In this document: piece by piece, positions 1 to 64,000 of the stretch | Layout: every line of letters begins with the position of its first letter | Numbering within the stretch: the stretch's first letter is position 1 | Notes under the pieces: model-generated | Told to the model about the DNA's origin: nothing | What the model saw: the letters and a program-made list of their open reading frames with translations, nothing else | Databases searched by the model: none | From: an uncultured Vagococcus sp. | GTDB taxonomy: Bacteria; Bacillota; Bacilli; Lactobacillales; Vagococcaceae | Reading direction: 5' to 3' | Assembly: GCA_965119435.1 (NCBI GenBank) | Contig: CBCPLQ010000014.1 | Span: 4,747-68,746 of the forward strand | DNA: 64,000 bases | Position numbers and translations under genes: made by a program

Positions 1-104
1 TCATTTCTTTCATAAACTAGCACCTCAGCATCGGGATGCGTAGTAAGAATTTTTTTAACCGCTGACGTTCCAGCATGGGTACAACCAACAACAACAACTT
101 TCAT
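1..104 (-). CDS. nox: NADH oxidase / FAD-dependent pyridine nucleotide-disulfide oxidoreductase, N-terminal part (runs off the window)
   Basis: Manual translation MKVVVVGCTHAGTSAVKKILTTHPDAEVLVYERN, the typical Nox N-terminus (GCTHAG FAD-binding loop); SD gaaagga upstream. Not in the ORF track. Confidence 0.8.
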   Translation of the reverse strand, partial: MKVVVVGCTHAGTSAVKKILTTHPDAEVLVYERN

Positions 105-465
105 TATTAGTCAGTCCTTTCAAAATAATTTAGTCACAATTCATCAGTTTCCCTCTTTACCTATGACAAGTGTAAATATATCAGAGACACGACCAAAGAA
201 CGATTTATTTGCTTGTGAGGACAAATGAAAAAAAGACTATTTTTTGAACGATTATTTTAGGTATTGTGAAATTTCAAACCAATAGAGATAGGTTATGAGT
301 GATATAATGATCAAACATCTAAAAAATATTTTTTTGTGAATTGAAAAAAATATCATAAAAAAATTTTTTTATGATACTTAAATCAGAACAGCTGTAACGC
401 ATATCAATTTCAAAATTTATTTGCTATTATTTAGCCATAGTTAAAACAAGGGGAGTGGGAGACAT

Positions 466-1953
466 ATGACAAAAAATATTGTTGCAGTTACAGCTTGTGC
501 AGCAGGGATTGCTCATACTTATATGGCCGCAGAGTCAATAGAAAGAGCAGCAAAAGAGTTAGGATACAATGTTAAGGTTGAAACAAACGGGGCTATTGGT
601 GCTGAAAATGTTTTAACGCATGAAGATATTGAAAACGCTGACTTAGTATTAATTGCTTCAGATATAAAAATTGATCCAATACGATTTTCAGGTAAGCCAT
701 TATTTGTAACTAAATCTATACCAGCGATTGAAGATGCATCAGCATTAATAGGAAAAGCATTTGAAGAAGCAGAAGTTTTTGGTAAAAAAGGTTCTAAAGT
801 TGGAAAAATTCAAATTGGTAACGACAAAGAAAAAGTAAACTTCTTTACACATATTATGAGTGGTATTTCTTATATGGTTCCAATGGTAATTGCAGCCGGA
901 CTTATTTTAACGATTGCTAATTTGTATGCGTTTCAAAAAGATGATTTAGGTCGTATTGTTGAGTGGGGATTCAATACAGACACTCAAATGGGTCTATTAA
1001 TGTCTAAGTTATTTTACGTAGGACAAGTTGGATTCAAATTAATGATTCCATTGTTTGCCGGTTTTGTTGCAAATTCAATTGCCGACAAACCAGCTATTGC
1101 GCCAGCTATGATTGGTGCCTACTTGGCTAATGATCCTGAATTTCTAGGAACTGAAGCAGGTGGAGGGTTCATTGGTGCGATTATTGTTGCCTTTATAGTA
1201 GGTTACATGGTTAAATACTTGAAAAAAATTAAATGGCCTAAGATTGTAATGCCAATTGTTCCGATTATGATTATTCCGTTCATTGCCACATTAACGATTA
1301 CATTAATTGTTATGTATGTGATTGGAAATCCGATTGCTTTAGGTATGGATGGTATGTATAGTGGATTAACGTCATTGAATGAAAATTATGCAGGAGCTCC
1401 AGTGATCATTGGTGCTATCTGTGGTGCGATGATTGGGTTTGACTTAGGTGGACCAGTAAATAAAACGGCTTTAGTGTTTGGGACAGCTATTTTTACAGAT
1501 ACTTTAACAAAATATGGTATTGAAAATGCGAACTTTGTACCAGGAACAGCAACACAAGCGGCAATCTCAGTTGCGCCATTAGGTGTTTGGTTAGCAACTA
1601 TCTTATTTAAAAAGAAATTTACAAAAGATGAAAAAGTAGCAGCATCAGCAGCCTTTGGTATGGGGATTGTTGGAGTAACTGAGGGTGCAATTCCGTTTGT
1701 TGCTTCAGACCCAATTCGAATGATTTTTGCCAACGTAACTGGTTCTGCTGTTGCTGGTGGTTTAGTTGCTGCAACAGGTTGTAAGTTTTACGGTGGTATA
1801 GGCTCCCCTCTTGGTACCTTCATTGGGTATATTGAACAGCCAATTCCATTTGTTACTTGGATTTTATGTGTATCAGCAGGTATTTTAACAACAGCATTAT
1901 TAATAGGGTTTACGAAACGGACACCCGAAGAAGCACTTGCAGTAGTGGATTAA
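466..1953 (+). CDS. PTS fructose/mannitol-family EIIBC component
   Basis: N-terminal TACAAGIAHTYMAAE (Fru-type IIB active-site Cys) followed by a polytopic IIC (FDLGGPVNK, GVTEGAIPF); SD gggag. Confidence 0.9.
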   Translation: MTKNIVAVTACAAGIAHTYMAAESIERAAKELGYNVKVETNGAIGAENVLTHEDIENADLVLIASDIKIDPIRFSGKPLFVTKSIPAIEDASALIGKAFEEAEVFGKKGSKVGKIQIGNDKEKVNFFTHIMSGISYMVPMVIAAGLILTIANLYAFQKDDLGRIVEWGFNTDTQMGLLMSKLFYVGQVGFKLMIPLFAGFVANSIADKPAIAPAMIGAYLANDPEFLGTEAGGGFIGAIIVAFIVGYMVKYLKKIKWPKIVMPIVPIMIIPFIATLTITLIVMYVIGNPIALGMDGMYSGLTSLNENYAGAPVIIGAICGAMIGFDLGGPVNKTALVFGTAIFTDTLTKYGIENANFVPGTATQAAISVAPLGVWLATILFKKKFTKDEKVAASAAFGMGIVGVTEGAIPFVASDPIRMIFANVTGSAVAGGLVAATGCKFYGGIGSPLGTFIGYIEQPIPFVTWILCVSAGILTTALLIGFTKRTPEEALAVVD

Positions 1954-1981
1954 AAAGATTTGAAAACTAGAGGAGGAAGTT

Positions 1982-2437
1982 ATGATGAACAAAGAAATTT
2001 TTAATGAAGAACACATTTTATTTGATACAACATCAACAACACAAGATGAGGCATTTAAGAGTATTGCGTCTTTTGCTTTTGAAAAAGGCTATGTTTCTGA
2101 TAGGGAAGAATTCTACAATGGCTTGAAAAAAAGAGAAGAAGAAGCGACAACTGGTTTTAAAGATCATATCGCGATTCCTCATAGTAAAAATAAATCAGTT
2201 TTAAAACCAGGAATGTTTTTAGTGAAATTTGCCAACGATATCCCTTGGAATGCCTTAGATCAAAAAGATGTAAAAGTTGGCTTTGCTTTAACCATTCCTG
2301 AAGAGGGAGCTACAGAGCATTTAAAACTATTGAGTTTAATTGCAAGGAAATTAATTGACAACCAATTTAGAGAAGGTATTTTAAATGAAGATGAGCCAAG
2401 TAAAATAGCTGAAATCATTGACGAAATATCATTTTAA
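1982..2437 (+). CDS. PTS fructose-family EIIA component
   Basis: REEEATTGFKDHIAIPH motif of PTS EIIA type 2; SD ggagg. Confidence 0.9.
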   Translation: MMNKEIFNEEHILFDTTSTTQDEAFKSIASFAFEKGYVSDREEFYNGLKKREEEATTGFKDHIAIPHSKNKSVLKPGMFLVKFANDIPWNALDQKDVKVGFALTIPEEGATEHLKLLSLIARKLIDNQFREGILNEDEPSKIAEIIDEISF

Positions 2438-2475
2438 AAAAAGGGGGCTGGGACAATAGTCCTAGTCTCTTTTTT
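2438..2475 (+). terminator. Intercistronic hairpin with T-tract (repeat family member)
   Basis: gggggctgggac-aata-gtcctagtctc followed by tttttt. Confidence 0.65.
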
Positions 2476-2498
2476 CAATAGACGGGGAGATATATTAT

Positions 2499-5111
2499 AT
2501 GAAGAAAAAAGTACATGTTATTCATCACACTCACTGGGATTTTGAATGGTATTTTACTAATCATGAATCTTTTGTTCAGCTATCGTATCATATGGATGAG
2601 GTAATGAGTGCTTTAGAGAACAATCAAATTGATTTTTATTTGCTAGACGGTCAATTGAGTATTGTAGATGAGTATTTACAAAGTCATTCAGAACAAAAAA
2701 TACGTTTAACAGAACTTGTAAAAGCGAAAAAACTATTTATAGGGCCTTGGTATACTCAAACAGACGAGTTAATTGTTGCTGGGGAATCCATTGTTCGAAA
2801 CCTTGATTTAGGCATTTCAATTGCGGAAGAACTAGGTGGTTATTTTAAAGCAGGGTATTTACCAGATTCGTTTGGACAGGGAAAAGACATGCCAAAAATT
2901 TATAATGGATTTGGACTTGATAAGACAGTCTTTTGGCGTGGTGTGCCTAATGATGTGACAGAAGATAGAGAGTTTATGTGGCAAAGTGAAGACGGCTCTA
3001 AAGTAATGGCCTCTAATATCAAAAATGGATACTTTGTAGGTGTGGGGTTGATTTATAGTGATGAATCCCAAGATTTAATGGATGTTATTGAAGAAGGAGC
3101 TACCTCTGATCAACTGGTTTTACCTGTTGGAGGAGATCAACGTTACATAGACTTTGACTTAAGAGAACGTATCTCACTTTATAATGATCAATTAGAAGAT
3201 TATGAATTAGTTGAGAGTAACTATGATTTGTTTTTTGATACGATAAAAGAAGATAGTTTAAAAACGGTTGAAGGAGAGTTTATTTCTAGCTCGGTTTCTA
3301 AGATTCATCGTTCTATTTACTCTTCTCGTTATGATCATAAATACATGAACGACAAAATTGAACGCCGTATGATTTACCAATTAGAACCATTAATGGTAAT
3401 GGCAGAAACTCAAGGGATTCCATATAAACAAGGCTTACTAGATAGAATTTGGAAATTATTAAGTAAAAATCAAGCTCACGATAGTGCAGGTGGGTGTAAC
3501 AGTGATAAAACGAATAAAATCATTATGGAAAGGTTCATTGAAGCCGATCAGTTGTCTTATTCGGCAGTAGATTATCTTACGAGAAAAATAGCAGAATCAA
3601 GAAAAAAAAGCGAAGAAAATGATCTGATTTTCTTTAATACCTTACCTTTTAAAAGAAAAGAACTAGTGAAATGCCAAGTATCATTGCCAAGTAACTCCTT
3701 TGAGCTATATTCAAATGGGGGAAAAGTAGATTATCAATTAATTAGTACAAGAAAAGAAAATTCAGGATCAATCAGAAGAAATCCTGATGAAATGGATCCT
3801 GAGAAGTTTTATTATATTCATGATTTATTAGTTGAAGTTGAGTTACCGTCACTAAACTTTACTGAGATTCAAGTGCTTGAAAAAGAGCAAGCGGAAATAG
3901 TTTCTAATGAAGCTAAAACTCACCGAATTGAAAACGACTATTATTCTGTTTCTTTTTCAGATGGCAATCTTCATTTAACTAATAAAGAAACAGAAGAAAA
4001 ATATACAGACTTTTTAACAATTGAAGACAGTGGCGATGAAGGAGATACTTATGACTATTCTCCACCCTATGAAGATCAAATTATTTCTTTAAACTTTAAA
4101 GGTGCCGAGGTTCTTGTAACTAACGGCTTACTACGAAATGAGATGAAACTATCAGGTGAATGGTTACTGTCTAAAGATTTAGACGAAAGAAGTAACAAAA
4201 TCCAAAGCGTAACTGTTTCTTATGAGCTAACTCTTTCATTGGATAGTAAAAACAATATGTTAGATTGTCACTTAACGATTGATAATCAAGCATTAGATCA
4301 TAGAATGCGAGCAGTTATTGATACTAAGGTAGCTAGCAAACAGTCCTTGACTAATACACCTTTTGGTTGTGTTAAAAGAGAAGTTGTGGATTCTCATATA
4401 ACTGATTGGAAAGAGTTAGGTTGGAGAGAAGAACCAACAACCATCTTCCCGATGTTAAATTATGTCAACTTACACAATGAAACAACTAGTGTAACGTGTT
4501 TTGCTAAAGGAATTAAAGAATATCAAATTGTTGGTCAAGACTATGAAAAAATAGCATTGACACTTTTTAGGTCAGTCGGATTTTTAGGAAGACCAGATTT
4601 AATTCGTAGACCAGGAATAGCTTCAGGTAATGAATTTAAATATGTTCCTACACCAGATAGTCAACTACTAGAAAAATTAACCTTTAAATTTATGATTCAA
4701 TTAGATAATCAATTTGATGAAGTCAAGGTAATGAAGGATTTTCAAAAAAGTGTTGTCTCTGTTCCCTTTTATCAAATACAAGAGATGAATCGTTTTACAA
4801 CTACTTTGAAATACTTTGTATCTAATCCACTAGAAACAAAAACTGCTCCTAAAGAATTAGTTGAAATTATTAGTGAAACAGTAGTTTTCAGTTCATTAAG
4901 AAAATCTAGATCAGAGACGGGCATTGAAGTAAGAGTATTTAATCCAAGTTTGGATAAATCTTGTAATGGAGGAAACATAGAGAGTTCTGAAAAAATGAGC
5001 TATCAACTAGTCAATTTAAAAGGTGACGCTTTAACTTCTGTTAATAATAGTGATAAGATAGAATTAGGAGACTTTAAGCCAGGTGAAATAAAAACACTTA
5101 GACTATTTTAG
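2499..5111 (+). CDS. GH38 alpha-mannosidase, MngB-like (phospho-alpha-mannosidase candidate)
   Basis: HTHWDFEWY Zn motif, LLDGQ, IGPWYTQTD, YLPDSFG nucleophile region, QAHDS; 870 aa. Confidence 0.9.
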   Translation: MKKKVHVIHHTHWDFEWYFTNHESFVQLSYHMDEVMSALENNQIDFYLLDGQLSIVDEYLQSHSEQKIRLTELVKAKKLFIGPWYTQTDELIVAGESIVRNLDLGISIAEELGGYFKAGYLPDSFGQGKDMPKIYNGFGLDKTVFWRGVPNDVTEDREFMWQSEDGSKVMASNIKNGYFVGVGLIYSDESQDLMDVIEEGATSDQLVLPVGGDQRYIDFDLRERISLYNDQLEDYELVESNYDLFFDTIKEDSLKTVEGEFISSSVSKIHRSIYSSRYDHKYMNDKIERRMIYQLEPLMVMAETQGIPYKQGLLDRIWKLLSKNQAHDSAGGCNSDKTNKIIMERFIEADQLSYSAVDYLTRKIAESRKKSEENDLIFFNTLPFKRKELVKCQVSLPSNSFELYSNGGKVDYQLISTRKENSGSIRRNPDEMDPEKFYYIHDLLVEVELPSLNFTEIQVLEKEQAEIVSNEAKTHRIENDYYSVSFSDGNLHLTNKETEEKYTDFLTIEDSGDEGDTYDYSPPYEDQIISLNFKGAEVLVTNGLLRNEMKLSGEWLLSKDLDERSNKIQSVTVSYELTLSLDSKNNMLDCHLTIDNQALDHRMRAVIDTKVASKQSLTNTPFGCVKREVVDSHITDWKELGWREEPTTIFPMLNYVNLHNETTSVTCFAKGIKEYQIVGQDYEKIALTLFRSVGFLGRPDLIRRPGIASGNEFKYVPTPDSQLLEKLTFKFMIQLDNQFDEVKVMKDFQKSVVSVPFYQIQEMNRFTTTLKYFVSNPLETKTAPKELVEIISETVVFSSLRKSRSETGIEVRVFNPSLDKSCNGGNIESSEKMSYQLVNLKGDALTSVNNSDKIELGDFKPGEIKTLRLF

Positions 5112-5123
5112 GATGTGAAAATC

Positions 5124-5915
5124 ATGCAAGAAGATATATTTTTATTGATTGAGTCCCATCGTTTAGAATTTACAGACGTAGAGCAAGTGGTAGCTAATTA
5201 TTTTTTAAGTAAAAAAGAACCGTTAACAATTGATAAATTGTCTAAAATATTATCAGTCTCCAAAGCATCTATTACACGATTTTGTAAGAAAATTGGTTTA
5301 AACAACTATAAAGAACTTATCTTTTTATACAACTTGTCTATGAGAAAAGGGACAGATGAAAAATTAGCTTCAACAGCGGTTACAAGCCTTTATCATGCTC
5401 TAGCAACGAGAAGTTCTGCTAACTTTGATGAAGAAAGCGTGGATAAATTCTGTCATTTAATTCATGAACATAAAATTATTCACTTTTTAGGAATGGGATT
5501 TAATTCCTACGCAGGAGCAGATTTTCAATTTAAATTTTCAAGGTTAGGCAAGTATGTCAGAGTTATCTCAGATCAAAACTCAATTAAACTATCAGCTGAG
5601 TTTGCAGAAAAAGATGAGTTAATTGTCGCTTGTAGTTTAAGGGGAATTGATGAGTCCATGTCCAAAGCTTTAGCCATTGCAAAAGAAAGGCATATTCCAG
5701 TTTTACTAATTACAGCTAATCAACAGTCACCACTCAAACAATTTGCTGAGGTGACCTTACTTGCTGCAACACTAACTCAGGAAGAGTCACTTGGTAATAT
5801 CTCACCACAAATTCCTATCTTAATTCAACAAGATATTGTTTATGAAAGATATATCCATCTCTATTCTGACTCTGTTCAAAAATGGTTACAAGCAGAGGCG
5901 ATACTAACCCAGTAA
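5124..5915 (+). CDS. MurR/RpiR-family transcriptional regulator
   Basis: HTH with VSKASITRFCKKIG plus SIS domain; ATG 5124 chosen over GTG 5115. Confidence 0.85.
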   Translation: MQEDIFLLIESHRLEFTDVEQVVANYFLSKKEPLTIDKLSKILSVSKASITRFCKKIGLNNYKELIFLYNLSMRKGTDEKLASTAVTSLYHALATRSSANFDEESVDKFCHLIHEHKIIHFLGMGFNSYAGADFQFKFSRLGKYVRVISDQNSIKLSAEFAEKDELIVACSLRGIDESMSKALAIAKERHIPVLLITANQQSPLKQFAEVTLLAATLTQEESLGNISPQIPILIQQDIVYERYIHLYSDSVQKWLQAEAILTQ

Positions 5916-5936
5916 ACAACTAAAGGAGCTATTAAT

Positions 5937-7310
5937 ATGTTAAAATTTCCAACTAATTTTTTATGGGGTGCAGCAGCGTCTGCTCCTCAAACAGAAGGAC
6001 ACGCATTACTAAGTGGTAAAAGTGCTACTACTTGGGATAAGTGGATTGAGTTAAACCCTGAGAAATTTAATAGTGGACAAGGTCCAAAAGATACATCAAA
6101 CGTCTACGATCTTTATGCCGATGATATTAAGCGCATGAAAGATATTGGCATGAACTCTTATCGGACGTCGATATCTTGGGCTAGACTCTTACCAGATGGG
6201 AAAACAGTTAATGAGGAAGCCGTTATTTTTTATCGTGATTATTTTGAAAAATTAAACGAAGCAGGTATAAAACCCATTATTAATTTATTCCACTTTGATA
6301 TGCCGTGGTGGTTAATGGAAAAAGGGGGCTGGGAAACTAGAGAGTCTGTTGAGGCATTTGCTTTTTATGCTAAAACTACTTTTGAATTATTTGGGGATCT
6401 AGTCGAAGAATGGACTACTTTTAATGAGCCTCTAGTTCATATTGAGTGTGGTTATTTATATGGTTTCCATTACCCAGCCATTGTTGATTTTAAAAAAGCT
6501 ATTCAAGTTGGTTACCATACATTGTTGGCTCATATTCTTTCTGTGAAAACCTTTAAGGAAGCCAATGTTAAAGGGCGTATCGGTATTATTTTAAATGTCA
6601 CACCAACCTATGCTCGGAGTGATTCTAAGGAAGATCTAGAGGCAAAGGAAGCTGCTGATTTACTTGTGATTAAGAGTTTCTTAGATCCTTGTGTGTTAGG
6701 TAAAGTGCCTCAAGCTTTAGTTGACTTACTGAAGGAACATAACCTAATACCTGTGACTGAAGTAGAGGATAAATTATTAATCAAGGAAAATCCAGTTGAT
6801 TTCATAGGAATTAACTATTATCAGCCAATGCGCGTCCAAGCGCCAGAGATTAAACAAGTACCAGCTTTAGCAACATCAGATTTGTTTGCTTCTTATGATT
6901 GGCCAGAAAAAAGAATTAACCCTTATCGTGGCTGGGAAATTTATCCCGAAGCGCTTTATGATGTCTCTATTATGATGAAAGAAGATTATCATAATATTCC
7001 GTGGTATGTTTCTGAAAATGGAATGGGAGTAGCAGATGAAGAGCGTTTCATGGATGAGTCTGGGATGATTCAGGATGATTACCGAATTGAATTTATGGAA
7101 GAACATTTAACACAATTGTACAAAGGAATTGAGGCGGGGAGTAACTGTTTTGGTTATCATACGTGGACTTTTGTCGATTGTTGGTCATGGTTAAATGGTT
7201 ATCGTAATCGTTATGGCTTTTACCGTGTTGATTTAGAAAATAATTTTAAACGAACGATGAAAAAAAGTGGTATTTGGTACAAAGAGTTAAGTCAAAATAA
7301 CGGATTTTAA
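5937..7310 (+). CDS. GH1 6-phospho-beta-glycosidase (GmuD/BglA-like)
   Basis: FLWGAAASAPQTEG start, TFNEP acid/base and VSENG nucleophile motifs. Confidence 0.9.
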   Translation: MLKFPTNFLWGAAASAPQTEGHALLSGKSATTWDKWIELNPEKFNSGQGPKDTSNVYDLYADDIKRMKDIGMNSYRTSISWARLLPDGKTVNEEAVIFYRDYFEKLNEAGIKPIINLFHFDMPWWLMEKGGWETRESVEAFAFYAKTTFELFGDLVEEWTTFNEPLVHIECGYLYGFHYPAIVDFKKAIQVGYHTLLAHILSVKTFKEANVKGRIGIILNVTPTYARSDSKEDLEAKEAADLLVIKSFLDPCVLGKVPQALVDLLKEHNLIPVTEVEDKLLIKENPVDFIGINYYQPMRVQAPEIKQVPALATSDLFASYDWPEKRINPYRGWEIYPEALYDVSIMMKEDYHNIPWYVSENGMGVADEERFMDESGMIQDDYRIEFMEEHLTQLYKGIEAGSNCFGYHTWTFVDCWSWLNGYRNRYGFYRVDLENNFKRTMKKSGIWYKELSQNNGF

Positions 7311-7328
7311 CATGAAAGAGGTAAAACA

Positions 7329-8195
7329 ATGGGATTAGTTGTCTTTGACATAGGTGGAACAGCAGTAAAACATGGCTTTTGGTCAGAGGAAACACTAACT
7401 GATCAAGGACAGTTTCAGACACCTCAAACATTTGCAGAAATGAAAGAAGAAATGTTAAAAGTTGTCTCAACTCATCAAGATGAGCAAATTGAAGGAATCG
7501 CAATTAGTTCTCCTGGAGCAGTGAATGTGAAGGAAAGACGCATTGATGGATTAAGTGCTGTTTCTTATCTACATGACTATCCCATATTTGATGAGCTGGA
7601 GAACTTATTTGAGCTACCAGTTACAATTGAAAATGATGCCAACTGTGCAGGTATTGCTGAAATTGAACTAGGGGCAGGAAAAGAGAAGGAACATGTTGTT
7701 TTTCTAGTGTTAGGTACTGGTGTGGGCGGTTCTATTTTTATCAACCGCAAGCTTTACAAAGGGGCCCACTTATTTGGTGGTGAGTTTGGACTCCTTGTTA
7801 GTGCATCAGATAAACCGTTGAGTAATGTGGGATCAATTGTAAAAGTAGCTAATAAATACGAAGCTGAAACTGGAAAAAAAGTAGATGGTAAACTAATATT
7901 TGACCTTCTTGAAGCTCAGGACTCTTTAGCTGTGGAGTTAGTCGACGAGATGTATTGGGCAATTGCCCATGCACTCTATAATGTCCAAGTATCCATTGAC
8001 CCAGAACTGATAATTATTGGTGGAGGAGTCTCTAAGCGAAATGAAGTTTCAGAGGAAATTGGTAAGAGGTTGAAAGAACTTCTTGATAAACGATCAGTAC
8101 CGGACATCATGCCAGATATTTCAACTTGTCACTTTTCAAATGATGCTAATTTAATCGGAGCAGCTATGAATTTTACTAGTTTACAAAATAAATAA
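7329..8195 (+). CDS. ROK-family sugar kinase without the Cys-Zn motif (BglK-like)
   Basis: FDIGGT, ENDANCA, GTGVGG and GEFG motifs; no CxCGxxGC after GEFG. Confidence 0.85.
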   Translation: MGLVVFDIGGTAVKHGFWSEETLTDQGQFQTPQTFAEMKEEMLKVVSTHQDEQIEGIAISSPGAVNVKERRIDGLSAVSYLHDYPIFDELENLFELPVTIENDANCAGIAEIELGAGKEKEHVVFLVLGTGVGGSIFINRKLYKGAHLFGGEFGLLVSASDKPLSNVGSIVKVANKYEAETGKKVDGKLIFDLLEAQDSLAVELVDEMYWAIAHALYNVQVSIDPELIIIGGGVSKRNEVSEEIGKRLKELLDKRSVPDIMPDISTCHFSNDANLIGAAMNFTSLQNK

Positions 8196-8200
8196 AAAAG

Positions 8201-8240
8201 AAAGCATTCAAGAAGTGAAAATCTTTCTTGAATGCTTTTT
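8201..8240. terminator. Bidirectional intrinsic terminator
   Basis: aaagcattcaagaa / ttcttgaatgcttt inverted repeat between convergent genes. Confidence 0.8.
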
Positions 8241-8245
8241 ATCAT

Positions 8246-9247
8246 TTAATTAGTTAGTATATTGTACTCAGTTCTATAGGTCTTAGTTACCCCTGTTTGC
8301 AAGTCAATATTACCCCACTTTGGGTGATTAACGATATCTGGTAATTCTTGGGTTTCAATCGCAAGGCCTAGTTCGGAGGACATGTTTTGACCATTTACTT
8401 TAAAGTTATCATTGAATCCTGTTGTCGAAAATAGAACAACAGCATCTCTATCAGAGGAAATCCTTAAGGTTCGCCCACTAGTAGGTTCGTATAAAATCAC
8501 TTGAGGATTTTCTTTTTTTAATAAATAAGCATCATCAATTCCGTTTTCTATCTGAGATAGAGAGTCACCTATTTTTTTAGAGGTGGAAAAGTCATATCCA
8601 GTACCTTCTAATGAAGTAATTTTACCTGTAGGAATATTATCCATATCAGTTTCAATTTTTTCCTGACTATTAATGAAAAGTTCATGATTTTTAATCTTTT
8701 CTTTTGCATTACCTGAAAGATTAAAATAAACATGATTTGTTGGGTTAACAATAGTCGCTGCTTCAGAGACTACACTGGTTGTCATGACAACAGATTCTGT
8801 CGTTAACTCATATGTATTAATTACGTGAATTGGCCCAGGGTAGCCAGATTTTGTGTCAGTTAATGAAAAGATAACTTTAACCGAATCGGAGGTTTCTTCA
8901 AGCGAATAATCCCAAAATTGGCACCACCAGCCCTGACTACCACCATGAATATGATGATCGCCATTATTTTTTTCTAAGGGAATCCCATTCCACTTTGCAT
9001 CTTTAATTCGGCCAGCTACAGGTCCAACTAAAGCGCCAAATTGAGCAGGGTCTTTTAAAATACTTTCAGGTGTATCAAGAGAGAGTAAAATATTTTCTTT
9101 CAACCCTTTCTTATCTGGGACAATAAAATTATGCCATCTTGCTCCAAAGTTAAGAAAAGTTGCTTGGAGGTTTCCATTTTCTAAAGTAATGTAGTCAATG
9201 TTTGTTTTACTATCTTTTTGAATGGAGTAGGTCATTTTATTTTTCAT
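8246..9247 (-). CDS. galM: Aldose 1-epimerase (mutarotase) of the maltose operon
   Basis: [23 protein letters not shown] and LAIETQ motifs. Confidence 0.9.
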
Positions 9248-9899
9248 TCCAAACAGAAGTAAGGTAAGTTAAAGAGAGATGACTTGTATCAGGAACAATG
9301 GCAATATCATGCCCCAAGTCATCCTTTTCACCCACACCAACAGGAAGAGCGCCACTGGCTTTAATAGCTGTTATACCAGCTTTTGCATCCTCTACACCGA
9401 TTGCTTCTTTAATTGAAATATTCACCGCTTTAGCAGCTGCTAAGAAAATATCGGGAGCTGGTTTTCCAGCAGCTAAAGATGCTGGATCAACGATCGCATC
9501 GAAGAAATGACTAATTTCCATCTTATCTAATAAAAGGGGACCATTCTTACTAGCAGATGCTAAGGCAATACGGATATCCGCCGCTTTTAATTCTTCTAAT
9601 AATTCTAAAATCCCAGGGTAGATATCTTTAGGTGAGATAGCTTGAATCATCTCTACATAGTTTTTATTTTTTTCTTTCGCAAGTTCAGCAAATTTTTCAG
9701 CACTAATCTCACTAGATTTATGCCCATGTTCTAAAATTAACGTTAATGAATCTTCACGACTAACGCCTTTTAATTTTTCGTTAAACTCGCGGTCAATCTC
9801 AATGCCTAAATCATCAGCTAATTTTTTCCACGCTAAGAAATGGTACTCAGCTGTGTCTGTAATAACACCATCTAAATCAAATAAAACACCTTTGAACAT
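9237..9899 (-). CDS. pgmB: Beta-phosphoglucomutase
   Basis: HAD motif [27 protein letters not shown]; located next to a GH65 gene. Confidence 0.95.
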
Positions 9900-10001
9900 T
9901 GTAAAACTTCCTTTCTATTTTCAAAAATGAGAGTGGACTTATCTGTCACACTCTCGAGTTATTATTAGTTTAAGATAAAAAATTATGTTTGTCTAGACAA
10001 G

Positions 10002-12266
10002 TTATTTATTTAGAGCAACCATTATTGAATCTTTTATGTGTTGTGTTTTTCCATATACTTCAACGTCAAGAGCTTCACCACTTAATAAAGTAATTGTCAC
10101 ATTTTCGTCGATTAGAATGTGTAGTAAACGACCACGGTAGCTAATATGAAAAGCGTATTTACTCCATTTTTTAGGTAAGAAAGGAGCAAAGCTTAATGTT
10201 TCGTTATAAGTTTTCATTTGAGCGAACCCTTGAACAATGGCTAACCAACTACCTGTCATTGATGTAATGTGTAGTCCGTCCTCGGTATCGTTGTTATAGT
10301 TATCTAAATCTAAACGAGCTGTTCGTTGATACATTTCAATTGCTTTATCCTCCATACCAAGCTCTGCAGCTAAGATAGAGTGGATACATGGAGATAATGA
10401 AGATTCATGAACAGTCATTGGTTCATAGAAGTCAAAGTTTTTACGTTTTTCTTCCATAGTGAATTCGTCATTAAAGAAGTAAATCCCTTGTAAGACATCT
10501 GCTTGTTTGATGAAACAAGAACGTAAGATATGATCCCATGACCAGTTTTGATTTAATGGGACGTCACTTGCAGCTAAATCAGAAACAGGCATTAAGTCTT
10601 TATCTAAGAAGGTATCATGTTGAACGAATACACCTAATTCATCATCTTTAGGGAAATACATATTAGCAATAATATCCTCCCAATGACTGATTTCTTCTGT
10701 TGATAGTTCAACCGATGTTTCAGATTGAAATTTTTTGTAGTTATCTAATGTATATTTCAAGACCCAAACGGCAATATAGTTTGTATACCAGTTATTATTA
10801 ACATTGTTTTCGTATTCGTTAGGACCAGTCACACCATGCATCATATATTTTTGATTGCGTTTAGAATAGTGGATGCGGTCAGCCCAAAAACGAGCAATTT
10901 CAGATAAAACTTCAAGGCCATCACCTTTAATATAAGACGTATCTCCTGTGTAGTTAGTATAGTTGTAAATAGCATAAGCAATCGCACCGTTACGGTGAAT
11001 TTCTTCAAACGTAATTTCCCACTCATTATGACACTCAACACCAGTGAAAGTTACCATAGGGTAAAGAGCCCCTTTTAGGCCTTGTTGGCGAGCGTTATGT
11101 TGTGCTTGTGGTAATTGATTGTGACGGTATTTTAATAAGTTTTCCGTGACACTTGGATCAGCTAACGCTAAGTATAGAGGAACAGCGTATGCTTCTGTAT
11201 CCCAATAAGTTGCACCGCCATATTTTTCACCAGTGAAGCCTTTTGGACCAATATTTAATCGGTCATCTTCTCCGTAATAAGTTGAGAACAATTGAAATAA
11301 GTTAAAACGAATGCCTTGTTGTGCTTCATCATCACCTTCGATAACCACATCAGCAAGTTCCCAACGTTTTTCCCAAGCTTGCGAGTGTGCTGTTTTTAAG
11401 TCTTCAATAGAAGAAGCATTTATCGTTTTCATGATTGTTTTGGCTACTTCTAACTGTGTTTCCTCTTTCATGTCACGACTTGTTGTAATGATAACTTTTT
11501 TATCTAATGCAATAGTATCCCCACAAGAAACATTGAACGTAAAACTTTCTGTTGCAAGAAAACTTGAAGTGTAGGATTCACTTGTGTAAGAACCAATAGC
11601 AGTATTTTCCATCAATGCAGTGATAGTGAACTGTTCAATACCAAAGTTATTTGGTACAGTTTTTGCTGTGACAAAGTTAGTACCAACTGCACATTCTTCC
11701 CAGAACATCTCTTCGTAATTACTATCTTCGTTTTGGACATTATTGTCTAGTTTAGAAACAACTTTGATATTCCCATGACCTTCAAGAACTGTTGCTTTAA
11801 AAGAAATAACACCAAGCTCTTTGGTAGTGATACTTAGAAATCGTTCAAATGAAAAAGCAACTTTCATATTTTCTTCTTCTATAGTAAAGCGGCGTGACAA
11901 GATGCCATGTTCCATATCAAGTTCTTGGTAAAAATCTGTTGCCTGTTGAGTGGCTAAGTCAATTTTAGTGTCATTAATATATAAATCCATTGCGATAAAG
12001 TTAATGGCATTGATAACTTTTCCAAAATATTCTGGGTAACCATTTTTCCACCAACCTACACGAGTTTTGTCAGGATACCAAACACCAGCTATATATGTTC
12101 CTTGATGATGATCACCACTGAAGCCTTCTTCAAAGTTACCTCGCATTCCCATGTAACCATTTCCAGTACTTGTTAATGATTCTTGTAAGCGAACGTCACT
12201 TTGATGTAATTCGTTTGTAGCTATTTTCCATGGATTGATTTCGAATAAACGTTTTAAATGTTTCAC
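10002..12266 (-). CDS. malP: Maltose phosphorylase (GH65)
   Basis: [35 protein letters not shown]; GTG start. Confidence 0.93.
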
Positions 12267-12300
12267 AAAAAGTATCCCCCTTGATTAATTTTATAAATCA

Positions 12301-12329
12301 ATCATAAACGCAAACGTTTGCGAAATCAA
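12301..12329 (-). promoter_or_regulatory. SigA promoter of malP with the MalR operator in its spacer
   Basis: Minus strand TTGATT-17-TATGAT; the spacer contains CGCAAACGTTTGCG. Confidence 0.7.
12309..12322. promoter_or_regulatory. MalR (LacI-family) operator
   Basis: Perfect 14-bp palindrome CGCAAACGTTTGCG matching the Firmicute MalR/MdxR operator. Confidence 0.85.
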
Positions 12330-12395
12330 TAGAATAGTTTAGACATTTTTATTTTGCTACCGGTAACATCTTTAATACATTATACTTAATACATC

Positions 12396-12445
12396 TTTAC
12401 AAATATAAATAGAAAAGTTATAATTTAATTACGAAACCGATTGCG
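12396..12445 (+). promoter_or_regulatory. SigA promoter of malT plus second MalR operator
   Basis: TTTACA(12396)-17-TATAAT(12419); degenerate operator CGAAACCGATTGCG at 12432-12445. Confidence 0.75.
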
Positions 12446-12479
12446 TTAAACGCTAAAGGAAAAGGAAAAGGTGGAAGAG

Positions 12480-14660
12480 ATGAAAAAATTATTAAGTTTT
12501 GAGTTTTGGCAAAAATTTGGTAAAGCTCTAATGGTTGTTATTGCTGTTATGCCTGCTGCTGGATTAATGATTAGTATAGGTAAGACAATACCACTAATGA
12601 ATCCAAACATGGGAATGTTGGTAACAACAGGTGGTGTGATAGAAAATATTGGTTGGGCAATTATTAGTAACCTTCATTTATTATTTGCATTAGCAATTGG
12701 TGGTAGTTGGGCAAAAGAAAAAGCCGGAGGAGCATTTGCTGCTGGGATTGCTTTTGTACTGATTAACCGTATCACAGGAGCCATTTTTGGTGTAACTGGA
12801 GATATGTTAAATGATCCGGAGAGCTTTACTCATACTTTATTCGGTACTAAAATTATGGTTAAAGGATTCTTTACAAGTGTGTTAGAAGCACCGGCTCTTA
12901 ATATGGGAGTGTTTGTTGGTATCATTGCTGGTTTTGTTGGAGCGATGGCTTTTAACAAATACTACAATTACCGAAAATTACCAGAAGCCTTATCGTTTTT
13001 TAATGGTAAACGATTTGTTCCTTTTGTTGTTATTTTCTGGTCATTAATTGTTTCGTTAATCCTTGCAATTGTTTGGCCATTTATTCAATCAGGAATTAAT
13101 AACTTTGGTTTGTGGATTGCCACTTCACAAGATACTGCACCAATCTTAGCGCCATTTTTATATGGAACATTAGAGCGTCTGTTATTACCGTTTGGCTTAC
13201 ACCATATGTTAACCATTCCTATTAACTATACGCAACTTGGTGGAACCTATGAGATTCTTTCTGGTGCTCAAGCTGGTACGATGGTTTATGGACAAGATCC
13301 ATTATGGTTAGCGTGGGCAACTGACTTAGTTAATTTAAAGGGTGCTGGGAATATGGATCAATACAATATGGTATTATCTAACTGGACACCTGCTCGTTTT
13401 AAAGTAGGTCAAATGATTGGCTCAACGGGTACTTTAATGGGACTGGCTTATGCCATGTACCGCAATGTTGATTTTGATAAAAAACATCAATATAAATCAA
13501 TGTATTTCTCTGCTGCCCTAGCAGTATTTTTAACAGGGGTAACAGAACCTTTAGAGTTTATGTTTATGTTTGTTGCGATGCCACTTTACGGTGTGTATGC
13601 GGTCATTCAAGGATTAGCCTTTGCAATGGCAGATATTATTAACTTGCGTGTTCATTCATTTGGTAGTATTGAATTACTAACAAGGTTACCAATAACGATT
13701 AAAGCTGGACTAGGTATGGATATGGTTAACTTTGTTATTTGTACTATTGTGTTTGCAGTAGGAACTTATTTCATTGCTAATTTCTTAATTAAGAAATTTA
13801 ACTACGCAACACCAGGTAGAAATGGTAATTACGAAGTAGATGGTTCTCAAGAAGAGTCATCAACTTCAGCTGAAGCAAACGCATCTGGTATGGATCAACA
13901 AGTGATTGATATTATCAACCTACTAGGTGGTAAACAAAATATTTCTGATGTAGATGCGTGTATGACGCGTTTAAGAGTCTCGGTTAAAAATAGAGATGAA
14001 GTTGGTTCTGAAGAAGCTTGGAAGAAAGCTGGAGCCATGGGACTAATCATTAAAGATAACGGAGTTCAAGCCGTATATGGACCAAAAGCAGATATATTAA
14101 AATCTGACATTCAAGATGCATTGGATTCAGGTGTTGAGATTCCAAAGAGTCATGTGGAAGAAGCAAGTGCGGTAAAAACAGAAACAACTAGTCATTTTTT
14201 TAATAAACAGGTAGATGTCTTGTCAGTCGCTCAAGGTGAAGTCATTAAGATTGAGCAAGTTAAAGATGAAGTCTTTTCTCAAAAAATGATGGGAGATGGT
14301 TTTGCGGTTGACCCAACTGGTAGTGAAGTTGTTTCTCCAATCTCAGGTACAGTAGTGACTGTTTTTCCTTCAAAACACGCTATTGGCTTAATGAGTGATG
14401 ACGGGATTGAGATTTTAGTACATATGGGACTTGATACAGTTCAAATGAAAGAAATAGCCTTTGATGTGGTGGTTAAAGAAGGAGATAAAGTTGCAGCAGG
14501 TCAACTTTTAGCGAATGCTAATTGGGAAGCTGTTAGGTCAGAGGGTAAGGGAACAACAATAGTTGTAATCTTTACGAATGGTGATAAGATAGAATCTCTA
14601 GAGATGACACAATTAGGCATGCAGGATAAAGCAATAAAGATAGGTCAATTAAAGATTTAA
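12480..14660 (+). CDS. malT: PTS maltose-specific EIICBA
   Basis: Starts MKKLLSFEFWQKFGKAL; IIB motif DACMTRLR; IIA motif HMGLDTV; maltose locus context. Confidence 0.9.
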   Translation: MKKLLSFEFWQKFGKALMVVIAVMPAAGLMISIGKTIPLMNPNMGMLVTTGGVIENIGWAIISNLHLLFALAIGGSWAKEKAGGAFAAGIAFVLINRITGAIFGVTGDMLNDPESFTHTLFGTKIMVKGFFTSVLEAPALNMGVFVGIIAGFVGAMAFNKYYNYRKLPEALSFFNGKRFVPFVVIFWSLIVSLILAIVWPFIQSGINNFGLWIATSQDTAPILAPFLYGTLERLLLPFGLHHMLTIPINYTQLGGTYEILSGAQAGTMVYGQDPLWLAWATDLVNLKGAGNMDQYNMVLSNWTPARFKVGQMIGSTGTLMGLAYAMYRNVDFDKKHQYKSMYFSAALAVFLTGVTEPLEFMFMFVAMPLYGVYAVIQGLAFAMADIINLRVHSFGSIELLTRLPITIKAGLGMDMVNFVICTIVFAVGTYFIANFLIKKFNYATPGRNGNYEVDGSQEESSTSAEANASGMDQQVIDIINLLGGKQNISDVDACMTRLRVSVKNRDEVGSEEAWKKAGAMGLIIKDNGVQAVYGPKADILKSDIQDALDSGVEIPKSHVEEASAVKTETTSHFFNKQVDVLSVAQGEVIKIEQVKDEVFSQKMMGDGFAVDPTGSEVVSPISGTVVTVFPSKHAIGLMSDDGIEILVHMGLDTVQMKEIAFDVVVKEGDKVAAGQLLANANWEAVRSEGKGTTIVVIFTNGDKIESLEMTQLGMQDKAIKIGQLKI

Positions 14661-14662
14661 AG

Positions 14663-14701
14663 AAAAAAAGAGGCTTGGCTATTAGAGCCGGCCTCTTTTT
14701 T
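14663..14701 (+). terminator. Intercistronic hairpin (repeat family member)
   Basis: aaaagaggcttggct-atta-gagccggcctcttttt. Confidence 0.65.
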
Positions 14702-14720
14702 ATAGAATGGAGATAAGAAA

Positions 14721-15545
14721 ATGAAGTTTATATCTTTAAATACGCATAGTTGGATAGAGAAGGAACCACTTGAAAAGCTAAAAGAAATAGGTGATTTTAT
14801 CATCAAGCATGACGTTGAAATGATCGCTCTTCAAGAAGTAAACCAAAAAATAATAGCGGGTATTAGTGAAACAGACGATATGTTTTGCCCGTTAATTAAA
14901 GCTTCAGCTCCAATTAGAGATGACAACTATGCGAGATTACTTGTGGCGTACCTAAAAGAGCAAGGTGAAACTTATTATTGGGGATGGACATGTAGCCATA
15001 TTGGATATGATATTTATGAAGAAGGGTCAGCTATTTTATCTAAATATCCTTTTGAAGCTAAGAGTTTACTCGTTTCGCCGACACAGGAAATGACGGATTA
15101 TCATACAAGACAAATATTATTTGCTCATTTTAAAGAGTTTGATATACCTTTAACGTTTGCAAGTTGTCACTTTTCTTGGTGGTCAGAAAATGAATTAGAA
15201 GGTTTTCAATACGAATGGCAAAAAATGTTAGATGAAATTCAGTTAATTGATAATCAAGTGTTACTTTTTGGGGATTTCAATGCCCCATCTCATATCAAAA
15301 ACGAAGGCTATGAACTCGTGATGGAGACATTCGTAGATAGTTTTGATTTAGCAAAAGAAAAAAAAGGCTCTTTTACAGTTGATCAAATTATTGATGGTTG
15401 GAGTGAGAACACTGAAAAATTAAGAATTGATTTTGGATTTGTTTTAAAACCAGTGGATGTGTTATCATATCAAGTGATTTTCAATGATGTAATAGGTCCC
15501 GTCGTTAGTGACCATTTTGGTATTATGATTGAGACAGCATTGTAG
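14721..15545 (+). CDS. mapP: Maltose 6'-phosphate phosphatase (EEP family)
   Basis: LNTHSW, ALQEV, GDFN, RIDF, VSDHFG; directly after malT as in enterococci. Confidence 0.85.
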   Translation: MKFISLNTHSWIEKEPLEKLKEIGDFIIKHDVEMIALQEVNQKIIAGISETDDMFCPLIKASAPIRDDNYARLLVAYLKEQGETYYWGWTCSHIGYDIYEEGSAILSKYPFEAKSLLVSPTQEMTDYHTRQILFAHFKEFDIPLTFASCHFSWWSENELEGFQYEWQKMLDEIQLIDNQVLLFGDFNAPSHIKNEGYELVMETFVDSFDLAKEKKGSFTVDQIIDGWSENTEKLRIDFGFVLKPVDVLSYQVIFNDVIGPVVSDHFGIMIETAL

Positions 15546-15559
15546 AATGGGGGAATAAA

Positions 15560-16573
15560 ATGAGCGTGACTATCAAAGATGTAGCTAAAGAAGTTGGGGT
15601 AGCTCCGTCAACTGTTTCTAGGACGTTGAAAGATCATCCTAGTATTTCAAGTGAAACGAAAGAAAAAGTTCGCAAAGCAATGGTGAAGCTTGGCTATGTA
15701 CCTAATGTTTCAGCTCAAAATTTAGCGAATAAGTATGTGAATACGATTGGTGCTATTTTGCCGGTGATTGGTTCAAAAGAGAGGAAGAGTAATCCTTTTT
15801 ATTTAGAAATTATCACAGCAATGAATGAAGAAGCTAGTCAACAAAAAGTTACATTATCTATAGCTTCTGGAAAAACTCAGCAAGAGCTATTAGAAAATGT
15901 TCAATTGATGTATCGTCAAAAAAGAGTGGATGGGTTTATTATGTTATATGTAGAAGAGGATGATATTGTTTTAGATTATCTACTAGAAAATAATGTTCCC
16001 TTTACAATGATAGGACAACCCTATAAGTTTCATAATGAGGCCAGCTGTGTGGATAATGACAATCAGCTCTTAGGCTTTACTGCTACACAGCATTTGGTTG
16101 ATAAAGGACATGAAAAAATTGTTTTTGTAACAAATAATCAACAAGAAAACTTTTTTCGTGAGCGATATTATGGTTATCAAAAAGCAATGACAGAGAATAA
16201 GTTATCTTCCCTTCCTGTGATGCCTCTTATTCAGCCAGGTGATTTTATAAAGTTTGACGAAATTTTAAAAGAAAAAGAAATTTCTGCCTGTATAGCTATT
16301 GATGATATGTTTGCTTTGAGACTGATACAGATGATAAATTTATCTGGCTTTAGAGTACCTGATGATATTTCAGTTATTAGTTTTAATAACTCTATTTTTA
16401 CTAGCTTATTGCATCCATACATCACATCAATTGATGTTAATACGGCACAACTTGGTAAAGTTGCTGTTCAAGAATTTTTATCTCAACTAAAGAATCCAGA
16501 GGAGATTAAAAAGCGAGTGATTATTCCTCATAAATTGATCGAAAATGAAACTGTATTAAACATCATCCAATAA
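15560..16573 (+). CDS. malR: LacI-family maltose repressor
   Basis: TIKDVAKEVGVAPSTVSR HTH; operators present in the nearby divergent promoter. Confidence 0.85.
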   Translation: MSVTIKDVAKEVGVAPSTVSRTLKDHPSISSETKEKVRKAMVKLGYVPNVSAQNLANKYVNTIGAILPVIGSKERKSNPFYLEIITAMNEEASQQKVTLSIASGKTQQELLENVQLMYRQKRVDGFIMLYVEEDDIVLDYLLENNVPFTMIGQPYKFHNEASCVDNDNQLLGFTATQHLVDKGHEKIVFVTNNQQENFFRERYYGYQKAMTENKLSSLPVMPLIQPGDFIKFDEILKEKEISACIAIDDMFALRLIQMINLSGFRVPDDISVISFNNSIFTSLLHPYITSIDVNTAQLGKVAVQEFLSQLKNPEEIKKRVIIPHKLIENETVLNIIQ

Positions 16574-16582
16574 ATTAAAAAA

Positions 16583-16647
16583 ATAAGTTAGTTATTAATT
16601 GTCTCTAAAGAATTATAAAGACAATAATTAATTAACTTATCTTTTTT
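16583..16647 (+). terminator. Intrinsic terminator
   Basis: ataagttagttattaattgtct / agacaataattaattaacttat followed by ctttttt. Confidence 0.7.
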
Positions 16648-16803
16648 GTGATGAGTGTGTTCTTGTTTACTTATATCAATATTAGAGACTATGAGTAAAC
16701 TACTTTTTTGTTATGTTATTCAGATAATATTAAAATAATTAACGAATTGGCTTAAAGTATTATATAATATAGGTTACAGATAAAATAAAAAGGAGATTGA
16801 GCA

Positions 16804-17343
16804 ATGAATTATCAAGTTATCATAGATTTTTGGTTTAACGAAATAACTGCTGAACAACGTTTCAAAAAAGATGAAACGTTTGATAATATGCTTCGTAACC
16901 GATTTGGAAAGTTACATGAGTCTGTTTCAAATGGAGAAATGTTTACTTGGAGAGATACTATTCATGGAAGGTTAGCAGAAATTATTGTCTTGGATCAGTT
17001 TTCAAGAAACTTATTTCGTGGGTCGCCTGATTCTTTCAAATATGATGGAGTTGGACTAGTATTAGCACAAGAAGCTATTCGAACGGGGGAAGTCGATCAG
17101 TTAACAAAAGATGAAAAAGCTTTTTTGTTTATGCCCTTTATGCATTCTGAATCTCTAAAGATTCATGAAATGGCGGTTACGTTATTTTCAGAAGTTGGGA
17201 TGGAGACCTACTTAGATTTTGAATACCGTCATTTAGATATTATTAAACGATTTGGTAGATATCCACACCGAAACGATCTATTAAAAAGAATATCAACCAG
17301 TGAAGAAATATCATTTTTAAAAGAACCAAATTCTTCTTTTTAA
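16804..17343 (+). CDS. DUF924-family protein
   Basis: IIDFWF, IIVLDQFSRN, YMPF-like FMPFMHSE, RFGRYPHRN. Confidence 0.85.
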   Translation: MNYQVIIDFWFNEITAEQRFKKDETFDNMLRNRFGKLHESVSNGEMFTWRDTIHGRLAEIIVLDQFSRNLFRGSPDSFKYDGVGLVLAQEAIRTGEVDQLTKDEKAFLFMPFMHSESLKIHEMAVTLFSEVGMETYLDFEYRHLDIIKRFGRYPHRNDLLKRISTSEEISFLKEPNSSF

Positions 17344-17376
17344 AAAGAGAGACAAGATTAAAGTTAGGAGTTTGTT

Positions 17377-19182
17377 ATGAGTTATTTTAAAAGAAATTTT
17401 ATCAAAACGTGGCAATTTATAAGAGGAACAAAATCATATTTTAGAGATGTACTACTAATGCATGGTTTCTTATTATTTTTTTTAACACCATTTCTAGGTA
17501 GTATGACGCGCTTTATATTAAGACAAGGCAATCTATCTTATATTTCATATGATAATTTAGGGGTCATTATGTCACAGCACCCCATTGTATTTCTAAGTTT
17601 AATTGGTATGTTGCTCCTTTTAGTTACTTCTGTATTTTTTGAATTTACTTTTTTACTTTTGAGTATATATTTTATACAGATAAGGCAACCAATTTCTTTG
17701 AAACAACTACTAAAAGGAACTCTGTTACAATTAAAAAAAATTAAGTTTAGTACGTTATTATTTTTCTTATTTTATTTCTTTTTAGTATTACCAGTAACCG
17801 GAATGAAATTTCATTCAGAGCTACTTTCAAAATTTGAAATACCAATGTTTATTATGGATTTTATATTTGAGAACCGAGTTATATTCATTGTATTATTTAT
17901 TGCGGTTTATCTTGTATTGATTTACTTAGCTATTCGTTTCATATTTGCTTTACCAGAAATGATTTTAAAAGAACAAACATTTAAAAAATCAGTGAAATTC
18001 AGTTGGAATGAAACAAAAGGTAATTTTTTTAAAATTTTAAGCCAGATTATTATTATCACACTAACTTTAGCTGGTATGACTGGGATATCATATGGACTTA
18101 TTATTATGGTACAAACCTTTATAGAGAAGGTCTTACCTCAATATAGTTTCGGGTCAGCACTTGTATTAATGACGGTTCTTCAAGTTGCCTGGATATTAAG
18201 TATTATTTTCTCAACAGTTGGAATTTTCTTTATTACAATTGATTACATGGATAGTGGCAATTTTTTACCAGAAAAACCCGTCTGGTTTGTACAAGAAGTG
18301 AAAAAAGAACAAAAAAATTGGATAAAATATACAAAAACGAGCGGTATTTTTATGCTTGTTTTAGTCGGTATGATTTTTGTCGGAACTAATAATTATGCCT
18401 TTTTGAAACATCCAACTACCAAAAGACCAATAACAGTTTCTCACCGTGGCGTTGACAATGGAAATGGTGTGCAAAATTCTATTGCAGCTTTAATAAAAAC
18501 AAGTCAGGATACCCATCCAGATTATGTGGAGATGGACATTCAAGAAACAAAGGATCATCAGTTTGTTGTGTACCATGACTTTAACTTGAAAAGTTTAACA
18601 GGAGTAAATAAAAAACCAAATCAACTTCAACTAAATGACCTAACAAGTATTACTGCTCATGAAAATAAGAAAGAAGAATTGATAGCCTCTTTTGACAATT
18701 ATATTGAGACGGCTAATAAAATCAATCAAAGGTTAATGATTGAAATTAAGCCTACTAAAGATGATAGTCCTGAGATGATTGACCATTTCTTAGAAAAATA
18801 TGGAAAAAATATTTTAAAGAATGGACATGTGATTCAATCATTATCTTTTGATATTGTTGAAGAAATAAAAAAGAAGGAACCAAAAATTGTAGTGGGGTAT
18901 ATCATGCCTTTTAGTATAGTGGGTCCTCCAGATGGAGAAATGGATTTTATAACGATGGAGTATACAACTTTGAACTCATCTTTTATAAGTAATGCTAATG
19001 CTAAAGGTAAAGAGGTTTATGCTTGGACGCCAAATGATGAAGAAACAATTACTCGGATGATGTTTTATGGGGTAAACGGTATTATTACTGATCAGATGGA
19101 TATGCTAAATAAAACAATGGTGGATGAAGCACAAATCACTTATTCTGATAAATTACTATATTTTGTCATTGGTATGGGATAA
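17377..19182 (+). CDS. Membrane-anchored glycerophosphodiester phosphodiesterase
   Basis: N-terminal multi-TM domain plus GDPD domain (SHRG, EMDIQETKD, VYHD, IEIK, AWTPN). Confidence 0.88.
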   Translation: MSYFKRNFIKTWQFIRGTKSYFRDVLLMHGFLLFFLTPFLGSMTRFILRQGNLSYISYDNLGVIMSQHPIVFLSLIGMLLLLVTSVFFEFTFLLLSIYFIQIRQPISLKQLLKGTLLQLKKIKFSTLLFFLFYFFLVLPVTGMKFHSELLSKFEIPMFIMDFIFENRVIFIVLFIAVYLVLIYLAIRFIFALPEMILKEQTFKKSVKFSWNETKGNFFKILSQIIIITLTLAGMTGISYGLIIMVQTFIEKVLPQYSFGSALVLMTVLQVAWILSIIFSTVGIFFITIDYMDSGNFLPEKPVWFVQEVKKEQKNWIKYTKTSGIFMLVLVGMIFVGTNNYAFLKHPTTKRPITVSHRGVDNGNGVQNSIAALIKTSQDTHPDYVEMDIQETKDHQFVVYHDFNLKSLTGVNKKPNQLQLNDLTSITAHENKKEELIASFDNYIETANKINQRLMIEIKPTKDDSPEMIDHFLEKYGKNILKNGHVIQSLSFDIVEEIKKKEPKIVVGYIMPFSIVGPPDGEMDFITMEYTTLNSSFISNANAKGKEVYAWTPNDEETITRMMFYGVNGIITDQMDMLNKTMVDEAQITYSDKLLYFVIGMG

Positions 19183-19196
19183 GTTAAAAGAATGAT

Positions 19197-19232
19197 AAGA
19201 GGTTATCTTGAGAGTAGATAGCCTCTTTTTTT
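19197..19232 (+). terminator. Intrinsic terminator (repeat family member)
   Basis: aagaggttatct-tgagagt-agatagcctctt followed by T-tract. Confidence 0.75.
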
Positions 19233-19246
19233 ATTTTCAGAAAGTT
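19232..19246. promoter_or_regulatory. Candidate CodY box upstream of the FNT gene
   Basis: TATTTTCAGAAAGTT, 2 mismatches to AATTTTCWGAAAATT; promoter TTTACA(19268)-17-TAAACT follows. Confidence 0.45.
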
Positions 19247-19338
19247 TATAAGGTTTCTGAAAAGCACTTTACAAATAAGGGTTTAATGTATAAACTTAAT
19301 TCAGATGATCAGAAAAAAAGGATTAGAGGAGTAAAAAA

Positions 19339-20136
19339 ATGAAAACTTATTCACCAATGTTTGAACAGATTGATAACTCAATTAAAAAAAAGGTCGATTT
19401 AATCGATAACCACTTTGCTCGTTATGCAGTAAGAGCAATGCTTGCTTGCCTATTTCTAACGCTAGGAACCGCAGTTGCTTTTTGGATCGCTATTCAAGGA
19501 GAAAGTATTGTTCATGGTTTAGGGAAGATGTTGTATGCATTTATGTTTAGTTGGTCATTAGTAATGATTCTTTATATGAATGCTGAACTCGGTACTTCCA
19601 ATATGCTTTATGTAACCGTAGGTGTTTACCGAAAAAAACTGAACGTATCAAAAGCGTTAAAAATTTTATTTACGTGTGTATTCTTTAACTTGATTGCCGG
19701 TATTATTTTTGCTTATTTTATTTCTTTAACTGGACCTTTCTTAAATATGGAAGCTAATAATTATATGTTTGAAGCAATTGCAGCTAAACTAGATAAATCA
19801 ACTCTTCAAATTGTAGTTGAGGGAGCATTTGCTAATATTGTTGTTAATACTGCCGTATTGGTCAGTTTGAGAATGAAGGATGACGGTGGTAAAGTACCAG
19901 CTATTATTTTTATTATCTTTATCTTTGCATTTTTAGGTTATGAGCATGTTATCGCAAATTTCCCAGCTTTCTCTTTAGCATTTTTTGCTTCAGGTGGAAC
20001 TATTGCCAATATGACAGCTGGTGCCGTGATTCATAATCTGGTTTTTGCCTTTATTGGTAATTATATTGGTGGAGGCTTAGTTATTGGCCTTGTCTACGCT
20101 TGGTTAGACAAACCCAACACACCATATTTAGATTAA
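19339..20136 (+). CDS. Formate/nitrite transporter family channel
   Basis: AELGTSN, N-x-x-G segments, GYEHVIAN, GNYIGG. Confidence 0.9.
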   Translation: MKTYSPMFEQIDNSIKKKVDLIDNHFARYAVRAMLACLFLTLGTAVAFWIAIQGESIVHGLGKMLYAFMFSWSLVMILYMNAELGTSNMLYVTVGVYRKKLNVSKALKILFTCVFFNLIAGIIFAYFISLTGPFLNMEANNYMFEAIAAKLDKSTLQIVVEGAFANIVVNTAVLVSLRMKDDGGKVPAIIFIIFIFAFLGYEHVIANFPAFSLAFFASGGTIANMTAGAVIHNLVFAFIGNYIGGGLVIGLVYAWLDKPNTPYLD

Positions 20137-20167
20137 TTAAAAAACTGATAATGAATGGAGTGATTTT

Positions 20168-21310
20168 ATGACAAAAGTGATGATTCTTTCAGATTCTTTT
20201 AAACAAAGTGCTTCTTCTAAGGAGGTTGGGTATTGGATAAAAGAAAGTTTACTTGAGATGGATAAAACGATGTCAGTTGATGTTTATCCTTTTGCTGATG
20301 GTGGAGAGGGGACGTTAGAAGCTCTTCTTTCTATTTTTAATGGAGAATCAAGTACTTTAGTAGTAAAGGATATGTTTTTAGAGCCCAAGCCAGTGAACTA
20401 TGGTACTGCCCAAAAAAATATTTTTATAGAAAGTGCAGAAGTTATAGGACTTGAAAAGGTTGAAGAGGAAAAACTTGATCCCTGGAAAGCTAGTTCTTTT
20501 GGATTAGGAGAGCTACTAAAAAAAACTATTTTAATTCACCATCCAGATACAATCTATCTAGGAATCGGTGGAACGGCAATCAATGATGGTGGAATTGGAT
20601 TTTTACAAGGAATAGGAGCAAAAATACTTGATAAAAACGATAGAAATGTCAGTAGTGGTATTAGAGGATTAAAGGAAGTAGTCAGTATCGATCTTTCTAA
20701 AATAGACTCGAAAATAATGAGTACTAAAATAGTTGTATTAAGTGATGTTCAAAATCCTATTTGTGGAAAAAAAGGAGCAACCTTGGTCTTTGGTAGTCAG
20801 AAGGGGATAAAGCAAGAAGAGTCGATTGAAGTAGATGCTTATATGCAGAGATATAGTCAACTATTGAATAAGGTTACAAACCAGAAGCTAGACACCTTAC
20901 TTGGAGCTGGAGCTGCGGGTGGATTAGGTATGGCACTTCACGCGTTACCAAATGTCATTTTTAAATCAGGCGCTGAAACATTATTACAAATGAATCATAT
21001 GAAAGAAAGGTTGAAAGAGTATGATTTGGTTATAACTGGAGAAGGTCGAATTGATAATCAAAGCCAACTTGGAAAAGTACCTGTTGGTATAGGTAGGTTA
21101 ACTAAACAGTATTGTGTTCCATTGATTGCTATAGTTGGAAGTCAATCATATGAACAAGAAAAAAATTATCAAGAAGGTATTGATTTAATTATTGATATTA
21201 TTAATGAACCTATGACATTGCAAGAAGCAAAAAATAATGTCGAAAAATTAGTAAAAAAAGCAGCTAAGCAAGCCTATCATGTTTTTTCTATGATAAAAAG
21301 GTATGGCTAG
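20168..21310 (+). CDS. Glycerate kinase (GlxK/GarK family)
   Basis: DSFKQS, ADGGEGT, GIGGTAINDGG, GAGAAGGLG, TGEGRID. Confidence 0.92.
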   Translation: MTKVMILSDSFKQSASSKEVGYWIKESLLEMDKTMSVDVYPFADGGEGTLEALLSIFNGESSTLVVKDMFLEPKPVNYGTAQKNIFIESAEVIGLEKVEEEKLDPWKASSFGLGELLKKTILIHHPDTIYLGIGGTAINDGGIGFLQGIGAKILDKNDRNVSSGIRGLKEVVSIDLSKIDSKIMSTKIVVLSDVQNPICGKKGATLVFGSQKGIKQEESIEVDAYMQRYSQLLNKVTNQKLDTLLGAGAAGGLGMALHALPNVIFKSGAETLLQMNHMKERLKEYDLVITGEGRIDNQSQLGKVPVGIGRLTKQYCVPLIAIVGSQSYEQEKNYQEGIDLIIDIINEPMTLQEAKNNVEKLVKKAAKQAYHVFSMIKRYG

Positions 21311-21412
21311 GCGAAGCTAATTAAATGATTTTTTTATTGTCATACCTAAAATACTAGCTAATAAATTCTAGATACTAGTGTTTTCTAACTGATTTATATT
21401 GAAGATTATTAT

Positions 21413-21455
21413 AAAAAAGACAAGTCAAACCGAAAGGTTGACTTGTCTTTTTTTT
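21413..21455. terminator. Bidirectional terminator
   Basis: aaaaaagacaagtcaaacc-gaaa-ggttgacttgtctttttt. Confidence 0.85.
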
Positions 21456-23184
21456 ATTTTTTCCACTCAGAAACTTTATCTGGATTATTTTTAATCCATT
21501 CTTTTGCAGCTTCTTCAGGAGAATCTCCATTGTTAACTTTAAGCATGATACTTTCAATGTCTTTTGTTTCCCAATTAAAGTTCTTAATAACATTGTAAGC
21601 TTCAGGTTGATCTTTTTTCAATCCTTTTCGAGCCATAGTTTTGATAGATTCTTCATTTCCCATTGTTTGTTTAGGATCTTCTAAGTATTTTAAATCATAT
21701 TTAGAAAACATCCAATGTGGTGACCAACCTGTAATAACGATTGGTTTCTTATTCTTGATGGCTTGATCAAGAGCAATTACCATTGCTCCAGAAGAAGATG
21801 TTTCTAATTTCCAATCATTAAGATTAGGATAAGCTTTCATAGTTTCTTCCGCAGCAGCAACAACACCAGCACCAGGTTCAATACCAGTAATCGATTTTCC
21901 AGCTTCATCTGTTAACTCGTCAATGCTGTTGACATCCATATAGCTAGGAACAACTAAGCCAACTTTAGCACCTTTTAAGTTAGCGTTTAATGGATCTAGA
22001 GAACTTTTGTATTGCTCAAATTGAGCTTTGTGAGTTTTAGGTAACCAAGCAGATACCATTGCATCTGATTCCCCTTTAGAGACTGATTCCCACATGATCG
22101 CATTATCAAGAGGTGTCATATTTACTTTATAACCCATCTCTTTTAAAACTTCTCCAAGAACATTAGTTGAAGCAACTTCTGAGTCCCACTCAACATAAGC
22201 TAAATTGATAGTTCCTTTGTCTTCTTTTTTTGTAAAGTAAGAAAAAGCAGATAGACCACCAAGTGCTAAGAGAATTGCACCACCAATTGTAGCAAATTTT
22301 TTCTTATTGTTTTTATTGCTTTTTTGTTTATCGGTTAATTGTTTTGGTTTATTTAAATGTTGAGTAAAACGGTCAATGATGATAGCTAGGATAACTAACG
22401 CAACACCATTAACAAAACCATTCCCAACTTGTGCACGTTGTAAGGCAGATAGTACGCCTCGACCAAGTCCAGGTGCACCAATCATTGATGCAATTACTAC
22501 CATGGAAAGAGAGAGCATCGTTGTTTGGTTAATACCAGCTAAAATAGTGTTTTTAGCAAGAGGTAATTCTAATTTAAATAATTTTTGTTTCCCTGTTCCG
22601 CCGAATGAGTCTGACGCTTCAACAAGTTCTTTTGGAACTTGTCTAATACCTAGGTTAGTAAATCTAACGGTAGGTGGAAGTGCAAAGATCACAGAAGCAA
22701 ACACACCAGGCACCATACCGATTCCAAAGAAGGCCACTGCAGGAATTAGATAAACAAATCCTGGCATAGTCTGCATGAAATCAAGTATAGGTGTAATAAT
22801 TTTTTGAGCTGTCTCATTTTTTGCCATTAAAATACCAAGAGGAACACCAATTATAATTGAAATCATACTTGATATTAACACAAGAGTAAGAGTGCTCATC
22901 AAATCTGTCCATAGACCTTGATTTAAAATAAATAATAAACCAAGAAATGTAAAACTTGTTAATCCCCATTTTTTATTCGAAATAAAGAAGGCGATAACTG
23001 TTATCAACGCAATAAACAATATAGGTGGAATAAATAGTAGCCCATTTGTTAAGCCATCCATAATTGTTTGCCCGATAACTTGGAAGAATGAAAAGAGACC
23101 AGAAAAGGTATCTGTCATCCATGAAACGAGAGTTTCTACCCAATCAGCTACTGGCAGTTTTGCAAATAGTATAAGATTATTCAT
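21454..23184 (-). CDS. opuAB: Glycine betaine ABC permease fused to substrate-binding domain (OpuAB-C/BusAB)
   Basis: [18 protein letters not shown]-like loop, C-terminal binding domain with VEWDSEVAS and WSPHWMF. Confidence 0.92.
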
Positions 23185-24385
23185 TGATTATTTCCTCCTC
23201 ATGAGTGTCATCTGGTGTACCAGCTAATGCTTCGATAACGCGTCCACGAATGATAACGCCTAATAAACGACCGTCTTCAACCACTGCAAGAGGCATAGGT
23301 GAATCATAAACGATATTAAAAATATCACTGACAAGCATGTCTTTTGGAACAGTCGTTACTTCTTCAACCATAACATCTTCTAATGTAAGACCTCTTTTAC
23401 GTGCTCTATGCGCTTCATCAGCAGTAATATAGCCACGTAAATTACGTTTTTTATCAACGGCTAAAAGCATACTAACATCATCTGCACGCATTCTTTGGAT
23501 AGCAACGTTTGGTCCATCAATTTCAATGTTTGTTGTGATTGCTGGAACCATAATATTATTAGCTGTCAATACTTTAGAACGATCCACATCTTCCACAAAT
23601 TCTCTAACATATTCATTAGCCGGGTTAGTAAGAATTTCTTCACCTGTACCGATTTGCATGATTTGTCCGTCTTTCATTAAAGCAATTTTATCTCCAATGC
23701 GTAGCGCTTCATTTAAATCATGGGTGATAAAAATAATTGTTTTTTGTACGTTTGCTTGAAGTTCTATTAACTCATCTTGCATTTCACGGCGAATTAAAGG
23801 ATCTAGTGCTGAAAAAGCTTCATCCATCAATAAGATTTCAGGATCATTTGCTAAGGCGCGAGCTAACCCAACCCGTTGTTGCATCCCACCTGAAAGTTGA
23901 CCAGGATATTGGTCTTTAAATGAAATTAAACCAGAATTTTCTAAGGCTTTCTCAGCTCTTTTTGTTCTTTCTTCTTTAGAAATACCACGCACTTCTAATC
24001 CGAATTCAGTATTTTCTAAAATTGTTCGGTGTGGAAAAAGACCGAAATTTTGGAAAACCATACTCATTTTATGACGTCTAACTTCTCGTAGTTCTTCTTT
24101 ATCCATTTTTGCTATATCTTTTCCGTCAATATATATATCGCCCGATGTAGGTTCGATTAATCGGTTAATTAAGCGAATTAAAGTAGACTTACCACTTCCT
24201 GATAGTCCCATGATAACGAAAATTTCCCCTTCGTTAACGTCAAAGTTAGCATCGTAAACACCAACGGTTGCTCCAGTTTTTTCAAGTATTTCTGTTTTAG
24301 GTTTTTGCTCTTGAATCATCTTTAGAGCTGCTTGGCTTCTTTTACCAAATACTTTTGTTAAGTTTTTGACTTGAACTTTTACCAT
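23177..24385 (-). CDS. opuAA: Glycine betaine ABC ATPase with CBS domains (BusAA)
   Basis: [25 protein letters not shown]-terminal CBS pair. Confidence 0.95.
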
Positions 24386-24428
24386 GTTAGTCTCTCCTTT
24401 TTGTAATTTTCTTTTGTTTTCTGAAAAA

Positions 24429-24473
24429 ACAAAGTGACCACATCATAATAACATCGAGTGGTCACTTTGTCAA
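24429..24473 (-). promoter_or_regulatory. opuA promoter overlapped by bipartite BusR operator
   Basis: Minus strand TTGACA-17-TATTAT with extended TG; inverted repeat acaaagtgaccac...gtggtcactttgt with GAC-N22-GTC spacing. Confidence 0.8.
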
Positions 24474-24517
24474 AAAGAAAACATCCAAAACTGTAAAAGC
24501 TTTGGATGTTTTCTTTT
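24472..24517 (-). terminator. busR terminator
   Basis: aaaagaaaacatccaaa / tttggatgttttctttt. Confidence 0.75.
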
Positions 24518-25151
24518 ATTTATTTGGATAAAAGAAGTTAATCACTCGCTGAGTTGCAAATTCGTCTCCAATAAAGTATAGGGTATCACCTGAATTTAAA
24601 ACGGCATAGGGTCCAGGAGATAAAACTAATATATCATTATGTAAGATTCCGACAACAGTTGCACTTGTTTCATGCCATAGGTTTAAATCAGAGATAGATT
24701 TGTTTAAATGTTCCGCCTCATGAGTGATTGAAAGTTCTGATGGTAAGAAAGGATTCACTTTATTTAATTTAATTGTTTGAGAGACTAACTGATTGATTAT
24801 TTGAGTAAAATCGTCCAGTTCTTTTTTTTGACGATTTAAACTATTAAATAGATCGATTTTTACTTCTTCGATAGATTGTACATCTTGATATTGCTCTAAA
24901 AAAGAAATAGATTTGTTTTTTGATGAAACAAAAACACCACTACCATGTTTCACTTCCATTATTCCTAAGTCAACTAAGATATTTACAGCTTTTCTTGCTG
25001 TTTCTGGAGAAACACCAAAAGTAGATGCAAGAGTAGATCGGGCATGTATTTTTTCTCCAACTTGATAACGCCCGTCCACAATTCGTTCAGCAATTTCGAT
25101 AGCAATTTGTTGGTAACGAGGGAGCCTCGTTTCTTTTTTATTACCCATCAT
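24516..25151 (-). CDS. busR: GntR-wHTH plus RCK_C (TrkA-C) repressor of opuA, c-di-AMP receptor type
   Basis: LPRYQQIAIEIA, ARSTLASTFGVSPETARKA, LSPGPYAVL; adjacent to opuA. Confidence 0.9.
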   Translation of the reverse strand: MMGNKKETRLPRYQQIAIEIAERIVDGRYQVGEKIHARSTLASTFGVSPETARKAVNILVDLGIMEVKHGSGVFVSSKNKSISFLEQYQDVQSIEEVKIDLFNSLNRQKKELDDFTQIINQLVSQTIKLNKVNPFLPSELSITHEAEHLNKSISDLNLWHETSATVVGILHNDILVLSPGPYAVLNSGDTLYFIGDEFATQRVINFFYPNK

Positions 25152-25321
25152 TTAATCCCTCCTAATATCTATGTCATATATCCTACTAAAAAATAAAAAA
25201 AAAAGCAAAGATCCATTTAAAAAAATTATGAAGACGGTTAACTTAAAAATTAGTACAAGTTTGCTTGTAGTGTTATAATATCGATATGTTAAATTTTATA
25301 GGTTAGGGGAGCCAAATAAAA

Positions 25322-26908
25322 ATGAAAAGAAAAATATTGACACTCTTTATTGTATCGACATTTACAAGTGGTCTAATCATGCCTGTAGCGACTGTTACAG
25401 CTGAGACAATTAATAATAATAGAGAGCAAACTGAACAAGTTGATGAGGACACTGATGAGTCGGAGGAAACTGAAACGACTAGTGAAGAAACAAATGAAAG
25501 TAGCACAACAGAGGAAACGACCAGTGATGAGTTAGGGGAAACTACAGAGAGTACCGAGGAAAGTACTACAACAACTGAAAGTTCTGAAGTTAAAGAGACT
25601 GAAACAAAAGAAACATCTAAAGAGAAGCCAATTAAACCAAAACCAACTAAACCGAAAATTGAAAAGAAAAAAAAGACCAAGAAAACTAATAAAAATGAAG
25701 TTGCTAAGTCAAAAAAAGAAGGAACACCTAAAGAGAGTGTTGTGATTGGTGAAGAATCCAATATAGTTGGAACAAAAGAAGAAAATGATTCCTATGTTTC
25801 GACGACAGAAATAAAATTTATTAAAAATCAATCTACTGAGGAGTTTGTAGAAAGCATTGGTGATAAGGCGAGAGAAATCGGTCAAGAATATGACTTATAT
25901 GCATCTGTTATGATCGCACAAGCAATTCTTGAAACAGGTTCTGGTAGTAGTCAACTGAGCCAATCTCCTTACCATAACTTATTTGGTATTAAGGGAAAAT
26001 ATAAAGGGAAATCTGTTTCTTTTAGTACAAGCGAAGATAACGGTAAAGGTAAATTATACACTGTAAATGCAAGTTTTAGACAGTATCCAGGTTATAAGGA
26101 ATCCTTTGAAGATTATGCAGAGTTATTAACTGATACTAAAAAGGGAAATGGGAACTTCTATAAAAAAACATGGAAGAAAAATACAAAAACGTACAAAGAT
26201 GCAACTAAATCATTAACAGGTAAATATGCAACAGACACTAGCTATGATAAGAAATTAAATAAGTTGATTGAAACGTATGATTTAACTTTCTTTGATCAAA
26301 AGTTAAATGGTGATGCAAAAATTAAAAACATTTATTACGATGTAAAAAAAGGTGATACAATAGCCTCTATTATTTCTGACCATAAGATAGAAGAAAAAGA
26401 GTTTAAAAAATGGAATAAAGATATTTTAACGGATAAAAAACAGTTGAAAGATCAAAAACGTGTCATCATTGGGCAAAGAAAAGTTTCTACTTATCAAATA
26501 AAAAATATAAAAACGAAAAAGACTAGCGAATTTATTGTTCCTTTAAAGCAGGGGTATACTGTATCAAGTCCATTTGGCGGTAGAGGTGGAGAGCATCATA
26601 ACGGTGTTGACATGGCAGTAGCAAGTAATACATTAATTTATGCTAGTTCAAAAGGTCGCGTAGTAGCTAAAGGGTTTGATCCTTCAGCAGGGAATTATGT
26701 TATCTTGCAACATGAAAATGATTTATATACAAGCTATTTCCATATGACAAGATCAGCAGTAGCGATTGATGAGAAAGTTGAAATGGGAGACATGATTGGT
26801 TACGTTGGTTCTACAGGGAATTCAACAGGACCGCATTTACACTTTGCTATTAACTCTGATTTATGGTCAGGGTATATAAATCCTGCAAACTACATGGATA
26901 TTAATTAA
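25322..26908 (+). CDS. Secreted peptidoglycan hydrolase: acidic/Thr-rich linker, GH73 glucosaminidase, LysM, M23 peptidase
   Basis: Signal peptide; AQAILETG, NLFGIKG, YATD (GH73); YDVKKGDT (LysM); HNGVD and TGPHLHF (M23). Confidence 0.85.
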   Translation: MKRKILTLFIVSTFTSGLIMPVATVTAETINNNREQTEQVDEDTDESEETETTSEETNESSTTEETTSDELGETTESTEESTTTTESSEVKETETKETSKEKPIKPKPTKPKIEKKKKTKKTNKNEVAKSKKEGTPKESVVIGEESNIVGTKEENDSYVSTTEIKFIKNQSTEEFVESIGDKAREIGQEYDLYASVMIAQAILETGSGSSQLSQSPYHNLFGIKGKYKGKSVSFSTSEDNGKGKLYTVNASFRQYPGYKESFEDYAELLTDTKKGNGNFYKKTWKKNTKTYKDATKSLTGKYATDTSYDKKLNKLIETYDLTFFDQKLNGDAKIKNIYYDVKKGDTIASIISDHKIEEKEFKKWNKDILTDKKQLKDQKRVIIGQRKVSTYQIKNIKTKKTSEFIVPLKQGYTVSSPFGGRGGEHHNGVDMAVASNTLIYASSKGRVVAKGFDPSAGNYVILQHENDLYTSYFHMTRSAVAIDEKVEMGDMIGYVGSTGNSTGPHLHFAINSDLWSGYINPANYMDIN

Positions 26909-26914
26909 ATCAAC

Positions 26915-26963
26915 AAGAGTTGTGACAAAAGTATTTAAACTTTTGTCATAGCTCCTTTTTTTT
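26915..26963 (+). terminator. Hairpin terminator (best-conserved repeat family member)
   Basis: gagttgtgacaaaag-tatttaaa-cttttgtcatagctc followed by T-tract. Confidence 0.75.
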
Positions 26964-26971
26964 GTTAAGAT
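26943..26971 (+). promoter_or_regulatory. SigA promoter of engB
   Basis: TTGTCA-17-TAAGAT with extended TG. Confidence 0.6.
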
Positions 26972-27003
26972 AAGAAAGAATAAAAAAAGAAAGTGGAGAT
27001 ATT

Positions 27004-27588
27004 ATGCAAGTACATAAAGCAGAAATTGTTATTAGTGCCGTTTCGCCGGAACAATACCCTAAAACCAAGTTGCCAGAAATTGCTCTAGCAGGTCGCTCAA
27101 ACGTGGGAAAATCTTCATTCATTAATTCGTTAATCAATCGAAAAAGTTTAGCAAGAACATCTGGTAAACCAGGTAAGACACAAACGTTAAATTTCTATTT
27201 AATTGAAGAAGCACTACATTTTGTTGACGTACCAGGATATGGCTATGCCAAGGTATCAAAAACAGAAAGAGCTAAATGGGGACAAATGATTGAAACCTAT
27301 TTAACAGAAAGAGAGCAATTAAAAGCGGTTGTGTCTCTTGTTGATATGCGTCATGATCCTACAGAGGATGATGTTAATATGTATAACTTTTTAAAATATT
27401 ATCAAATTCCAGTGATTGTGGTTGCAACTAAAAGTGATAAAATTAAACGTAGTCAATGGAATAAACATGAAGCAGCTATAAAACGTAAGCTTCAATTTGA
27501 TCCGACTGATGATTTTATTATCTTTTCTTCTGAAACTAAAGAGGGAAAAGAGCCAGCTTGGAAAGCAATAGAAAAATATTTATCATAG
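27004..27588 (+). CDS. engB: Ribosome biogenesis GTPase YihA/YsxC
   Basis: [27 protein letters not shown]. Confidence 0.97.
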
Positions 27589-27589
27589 A

Positions 27590-27647
27590 AAAAAAGAGTC
27601 ACTATTTCCCAAAGTATAATAACTTTTGGAAATAGTGACTCTTTTTT
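27590..27647. terminator. Bidirectional terminator
   Basis: aaaaaagagtcactatttcc / ggaaatagtgactctttttt. Confidence 0.85.
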
Positions 27648-27656
27648 AGCTTTGAT

Positions 27657-27824
27657 TTATTTTTTATTTTCATCATGTTTTACAGTTACTGTCGTATTTG
27701 ATATATCAACAGTAAAGGTATTATTTTTATTAATTGCTTTATCATTTTCTTTTTTGTCAGGATCAATGGCAAACTCTTCAAATAATTTTTCTAGACTATC
27801 TTTTTTCTTAAATGTCATTCCCAT
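27657..27824 (-). CDS. Small protein, 55 aa, SPJ_0845-like
   Basis: Manual translation MGMTFKKKDSLEKLFEEFAIDPDKKENDKAINKNNTFTVDISNTTVTVKHDENKK; SD aaaagga; below the ORF-track cutoff. Confidence 0.75.
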   Translation of the reverse strand: MGMTFKKKDSLEKLFEEFAIDPDKKENDKAINKNNTFTVDISNTTVTVKHDENKK

Positions 27825-27868
27825 GAAAACACATCCTTTTCTTTTTTACATCATAACACGATTGTTAA

Positions 27869-28999
27869 CTAAACGTCACTTATTTTAGGATAAATATACT
27901 GATTGGGTTTATATTTATAATTCTCGAAAATGGTTTCCTGCTCAAGGGTCCAATCAGCTAATGTTTTACCAATGATAGCGCCAGTCGTTAAACCAGATGA
28001 ACCAAGTCCACTAGCAACAAGAAAATTAGGTAGATTGTTTATTTCACCAAAAAAGGGGGAAAAATCTGAAGTATAGGCACGTGTTCCAATCCTTGTACCA
28101 ATGATTTTAGCTTCTGTAATATCTGAAAGTAGCTCATTTGCATCTGCCTTCAAACCAGCTAACAGTGTTTCATCAGGATCTAAACTAAACCCACCCTCAT
28201 TTTCGTGGGTTGCACCAATAAGTATTCTCCCCTTATCAAAGGGGATTATATCTGTTTCCCCAACAGGCATAATAACAGGCCAATTTTCTGTTTGAAGAGG
28301 CGTATCAATCTCAATCAATTGCCCTTTCTGTGGCCTAATATCGACAGTCAAGTTGAGAGGTCTTAGTAACTCACCAATCCAAGCCCCACCGGCTAAAATT
28401 AACTTGTCAAAGTAATAAGTAGTAGATTTATCTTTAAGAATCCACTTGTTCTCTTCAAAAGAAATAGTAATAATTTTTGTTTTTATTAATTCGTTCATAG
28501 CATTAGTTACTTCTTTAAGTAACATCTGAACTAATTTGTCACCATCAATTTTAGCTCCCCCAGTTATGTAAAGAGCAGAATTGGTTGATGTAACTATGGG
28601 AATTAGTTGAGTAATTTCCTCTTTTGTGAGTAAGCTAATATCACCGATTTCTGGTGCCTCTATCTTTCTTTCTTCAGCTAATACCATTAATTTATTCAAT
28701 AGTTTCTCATTTTTTTTATAAAGAATGGTTCCTGTTTTTTGATAAACGTTTTTGGTATCATTTGTTCGACTTAAATCCTCTATAAGTTGATTATAAAATT
28801 TAGCACCTTCTTTTGCTAAAAAATACCATTCTTTATTTCTTCGTTGAGATAACCATGGAGAGATGATGCCTGCAGAAGCGGAGGTTGCTTGACCAATTCC
28901 GTCATCGAAAAGAGTTATTTTTTTGTTTTCTTGGCTTAAATAGTAAGCAGCTGTTGCACCGACAATACCACCACCAATAATAGCAATTTTTTCAGTCAT
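27869..28999 (-). CDS. FAD-dependent oxidoreductase (DadA/glycine oxidase family)
   Basis: IAIIGGGIVG, ATSASAGII, PQKGQ, SGLGSSG; start MTEK after SD gaagga. Confidence 0.88.
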   Translation of the reverse strand: MTEKIAIIGGGIVGATAAYYLSQENKKITLFDDGIGQATSASAGIISPWLSQRRNKEWYFLAKEGAKFYNQLIEDLSRTNDTKNVYQKTGTILYKKNEKLLNKLMVLAEERKIEAPEIGDISLLTKEEITQLIPIVTSTNSALYITGGAKIDGDKLVQMLLKEVTNAMNELIKTKIITISFEENKWILKDKSTTYYFDKLILAGGAWIGELLRPLNLTVDIRPQKGQLIEIDTPLQTENWPVIMPVGETDIIPFDKGRILIGATHENEGGFSLDPDETLLAGLKADANELLSDITEAKIIGTRIGTRAYTSDFSPFFGEINNLPNFLVASGLGSSGLTTGAIIGKTLADWTLEQETIFENYKYKPNQYIYPKISDV

Positions 29000-29117
29000 A
29001 TGAATCTCCTTCACCGTTTTTTATCAGTATAAACTAAAAAAGGATTAACCACTAAACTTAGCTCTTAAAGATTAAGTGTTTTAGTGATAGTAATCCTTTT
29101 TGATTATTAATTTATTT

Positions 29118-30008
29118 CTATTTTTGCTCGCAGTTATCGTATTCGTAAGGTTCAACATGAACATCAATATCAAAAATATTAAATTTACGCTTTAAGTCAG
29201 TTTCAAGCTCATCCACAATATCATGACTCTCCTTAACGGTGAGGTGCGGGTCCATCCTGACTGTCACATCTAAAAAGACATTTGCACCTAAATTTCTAGC
29301 TCTTAAAACAGAAACCTCTTTGATTCCTTTAATTTTTAAAATTTCTAATTTATAAATAACTAAAGTATCTCGGTTAAAACCATCAGATAAAGAAAAAGCA
29401 TTTTCTTTAAAAATATCAACTGCTGTTTTAAGAATTACAAAGGCAATAATAATAGCAGTCAAGGTATCTATCCATGGTAGATGTAAACTTGCTGCAAAAA
29501 CGGCGACAGCAGTACCAAGACTTGTTAGCATATCACTAAAGTTATCTTTTGCAACAGCATTAAGTGAGCTACTATTGTACTTTTCTCCTAGTTTTTTATT
29601 ATATAAGTAAACTAGATACATAACGACTGCAGATACAATTCCAACAACAGCAGCAATTGGTTCTGGTTGTTGAATATTTTTATTAATAACAGATTTAATA
29701 GCAGTAAATAAAACCTCACAACCTACGGCAAACATAATTAAAGAGGTCAACAGGCTAGCTACATTTTCTGCTTTCCAATGACCGTAGCGATGTTCATTGT
29801 CTGCAGGTTTTCTTGAAAGTTTTAAACCAATTAGAATAGCAACTGAGGCAATTGTATCTGTAAAATTATTGAGACCATCTGCAGATAAAGCTCTGGAGCC
29901 AGCATAACTCCCAACTACTAGTTTGAAAATAGCAAGAACTACGTAAGCTAAAATACTAATGATTGCTCCTTTTTCTGCTTGTTTTAACTCTGCACTTCTC
30001 TCTGACAT
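29118..30008 (-). CDS. Cation diffusion facilitator (FieF-like) transporter
   Basis: ADGLNNFTD, HRYGHWKAE, SHD and VHVEP C-terminal domain. Confidence 0.92.
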   Translation of the reverse strand: MSERSAELKQAEKGAIISILAYVVLAIFKLVVGSYAGSRALSADGLNNFTDTIASVAILIGLKLSRKPADNEHRYGHWKAENVASLLTSLIMFAVGCEVLFTAIKSVINKNIQQPEPIAAVVGIVSAVVMYLVYLYNKKLGEKYNSSSLNAVAKDNFSDMLTSLGTAVAVFAASLHLPWIDTLTAIIIAFVILKTAVDIFKENAFSLSDGFNRDTLVIYKLEILKIKGIKEVSVLRARNLGANVFLDVTVRMDPHLTVKESHDIVDELETDLKRKFNIFDIDVHVEPYEYDNCEQK

Positions 30009-30153
30009 AACAACCGACTCCCTTTTTAGTAACTGAAAGAAAGTATAACAGAGGAGACCCTATTTAGAAAAGGTGGAAAAAAAAAATTAAGCATTCCTAA
30101 AAATTTAAAGAGGTGAGGTTAGAACTTGACTTAGTTCCTTCCTCGACCTCTTT

Positions 30154-30420
30154 TTAGTTAGATGGATGAATTAACACGCCATTTATATTATTAACTGTGG
30201 ATAAATCAATTCGTTCATTGTAGGTTTCTTCGGTTCCAATCGTTGAAAAATTCAAGTATAGATCCTCACCACTGTATACAAATTCAAAAAAATCAATATC
30301 TGTGAAGTTGCTTCTCTTAGTGTTGTTATAGATAACAATTAAAGACCCATTCTCAACATAAATAGGTGATGCTAGTACATCATTGGTAACAGTTATAATG
30401 GAAATTTTTCTTTTAGCCAT
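30154..30420 (-). CDS. Hypothetical protein, 88 aa
   Basis: Strong SD gaggag and its own downstream hairpin (30107-30155); no motif recognised. Confidence 0.7.
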   Translation of the reverse strand: MAKRKISIITVTNDVLASPIYVENGSLIVIYNNTKRSNFTDIDFFEFVYSGEDLYLNFSTIGTEETYNERIDLSTVNNINGVLIHPSN

Positions 30421-30503
30421 ATTGTATCACTCCTCGAAAATAGTTTAGCAAATCTTTTAAACTTAAACAACTTAAATGACAATAAAATGATGGAAAGGAT
30501 TTG

Positions 30504-31652
30504 TTAAAATTCTAATTTTTCGATTTTATCAAATGCCTCTTTTAATAAAGATAATTCTTGAGTAGCCGCTAAGCGAACATAGTTATCACCGGAATGTCCA
30601 AATGCTCTTCCAGGAATTACTAAAACGTGTTGTTCTTCGAGTAATTTCATAGCAAAATCAATTGATGACATACCTGATTTTGAGATATTGATGAAGGCGT
30701 ACATACTACCCTTAACAGGAGAGAGAGTCATAAAAGGAATAGAACTTACCCGTTTTTCAACATAGGCTAATCTTTCTTTAAAAATCTCCACTAGTTTAGG
30801 AGCTATTTCATCTTGATATTCCAAGGCGTAAATCCCAGCTCGTTGAGAAGGAGTAGGAGCAGAGAAGGTTAAATTTTCATTTAAAATAGTTGCGGCTGAG
30901 TTAATGTAATCAGGAGCAATCATGTAGCCAATACGCCAACCAGTCATAGCAAATTTCTTCGAAAAACTATTTAGGGTGATTGTGTTGTTGGGTGCGTACG
31001 TTGCAATAGGAGTAAATTTTTCTTCAAAACTAAACGCTTCGTAAACTTCGTCAGACAATATATATATATGGTGTTCAATAGCAATATCTGCAATTTTTTT
31101 TAATGTTTCTTTTGAAAAAACAGCTCCAGTTGGGTTATTTGGTGTGTTGATAATGATAGCTTTTGTCTTTGGTGTGATAGCTTTTTTTAAAATATCAATA
31201 TCAATTTGAAAATCATCCTTTTCGTAGGTAGGAATAATAACAGGGATGCCACCCACTTCTTCAACTTGAGTTTTGTAAGGAGAAAAGAAAGGCTCGTGAA
31301 TGATTACTTCATCCCCTTTATTAATGATAACTCTTAAAGCTAGGTAAATACCGTGCAAAGCTCCAACTGTTGCTCGAACTTGATTTTTTTCAAACGTTAG
31401 ACCATAGTGTTTTTGGTAATAACTTAAAACTGCCTGAACGAAGTCGTCACTTCCATTAGGAGCTGTATAGTGAGTGTGGCCATTCTTAACATCAGAAAAA
31501 GCAGCCTCAATAATATTACTATCAGTGGTTAAGTCAGGATCACCATAAGATAAATCAAGTACGTTTTCTAGTTCGGTGGCCATATTACCAAACTCTAACA
31601 AGATATTTTTTTCTGGCTCTTGGTAAAACTGAGATAAATAAGTTGAATTCAT
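30504..31652 (-). CDS. Class I/II PLP-dependent aminotransferase
   Basis: NTPNNPTG, SDEVY, SFSKKFAMTGWRIG; start MNSTY after SD aaggagg. Confidence 0.92.
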   Translation of the reverse strand: MNSTYLSQFYQEPEKNILLEFGNMATELENVLDLSYGDPDLTTDSNIIEAAFSDVKNGHTHYTAPNGSDDFVQAVLSYYQKHYGLTFEKNQVRATVGALHGIYLALRVIINKGDEVIIHEPFFSPYKTQVEEVGGIPVIIPTYEKDDFQIDIDILKKAITPKTKAIIINTPNNPTGAVFSKETLKKIADIAIEHHIYILSDEVYEAFSFEEKFTPIATYAPNNTITLNSFSKKFAMTGWRIGYMIAPDYINSAATILNENLTFSAPTPSQRAGIYALEYQDEIAPKLVEIFKERLAYVEKRVSSIPFMTLSPVKGSMYAFINISKSGMSSIDFAMKLLEEQHVLVIPGRAFGHSGDNYVRLAATQELSLLKEAFDKIEKLEF

Positions 31653-31757
31653 GATTATCCTCCTTGAAAAATAAAAAATAGATGTTGTGTCAAAGATTAT
31701 GAGACGTGTACTAACTAACATCTGTCATCATTATTTCTTCGATACAACATCTTTAGT

Positions 31758-32480
31758 TTAAAGTACTTTGCTTAAAAAGTCTTGTGTCCGAGCATTTTTC
31801 GGATGATTAAATAATTCTTCAGGTGAATCATCTTCTTGAATAACACCATCTGCCATAAAGATAACCCTATCAGCTACTTCTTTAGCAAATCCCATCTCAT
31901 GTGTGACAACAACCATGGTCATACCATCTTTTGCTAAATCTTTCATAACAGTAAGTACTTCACCAACCATTTCAGGATCAAGGGCGGACGTAGGTTCATC
32001 AAAGAGCATCACGTCTGGGCTCATTGCCAAAGCTCTAGCAATGGCAACACGCTGTTGCTGACCGCCAGATAATTGGGAGGGAAAGCTATTTGCTTTGTCT
32101 TTTAACCCAACCCTTTCCAGGAGTTTCAAAGCCTTTACTTCAGCTACTTCAGGTGTTTCTTCTTTAACTTTAATAGGACTGATTGTTAAGTTTTCTAAAA
32201 CTGATTTATGAGGAAATAAGTTGAAACTTTGAAAAACCATTCCCATTTTTTGACGAAGTTTATTGATATCTGTTTCTTTATCAACTAAGTTAACTCCCTC
32301 AAACTCAATGACACCACTTGATGGTTCTTCTAGAAGGTTTAAACATCTTAAAAAAGTACTTTTCCCACTACCAGAAGGGCCAATGACAACAACAACTTCA
32401 CCTTGATTAATTGTTAAATCAATTCCTTTTAGTACTTCATTTTTATCGAAGCTTTTAGTTAATCCTTTAATATTAATCAT
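31758..32480 (-). CDS. Polar amino-acid ABC ATPase (GlnQ/ArtR type)
   Basis: [34 protein letters not shown]. Confidence 0.93.
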
Positions 32481-33927
32481 TTAAACTCATTCTCCTTTCA
32501 GCGACACCTAAAATTCTAGATAATGTAAATGTTAAAACAAAATAAATTAGCGAAACAATCACGATTGGTAAGAAAGGTTTAAAGCTCGCTCCTTGAACAA
32601 CGCCGCCTTGGAACATTAACTCGGAGACCCCGATGACTGACACTACAGAGGATTCTTTTATAACCGTTACAAACTCATTACCTAATGCCGGTAAAATATT
32701 TTTAATAGCTTGTGGCAAAACAATATGACGCATTGCTTGAGCCTGATTCATCCCAAGCGACCTTGCAGCTTCGGTTTGACCAACATCAACTGCTTTAATA
32801 CCAGCACGGACAACTTCTGCTACGTAAGCTCCACTGTTTAAGGCTAGGGCTAAACAACTAGCAGTCAGAGCACTTAAATCCAGTCCAATGACATTAGAAC
32901 CAAAGAATACTAGAAAAATTTGAACTAAGAGAGGTGTACCACGAACATATTCAATGTAGACAATGGCGATACCTTTTAACAATTTATTTTTAGATAATTT
33001 CATTAAAGCAAGAATAGCGCCTAAAATTGCACCAAAAAAGACCCCAATAAAGGCTAAAAATACAGTGTAAGCTGTCCCTTTAACGTAAAATGAACTGTAT
33101 TTTTTAAAGAAGGATTCTTCTTCGAACATTAGTTTTGAGGCTTCTTTCTGATAGCCATCCATTAGTTTTTTTTCTTTTATTTCTTTAATTGATTTGTTAA
33201 TAGCATCTGAAAATTCAGTAGAATTCTTTGGAATAGCTACCGCAGTATCTTTACTGCCATTTTTAAAGGTAACATTATCAGGGTAGGCTAATGCTTTATT
33301 TTGTAAAATATAAGCCTCAGCAACAGGACCTTCTATAACAGCACCTTCAATTTTTTTATTTTGTAGTTGAAGCATAATGTCTGGTAAACGTTGCAAGGAA
33401 ACGGTATTAGCGAGTAGTTCATCATTTGATAATTCTTCTTGGGTTGATTGCTTTTGGGCACCAACTTTTTGACCTTTAAAATCTTCAATATTTTTATATT
33501 TTTCTTTATCTTCTTTCCGAATAATGACTTTTTGATCTACTGTCATGTACGGATCTGAAAAATCAACTTCTTTTAAACGTTCAGGAGTAGGGGACATTCC
33601 CGAAATAATCATGTCGATTTTGCCTGTTTTTAAAGCCCCCATTAAAGCATCAAAACCATATTCTTCGATTTTGAGTTTAACACCCATATCATCTGCAATT
33701 TTTTGAGCGATATCAATATCCATTCCAACTATTTTATCTTTACCGTCAACAGTTGCGTGGAATTCATAAGGTGCGTAGTCTGCAGATAATCCGACGGTTA
33801 AAACGCCTTTATCTTCAACCTTTTTTAAAGTAGGATCACTACTTTCTGCATGAACCACGTTAAAACTCATTAAACTAAACATAAACACCATTAATATGGC
33901 AAATCCTTGCTGCCATTTTTTTATCAT
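32473..33927 (-). CDS. Polar amino-acid ABC binding protein-permease fusion, probably arginine
   Basis: [12 protein letters not shown] binding domain plus [10 protein letters not shown] / SGAYVAE permease; ARG-like boxes upstream. Confidence 0.85.
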
Positions 33928-33957
33928 ATAAAGCACTCCTTTTTTATCAATGATTGA

Positions 33958-34042
33958 ATTATACATAAAATAACTATAATATGCAATTAAAAATTGTATA
34001 ATTGCATAAAAATATGATAAATATGAATAATTATGATATTAT
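33958..34042. promoter_or_regulatory. Divergent SigA promoters with tandem ARG-box-like sites
   Basis: Minus strand TTGCAT-17-TATAAT; boxes attgcataaaaatatgat (34001) and tatgaataattatgatat (34022) in 18+3+18 spacing. Confidence 0.5.
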
Positions 34043-34076
34043 GTGGCTATCTTATGAATACGAGGAGGAAAAAGGA

Positions 34077-35138
34077 ATGAAAGAAAAAATGATTGTTAGA
34101 GGTGCACCGCAAGAATATATATGCGAAGTTGGTGCTTGGGATAAATTAGAAACTCATTTAATAGAAAGAAGAATAACGAATGTTTTAATTCTTCACGGAG
34201 AAAAATCGTGGGAAATAGGAAATTCTTTTTTTCCCCAATTGAAACAGATAACGAGTCATTTTAAACATTATAAAAATGAATGTAGTTTTGAAAATATGTC
34301 TATATTTAACGACTATGTAAATGAAAATAAAATTGATGGAGTTATCGCAGTAGGAGGTGGGAAAGTACTAGATCTAGGTAAATTAGTCGCATATGAATGT
34401 CAAATTGATTGTATCTGCTTACCAACACTTGCTTCAACTTGTGCAGCGTTCACGCCTGTAAGTGTAATTTATAATAGGAGGGGAGAGATGATAGATATGA
34501 AGTTCTTCTCACGTAGTATTAGCTTGACCCTAATTGATCCCGAGGTAATACTTCACTCACCAAAAGAATATTTAATTGCTGGAATTGGTGATACCTTAGC
34601 TAAGTGGTACGAATCAGACCCGGTTATTTCCAAATTAAACAGTTGTTCTGTGGAAATATCAGTCGCTAAATTTGCAGCAAAACAATGTCAGGAAAATTTA
34701 CTATCTTATGGGATAAAAGCCATTAATGATTTAGAAAATAATATTTTATCAGATGATTTTATAAAAATTGTAGAAACTAATATATTATTAGCGGGAATGG
34801 TTGGAGGATTTGGTGATAAGTACGGGCGAACTTCAGGTGCACATAGTATTCATGATGCCCTAACTTTTTTACCAGAAACACATAACTATTTACATGGTAA
34901 TAAGGTTGCCTATGGTATTTTAGTCCAACTGGCAATTGAAGGAAAGTGGGAAGAGATTAAAAAATTAGTTGTATTTTATGAGGAAGTGGGCTTACCATAC
35001 TCATTTAGTCAATTAGATATAAGTTTAAGTGACTTGGATATTATTGCAGAGATTTCTGCTAAAGATGAGTTGATACATTTGTTACCACAGTTTATTACAG
35101 AAAAAGTTATCAAAGACGCAATGGTAACTTTGAATTAA
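34077..35138 (+). CDS. Iron-containing alcohol dehydrogenase family, glycerol-dehydrogenase-like
   Basis: GGGKVLD, PTLASTCA, GIGDTLAKWYE, AHSIH, LHGNKVAYG; start MKEK after SD gaggagg. Confidence 0.85.
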   Translation: MKEKMIVRGAPQEYICEVGAWDKLETHLIERRITNVLILHGEKSWEIGNSFFPQLKQITSHFKHYKNECSFENMSIFNDYVNENKIDGVIAVGGGKVLDLGKLVAYECQIDCICLPTLASTCAAFTPVSVIYNRRGEMIDMKFFSRSISLTLIDPEVILHSPKEYLIAGIGDTLAKWYESDPVISKLNSCSVEISVAKFAAKQCQENLLSYGIKAINDLENNILSDDFIKIVETNILLAGMVGGFGDKYGRTSGAHSIHDALTFLPETHNYLHGNKVAYGILVQLAIEGKWEEIKKLVVFYEEVGLPYSFSQLDISLSDLDIIAEISAKDELIHLLPQFITEKVIKDAMVTLN

Positions 35139-35223
35139 TTACAGTAAGAATTATGGTAGATTATTATTTAGTCTGCTATAAATCTTGCTGAAAAAGAGAT
35201 ATAAAAGTGTTTAGTTATTTATT

Positions 35224-35260
35224 TGTAAACGTTGACAAATAAAAAAATATTTGTTATTCT
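35224..35260 (+). promoter_or_regulatory. CcpA cre site overlapping the -35 of the licT-bgl promoter
   Basis: TGTAAACGTTGACA fits TGWAANCGNTNWCA; TTGACA-17-TATTCT with extended TG. Confidence 0.85.
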
Positions 35261-35289
35261 TTTATTAATAGATTTGAACAGATATGTAT

Positions 35290-35378
35290 GGATAGTAACA
35301 TTAAGTTGGCTAAACCTAATTTTTCTAAAGATTCAGCTTTTTTGAGCTATTTTTAGAAAGATTGGGTTTTTCTTTTTT
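35290..35378 (+). promoter_or_regulatory. RAT antiterminator 1 overlapping an intrinsic terminator
   Basis: GGATAGTAACATTAAGTTGGCTAAACC; its 3' end overlaps stem aacctaatttttctaaaga / tttttagaaagattgggtt, followed by T-tract. Confidence 0.8.
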
Positions 35379-35398
35379 CATCAAAAGGGGGAAGTAAA

Positions 35399-36250
35399 TT
35401 GATTATTCATAAGGTTCTTAATAATAATGTAGTTATCGTATTAGATGAATCCAATCAAGAACAAGTTGTGACAGGAAGAGGCTTAGCTTTTCAAAAAAAG
35501 GTTGGCGATAAGTTAGATAAAAATAAAATCACGCAAATATTTACACTTGCGTCTACTACCCCGTCATCAAAAGTTCAAGAACTACTTAAGGAAATTCCAA
35601 TTGAGGTTATGGAAGTAGTAGATAAGATAATTACTTTAGCAAAAAGTCAGTTAGGAAAAGACTTAAATGATTCGATCTATCTACCTTTAATGGATCATAT
35701 AACTAATGCAATCGAAAGAGAAAACCAAGGCATTGCAGTGAAAAATATTCTTTTATGGGATATAAAACGTTTTTTTCCAGAAGAGTATTTGTTAGGCAAA
35801 AAAGGGCTAGACTTAGTTAATGAAGAGTTAAATGTCAATTTATCAAAGGAAGAGGCTGGTTTCATAGCCCTTCATTTAATCAATTCCGAGATGAGTGACA
35901 AATTTGAAAATATATATGAACTAACAAACGTTATGAGCCAAATAATGAATATTGTAAAATATCATTTCAAAATGGAAATAGATGAACAATCTATTTATTT
36001 TGACCGTTTTAGGACTCATTTAAAATATTTTGCCTATCGCTTATTGAAACAAGAGATTTATGAATCTCAAGGAGAAGATGAGTTATATGAAATGGTGAAA
36101 GAGAAATATCCTAGTGAATATGCTTGTGTATTAAAAATATCTGAGTATTTGTTAAAGCAATATAGTTACAAAGTGAGCTCGGAAGAGAAATTATATTTAA
36201 TGATTCATATAGCCAAGCTTGTTCAGGCAAATGACTCACAACAAAATTAG
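35399..36250 (+). CDS. licT: BglG/LicT-family transcriptional antiterminator
   Basis: IHKVLNNNVV, GRGLAFQKKVGD (CAT domain), two PRDs; TTG start. Confidence 0.92.
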   Translation: MIIHKVLNNNVVIVLDESNQEQVVTGRGLAFQKKVGDKLDKNKITQIFTLASTTPSSKVQELLKEIPIEVMEVVDKIITLAKSQLGKDLNDSIYLPLMDHITNAIERENQGIAVKNILLWDIKRFFPEEYLLGKKGLDLVNEELNVNLSKEEAGFIALHLINSEMSDKFENIYELTNVMSQIMNIVKYHFKMEIDEQSIYFDRFRTHLKYFAYRLLKQEIYESQGEDELYEMVKEKYPSEYACVLKISEYLLKQYSYKVSSEEKLYLMIHIAKLVQANDSQQN

Positions 36251-39693
<3,443 letters not shown>

Positions 39694-39703
39694 TAAGCAG
39701 TTC

Positions 39704-39743
39704 AAAAAGAGACTGGCGAATGATATGAACTAGTCTCTTTTTT
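39704..39743 (+). terminator. Hairpin with T-tract (repeat family member)
   Basis: aaaaagagactgg...ctagtctctttttt. Confidence 0.6.
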
Positions 39744-39786
39744 CATGATAAAAATAAAAACGGTTTCAAAAAAAGGGGATAAAAAA

Positions 39787-40593
39787 ATGAAAAAATCGAT
39801 TAAATTATTAGGTTTTGCATCAGCAGCCTTATTATTATTTACAGGATGTTCTACTAAACAAAATGAGAGTGAAAAAAAGACAACGGCTTCAAATGAAGAG
39901 TTAACGTTGTATGTAGTTCGCCATGGAAAAACCATGTTAAATACAACTGATAGAGTTCAAGGATGGTCAGACGCATTTTTAACAAAAGAAGGAGAAGAAG
40001 TAGTTTCAGCCGCAGGAAAAGGTCTAGCTAGTGTTGATTTTCAAGATGCCTATAGTAGTGACAGTGGGAGAGCAGTTCAAACAGCTAACTTGATTTTAAA
40101 AGAAAATACAACTAGTTCGGCTTTAGAAGTTCAAACTAATTCTGGTCTAAGAGAATTTAACTTTGGAACATATGAAGGTGATTTAAATCAAACGATGTGG
40201 GGAGATATTGCAAACAAACAGGGAGTTACGACAGAGGAATTTATGAAAACAATGACACCTGAATCATTTGCAAATAGTGTAGCTGAGTTGGATAAAGAGA
40301 AAAATAAAGAAGGTAAAAATTGGCCAGCTGAAGATTATAAAACAATAACGACTAGATTAACAAAATCAATTGACGAGATAGTGAAAAAAGAAAAAGCTAA
40401 AAAGGGTTCTGGAAATGTGTTAGTAGTATCCCATGGGTTGAGTATCTCAGCTTTACTAGATACCTTGTTTGATGACTTTAAAACACCGGCAGGAGGTTTA
40501 AAAAATGCTAGTGTGTCCATTATTAAAGTTAAAGATGGTAAATACACTCTTGAAAGTATCAATGACACATCTTATATAGAAAAGGGAAAATAA
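39787..40593 (+). CDS. Histidine phosphatase family lipoprotein
   Basis: Lipobox LFTGC, RHGKT, LREFNFG, VSHG. Confidence 0.88.
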   Translation: MKKSIKLLGFASAALLLFTGCSTKQNESEKKTTASNEELTLYVVRHGKTMLNTTDRVQGWSDAFLTKEGEEVVSAAGKGLASVDFQDAYSSDSGRAVQTANLILKENTTSSALEVQTNSGLREFNFGTYEGDLNQTMWGDIANKQGVTTEEFMKTMTPESFANSVAELDKEKNKEGKNWPAEDYKTITTRLTKSIDEIVKKEKAKKGSGNVLVVSHGLSISALLDTLFDDFKTPAGGLKNASVSIIKVKDGKYTLESINDTSYIEKGK

Positions 40594-40643
40594 CGAATGT
40601 AAAAAAAGATACATCGTTTGCTTAGTTAAAATAAATATATTGT

Positions 40644-40681
40644 AAAAAGATTGAGACAGAAATTTTTGTCTCAATCTTTTT
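40644..40681. terminator. Terminator (repeat family member)
   Basis: aaaaagattgagaca-gaaattt-ttgtctcaatctttt. Confidence 0.8.
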
Positions 40682-40715
40682 GTTTTGTTAACATCTTATA
40701 AATTAGTTCAAATCC

Positions 40716-40772
40716 AAAAGATTAAAAAAAGATTAAAAAAAGATTGCTTTATTCTAATCTTTGGGATAAGAT
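40716..40772 (+). promoter_or_regulatory. SigA promoter of oppA1 with three 11-bp phased repeats
   Basis: aaaagatt at 11-bp period x3; TTGCTT(40744)-17-TAAGAT. Confidence 0.6.
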
Positions 40773-40803
40773 AACAATTATAATTAAAAAGGAGGAACGT
40801 TTC

Positions 40804-42465
40804 ATGAAATATAAAAAGATGATAGGATCTCTTATTTTAGCTAGTAGTGTGTTGCTTTTTGTCGGCTGCTCTAGTGAATCTAAGCCTAAAGAAGGAACAA
40901 AAAAGAAAGAAGTTTCGACGACTCAGGTAGCTAAATTTGGTATTCCCCAAGAGATTGCATCAATCGATCCTGCGAAGGCGACTGATAAAGTGAGTTTTGG
41001 CGTTATGAATCAAATTTATGAAGGTTTCTACCGAATGGATGAAAAAAATAGTCCGCAACCTGCCGGAGCAAAAGAGTTAGCTAAAGTTAGTGATGATGGG
41101 TTAACCTATACATTAAAATTAAGAGAAGAATCTAACTGGAGTAATGGAGATCCTGTTTTAGCAAAAGACTATGTTTATGCATGGCAACGAATCATAAATC
41201 CCAAAACAGCATCGGAGTACGCGTACTTAATTGAAAATGTTAAGAATGCAAAAGCAATTATGGCTGGAGATAAGAAACCAGAAGAACTAGGAATTGAAGC
41301 CGTTAATGATTATGAAGTAAGGATTACATTAGATAATGCCATTCCTTATTTTGATTCTCTTCTAGCTTTTCCAAGTTTCTTTCCTTTGAATCAAAAATCA
41401 GTAGAAGAATTTGGTAAAGATGCTTTTGATACAAATGAGAAAGTTGTTTATAATGGACCATTCACTTTAGCAGAGTTTGATGGTCCAGGTTCAGATATTG
41501 AATGGAAATACTTAAAAAATAAAGATTACTGGGATAAGGATGCTGTAAAAATCGATGAAGTTCAAGCAACTGTTATAAAAGAAGCGTCAACAGCATTAAA
41601 CTTATATGAAGATGGTCAGCTAGATGATGTTATTGTGACGGGGGAGTTAGCTAAACAATACAAAGAGGATCCTAATTTTATTGGAGAAAAAGATGGTCGT
41701 GTCGTTTATCTTGATACAAATAAGAAGAGCAAGCAAGTTGCTTTTGATAATTTAAACTTAAGAAAAGCACTCTTTTATTCGATTGACAATCAAGCCGTTG
41801 TAGATACTGTTTTAGGAGATGGTTCTGAAGCAGTTAATGGGATTGTACCCAAACAACTAGCACTTAGTCCAGAAACGAAAAAAGATTTTGTTGATGAATC
41901 TGGTCAATATAAAACTTATGATAAAAAGAAAGCAAAAGAATATTTAGAGAAAGCCAAAAAAGAGTTGAAGACAGATGAGATTAGCTTTGATATTTTGACA
42001 GATGATAATGATTCAACTAAAAAGTTAGCTGAGTATCTACAAGGTTCATTCAAAGATGAGCTAGGAATAAAAACAACCGTGACACCTGTAACTAAGCCTA
42101 TCCGCCTTGAAAGAACTGATAATGGAGATTTTGACATGGTTGTTACTGCATGGGGAGCAGATTATACGGACGTAAGTTCATTCTTAGATTTATTTGTTAC
42201 AGGAAATAGCTATAATCGAGGTGAATACTCAAATAAAAGCTATGACAAATTAATTGACGAAGCAAGAACTGAAAATGCAACAGATGAAAAAGCTCGTTGG
42301 CAAAATTATTTAGACGCTGAAAAAATCCTTTTAGAGGAAGACGCTGCTGTAGTACCAGTCTATCAAGTGGTAGAGGGACACTTAAGAAACCCTAATTTAA
42401 CCGGCTATATCTCTCATAGTGCTGGAGCATCATATGAGTATAAATATCTAGAAATGAAAAAATGA
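40804..42465 (+). CDS. Oligopeptide-binding lipoprotein (OppA paralog 1)
   Basis: Lipobox FVGC, WSNGDPVLAKDYVYAWQR, NGPF, WGADY. Confidence 0.92.
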   Translation: MKYKKMIGSLILASSVLLFVGCSSESKPKEGTKKKEVSTTQVAKFGIPQEIASIDPAKATDKVSFGVMNQIYEGFYRMDEKNSPQPAGAKELAKVSDDGLTYTLKLREESNWSNGDPVLAKDYVYAWQRIINPKTASEYAYLIENVKNAKAIMAGDKKPEELGIEAVNDYEVRITLDNAIPYFDSLLAFPSFFPLNQKSVEEFGKDAFDTNEKVVYNGPFTLAEFDGPGSDIEWKYLKNKDYWDKDAVKIDEVQATVIKEASTALNLYEDGQLDDVIVTGELAKQYKEDPNFIGEKDGRVVYLDTNKKSKQVAFDNLNLRKALFYSIDNQAVVDTVLGDGSEAVNGIVPKQLALSPETKKDFVDESGQYKTYDKKKAKEYLEKAKKELKTDEISFDILTDDNDSTKKLAEYLQGSFKDELGIKTTVTPVTKPIRLERTDNGDFDMVVTAWGADYTDVSSFLDLFVTGNSYNRGEYSNKSYDKLIDEARTENATDEKARWQNYLDAEKILLEEDAAVVPVYQVVEGHLRNPNLTGYISHSAGASYEYKYLEMKK

Positions 42466-42478
42466 TTAAAAAAATGAG

Positions 42479-42507
42479 TTGACGATGTGAAAAACATTTG
42501 ATATTAT
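42479..42507 (+). promoter_or_regulatory. SigA promoter of the T-box leader
   Basis: TTGACG-17-TATTAT with extended TG. Confidence 0.75.
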
Positions 42508-42544
42508 CACTAATAACAAATAAATAAATAGTCTGATTTTTAAA

Positions 42545-42788
42545 TGTATTGAAAAGGAAAGTACTTATTAAGGAAACTTTTAGAGAGTCTCGGTTGGTGA
42601 AAAGAGATAGTGGAGAGAATGAGGAAAATGGCCTTTGAACAGATAGGTTGACTAGTTAAGCCTATACAGGGGTGCCTGTTATCGCACAAAGGTATGTTAG
42701 TACTGGATAAGCAGGCACTTTTGACGAAAAGGTGGTCGCAAAGAAAAGAATCTTTGCCCTTTATAGGGGTGAAGATTCTTTTTTTTTA
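42545..42788 (+). ncRNA. T-box riboswitch with Met (AUG) specifier
   Basis: Stem I gaaaagg...cctttgaa, AGAGAG bulge, GGTGAAA loop, specifier ATG at 42628, F-box-like cctgttatc, GGTGGT T-box, terminator with T-tract. Confidence 0.85.
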
Positions 42789-42833
42789 TTCTTTTTAATA
42801 TTTTTTCAACAGATTATAAAAGGAGAAATAAAA

Positions 42834-44483
42834 ATGAAAAAGAAATTATTATTGGGTAGTATTTTGGTGCTGGGACTTGTATTAAGTGCTTGTGGTGGAG
42901 GGAACTCAGTAGAAAAAAGTAAGGCTTCTGCAAGTAATAAAGAAAATATAGAGCAAAAAATAACTATTAGTACCCCTACACCTATTTCAACACTTGATAC
43001 AACGCAAACAACAGATAAAAATACATTTACGACCGTTCAACATTTATTTGAGGGATTAACTCGTTTTGATGATGAGACGAAGCCTATCCCAGGTCTTGCA
43101 GAAGCAATTGATCTCAGTGAAGATGGTAAAAAGTATACATTTAAGTTAAAAGAAAATGCTAAATGGAGTAATGGGGATAAAATTGTGGCACAAGATTTTG
43201 AATACGCTTGGAAACGATTGTTAGACCCAAAAACTCAAGGACCTAATGCTTATTTACTTGATAATGTTGTAAATGGATTAGCTGTTAGAACTGGGAATAA
43301 AAGTGTGGATGAAGTAGGATTTAAAGCAGTTTCTGATATTGAATTTAAAGTGGAACTTGAACACCCTCAACCATCATTCTTGGCAGTTCTTGCCATTGGT
43401 TGGTTATCCCCACAGCAAGAAGAATTTGTTAATAAACTTGGGGATAAGTATGGAACTAATAGTGAATCCCTTCTTTACAGTGGCCCTTTTGTACTGACTA
43501 ATTGGGATGGAACGAGTGACACATGGACTTTAGCAAAAAATGAAGCATATTATGATGAAAAAGCAGTCAAATTAAAAGAGATAGAGGTCCAAACATTAAA
43601 AGAAGAAAATACAGGAATTAATTTGTTTGAAAGTGAGGAGCTGGATTTAGTTAGAATCAGTGGTCAAAATGTTTCGCAATATAAAAACCTTCCTGGTTAT
43701 GTCACTTTTTCTGATGTGTCTAATAGTTTTTTAGATTTTAATCAAAAAAAGGGAACACCTCTAGCAAATCTTAATTTAAGAAAAGCTATTTCTTTAGCCA
43801 TTGATAAAAAATCTTTAACAGAAAATGTCTTAGCGGATGGCTCAAAACCGTTAAATGGATTAGTTCCTGCTAATTTATATCAAAATGCTGAAACCAAAGA
43901 AGATTACCGTAAATATGCAGGCGAATTTGCGACATATAATTTAGAAGAAGCTCGTAAAAATTTTGAAAAAGCAAAAAAAGAAATTGGAAAACCAATTGAA
44001 ATAAACTTTTTAGCAGCAGATACGGACCAAGGAAAGAAAGTTTCTGAGTATATCCAAAGTGAGTTAGAAAAAAATCTAAAGGGACTAAAAATATCAGTGA
44101 ACTTACAACCATCAAATAACTTAAATCAATCGAGGCAAGATAAAGATTACGAATTATCTTTATCAGGTTGGATAGCAGGTAGTAGTGAGTTAGATTCATA
44201 TTTTAATCTTTATGCAAATGATTCTTCATATAATTATGGTAGTTTTAACAATGAAACGTATACTAAATTAGTAACAGATGCTAAAACAGTGAATGCTAAT
44301 AAACCAGATAAACAATTTACTGATTATAAACAAGCAGAAGATATCTTATTAAATCAAGAAGCAGCTCAAGTTCCCATTTACCAAAGTGCTTCAAACTATC
44401 TAGTTAACCCCAAAATTAGTCAAGTGGAATACCCACTTTATGGTGGTTATTTCTTTTTAAGAAATGCTGAAGTAACAGAATAA
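42834..44483 (+). CDS. Oligopeptide-binding lipoprotein (OppA paralog 2), T-box controlled
   Basis: Lipobox LSAC, WSNGDKIVAQDFEYAWKR; start MKKK after SD aaggag. Confidence 0.92.
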   Translation: MKKKLLLGSILVLGLVLSACGGGNSVEKSKASASNKENIEQKITISTPTPISTLDTTQTTDKNTFTTVQHLFEGLTRFDDETKPIPGLAEAIDLSEDGKKYTFKLKENAKWSNGDKIVAQDFEYAWKRLLDPKTQGPNAYLLDNVVNGLAVRTGNKSVDEVGFKAVSDIEFKVELEHPQPSFLAVLAIGWLSPQQEEFVNKLGDKYGTNSESLLYSGPFVLTNWDGTSDTWTLAKNEAYYDEKAVKLKEIEVQTLKEENTGINLFESEELDLVRISGQNVSQYKNLPGYVTFSDVSNSFLDFNQKKGTPLANLNLRKAISLAIDKKSLTENVLADGSKPLNGLVPANLYQNAETKEDYRKYAGEFATYNLEEARKNFEKAKKEIGKPIEINFLAADTDQGKKVSEYIQSELEKNLKGLKISVNLQPSNNLNQSRQDKDYELSLSGWIAGSSELDSYFNLYANDSSYNYGSFNNETYTKLVTDAKTVNANKPDKQFTDYKQAEDILLNQEAAQVPIYQSASNYLVNPKISQVEYPLYGGYFFLRNAEVTE

Positions 44484-44495
44484 TAGGAGGAAAGA

Positions 44496-45719
44496 ATGAA
44501 AAATAAATTATTAGAGCGGTTTATAACGTATGCTAAATTAAATACACGCTCAGATGCTAGTAGCAAGAGTATCCCTACCACAAAGGGTCAGGAAGTATTT
44601 GCGAATATATTAAAGTCAGAATTAGAAAAAATTGGCTTGTCATCTATCTTTTACAATAAAAAAAATGGATTTCTAACAGCTTGCTTACCTAAGAATACGG
44701 ATGGTTATTTAGCGGTTGGTTTGATAGCCCACTTAGATACGGCTGATTTTAATGCGGAAAATATCACACCTAAAATCCATGAGAATTATAATGGGGAAGA
44801 TGTGTTATTAAATATAGAAAAAAATTATGTAATGAAAACGAGCGAATTTCCAAATCTTAAGGAATACATTGGACAAACTTTAATTACCACAGATGGAACG
44901 ACTCTTTTAGGAGCAGATGATAAAGCGGGAATTGTTGAAATACTAGGTGCATTAGATTATTTTATAGAGAATATTGAAGAGAAACATGGGGATATTTGGG
45001 TAGCATTTGGACCAGATGAAGAAATTGGACAAGGAGCAGACCGTTTTGATGCTAAAGAATTTCCGGTGGAATTTGCTTATACGATTGATAGTGGTCGGAT
45101 CGGACATTTTGAGTATGAAACATTTAATGCGGCACAAGCAACCATTAAAATTGATGGAACCAGTGTTCACCCAGGCACTGCTTACGGTATGATGGTTAAC
45201 GCTATTAAAATAGGAAATTTAATTGATCAATTATTGCCCCAAGAAGAAGTACCAGAAAAAACAAGAAATAGAGAAGGATTCTATTTACTTCATGATTTCA
45301 AAGGAACGATTGATCAAGCTGAGATGACCTACATTATTAGAGATCATGATAAACATAAATTTGAAACAAGAAAAGAAAAGCTAACTCAAATTGTAGATAA
45401 AGTAAATGCTGATTTAGGTCAGAAACGAGTTTCCATAACCTTAAAAGATCAATACTATAATATGGGAGACATTATTGAAAATGATAGCCAATCTGTTGAC
45501 ATAGCAATTAGAGCAATGGAAAAATTAGAAATAAACCCGATTATTACTCCTTTTAGAGGAGGTACAGATGGATCAAAAATATCATATATGGGAATACCAA
45601 CTCCGAATATTTTTACAGGAGGAGAGAATTTCCACGGTCAATATGAATTTATTACCCTTGAAGCAATGGAAGTCGCAACTAAGACAATTATCGAAATCGT
45701 GAAAGAAAGTAAAAAGTAA
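44496..45719 (+). CDS. pepT: Peptidase T (tripeptide aminopeptidase)
   Basis: AHLDTA, LGADDKAG, PDEEIG, RGGTDG, NFHG. Confidence 0.95.
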   Translation: MKNKLLERFITYAKLNTRSDASSKSIPTTKGQEVFANILKSELEKIGLSSIFYNKKNGFLTACLPKNTDGYLAVGLIAHLDTADFNAENITPKIHENYNGEDVLLNIEKNYVMKTSEFPNLKEYIGQTLITTDGTTLLGADDKAGIVEILGALDYFIENIEEKHGDIWVAFGPDEEIGQGADRFDAKEFPVEFAYTIDSGRIGHFEYETFNAAQATIKIDGTSVHPGTAYGMMVNAIKIGNLIDQLLPQEEVPEKTRNREGFYLLHDFKGTIDQAEMTYIIRDHDKHKFETRKEKLTQIVDKVNADLGQKRVSITLKDQYYNMGDIIENDSQSVDIAIRAMEKLEINPIITPFRGGTDGSKISYMGIPTPNIFTGGENFHGQYEFITLEAMEVATKTIIEIVKESKK

Positions 45720-45812
45720 GTTTTTAAAACTTTGACTATCATTTTAAAATATCTTACACTTTAGTTAGGGAAGGGAAAGTTCATGACGATTTAAACTTAG
45801 GAGGAAACAGCA

Positions 45813-46595
45813 ATGGTAAAAATATTAAGTGGTAAAAAAGCAATTATTACAGGTGCTGGATCAGGAATAGGAAGAGCAACTGCAGTTAAATTAGCAACAG
45901 AAGGTGCTTCTGTGGGATTGCTAGATATTAATCCTGAAAGTTTAATAGAGTTATCGGAAGAACTAACTCAAATTGGCGTTAAAAATTATTATGAAGTAAC
46001 GGATGTGTCTAAAGAGCAAGAATTATTAAACGCTATCCAAACCTTGGCTCAAAAGCTAAATGGAGTAGATATATTAATTGTTAATGCAGGGATTAACGGC
46101 ACGTGGACACCAATCGAAAATCTATCTAATTCAGATTGGAATAGAACAATTCAAACCAATTTGACGAGTACATTTGTTTCTGTAAAAACCGTTATACCTT
46201 ATATGAAGGAAACAGGTGGTAAAATAGTTATAACGAGCTCAATTAATGGGAATCGAATTTACAACAACTTTGGTGCGAGTGCTTATAGTACATCAAAAGC
46301 TGGACAAGTTGCTTTTATGAAGATGGCGGCATTAGAACTTGCAAGATATAACATTCGTGTGAATGCCGTTTGTCCTGGAGCAATAGATACTAAAATTAAT
46401 GACAGCACAACGATTACTAAAGAAACGGAAGAAGTTTCAATCAAAGTAGAATTTCCTGAAGGTTCTCGCCCACTTTTAGATGAGTCTGGTAAACCAGAAC
46501 AAGTGGCTAATGTAATTTGTTTCTTATCTTCAGATGATTCTGCCAATGTGACAGGAACTGAGATGTATGTTGATGGAGCTGAGTCTTTATTGTAG
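45813..46595 (+). CDS. SDR-family oxidoreductase
   Basis: TGAGSGIG, NAG, YSTSK; own promoter TTGACT(45732)-17-TACACT. Confidence 0.9.
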   Translation: MVKILSGKKAIITGAGSGIGRATAVKLATEGASVGLLDINPESLIELSEELTQIGVKNYYEVTDVSKEQELLNAIQTLAQKLNGVDILIVNAGINGTWTPIENLSNSDWNRTIQTNLTSTFVSVKTVIPYMKETGGKIVITSSINGNRIYNNFGASAYSTSKAGQVAFMKMAALELARYNIRVNAVCPGAIDTKINDSTTITKETEEVSIKVEFPEGSRPLLDESGKPEQVANVICFLSSDDSANVTGTEMYVDGAESLL

Positions 46596-46617
46596 TAGGA
46601 TTAAAAAGTCAAGTTAG

Positions 46618-46659
46618 AAAAAAGCTTAAAAATTATTTATTTAATTTTTAAGCTTTTTT
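46618..46659. terminator. Terminator
   Basis: aaaaaagcttaaaaatt / aatttttaagctttttt. Confidence 0.75.
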
Positions 46660-46733
46660 AATTGGTTCTAGTTTGTGAATATAGATACTAAAAAGGTTGA
46701 AATCATAAAATAAATATTGTAAACTTTGTTTAG

Positions 46734-46751
46734 TTGTTCATATAATCACAA
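46734..46751. promoter_or_regulatory. Candidate Rex operator over the -10 of the fumarate reductase gene
   Basis: TTGTTCATATAATCACAA, 11/14 to TTGTGAA-N4-TTCACAA; extra half-site TTGTGAA at 46673. Confidence 0.45.
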
Positions 46752-46766
46752 TAAAGGAGAATAGCA

Positions 46767-48281
46767 ATGAAAAATAAAATGTTAAAAACTGTAGCTACAA
46801 GTTTAACGGTTATGTTTCTTTTAGCAGGGTGTGCAAGTAGTAAAGACTCTACTAAAAAAGAGGGAACTAAAAAAACAGAAAGTTCAAGCTCAGAAGTTAC
46901 TACAGGAGCTTCTGAAAAAGGCTACACTGATCCTAAGGAAATGAAGGATCAGTACGATATTGTTATTGTCGGAGCTGGTGGAGCAGGTATGGCTGCGGCG
47001 ATTGAAGCAAAAGATGAAGGTAAGAATCCAGTTATTTTAGAAAAAATGCCTGTTGCAGGTGGGAATACACTAAAATCTTCAAGTGGAATGAATGCCTCAG
47101 AAACAAAAGTTCAAAAAGAACAAGGCATTAAAGATAGTAATGATAAGTTTTATGAGGAAACACTTAAAGGTGGACATGGAACTAATGATAAAGAATTGTT
47201 ACGTTATTATGTTGATAACTCTGCTGGAGCTATTGATTGGTTAGACGATATGGGAATCAAATTAAACAATTTAACCATTACAGGTGGAATGAGTGAAAAA
47301 AGAACTCATCGTCCAGAAGATGGCTCAGCTGTTGGGGGCTATTTAGTTGATGGGTTACTGCGAAATGTTTACGAAAAACAAATTCCGATTTTCGTTAATG
47401 CTGATGTAACAGAAATTACTGAAAAAGATAATGCTATTACGGGCGTAAAAGTAAAAGTTGATAAAAAAGAAAAAGAGATTAAAAGTAATGCAGTTGTTGT
47501 TACAACAGGTGGTTATGGTGCAAATCCAGAGATGTTAGAAAAAGAAAAACCTGAATTAAAAGGTTATGTAACGACTAACTCTGAAGGTAGTACTGGTGAT
47601 GGTATTAAAATGATTGAAAAATTAGGTGGACAAACAGTTGATATGGATCAAATTCAAATTCACCCAACGGTTCAACAAGATAAAGGAATTTTGATCGGTG
47701 AAGCTGTACGTGGTGAAGGTGGAATATTAGTTTCTCAAGCAGGTAAACGTTTCGTTAATGAAATGGATACTCGTGATAACGTATCTGCTGCTGAGAATAA
47801 ACTAAAGGAGAAATCATCTTACTTAATCTTTGATGCAGGTGTCAAAGAGCGAGTTAAAGCGATTGATTTCTATGAGAAACAAGGATTTGTTAAAAAATCA
47901 GAATCAATAGAAGGATTAGCTAAAGAAATAGATATGGATCCAAAAACATTAAATGACACTGTAGCAACATGGAACAAAGCAGTAGCCGATAAAAAGGATT
48001 CAGAATTTAATCGTGAAACTGGAATGGACCATGGCCTAGCACAATCAGATTTTTATGCGATTAAAATCGCTCCAGGCATCCATTATACAATGGGTGGCGT
48101 TAAGATTAATGATAAGACAGAAGTTTTAGATAAAGAGGGTAAAGCAATAACAGGACTGTATGCATCTGGTGAATTAACAGGTGGCTTGCACGGTGAAAAT
48201 CGTATTGGTGGTAACTCAGTAGGAGATATTATTGTATTTGGTCGCCAATCTGGTAAGCAAGCAGCAGCATTCGTCAAATAA
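46767..48281 (+). CDS. Lipoprotein flavocytochrome c-type fumarate reductase (Listeria FrdA-like)
   Basis: Lipobox LAGC, GAGGAG, RTHRP, QIHPT, EAVRGEG, HYTMGG, RIGGNS. Confidence 0.9.
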   Translation: MKNKMLKTVATSLTVMFLLAGCASSKDSTKKEGTKKTESSSSEVTTGASEKGYTDPKEMKDQYDIVIVGAGGAGMAAAIEAKDEGKNPVILEKMPVAGGNTLKSSSGMNASETKVQKEQGIKDSNDKFYEETLKGGHGTNDKELLRYYVDNSAGAIDWLDDMGIKLNNLTITGGMSEKRTHRPEDGSAVGGYLVDGLLRNVYEKQIPIFVNADVTEITEKDNAITGVKVKVDKKEKEIKSNAVVVTTGGYGANPEMLEKEKPELKGYVTTNSEGSTGDGIKMIEKLGGQTVDMDQIQIHPTVQQDKGILIGEAVRGEGGILVSQAGKRFVNEMDTRDNVSAAENKLKEKSSYLIFDAGVKERVKAIDFYEKQGFVKKSESIEGLAKEIDMDPKTLNDTVATWNKAVADKKDSEFNRETGMDHGLAQSDFYAIKIAPGIHYTMGGVKINDKTEVLDKEGKAITGLYASGELTGGLHGENRIGGNSVGDIIVFGRQSGKQAAAFVK

Positions 48282-48290
48282 TGAGATAAT

Positions 48291-48339
48291 AAGAGGTTGC
48301 GATGAAAGTATAGACACTTTTGGTTGCAACTTCTTTTTT
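48291..48339 (+). terminator. Terminator (repeat family member)
   Basis: aagaggttgcgat-gaaagt...acttt-tggttgcaacttctt followed by T-tract. Confidence 0.7.
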
Positions 48340-48365
48340 ATGATATCTAGAAAGAAGGAATATGT

Positions 48366-48671
48366 ATGAAGAAACGTGAACATTTACTCGTTTGTTTAAT
48401 GGAAGAGTGTGCGGAGGTTCAACAGGCAGTTGCTAAAGGCTTACGATTTGGTTTGGATGATCATCATCCAGATTATTCAGAAATAACCAATGAAGCTGAG
48501 ATACTGACAGAATTTTATCAATTAGTAACTGTAATGGAATTATTGCAAGAGGAAGGTTCGATTGAACGATTAACTAATGAAGAAATTGCAAAGATAAAAG
48601 AAAATAAACGAGCAAAACTAAATAAATACATGAAATACTCGCGAGAAGAGCGTCATTTAATAGAGGATTGA
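48366..48671 (+). CDS. Small all-alpha NTP-pyrophosphohydrolase (MazG-like) protein
   Basis: LMEECAEVQQAVAKGLRFG motif seen in MazG-like/phage proteins; SD aagga. Confidence 0.6.
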   Translation: MKKREHLLVCLMEECAEVQQAVAKGLRFGLDDHHPDYSEITNEAEILTEFYQLVTVMELLQEEGSIERLTNEEIAKIKENKRAKLNKYMKYSREERHLIED

Positions 48672-48759
48672 TAATCCTAAATAAAATGATTATGTATTTT
48701 TATTAATCTTTGATACACTATAAATACAGTAGTTTTAGTGTGTTTATAGGAGGATCCTA

Positions 48760-51585
48760 ATGAAGCGTATTGATAGGGTGTATCAATATATAAAAGAAGA
48801 GACAAAAAATTTAGAAGTAGATCAATTAAGTAATGGTTCTGGTGTAACAACTAATCAAGTTGCTGAATACTTTGAGATTCAACGAAGTAATGCTAGTAAG
48901 GATTTAAACAGCTTGGTTCGAGAAGGTTTAATAGACAAACTAGATGGAAGACCAGTTCGCTATGTGTGTAAATCAGTATTTAGACATAAACCATTGTCGA
49001 AGTATGTAGAAAGTTACCGAGAAGCAGAAGCGCCAACGATAAAGGCTAATAAAAAAGAAATACTATTTAGTTCTGAAGATATTTTTAAACGTGTAGTAGG
49101 CGCTTATGGAAGCATGAAAAATGCGACAGAACAAGCTAAAGCAGCTATTTTATACCCACCCAAAGGATTAAATTCGTTAATTATTGGCCCGACAGGATCA
49201 GGAAAAACATTTTTTGCTCATACAATGTTTCAATTTGCAAAAGAAAACCAAGTGATTGAAAAAAATAAAGAAATGATTGTCTTTAATTGTGCAGATTATG
49301 CAAGTAATCCAGAATTATTGATGAGCCATTTGTTTGGACATATAAAAGGAGCTTTCACAGGAGCAGATCAAGAAAAAGAAGGTTTGATTAGTTTAGCTAA
49401 TGGTAGTTTTTTATTTTTAGATGAAATTCATCGATTACCTCCAGAAGGACAGGAAATGGTTTTTTATTTTATGGATAATGGTACTTTCGCTAAATTAGGG
49501 GAGACGCAAAAAAATCAAAGCTCAAGTGTTCGAATTATCTGTGCAACAACAGAAGACCCATCGTCTGCTCTTTTAAATACCTTCGTTAGAAGAATTCCAA
49601 TTACTATCCAGTTGCCTAATTTTAAAGATCGTACAGCTAAAGAAAAGATTGATTTAGTTAAATTAATGATGACAATGGAAGCAAAAAGAATTCAACGAAA
49701 AATTGTATTGAGTGAAGATGTAGTAAAGGCGTTAATAGGGAGTGTCTCGTATGGTAATGTCGGACAGTTAAAATCAAATGTCCAATTGGTGACAGCTCAA
49801 TCTTTTTTAAAACATATGGAACAAGATGAAATCCAAATAACAATTGAGGAATTAAATGAGAGCATAATAGAAGGATTGCTTACGCTTTCTCATGATCGGA
49901 AAAGTTTGGCGGAATTGACCCCACTTTTAATCCCCCAATTAATTATCTCGCCTAACGAGCCACTAGATATGTTTGAGGAGGATTCTTATGAATTACCTTA
50001 CAACTTATATGAAATTATTGGCGATAAAGCAGCGGTTTTAAAAGAAGATGGCTTAACGCAAGATGCTATCAATCATTTTATTTCGACAGACATTAATGTC
50101 CATTTGAAATCATTTTACCGAAATCATGGTTTTACCTTTGATACAGAAAGTAAATTGACAGAAATTATTGATCAGCGAATTATTAATACAACAAGAAGAA
50201 TATATGAATATGCTAGATCAGCTTTAAATTATGATTTTCAAACGAATTTTCTTTACGCAATGGGGCTTCATATCAGTTCTTTTTTAAATCGTCTCCAAAA
50301 TAAGTCGGAACGCTTTAATCAAGACAATGAAAATATTAAGAATATGGTCGCTCACTATCCAGAAGAAATGGAGGTAGCTAAAGTATTCAAGAAAATTATC
50401 GAAGAAGATTATCCTGTAGAGGTACCTTTATCAGAAGTTCATTACTTAACCGTTTTACTAGTATCTTTAAGGGAAAATAAAGAAGATGGTCGAATTGGAA
50501 TAGTTGTAGCAGCCCATGGAAATTCGACAGCTACCAGTATGGTTCAGGTGGTTACCCAGCTATTAAAAGTGGATAATTTGAGAGCCGTGGATATGCCATT
50601 AGAAATGAAACCAAAAGATGCGTTTGAAAAAATTGTAGAAGAGGTTGTATCCGTTAACGAAGGAAGCGGAGTTATGCTTTTAGTGGATATGGGCTCACTA
50701 GGTACTTTTTCAGATGAGTTAAAAATGCAAACAGGAATTGAAATTAAAGTGGTGGATATGGTTACAACTTCAATTGTTTTGGAAGCAGCAAGAAAATCAA
50801 GTTTACTAGATACGACACTTGAAGATTTGTTTGATTCTTTATCACATTTTCATGGGTACACAATGACAGAGACACAAGAAGAGGAAGCAGGCAAAATCAG
50901 ATCTCATAAAGAAGAAGCGATTGTAGCAATTTGTGCATCAGGTAAAGGAACTGCTCAGCGAATGAAAGAGTTGATTGATCACTATTTGTTGGCAAGATTT
51001 GATACAGAAATAGCCGTTTTTCCAATATCGATTGTTGAATTAAATCAAGAAATTAAGCAAATCCAAAAAGAGTATGAAATTATTGCTTCTACAGGTATCA
51101 AAGATCCTAAAATTAATGTGCCGTTTATTTCAATGGATACACTGTTTTCAGAGAAAGGAACAAGTGTATTGGAAGAGGTTTTAACTAATCGATATGAGGA
51201 AAATACAGAAGAACTGACAATGAATAAAGCTCAAAAGATTTGCCATGATTATATAAATGAAAGTTTTACCTTTATTAACTCAGATAAATTGTTACCACCA
51301 ATTTGGCATTTTGCACATAAAATATGTGAGGTAGAGTTAATTGAAGATGATCCAGGTTTTTACATAAATTTATGCATGCACACGGCAGGAGCTATTGAAA
51401 GAGAGCTCAGAAATGATACATTGACAACGACAAATGAAGAGTTGGTTGAAATGAAGGAAACTTTGATGTACCAAAGATTATCACCAATATTCGATGAGAT
51501 TAATGGTATGTTACAGCTCTCTTTTTCAGATAGTGAAATTTATTTTATTTGCCAAATTATAAAAAACGAAAAATTAAAACAATAA
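48760..51585 (+). CDS. mptR: Sigma54-dependent LevR/ManR-type activator with PRD and EIIA domains
   Basis: GPTGSGKT, FNCADY, GAFTGA, FLDEIH, AAHGNSTA. Confidence 0.92.
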   Translation: MKRIDRVYQYIKEETKNLEVDQLSNGSGVTTNQVAEYFEIQRSNASKDLNSLVREGLIDKLDGRPVRYVCKSVFRHKPLSKYVESYREAEAPTIKANKKEILFSSEDIFKRVVGAYGSMKNATEQAKAAILYPPKGLNSLIIGPTGSGKTFFAHTMFQFAKENQVIEKNKEMIVFNCADYASNPELLMSHLFGHIKGAFTGADQEKEGLISLANGSFLFLDEIHRLPPEGQEMVFYFMDNGTFAKLGETQKNQSSSVRIICATTEDPSSALLNTFVRRIPITIQLPNFKDRTAKEKIDLVKLMMTMEAKRIQRKIVLSEDVVKALIGSVSYGNVGQLKSNVQLVTAQSFLKHMEQDEIQITIEELNESIIEGLLTLSHDRKSLAELTPLLIPQLIISPNEPLDMFEEDSYELPYNLYEIIGDKAAVLKEDGLTQDAINHFISTDINVHLKSFYRNHGFTFDTESKLTEIIDQRIINTTRRIYEYARSALNYDFQTNFLYAMGLHISSFLNRLQNKSERFNQDNENIKNMVAHYPEEMEVAKVFKKIIEEDYPVEVPLSEVHYLTVLLVSLRENKEDGRIGIVVAAHGNSTATSMVQVVTQLLKVDNLRAVDMPLEMKPKDAFEKIVEEVVSVNEGSGVMLLVDMGSLGTFSDELKMQTGIEIKVVDMVTTSIVLEAARKSSLLDTTLEDLFDSLSHFHGYTMTETQEEEAGKIRSHKEEAIVAICASGKGTAQRMKELIDHYLLARFDTEIAVFPISIVELNQEIKQIQKEYEIIASTGIKDPKINVPFISMDTLFSEKGTSVLEEVLTNRYEENTEELTMNKAQKICHDYINESFTFINSDKLLPPIWHFAHKICEVELIEDDPGFYINLCMHTAGAIERELRNDTLTTTNEELVEMKETLMYQRLSPIFDEINGMLQLSFSDSEIYFICQIIKNEKLKQ

Positions 51586-51595
51586 TAAATGTTTT

Positions 51596-51651
51596 AAAAT
51601 ACAGTAAAAATACACTTATAATTGAAATATAGTGTATTTTTACTGTATTTT
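51596..51651. repeat. 21-bp perfect inverted repeat (candidate MptR UAS and/or terminator)
   Basis: aaaatacagtaaaaatacact-N14-agtgtatttttactgtatttt, about 80-135 bp upstream of the -24/-12 promoter. Confidence 0.8.
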
Positions 51652-51730
51652 TGATTAGTGTATCTTCTAAGAGTGACATTAGAAGATTGATTTGACTACT
51701 TTTTAAAAAATTTACAAAAGAAAATAAAGT

Positions 51731-51746
51731 TGGCATGCTATTTGCA
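51731..51746 (+). promoter_or_regulatory. Sigma54 (-24/-12) promoter
   Basis: TGGCAT-GCTAT-TTGCA. Confidence 0.9.
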
Positions 51747-51826
51747 TATATAGTTATGTATGATAGGAATACTCTGTTTGATACGTTTGTATCATTTTAA
51801 TAGCCATCTAAGTGAGGGGGATTTTA

Positions 51827-52324
51827 ATGGCCATAGATATTCGGTTAGTACGCATTGATGATCGTTTAATTCATGGTCAAGTAGCAACAGCGTGGTCTAA
51901 GCAAATGGAAATTGATCGGATTCTAGTTATCAGTGATGAAGCTGCCGAGAATCCAATCAGAAAGCTTTTATTAAAACAAGCAGCACCTAATGGTATTAGG
52001 GTAAACGTCATTAGCGTAGCGCGCATGATTGATGTTTATCAAAGTGACATTTTACAATTTGAAAAAATAGCACTTCTGTTTACATCTCCTCAAGATGTTG
52101 AGGTTTTAGTTAGGAAAGGAATGAAGATTTCTTCTATTAACGTTGGCGGAATGAGTTTTTCAAATGGTAAAAAAATGCTAACAAATTTTATTTCAGTAAA
52201 TGAAAAAGATATATCATCTTTTATCTATTTATCAAAAGAAGGTATTGAACTTGAAATTAGAAAGGTTCCGGCTGACCACAAACAAAACTTAGTTGAATTA
52301 TTAAAAAAGCAGAACTTCATATAG
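51827..52324 (+). CDS. mptB: Stand-alone mannose-family PTS EIIB
   Basis: RIDDRLIHGQV, NVGG. Confidence 0.88.
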   Translation: MAIDIRLVRIDDRLIHGQVATAWSKQMEIDRILVISDEAAENPIRKLLLKQAAPNGIRVNVISVARMIDVYQSDILQFEKIALLFTSPQDVEVLVRKGMKISSINVGGMSFSNGKKMLTNFISVNEKDISSFIYLSKEGIELEIRKVPADHKQNLVELLKKQNFI

Positions 52325-52391
52325 AAATAAAGTGCGTGGAGATAAAGCCATTGCCTTTATAGATAAAAAATTAAAAGTAGGAGGTAGAAGA

Positions 52392-53366
52392 ATGGTAGGA
52401 ATTATCCTAGCAAGTCATGGTGAATTTGCATCAGGGATTTTACAGTCTGGATCAATGATTTTTGGAGAGCAAGAAAATGTAGCAGCAGTTACTTTAATGC
52501 CTTCAGAAGGACCAGAAGATGTTAAGAAAAAAATGCAAGATGCAGTTGCAAGCTTTGACAATCAAGATGAAGTGTTATTCTTAGTTGATTTATGGGGTGG
52601 AACACCTTTTAATCAAGCAAGTAGCTTACTGGAAGAGCATAAAGAAAATTGGGCTATTGTAGCAGGCATGAGTTTACCAATGGTTATTGAAGCTTATGCT
52701 TCACGTTTTTCAATGGAAAGTGCCCATGAAATTGCAACCCATATTATTGGAACTGCTAAAGAAGGGGTAAAAGTTAAACCTGAAGAATTAGAACCAGAAG
52801 TAGAAGGAGCAGCAACAGCAGAAAAATCTGAATCAGTTGCTGGAAAACCAGGTAAGTTAGATTATGTTTTAGCAAGAATTGATACTAGATTGTTACACGG
52901 TCAAGTTGCTACTGTTTGGACAAAAACAACTGGACCAACACGTATCATTGTTGTGTCTGATGTAGTCGCTCAAGACGATTTACGTAAGAAACTAATTCAA
53001 CAAGCAGCTCCACCAGGTGTAAAAGCTCATGTTGTACCAATCGATCAAATGATTAAAATATCACAGGATGATCAACATTTCGGTGGACAAAAGGCCTTAT
53101 TATTATTTGAAACACCACAAGATGTATTAAGAGCAGTAGAAGGTGGCGTACCAATTGAAACAGTTAACGTTGGTTCTATGGCGCACTCACCAGGAAAAGT
53201 ACAACCAAATAAAGTATTAGCATTTAATCAAGATGATATTAATACATTTAATGAGTTGAAATCAGTCGGAGTTAAATTTGATGTACGTAAAGTACCAAGT
53301 GATTCAAAAGGTAATATGGAAGAAATTATAAAAAAAGCACAAGAAGAAATTAACAAACAAAAATAA
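52392..53366 (+). CDS. mptA: Mannose PTS EIIAB
   Basis: MVGIILASHGEF, DLWGGTPFN, RIDTRLLHGQV. Confidence 0.93.
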   Translation: MVGIILASHGEFASGILQSGSMIFGEQENVAAVTLMPSEGPEDVKKKMQDAVASFDNQDEVLFLVDLWGGTPFNQASSLLEEHKENWAIVAGMSLPMVIEAYASRFSMESAHEIATHIIGTAKEGVKVKPEELEPEVEGAATAEKSESVAGKPGKLDYVLARIDTRLLHGQVATVWTKTTGPTRIIVVSDVVAQDDLRKKLIQQAAPPGVKAHVVPIDQMIKISQDDQHFGGQKALLLFETPQDVLRAVEGGVPIETVNVGSMAHSPGKVQPNKVLAFNQDDINTFNELKSVGVKFDVRKVPSDSKGNMEEIIKKAQEEINKQK

Positions 53367-53398
53367 TTTATTATTAAGAAAACGGAGGATTAATAATC

Positions 53399-54208
53399 AT
53401 GGACTTAAATATTATTCAAATGATATTAGTCATTTTAGTTGCATTTTTAGCTGGTGTCGAAGGCATTTTAGATGAATTTCATTTCCATCAGCCAGTTATT
53501 GCATGTACACTAATTGGACTAGTGACAGGACAACTTGTTCCTTGCCTTATTTTAGGTGGTACATTGCAATTATTAGCACTTGGTTGGGCAAATATTGGAG
53601 CAGCAGTGGCACCCGATGCTGCATTAGCTTCAGTAGCGTCTGCAATTATTTTAGTTTTAGGTGGTCAAGGAAAAGCGGGAGTAGATTCAGCCATTGCTTT
53701 AGCTATTCCTTTGGCAGTAGCAGGCCTTTTATTAACAATTTTATGTCGTACAATTGCAACAGCGTTCGTACACTTTATGGATGCTGCAGCTAAAGAAGGG
53801 GACTTCAAAAAAATTGAGTTTTGGCATATTATGGCTATTTGTTTACAAGGAGTTCGTATTGCCATTCCAGCTGCTTTAATTTTAGCGATTGGTGAAGGTC
53901 CAGTACGTGGCTTATTAGAAGCTATGCCAGAATGGTTAACAAAAGGGTTAGCAATTGGTGGTGGAATGGTAGTAGCTGTTGGGTTTGCCATGGTTATTAA
54001 CATGATGGCAACAAAAGAAGTGTGGCCATTCTTTGCTCTAGGTTTTGTTATTGCAACAGTTTCAGAAATTACACTTATCGGTCTAGGTGCCATTGGTACA
54101 TCTCTAGCACTTATCTACTTAGCCCTATCTAAACAAGGTGGCGGCTCAGGAGGTAACGGGGGATCAAATACTGGTGATCCTGTCGGCGATATCATCGATA
54201 ACTATTAA
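53399..54208 (+). CDS. mptC: Mannose PTS EIIC
   Basis: HQPVIACTLIG, GAAVAPD, GGQGKAG. Confidence 0.93.
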   Translation: MDLNIIQMILVILVAFLAGVEGILDEFHFHQPVIACTLIGLVTGQLVPCLILGGTLQLLALGWANIGAAVAPDAALASVASAIILVLGGQGKAGVDSAIALAIPLAVAGLLLTILCRTIATAFVHFMDAAAKEGDFKKIEFWHIMAICLQGVRIAIPAALILAIGEGPVRGLLEAMPEWLTKGLAIGGGMVVAVGFAMVINMMATKEVWPFFALGFVIATVSEITLIGLGAIGTSLALIYLALSKQGGGSGGNGGSNTGDPVGDIIDNY

Positions 54209-54225
54209 AAAGGAGGCGGAAAAAA

Positions 54226-55143
54226 ATGACAGAACAACAAAGAATTGAATTAACTAAAAATGATCGTAAATCTGTTTTCTGGCGTTCAACATTCTTACAA
54301 GGATCTTGGAACTATGAACGTATGCAAAACGGTGGTTGGGCATTTTCAATGATCCCAGCAATCAAAAAATTATATACAACTAAAGAAGATCGTGCAGCCG
54401 CTCTTGAGCGTCATTTAGAGTTTTTTAATACACATCCCTACGTAGCTTCTCCTATTTTAGGAGTAACATTAGCTCTTGAAGAAGAACGTGCTAATGGAGC
54501 ACCTGTAGATGATGCAGCGATTCAAGGGGTTAAGGTTGGTATGATGGGACCTTTAGCAGGTATCGGTGACCCAGTTTTCTGGTTTACAGTTAAACCTATT
54601 TTAGGTGCATTAGCAGCTACTTTAGCAATCAGTGGAAATATATTAGGACCAATCATTTATTTTATTGGTTGGAACTTAATTCGTATGGGATTCATGTGGT
54701 ACACACAAGAGTTTGGATATAAAGCTGGATCTAAAATTACAGAGGATTTATCAGGTGGGATTTTACAAGACATTACAAAAGGTGCCTCAATTCTCGGGAT
54801 GTTTATTCTAGGTTCTCTCGTTAATAGATGGGTGTCAATCAACTTTACACCAATTGTTTCCAAAGTTAAATTAGATGATGGTGCATTTATTGACTGGAAA
54901 AATTTACCAAAAGGAATCGAAGGAGTCAAAACAGCTCTAGAACAACAAGCAAATGGGCTTGCTTTAGATCAGTATAAAATAACAACATTACAAGATAACT
55001 TAGACAGTTTGATTACTGGTTTAGTAGGATTACTATTAACTCTATTTTGTATGTGGTTACTTAAGAAAAAAGTATCTCCAATTGTTATTATTTTAGGACT
55101 ATTTGTTTCAGGGATTGCACTACATTTGATTGGCTTAATGTAA
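54226..55143 (+). CDS. mptD: Mannose PTS EIID
   Basis: SWNYERMQN, FFNTHP, MMGPLAGIGD. Confidence 0.93.
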   Translation: MTEQQRIELTKNDRKSVFWRSTFLQGSWNYERMQNGGWAFSMIPAIKKLYTTKEDRAAALERHLEFFNTHPYVASPILGVTLALEEERANGAPVDDAAIQGVKVGMMGPLAGIGDPVFWFTVKPILGALAATLAISGNILGPIIYFIGWNLIRMGFMWYTQEFGYKAGSKITEDLSGGILQDITKGASILGMFILGSLVNRWVSINFTPIVSKVKLDDGAFIDWKNLPKGIEGVKTALEQQANGLALDQYKITTLQDNLDSLITGLVGLLLTLFCMWLLKKKVSPIVIILGLFVSGIALHLIGLM

Positions 55144-55166
55144 TCAATTAGTTTGTAATAAGTTAG

Positions 55167-55209
55167 AAAAGCTGGGATGGAACTAGAGTTGGTTCTATCC
55201 TAGTTTTTT
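55167..55209 (+). terminator. Terminator (repeat family member)
   Basis: aaaagctgggatggaac...gttctatcctagtttttt. Confidence 0.7.
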
Positions 55210-55278
55210 GATTAGTTAAAAACTGTTATAATATACTTGAATATGACAAGGTTGAAAAGAAATGGAGCTGACAAACGA

Positions 55279-55659
55279 ATGGTTCAATCAATAAATACAA
55301 AAGTTGATGTAATAGAAAAAGCTACCTCTTTTATAGGTGCAGCTGAGTATGGAAAAATTATGGTTGGTGATAAAGGCTTTGAATTTTATAATGAACGAGA
55401 TGCTAAAAAATTTGTTCAAATCCCTTGGGAAGAGGTCGATATAGTGATAACTTCTGTTATTTTTAAAGGAAAATGGATACCAAGATTTGCTATTAAAACA
55501 AAACATAACGGTACATTTACTTTCTCGACTAAAGATCCTAAAAAGGTGTTGCGTGGGATTCGTGTTTATATTGATCCGAATCGAATTGTGAAGTCGCTAA
55601 GTTTTTTTGAAGTGATAAAAAAAAGTGTCAAAAATATTTTCTTAAAAAAATCTAAATAA
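55279..55659 (+). CDS. manO: DUF956-family protein (ManO)
   Basis: MVQSINTKVD, YGKIMVGDKGFEFYN, IQIPW-like motif; follows mptD. Confidence 0.88.
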   Translation: MVQSINTKVDVIEKATSFIGAAEYGKIMVGDKGFEFYNERDAKKFVQIPWEEVDIVITSVIFKGKWIPRFAIKTKHNGTFTFSTKDPKKVLRGIRVYIDPNRIVKSLSFFEVIKKSVKNIFLKKSK

Positions 55660-55701
55660 AAAGAGTATTCTTCTGATTATGAGAAGGATATTCTTTTTAT
55701 T
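55655..55701 (+). terminator. Terminator
   Basis: aataaaaagagtattcttct / agaaggatattctttttatt. Confidence 0.7.
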
Positions 55702-55872
55702 AGTTTATAATGAGAATTTAGAAAAAATTTATAAGATAAAAGAAAAATTTATCCTTCCTTTTAAGCTAATGTAATTTTTATGTTGCAATTGTATTAGAAA
55801 TGATATATTCTTATCATTATATTTTAATTATATTCTAATAATAATGAATTGCAAATTTAAGGGGGATTTTTG

Positions 55873-57552
55873 ATGAAAAAAAAGAAGATGTTATATGTTG
55901 GTCTGCTGTCAACAGTTGTTTTGTCTTTAGTAGCATGCGGTGGAGATAAGAGCAAGGAAGCAACAAAGGGCAATGGAAGTTCTGATGGTAAAGAAGTATT
56001 GGCAAAAACACAAGAACTTTCTGTTAATGTTCAACAAGAGATGCCATCTGCTGATTTATCACTCAATACTGATGTTATTGGATCGGTCGCATTAAATAAT
56101 GTTTATGAAGGTATTTATCGTTTAGATAAAGATCAAAAACCACAACCAGCTGGTGCGACTGAAAAAGCTGAAATTAGCGAAGATGGTTTAGTTTATAAAG
56201 TAAAATTACGTGAAGATGCTAAGTGGTCAGATGGTAAACCTGTAACGGCTAAGGACTATGTGTATGGATGGCAAAGAACAGTTGACCCTAAAACAGCTTC
56301 TGAATATGCTTACTTACATGAACCTGTAAAAAATGCTGCAGATATTACAGCAGGTAAAAAAGACAAAAAAGAATTGGGTATTAAAGCAGTTAGTGATTAT
56401 GAATTGGAGATTACATTGGATAAAGCAACTCCGTATTTTGAATACCTATTAGCATTCACAACATACATGCCTCAAAGAGAAGATATTGTTGAGAAATATG
56501 GTAAAGAGTACACTACTAAAAGTGATAAAGTCGTTTACAATGGACCATTCGTTTTAGCCGATTTTGATGGTCCTGGTAGTGATACTGAATGGTCATATGA
56601 AAAAAATAAAGAGTATTGGGATAAAGAGACTGTCAAGCTAGATAAAATTAACGTTAGTGTGGTAAAAGAAGCTTCGACTAGTTTGAATCTTTTTGAAAGT
56701 GGAAAAGCAGAAGATGTTATCTTAACTGGCGAATTGGCTCAACAAAAAGCTGACGACCCTCAATTCGTTAGTGAGAAAAAGGCATCATCTAGATATTTAG
56801 AATTAAATCAAATCGATGAAAAATCAGATTTTAAAAATGCTGATTTAAGAAAAGCAATTTCATATGCAATTGACCGTGATGCTTTAGCTAATCAAATATT
56901 AGCAGATGGTTCTATTGCCTCAAATGGATTAGTTCCAAAAGATGTTGCTCAAAGTCCAAAAGATAAAAATGATTTTACGAAAGATGCGGGAAGTAAAATT
57001 GAATACGATAGTAAAAAAGCGAAAGAGCATTGGAAAAAAGCTAAAAAAGAATTAGGCAAAGATAAAATTGAAGTTGATTTGTTGGCTTCTGATACTGACT
57101 CTACCAAAAAAGCAATTGAATTTTTAAAAGGGTCTCTAGAGGAAGAATTACCAGGATTAAAAGTTAATTTAAGTCCAGTACCATTTAGTGTACGTCTAGA
57201 CCGCTCAAACAAAGGAGACTTTAGTATGGTATACAGTGGTTGGATTGCTGATTATCCAGATCCAAGTAGTTTCCTTGATTTATTCGAAACAGGTAACTCA
57301 TATAATAGAGGTCACTATACTAATCCAGAATACGATAAACTAATTAAATCAGCAGGAACAACAAATGTTAATGATCCTGAAAAACGTTGGGAAGATATGA
57401 TTAAAGCAGAACAAATCATTACAGAAGATGTAGGGGTGGTGCCGGTTATTCAAGAAGCGGAAGCTCATTTACGTTCTGACAAAGTAAAAGGTGTAGTAGC
57501 ACATCCAGCAGGAGCAATGTTCGATTACAAATGGGCATATAAAGTAGACTAA
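55873..57552 (+). CDS. oppA: Oligopeptide-binding lipoprotein (main opp locus)
   Basis: Lipobox LVAC, WSDGKPVTAKDYVYGWQR, WIADY; upstream of oppBCDF. Confidence 0.93.
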   Translation: MKKKKMLYVGLLSTVVLSLVACGGDKSKEATKGNGSSDGKEVLAKTQELSVNVQQEMPSADLSLNTDVIGSVALNNVYEGIYRLDKDQKPQPAGATEKAEISEDGLVYKVKLREDAKWSDGKPVTAKDYVYGWQRTVDPKTASEYAYLHEPVKNAADITAGKKDKKELGIKAVSDYELEITLDKATPYFEYLLAFTTYMPQREDIVEKYGKEYTTKSDKVVYNGPFVLADFDGPGSDTEWSYEKNKEYWDKETVKLDKINVSVVKEASTSLNLFESGKAEDVILTGELAQQKADDPQFVSEKKASSRYLELNQIDEKSDFKNADLRKAISYAIDRDALANQILADGSIASNGLVPKDVAQSPKDKNDFTKDAGSKIEYDSKKAKEHWKKAKKELGKDKIEVDLLASDTDSTKKAIEFLKGSLEEELPGLKVNLSPVPFSVRLDRSNKGDFSMVYSGWIADYPDPSSFLDLFETGNSYNRGHYTNPEYDKLIKSAGTTNVNDPEKRWEDMIKAEQIITEDVGVVPVIQEAEAHLRSDKVKGVVAHPAGAMFDYKWAYKVD

Positions 57553-57639
57553 CTGTACAATCTGCTAATACCTATTTTAAATCTAAGAGTTAAGATATTA
57601 AAACAGTAAGGGATAAGAGTTGTCTTTAAGGAGAAACAT

Positions 57640-57675
57640 AAAAAAATCCTATAACTTGGGTTATAGGGTTTTTTT
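57640..57675. terminator. Bidirectional terminator
   Basis: aaaaaaatcctataac-ttgg-gttatagggttttttt. Confidence 0.8.
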
Positions 57676-57685
57676 AAATCTTACC

Positions 57686-58030
57686 TTAAGCTATTAATGC
57701 TAGAAATATACTGGTAGCCAATAATAACAAGCCAACAGCAAACCAATATATCGGTTTTTTGTTAAAGATATTGGAGAGTGGGATATATTCTTTTGGTTCA
57801 CTATTTTTTCTTAAATAGACTAGATGTTTCATGTTTTTTTGAAATAAATCAAAAAATCCAGAAGATAAAACGAGAATAAAGCCACCTATAATAAGGAAGA
57901 AAAGAGCAAACATAAAAAAATTATCAGATAAATATGCTAATGTTATTTCTTTTTTTGTAATCCATGTTATTAAAGGGATAATAATGATTAACCCTAAAAG
58001 GTTAGTAACTATTTTTTTCTTAGTTGTCAT
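57686..58030 (-). CDS. Small membrane protein, DUF3899-like
   Basis: Three hydrophobic segments, SGFFD motif; position between oppA and oppB. Confidence 0.75.
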   Translation of the reverse strand: MTTKKKIVTNLLGLIIIIPLITWITKKEITLAYLSDNFFMFALFFLIIGGFILVLSSGFFDLFQKNMKHLVYLRKNSEPKEYIPLSNIFNKKPIYWFAVGLLLLATSIFLALIA

Positions 58031-58113
58031 AACAACATTCCTTACCTATTTGATAAACTTACTCTAATTCATTTATTAATCGATGTCAAAATATTTTAAA
58101 GGGGGAAAAATAA

Positions 58114-59058
58114 ATGAAGAATTTTGCTAAATATTTTCTTAAGCGTGTGATGTTCATGCTAATTACATTGTGGTTGATTTCTACAATCACATTTTTCTTA
58201 ATGAAATTACTACCTGGTTCGCCATATGCAAACCAAGAAAAATTATCACCAGAACAAATTGAAATTCTAAATGAACAAGCGGGATTAGATAAACCGGTTA
58301 TTCAACAATATGGTATTTATATGGGAAATTTAGTAAAGGGTGATTTTGGAACATCTTTCCAATTTAAAAATCAACCTGTTTCTAAATTGTTAAAAGAAAG
58401 AATTGGACCATCAGTTCAATTAGGAGTTCAGGCTATTATTTTTGGAACAATTGTGGGAATTATTTTAGGCGCAATAGCAGCTATGAAACAAAATACATGG
58501 GTTGATACCATTGCCACATTAGTCGCCATACTGGGCAGATCAATTCCTAACTTTGTGTTTGCAGTTCTCTTGCAATACTTTTTTGCGATAAAACTAGGTA
58601 TCTTACCTATTGCAAAGTGGGATCAGGGATTTGCCTCAACCATTTTACCAACTTTAGCGCTTGCGATGTCACCGCTAGCTGATTCTGCGCGATTTATTAG
58701 AACAGAGATGGTTGAAGTTCTAAGTAGTGATTATATCGAATTAGCAAGGGCAAAAGGATTGAGTAGAACTCAAGTTGTTTTTCGTCATGGATTAAGGAAC
58801 AGCTTAATACCCTTGATTACATTACTTGGGCCATTAGCAGTTGCTTTAATGACAGGATCTTTAGTAGTGGAAAATATATTTGCGATACCTGGTATTGGAG
58901 AACAATTTGTAAAATCAATTATGACTAATGATTATCCGACTATTATGGCTGTTACCATCATGTTTTCAGCAATGTTGGTTGTTGTTATCCTAATTGTTGA
59001 TTTATTATACGGTATTGTAGATCCAAGAATTCGAGTTTCAGGAGGTGGCAAGGAATAA
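58114..59058 (+). CDS. oppB: Oligopeptide ABC permease
   Basis: GDFGTSF, SIPNFV, EAA-like ELARAKG, FAIPGIG. Confidence 0.95.
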   Translation: MKNFAKYFLKRVMFMLITLWLISTITFFLMKLLPGSPYANQEKLSPEQIEILNEQAGLDKPVIQQYGIYMGNLVKGDFGTSFQFKNQPVSKLLKERIGPSVQLGVQAIIFGTIVGIILGAIAAMKQNTWVDTIATLVAILGRSIPNFVFAVLLQYFFAIKLGILPIAKWDQGFASTILPTLALAMSPLADSARFIRTEMVEVLSSDYIELARAKGLSRTQVVFRHGLRNSLIPLITLLGPLAVALMTGSLVVENIFAIPGIGEQFVKSIMTNDYPTIMAVTIMFSAMLVVVILIVDLLYGIVDPRIRVSGGGKE

Positions 59059-60086
59059 TGGAAAAAATAGATATTAATAATATTTCAAAAGATAAGTTCA
59101 GACCTATTTCAATTGAAGGGAACTTAGACCGTGAAAAAATAAGTACGCCATCACTTAACTTTATTCAAGATTCTTGGCGAAGGTTGAAAAAAAATAAAGG
59201 AGCAGTTATTTCTTTAATACTGTTAGGCATTATTACTCTTTTAGCATTTGGATCAATTTGGGTATCGCCTCATGATCCAACGAAGCAAAATCCCAAGTAC
59301 ATTAACTTACCACCAAAAATACCAGGCTTAAGTATTGATGGTTTTAACGGAACATCTATTGTAGGAGGAAACCGAGTAGATAAGTACGAGCAAGCTAAAG
59401 TACCAGAAGATGTCCACTTCTACTTAGGAACAGATGGTTTAGGTCGAGATGAACTATCTCGTTTATTAATGGGAACAAGAATGTCCTTAATTATAGCTTT
59501 TGTAGCAGCTTTTCTTGATTTAACCTTTGGAGTTATATATGGAATGATTTCGGCTATGAAAGGTGGAAAGACGGATAATATCATGCAACGGATTTTAGAA
59601 ATTCTATCTGGAGTTCCGAATTTAGTTGTCATGATTTTGATGTTAACAGTCTTTAAACCAGGAATGATGTCGATTATTTTAGCAATGATCGTAACAGGTT
59701 GGATCACAATGGCAAGGATTGTACGGGCACAAACGCTAAAAATTAAGGACCAAGAATATGTATTGGCTGCAACAACTCTAGGCGAATCAAACGCTAAAAT
59801 AGCTATGAAGCATGTTCTACCCAATATTTCAGGAGTTATTATCGTTCAAATGATGTTTAGTATTCCTTCTGCGATATTCTTTGAAGCTTTCTTAAGCTTT
59901 ATCGGTTTGGGATTAACACCTCCAACCGCATCTCTTGGAACTTTGTTGAATGAGGGATACAAAACATTTAGGTTTTTACCTCACTTAATGTGGGCTCCAG
60001 CGATTACATTATCTGTTATTATGGTTTGTTTTAATCTACTAGCAGATGGATTACGTGATGCTTTTGATCCGAAAATGAATGATTAG
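59058..60086 (+). CDS. oppC: Oligopeptide ABC permease
   Basis: LGTDGLGRD, EYVLAA, LADGLRDAFDP; TAATG overlap with oppB. Confidence 0.95.
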   Translation: MEKIDINNISKDKFRPISIEGNLDREKISTPSLNFIQDSWRRLKKNKGAVISLILLGIITLLAFGSIWVSPHDPTKQNPKYINLPPKIPGLSIDGFNGTSIVGGNRVDKYEQAKVPEDVHFYLGTDGLGRDELSRLLMGTRMSLIIAFVAAFLDLTFGVIYGMISAMKGGKTDNIMQRILEILSGVPNLVVMILMLTVFKPGMMSIILAMIVTGWITMARIVRAQTLKIKDQEYVLAATTLGESNAKIAMKHVLPNISGVIIVQMMFSIPSAIFFEAFLSFIGLGLTPPTASLGTLLNEGYKTFRFLPHLMWAPAITLSVIMVCFNLLADGLRDAFDPKMND

Positions 60087-60100
60087 GATGGTGATGAAAA

Positions 60101-61138
60101 ATGGAAAAAGTATTAGAAATAAAAGATCTAAATATTTCTTTTGATACGTTTGCTGGTAAAGTTCACGCCATTCGTGGGGTTAACTTTGATTTACATAAAG
60201 GTGAAACATTAGCAATTGTAGGAGAATCAGGTTCAGGTAAATCAGTAACAACGAGAACAATAATGCGACTATTAGCCAATAATGCCAATATCGATGAGGG
60301 GAAAATTCTCTTTAAAGGAGACGATCTTGTTCATAAGACTGAAAAAGAAATGCAATCGATTAGAGGGAAAGACATTGCAATGATTTTCCAAGACCCAATG
60401 ACATCTCTTGATCCAACTATGAACATCGGAAATCAAGTAGCAGAGTCATTGAGAAAACATCGAAAGATTTCAAAAAAGGAATCCTTAGAGAGAGCTTTAG
60501 ATTTACTAGAGCTTGTTGGAATTCCTAATGCCAAGAAAAGACTTAAAAACTATCCGCATCAATTTTCTGGAGGTCAACGTCAAAGAATTGTTATTGCTAT
60601 CGCTTTGATCTGCTATCCCGAAGTTCTTATTGCAGATGAACCAACGACTGCGCTAGATGTCACCATTCAAGCACAAATTATTGAGTTAATGAAGGATATC
60701 CAAAAGAAAATTCAAACTTCTATTATTTTTATCACTCATGATTTAGGCGTAGTTGCAAACGTTGCTGATAGAGTTGCAGTTATGTATGGTGGTCGGATTA
60801 TTGAAATTGGAACATCAGATGAAATTTTTTATAATCCACAACATCCCTACACGTGGGGATTGCTTAGTTCAATGCCAACCTTAGATACAGGTCAAGAAAA
60901 ATTATATGCTATCCCAGGATCTCCACCGGACTTACTGGACCCACCAAAAGGGGATGCTTTTCATCCTCGTAATGAGTTTGCAATGCAAATCGACACAGAA
61001 GAAGTTCCACCATTTTTTGACGTTTCATCAACTCACAAAGCAGCTACTTGGTTATTAGCGCCAAATGCACCAAAAGTCATACCACCAGCAGAAATTGTTC
61101 GTAGGCGAGAAAAATATAAGACACGCTTTGGTGCCTAG
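60101..61138 (+). CDS. oppD: Oligopeptide ABC ATPase
   Basis: [32 protein letters not shown]. Confidence 0.95.
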   Translation: MEKVLEIKDLNISFDTFAGKVHAIRGVNFDLHKGETLAIVGESGSGKSVTTRTIMRLLANNANIDEGKILFKGDDLVHKTEKEMQSIRGKDIAMIFQDPMTSLDPTMNIGNQVAESLRKHRKISKKESLERALDLLELVGIPNAKKRLKNYPHQFSGGQRQRIVIAIALICYPEVLIADEPTTALDVTIQAQIIELMKDIQKKIQTSIIFITHDLGVVANVADRVAVMYGGRIIEIGTSDEIFYNPQHPYTWGLLSSMPTLDTGQEKLYAIPGSPPDLLDPPKGDAFHPRNEFAMQIDTEEVPPFFDVSSTHKAATWLLAPNAPKVIPPAEIVRRREKYKTRFGA

Positions 61139-61155
61139 AAAAGGGGGAAACGTAA

Positions 61156-62109
61156 ATGGTAGAAGTAAAGGATAAAAAAATGTTACTAGATGTAAGAGAA
61201 TTAAAACAGCATTTCAATGTTGGGCGAGAAGATGAAGTGAAAGCTGTAGATGGAATTACTTTCTCTATTTATGAAGGAGAAACATTTGGTTTGGTAGGAG
61301 AGTCCGGTTGTGGTAAATCAACTACAGGTAGAAGTATTATTCGTTTATATAATCCCACAAGTGGAGAAATCTATTTTAATGGAGAAGATATATCCCAAAT
61401 TAAAGGTCGAAAGAGTTTAAATCAATTTAGACGTGACGTTCAAATGATTTATCAAGATCCGTACGCCTCATTAAATCCAAGAATGAAAGTAAAAGATATT
61501 ATTGCTGAAGGTATAGATGTTCATGGGTTGGCTAAAAATGAGGAAGAGCGAACAAATCGGGTAAATGACTTACTTAAAACAGTAGGGCTTGATCCTAGTC
61601 ATGGAACGCGTTATCCTCATGAATTTTCTGGTGGACAAAGGCAGAGGATTGGAATTGCAAGAGCCTTAGCTGTAGAGCCTAAGTTTATTATATGCGATGA
61701 ACCAATTTCAGCATTAGATGTATCAATCCAAGCTCAAGTTGTAAATTTATTGCAAGAGTTACAAGAACAACAAAAATTAACCTATCTTTTTATTGCACAT
61801 GATTTATCCATGGTAAAATATATTAGCGACCGTATAGGTGTTATGTACTATGGCCGCCTTGTTGAAGTTGGATCAGCGGAAGAAATTTATAAATATGGGT
61901 TGCATCCTTATACAGAGAGTTTATTATCAGCAATTCCACTACCGGATCCCGACTATGAAAGAAATAGACAACGAATTACTTACAAGGCAAAAGAAGAAGA
62001 TGATAAAGTACGCTCTTTGCGAGAAGTTTCTCCAGAGCATTTTGTATACTGTAGTGAAGAAGAAGTAGCTCTTTATAAAAGAAAGCTTTTGGAAAAGAAA
62101 GAACAGTAG
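61156..62109 (+). CDS. oppF: Oligopeptide ABC ATPase
   Basis: [32 protein letters not shown]. Confidence 0.95.
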
Positions 62110-62177
62110 AACTCCCCCTTCTACTGTTTTTTATAAATAAAAATCCTGAAACGTTTAGTCGTTTCAGGATTTTTTTT
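62101..62177. terminator. Two tandem terminators between convergent genes
   Basis: aacagtagaa/ttctactgtt and aaaaatcctgaaacg/cgtttcaggattttt. Confidence 0.75.
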
Positions 62178-62178
62178 G

Positions 62179-63129
62179 TTAGATAGGTGCTTTTATTCTT
62201 TTTTCGTAAGCCTCTAGCCATTTTTGCGTAACTGGTTCAATGACAGTAGTGTGATTGTCTCCCATATTTGCCATAAAAATAGTAGGTTCTATTTCGTGGG
62301 TGGCAACAGAAAAAGTGAACTCAACATTTGTTGCAACTCCCCAGTATCCTTCTTTGTTCATAGCAATCAAAGAAAAAGCCCCAGCTTTGCCATATCGCTT
62401 AGTTAGCTTATCATGGAAAGGGTAAACTGTTTGATCACAAGCTTCTTGAGGAGATAAGCCTTCACCCATTTTACGAACAATTTCATATGACAAGATACCC
62501 TTCATTAAATCTTCTCCAAGACCTGTCGCAGAGGCACCTCCAATCTCACTATCCACATAAAATCCTGAGCCAGAAAGTGGAGAATCGCCAACTCTTCCTG
62601 GTTGTTTCATAAAAAGACCGGAACTAGATGTTCCTACTGCCATGCTTCCTTTTGAATCCAAAGTAACGACACCGACAGTATCATGACCATCATAAGGACT
62701 TATATTTCTTTTTTTTATTGTTTCTAATCGTTTTTCAAAAATTTTTTTAGCACGATCGGTTAACATGTTTTTTACTTCAAAACCTTCTTCTGTGGCATAA
62801 GTTTTAGCACCTTCACCGATTAAAAAACTGTTAAATTTTTCATGGCTTAACTTTTTAGCAACGGAGATAGGGTTTTTTATGTTTGTGATTCCTGCAACTG
62901 CCCCAATTTGAAATGTATCTCCGTTCATAAAGGCAGCATCCATTTCTAAGATTCCTTGGGCATTAGGAAGTCCACCGTATCCTACTGATTTATAAAAAGG
63001 ATAGTCTTCGACTAGTTTAATAGTTGCTTCCAAGGCATCACTGGCAGTTTGTTCTGCCTTTAATTTATTTGTTGCTTCTATAACGCCATCATGAGCCATT
63101 CGCCAAGTTGCTATGGTTCCGTAATTCAT
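62179..63129 (-). CDS. N(4)-(beta-N-acetylglucosaminyl)-L-asparaginase family Ntn hydrolase
   Basis: VGYGG, EMDAA, GHD-TVG autocleavage site, GRVGDSPL, TGLGE. Confidence 0.85.
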   Translation of the reverse strand: MNYGTIATWRMAHDGVIEATNKLKAEQTASDALEATIKLVEDYPFYKSVGYGGLPNAQGILEMDAAFMNGDTFQIGAVAGITNIKNPISVAKKLSHEKFNSFLIGEGAKTYATEEGFEVKNMLTDRAKKIFEKRLETIKKRNISPYDGHDTVGVVTLDSKGSMAVGTSSSGLFMKQPGRVGDSPLSGSGFYVDSEIGGASATGLGEDLMKGILSYEIVRKMGEGLSPQEACDQTVYPFHDKLTKRYGKAGAFSLIAMNKEGYWGVATNVEFTFSVATHEIEPTIFMANMGDNHTTVIEPVTQKWLEAYEKRIKAPI

Positions 63130-63172
63130 TCAAACCTCTCCTTAAACTCTATGTTATTTGATAGGTATATAC

Positions 63173-64000
63173 TTACTTACCAAGCTCAGCTAATAAATAA
63201 GTATAGATTTCTAAATTTTTTAATAAGTCTTCACGAGTCATATACTCATTTTTATTGTGAGCGATTCCTTTTTGACCAGGAAATGAGGGGCCAAAAGCAA
63301 TAATGTTAGGCATTGAGCGAGCGTAAGTTGCGCCTGTTGTCGTTACAGGAGTTCCATCTAGACCAGTAACTCGCTCATAAACAGTGGTCATTGACTTTAT
63401 CATGGGATGATTTTTATCAAAATATGTCGAAGGAAGCTCTCTTATTACGTTAATAGTTGAAAAAGGCGGTAGTGAATTTTTAAGCCCATCTAAAATAGCT
63501 CCCTTTTGGATAGAGACAGGATAACGAATAGAGAGAACTAATTTAATTTTATTATTTGTTATTAAAAAATCCGAGGGAGTGATAGATAGATAGCCAGATT
63601 CATCGTCATAAAAATTAATGTTTAATCCACTGCCATCGTGTTTGTTATGTAGGCTATCAGTTAACCAATTTAAGTAAGAATTAAATTGGCCTAAAACCAG
63701 TTTTTTATCAACCATTTCTTTTGCAAATAATGTAATGACATTCTCTCCTAAGTCAGGAGCGTTACTAGGTGCCCGTTTACCATTGATTTGATAATTCTTA
63801 TTATCAAGTGTAATATTTAATAAATCAGGAATTGAGCTACGGTCGAAATTCCCCTCAAATTTAGTAAGAGGTTCTAGGGATTTATCTTCTATGGATGTTT
63901 CAATTTCCAAGGATATGATCCCGCGTTCCCCGTAAACAGCAGGGTATTTACAATCAGGTGTATAACCGTAAATAGGGGGTACTTCTTTTTCTAAATAAAG
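63173..64000 (-). CDS. M20 (Sapep/PepV-type) dipeptidase, C-terminal part (starts beyond the window)
   Basis: Frame is open from base 64000 (GYTPDCKYPAVYGERG), then GATYAR, AFGP, AHNKNE. Confidence 0.85.
   Translation of the reverse strand, partial: LYLEKEVPPIYGYTPDCKYPAVYGERGIISLEIETSIEDKSLEPLTKFEGNFDRSSIPDLLNITLDNKNYQINGKRAPSNAPDLGENVITLFAKEMVDKKLVLGQFNSYLNWLTDSLHNKHDGSGLNINFYDDESGYLSITPSDFLITNNKIKLVLSIRYPVSIQKGAILDGLKNSLPPFSTINVIRELPSTYFDKNHPMIKSMTTVYERVTGLDGTPVTTTGATYARSMPNIIAFGPSFPGQKGIAHNKNEYMTREDLLKNLEIYTYLLAELGK

Follow-up and report, generated by a model that had tools for sequence, protein, structure and literature searches.

A conserved Vagococcus operon joining a fructose-family PTS and an MngB-like GH38 to a GH1-ROK pair: a candidate system for a short N-glycan-core mannoside

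Within a 64-kb stretch of DNA from an uncultured Vagococcus sp. (the window), positions 466-8195 encode a phosphotransferase system (PTS) of the fructose (Fru) family, a GH38 alpha-mannosidase, a regulator, a GH1 glycosidase and a ROK kinase, which raises the question of what sugar such a combination of enzymes would degrade. The first-pass annotation had described a co-oriented cluster here, and the list of open reading frames, together with Pfam and NCBIfam profiles, bore out both the families and the orientation: all six genes lie on the plus strand, tightly packed, in the order IIBC-IIA-GH38-RpiR-GH1-ROK.

466..1953, plus strand: PTS EIIB (Fru-type)-EIIC, 495 aa; PF02302 and PF02378; predicted substrate uptake and phosphorylation
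1982..2437, plus strand: PTS EIIA (Fru/Mtl type), 151 aa; PF00359, 121 bits; TIGR00848, 122 bits, above cutoff; HIAIPH motif
2499..5111, plus strand: cytoplasmic MngB-like GH38 alpha-mannosidase, 870 aa; Pfam Glyco_hydro_38N, middle and C domains; predicted 6-phospho-alpha-mannoside hydrolase
5115..5915, plus strand: RpiR/MurR-family regulator, 266 aa, GTG start; PF01418 (HTH_6) and PF01380 (SIS, sugar-phosphate-binding)
5937..7310, plus strand: GH1 of the SPy1599 clade, 457 aa; PF00232, 409 bits; predicted 6-phospho-beta-glycosidase, proposed 6-phospho-beta-mannosidase
7329..8195, plus strand: ROK kinase, 288 aa; PF00480, 135 bits; proposed beta-glycoside (Man-beta1,4-GlcNAc) 6'-kinase
8199..8240, either strand: intrinsic terminator hairpin, bidirectional, separating ROK from the convergent galM; 17-bp stem, dG -20 kcal/mol, z -5.6

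The gaps between the six genes are, in order, 28, 61, 3, 21 and 18 nt, and the hairpin, preceded by an A-run and followed by a T-run, marks the end of the six-gene unit against galM. A survey of how often these genes co-occur had been proposed, and the same six-gene order was found in 31 of the 65 related Fru-PTS/GH38 loci that had enough flanking sequence. These carriers, all of them other species-level genomes, include Vagococcus, Enterococcus, Lactococcus, Lacticaseibacillus, Tetragenococcus and Pediococcus, and extend to Bacillus, Virgibacillus, Oceanobacillus, Clostridium perfringens and Fusobacteria. Such clustering is far beyond chance. PTS-GH38-RpiR loci that lack both GH1 and ROK account for 21 of the 65.

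EIIBC scored above the cutoffs of TIGR01427 (227 bits, cutoff 158) and TIGR00829 (105 bits) and fell far below those of the FruA, Frv and MngA equivalog models in NCBIfam; its IIB active-site context reads VTACAAGIAHTYMAAE. GH38 carries no signal peptide, its metal-binding motif HHTHWDFEW beginning already at residue 9, and its catalytic and metal residues are invariant across alignment A1. The MngB equivalog model was the only NCBIfam model that it matched, at 772 bits against a cutoff of 1138, and it scored only 194-235 bits against the structures of non-phospho streptococcal and enterococcal GH38 enzymes, which places it, as judged by similarity, much closer to MngB than to the GH38s that act on unphosphorylated N-glycans. 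Gammaproteobacterial members of the group likewise score below the MngB cutoff (723-763 bits), and the group is therefore a distinct subfamily.

The closest structural relatives of GH1 are 5NAV/5NAQ, 5FOO and 4B3K (SPy1599 of Streptococcus pyogenes), at 434-452 bits, and the catalytic glutamates of NEP and ENG are retained. Its best NCBIfam model is the non-phospho BGL, below that model's cutoff, and phospho-specificity therefore cannot be read from family models alone. The prediction of a phospho-beta-glycosidase in the first-pass annotation nevertheless gains support from this closeness to SPy1599 and from the phosphate pocket, where the motif WSWLNGYRNRYG corresponds to WSWLNAYKNRYG in SPy1599 and is kept in the 37 GH38-linked GH1s that match it. 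In the GH1 tree the protein falls in a subclade whose members are often found in GH38 and N-glycan contexts. SPy1599 itself is recorded as a 6-phospho-beta-glucosidase and is encoded in a GH38/GH125/GH84 operon of group A Streptococcus (PMC9075583, PMC2815779); we propose that the Vagococcus enzyme may be a 6-phospho-beta-mannosidase.

In the ROK protein, GEFGL stands in place of GEFGH, so that the ExGH histidine is absent. It had been described as Cys-less; the CxCGxxGC zinc motif is indeed missing, although two cysteines lie elsewhere in the protein. The same signature, without the histidine and without CxCG, as in BglK and PDB 2GUP, was seen in 51 of 52 GH1-adjacent ROKs. BglK is the best NCBIfam model (157 bits, cutoff 550), and the best structural matches are 2GUP (156 bits), a pneumococcal ROK that we take to be SP_2142, followed by Listeria BglK, 4HTL (121 bits).

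The neighbourhoods of related loci bear on the substrate. Genes found beside the module in relatives encode a GH85 endoglycosidase, GH125, GH20 or GH84; GH125 is carried by 11 related loci, and in two (L031, L021) a secreted GH85 lies directly 3' of RpiR. GH1 and ROK appear to form a mobile pair that travels together. They stand alone in V. fluvialis (L085), with neither PTS nor GH38 nearby, and they end a complete ABC-type N-glycan locus (L083/L167) of the order GH125-GH38-MsmK-regulator-GH85-ABC-SBP-DUF624-HK-RR-GH1-ROK, which contains no PTS that could phosphorylate the GH1 substrate. In such a setting a 6-phospho-specific GH1 would need a glycoside kinase. In 12 Vibrionaceae PTS-GH38-RpiR loci a GH2 with beta-mannosidase Ig domains is present, without GH1 or a BglK-like ROK, and one of the 12 carries a classical His/Zn ROK and GH20. 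The GH2 is probably a non-orthologous displacement of GH1-ROK, which would imply that the product of GH38 is unphosphorylated.

Taken together, these comparisons make it somewhat probable that the operon is an RpiR-controlled system for the stepwise degradation of a short alpha-mannosyl-beta-mannoside of the N-glycan core, with Man-alpha1,3(or 6)-Man-beta1,4-GlcNAc as the likeliest candidate. The substrate would be a fragment left by endo-beta-N-acetylglucosaminidases and exo-mannosidases, either the organism's own or a neighbour's. EIIBC and EIIA would import it and, in the manner of MngA, phosphorylate O6 of the terminal alpha-mannose; the MngB-like GH38 would then release mannose-6-phosphate and leave unphosphorylated Man-beta1,4-GlcNAc. 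The BglK-like ROK, lacking both the histidine and zinc, would use ATP to place a phosphate on O6 of the beta-mannosyl residue, and the SPy1599-type GH1 would split the 6'-phospho-disaccharide into a second mannose-6-phosphate and GlcNAc, both of which would be fed into central metabolism by enzymes whose genes lie elsewhere. Against this reading stand the lack of any endoglycosidase, manA or nagAB gene within the 64-kb window, the related loci without GH1 and ROK, and the carriage of the operon by halophilic Bacillaceae. We infer all of the substrates and reactions of the operon from sequence. The first-pass annotation had already put forward this succession of PTS, GH38, kinase and phospho-GH1, and what backs it is comparative genomics: the type of GH1, its pairing with ROK, the enzymes of relatives and the ROK signature.

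The same logic could serve an alpha-mannosyl-beta-glucoside, for instance Man-alpha1,3-cellobiose derived from the side chains of xanthan or from some other glycan of microbes or plants; once GH38 had acted, ROK would phosphorylate cellobiose like a true BglK, and GH1 would be a 6-phospho-beta-glucosidase. In favour of this, 6-phospho-beta-glucosidase is the sole activity recorded in the GH1 clade (PMC9075583 table), ROK matches BglK best among the NCBIfam models, and environmental halophilic Bacillaceae are among the carriers of the operon. Moreover, about 38 of 80 metagenomic clade members adjoin Lac/Cel-family IIC genes and have no mannosidase beside them, which means that the clade is not specific to N-glycans. 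We regard a beta-glucoside as unlikely, given that the accessory genes of relatives encode the N-glycan enzymes GH85, GH125, GH20, GH84 and the beta-mannosidase-type GH2, while enzymes for xanthan, cellulose or mannan (PL8, GH88, GH5, GH9, GH26, GH94) were not found among the conserved neighbours of related loci. We would give similarly little weight to ROK being an ordinary hexokinase that acts on mannose, GlcNAc or glucose freed in the pathway, with the GH1 substrate phosphorylated by a PTS, which could be the operon's own, working on the beta-linked residue, or one encoded at a different place in the genome. There are precedents for such a GH1 and ROK pair, as in gmuD/gmuE of Bacillus subtilis; Lac-IIC-GH1-ROK loci exist (L107, L108, L114), and Enterococcus moraviensis-type loci (GH38-IIC(Lac)-RpiR-GH125-GH1) have no ROK nearby. 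In addition, zinc-less ROKs include a monosaccharide kinase, the ManNAc kinase 5NCK, which makes the signature suggestive rather than diagnostic. Set against this, no PTS is at hand in the ABC-type locus or beside the stand-alone pair, the GH2 displacement points to an unphosphorylated GH38 product, and the GH1-linked ROKs lack the sugar-contacting histidine kept by monosaccharide ROKs, whereas the ROK of the GH2-type locus retains it.

Two genes farther along the window had also been drawn into the earlier interpretation.

20168-21310: glycerate kinase; TIGR00045, 358 bits
62179-63129: Asparaginase_2 family member, by family assignment

The glycerate kinase had been taken as support for mannosylglycerate as the alternative substrate. 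On that reading the operon would handle mannosylglycerate or a comparable osmolyte, as E. coli MngAB does, and GH1-ROK would be an unrelated beta-glucoside module joined to it by chance. GH38 matching MngB alone, a PTS of the same family as MngA and the presence of the operon in halophiles would fit such a system. The kinase gene is real, but it lies 12 kb downstream of the operon, beyond a maltose locus and paired with an FNT channel. All 80 related loci lack a glycerate kinase, so that this gene lends the mannosylglycerate alternative no support. The subfamily's distance from MngA and MngB, the RpiR rather than GntR-type regulator, the fixed order of GH1-ROK in 31 genomes of several bacterial families and the N-glycan enzymes beside relatives make this reading very improbable. 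The other gene, cited as a glycosylasparaginase, does belong to the Asparaginase_2 family, but, 54 kb from the operon and next to a peptide ABC transporter, it is a weak argument for N-glycan use. Its pepV-asnA2-like adjacency recalls the alf-2 cluster of L. casei (PMC6960285).

The preferred reading, an N-glycan-core mannoside, includes control by RpiR, whose gene lies immediately 3' of GH38 in 71 of 81 loci, and two candidate regulatory sites were identified.

342..355, plus strand: operator-like imperfect palindrome TGAAAAAAATATCA, candidate RpiR site, 124 nt upstream of the IIBC start
629..643, plus strand: perfect cre-consensus match TTGAAAACGCTGACT inside the IIBC gene, possible CcpA roadblock

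The palindrome, TGAAA-N4-TTTCA, was searched for as TGAAA.[AT]A[AT][AT].[TC]CA, a pattern drawn by eye from the very sequences in which the matches were counted, and stands ahead of the operon's first gene in 45 of the 65 related loci; it lies mostly at -114 to -130, against a background of 0.012 per kb within the same loci, and the site at 342..355 is the sole match in the window. Its presence follows RpiR and not the type of PTS, and in Vibrionaceae loci it is also found upstream of GH2 and porin genes. RpiR may bind this site, some 120 nt before the operon, and be released by a sugar phosphate sensed at its SIS domain. The cre match is a lead only, because cre-like matches in the window (40, against a mean of 31.7 by chance) are not in excess.

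The proposed system resembles E. coli MngA/MngB in that a Fru-family PTS adjoins a cytoplasmic GH38 that belongs to the same broad subfamily, and in the proposed logic, by which the PTS phosphorylates mannosyl O6 and GH38 frees mannose-6-phosphate. It differs in falling below both equivalog cutoffs (249 against 763 bits for MngA, and for MngB as given above), in its separate IIA gene, in having an RpiR/SIS regulator where E. coli has the GntR-type MngR, in the GH1 and ROK added at its end, and in relatives that associate with N-glycan enzymes and not with glycerate metabolism. Like the BglK/BglA route of Klebsiella and Listeria, it pairs a ROK lacking zinc and the histidine with a predicted phospho-specific GH1, and a disaccharide arriving unphosphorylated would be phosphorylated by ATP and then cleaved; here, however, ROK is far below the BglK cutoff, the sugar would be a beta-mannoside with GlcNAc at its end, and the two genes form part of a PTS/GH38 operon. 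Man-beta1,4-GlcNAc is otherwise handled by GH2, GH5_18 or GH130 enzymes in Bacteroides, Xanthomonas and Cutibacterium/Bifidobacterium. The proposed step is the same, removal of the last beta-linked mannose from the N-glycan core, and Vibrionaceae relatives of the operon use a GH2 of such a type, but whereas those routes hydrolyze or phosphorolyze the unphosphorylated disaccharide directly, the Vagococcus step would consume one ATP and give mannose-6-phosphate directly.

With the loci of S. pyogenes and S. pneumoniae the operon shares a GH1 of the SPy1599 clade with the same phosphate-pocket motif, a ROK whose best structural relative is pneumococcal, and predicted cytoplasmic enzymes that would finish imported N-glycan cores, although those loci rely on ABC import and a non-phospho GH38 with GH125 where Vagococcus has a Fru-family PTS and an MngB-like GH38. 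A ROK is part of the S. pneumoniae N-glycan locus (PMC5215778), and models of N-glycan use in that organism contain no enzyme that cleaves Man-beta1,4-GlcNAc (PMC6160142). If the proposed pathway is correct, the operon could fill this beta-mannoside-cleaving gap in models of N-glycan breakdown by Gram-positive bacteria.

The first-pass annotation had described a cluster of co-oriented genes at 466-8195, and both the plus-strand open reading frames (ORFs) and their Pfam and NCBIfam identities bear this out.

Genes of the operon, identified by Pfam and NCBIfam
466-1953, plus strand, EIIB-EIIC of a Fru-family phosphotransferase system (PTS)
1982-2437, plus strand, EIIA of the Fru/Mtl type, with an HIAIPH motif
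2499-5111, plus strand, GH38 glycoside hydrolase
5115-5915, plus strand, RpiR regulator (HTH_6 and SIS domains)
5937-7310, plus strand, GH1 glycoside hydrolase
7329-8195, plus strand, ROK kinase

The intergenic gaps are, from 5' to 3', 28, 61, 3, 21, and 18 nt, and sigma-70 and terminator scans within the operon returned nothing exceeding chance. Inside the 61-nt gap that separates GH38 from IIA, a weak hairpin resembling a terminator, with a T-tail, was seen at 2444-2463; partial termination or processing at this site may set the ratio of transporter to enzyme. All sequencing runs in which the sequence was detected are DNA runs. No signal peptide was found in any of the operon's three enzymes. 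At its 3' end, a hairpin at 8199-8240 (17-bp stem, dG of -20 kcal/mol, z of -5.6) parts the operon from the convergent galM-pgmB-malP maltose locus. That locus (8246-16573) is of the Enterococcus type, with galM, beta-phosphoglucomutase, and GH65 maltose phosphorylase genes on the minus strand and, on the diverging side, a Glc-family PTS IIBC-IIA (TIGR02003), a 274-amino-acid ORF without an NCBIfam match, and a LacI-type regulator. Elsewhere in the window, a LevR-like sigma-54 activator (Sigma54_activat, PRD, and EIIA-Man domains) is encoded at 48760-51585.

The PTS belongs to the Fru family and falls below every NCBIfam equivalog cutoff, including those of FruA, Frv, and MngA; against the MngA equivalog model (NF007293, cutoff 763 bits), IIBC scored 249 bits and IIA 75 bits. 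The sole NCBIfam match of the GH38 protein is the model of MngB (mannosylglycerate hydrolase; NF007331), at 772 bits against an equivalog cutoff of 1138 bits. GH38 relatives from Photobacterium, Aeromonas, and the Enterococcus moraviensis group score similarly (723-763 bits), indicating that together they form a distinct sister subfamily of MngB and that the window protein is not a mere distant orthologue. The window protein is remote from the non-phospho N-glycan GH38 structures, matching those of E. faecalis and S. pyogenes at 235 and 194 bits. All three GH38 domains are present (N-terminal PF01074, middle PF09261, and C-terminal PF07748), the metal-binding motif begins at residue 9, and the metal-binding and nucleophile residues H10, H12, D14, D123, H327, and D328 are invariant in our GH38 alignment, A1. 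The nearest GH38 homologue is that of Vagococcus carniphilus, with 83% identity, which assigns the window to a Vagococcus. The operon differs from MngAB of E. coli in that IIA is encoded by a separate gene, whereas MngA is a fused EIIABC protein, and in that its regulator is an RpiR protein with HTH_6 and SIS domains, whereas the MngAB repressor, MngR, is of the GntR type.

The best solved relatives of the GH1 protein are 5NAV/5NAQ, 5FOO, and 4B3K (434-452 bits), the last of which is SPy1599 of S. pyogenes. Both catalytic glutamates are kept (the acid/base in TTFNEP and the nucleophile in YVSENGM), and the C-terminal phosphate-pocket motif reads WSWLNGYRNRYG in the window and WSWLNAYKNRYG in SPy1599/4B3K. 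It conforms to the pocket pattern S...K/R.N.R.Y, in which the Glu that non-phospho beta-glucosidases have in DNFEW is replaced by Ser, followed by a basic residue and Tyr, an arrangement that we take to be the phosphate-pocket layout of LacG and BglA-type enzymes. The motif is kept in the 37 GH38-linked GH1 proteins that match it. In a maximum-likelihood tree, the window, GH38-linked, stand-alone, ABC-type, and Lac/Cel-linked GH1 proteins fall into one SPy1599-type clade, and the window protein sits in a well-supported 38-member subclade that includes 16 Fru-PTS/GH38 contexts and 7 other N-glycan contexts. The window GH1 is thus predicted to be a 6-phospho-beta-glycosidase of the SPy1599 clade. 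SPy1599, for which alone an activity is on record, is entered as a 6-phospho-beta-glucosidase in a review table (PMC9075583), and its operon also encodes the N-glycan-active SpGH38 and the GH84 protein Spy1600 (PMC2815779). The clade is not confined to N-glycan contexts: in a set of 80 metagenomic GH1 loci, 15 join GH1 with GH38, GH125, GH85, or GH20, and about 38, at 50-53% identity, pair GH1 with a Lac/Cel-family IIC. A related locus of Carnobacterium gallinarum (L084, 5307-10383) has the order IIC (Lac family)-LacI-GH29 alpha-fucosidase-GH1, with a GH1 72% identical to the window's, suggesting that a fucosylated beta-glycoside is another substrate of the clade. A second, BglH-like GH1 is encoded in the window at 38260-39693, 3' of a beta-glucoside PTS, and lies far from the operon GH1 in the tree (branch length of >2).

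The ROK protein is without the CxCGxxGC zinc motif, and Leu replaces the sugar-binding His of ExGH (GEFGL). Its best solved relatives, the pneumococcal ROK 2GUP (156 bits) and the Listeria beta-glucoside kinase BglK (4HTL; 121 bits), both have GEFGY at this site and are both without the zinc cysteines. Glucokinases keep the ExGH His and the CxC, and the zinc-less ManNAc kinase 5NCK keeps the His. The description "Cys-less" in the first-pass annotation was rejected as proof of a disaccharide kinase, since 5NCK, the zinc-less Fusobacterium NanK, is a monosaccharide kinase; loss of the ExGH His is a more specific trait common to ROK and BglK than the missing cysteines. The BglK equivalog model (NF042998) was the best-scoring NCBIfam model for ROK, although the score of 157 bits is below its cutoff of 550. 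The His-less, zinc-less signature was present in 51 of 52 GH1-adjacent ROK proteins. A MupG-like gene (DUF871, 6-phospho-N-acetylmuramidase family) lies 3' of ROK or alongside GH1 in several related loci (L056, 8633-10626, and L060, 13998-15978, both of Fusobacteria, and L092, L120, L141, and L151), so a second phospho-glycosidase occurs in the same modules.

A contig scan with the GH38 alignment, followed by tblastn and ORF clustering, yielded 80 loci with 10-kb flanks, 65 of which were Fru-PTS/GH38 loci with enough downstream sequence. Both GH1 and ROK were recovered in 31 of these 65 loci, nearly always in the order RpiR-GH1-ROK; the remainder have ROK only (10 loci), GH1 only (3 loci), or neither (21 loci). 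The only families conserved around GH38 are the operon's five other genes, and in one third of the PTS-GH38-RpiR loci no candidate for cleaving a beta-mannoside was found nearby. The full operon is present in, among others, Vagococcus, Enterococcus pallens and E. raffinosus, Lactococcus petauri, Lacticaseibacillus zeae, Tetragenococcus, and Pediococcus, as well as Bacillus cereus, Virgibacillus, Oceanobacillus, Clostridium perfringens, C. sardiniense, C. neonatale, and Fusobacteria.

Accessory genes, typed by Pfam on representative loci, repeatedly encode N-glycan enzymes. A secreted GH85 endo-beta-N-acetylglucosaminidase is encoded immediately 3' of RpiR in Brochothrix campestris and E. villorum, GH84 is among the accessory genes of Tetragenococcus, and GH20 lies 3' of GH38 in Thaumasiovibrio. 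A GH125 alpha-1,6-mannosidase accompanies 11 related loci, including those of the E. moraviensis group, which are ROK-less, have the order GH38-IIC (Lac family)-RpiR-GH125-GH1, and encode a GH1 65-73% identical to the window's. In Companilactobacillus, the PTS is absent and the order is GH125-GH38 (SpGH38 type)-MsmK-regulator-GH85-two ABC permeases-SBP-DUF624-histidine kinase-AraC-type response regulator-GH1-ROK; this amounts to an entire pneumococcal-type locus for high-mannose N-glycans, in which GH1-ROK takes the position that calls for a beta-mannosidase. GH1-ROK is a stand-alone pair in V. fluvialis. Twelve Vibrionaceae loci carry a GH2 with beta-mannosidase Ig domains, often with a porin, and have neither GH1 nor a BglK-like ROK; the sole ROK in a GH2-type Vibrionaceae locus (L070) is of the classical His/Zn type. 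An AraC regulator gene was also seen in Vibrionaceae PTS-GH38-RpiR loci (L061-L076), together with the GH2 beta-mannosidase-type gene and often a porin gene.

A 14-bp palindrome (consensus TGAAAATATTTTCA; regular expression TGAAA.[AT]A[AT][AT].[TC]CA) lies 5' of the first operon gene in 45 of the 65 loci, mostly positioned at -114 to -130 relative to the start codon, against a background of 0.012 per kb in the same loci. This enrichment is somewhat circular, as the pattern was drawn from the same sequences, but the conservation of its position from Firmicutes to Vibrionaceae is not. The palindrome tracks RpiR and not the type of PTS: it is found 5' of GH38 in RpiR-bearing Lac-IIC/GH125 loci and, in Vibrionaceae, also 5' of GH2, porin, and rpiR genes, and it is absent where RpiR is missing, in Fusobacteria and in GntR-regulated Tetragenococcus loci. 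In the window, its only match in 64 kb is at 342-355, which we read as a candidate RpiR operator. RpiR matches PF01418 (HTH_6, N-terminal; 41 bits) and PF01380 (SIS, C-terminal; 50 bits), and the SIS domain suggests that the inducer is a sugar phosphate. A 32-nt near-perfect A/T palindrome at 348-379, overlapping the 342-355 site, was discarded as an operator because it is genome specific and missing from 64 related upstream regions. A perfect cre match lies inside IIBC at 629-643, and it is indistinguishable from chance, cre-like matches in the window being no commoner than in shuffles; in relatives, cre-like sequences were seen 3' of the promoter, as judged by eye only.

Taken together, these data suggest a stepwise route that matches exactly the one proposed in the first-pass annotation, each of its reactions being predicted from sequence. 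A GH38 of the MngB subfamily adjoining a Fru-family PTS points to a 6-phospho-alpha-mannoside as the GH38 substrate, and the products would be Man-6-P and an unphosphorylated aglycone. Because Vibrionaceae treat the aglycone with a GH2 beta-mannosidase-type enzyme, it is probably an unphosphorylated beta-mannoside, on which a GH1 with a phosphate pocket would be inactive, so that re-phosphorylation would be needed. The ROK protein is the obvious candidate kinase, since it accompanies GH1 even in PTS-free loci and has the unusual signature of BglK, the single beta-glycoside kinase family so far characterised. It would phosphorylate O6 of the non-reducing residue of the beta-disaccharide at the expense of ATP, and GH1 would then cleave the product. 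The company of GH85, GH125, and GH20 suggests the N-glycan core as the only alpha-Man-beta-Man structure, and the substrate after endoglycosidase cleavage would be Man-alpha1,3/6-Man-beta1,4-GlcNAc.

Three other readings have to be weighed. The substrate might be a Man-alpha-beta-glucoside, for example one derived from xanthan, which would agree with the 6-phospho-beta-glucosidase activity recorded for SPy1599 and with the similarity of ROK to BglK; this is at odds with the neighbouring genes, and we regard it as unlikely. It is also improbable that ROK is a plain hexokinase and that the GH1 substrate is phosphorylated by a PTS: such an arrangement would suit the loci with Lac-IIC and the E. 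moraviensis loci, which have no ROK, whereas the ABC-type locus, the stand-alone GH1-ROK pairs, and the displacement of GH1-ROK by GH2 speak against it. That the operon is a mannosylglycerate system is very unlikely. The first-pass annotation had cited in favour of this possibility a glycerate kinase at 20168, a support that falls away because the 80 GH38 loci, with their 10-kb flanks, yielded no glycerate kinase; the window gene sits beyond the maltose locus, and both the missed MngA and MngB cutoffs and the RpiR-type regulator also argue against mannosylglycerate. A formate/nitrite-family (FNT) channel gene lies directly 5' of the glycerate kinase gene, and the pair (19339-21310) stands apart from the mannoside operon.

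The N-glycan reading was also considered against the rest of the window, in whose 64 kb no N-glycan endoglycosidase, GH125, or N-glycan ABC importer was found. In this the window differs from the CPL-type loci of S. pneumoniae; in relatives, these functions adjoin GH1-ROK or PTS-GH38. A PF01832 protein at 25322 was dismissed as an endoglycosidase, being an M23-fused peptidoglycan hydrolase. The first-pass annotation had invoked a glycosylasparaginase at the window end. The Asparaginase_2 gene there (62179-63129, minus strand, within the region 62179-64000) does lie 3' of a PepV-like dipeptidase gene, the same pepV-asnA2 (glycosylasparaginase) order as in the alf-2 N-glycopeptide cluster of L. 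casei (PMC6960285), but it is at most a hint, given that it is next to an Opp-like peptide ABC transporter and 54 kb from the operon.

Models of host N-glycan use by Gram-positive bacteria end at Man-beta1,4-GlcNAc with no enzyme assigned, and according to a 2018 paper the model for the pneumococcus has no candidate for cleaving Man-GlcNAc (PMC6160142). In our search of the full-text literature, neither the operon nor a 6-phospho-beta-mannosidase nor a kinase acting on Man-beta1,4-GlcNAc was found described. Each component has known counterparts (MngAB-like PTS/GH38 and BglK/phospho-GH1), and it is their combination and the proposed substrate that are new. We tentatively propose, at somewhat less than even chances, that ROK is the first Man-beta1,4-GlcNAc 6'-kinase and GH1 the first 6-phospho-beta-mannosidase, jointly carrying out the step long missing at the end of N-glycan core breakdown in Firmicutes (a role that would extend to SPy1599 and to the ROK genes in the S. 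pyogenes and S. pneumoniae loci), that the Fru-family PTS would be the first shown to import an N-glycan core oligosaccharide, and that the genes form a dedicated RpiR regulon, recognisable from Firmicutes to Vibrionaceae by TGAAA-N4-TTTCA. If true, this kinase and phospho-glycosidase route would close the Man-beta1,4-GlcNAc gap, account for both orphans of the streptococcal loci, the conserved ROK and the GH1 protein SPy1599, and offer, beside the GH2, GH5_18, and GH130 solutions, one that depends on a PTS and spends ATP. The operon is found widely among lactic acid bacteria associated with gut, food, and fish, and in clostridia and Fusobacteria, so that it may be relevant to glycoprotein foraging in animal hosts.
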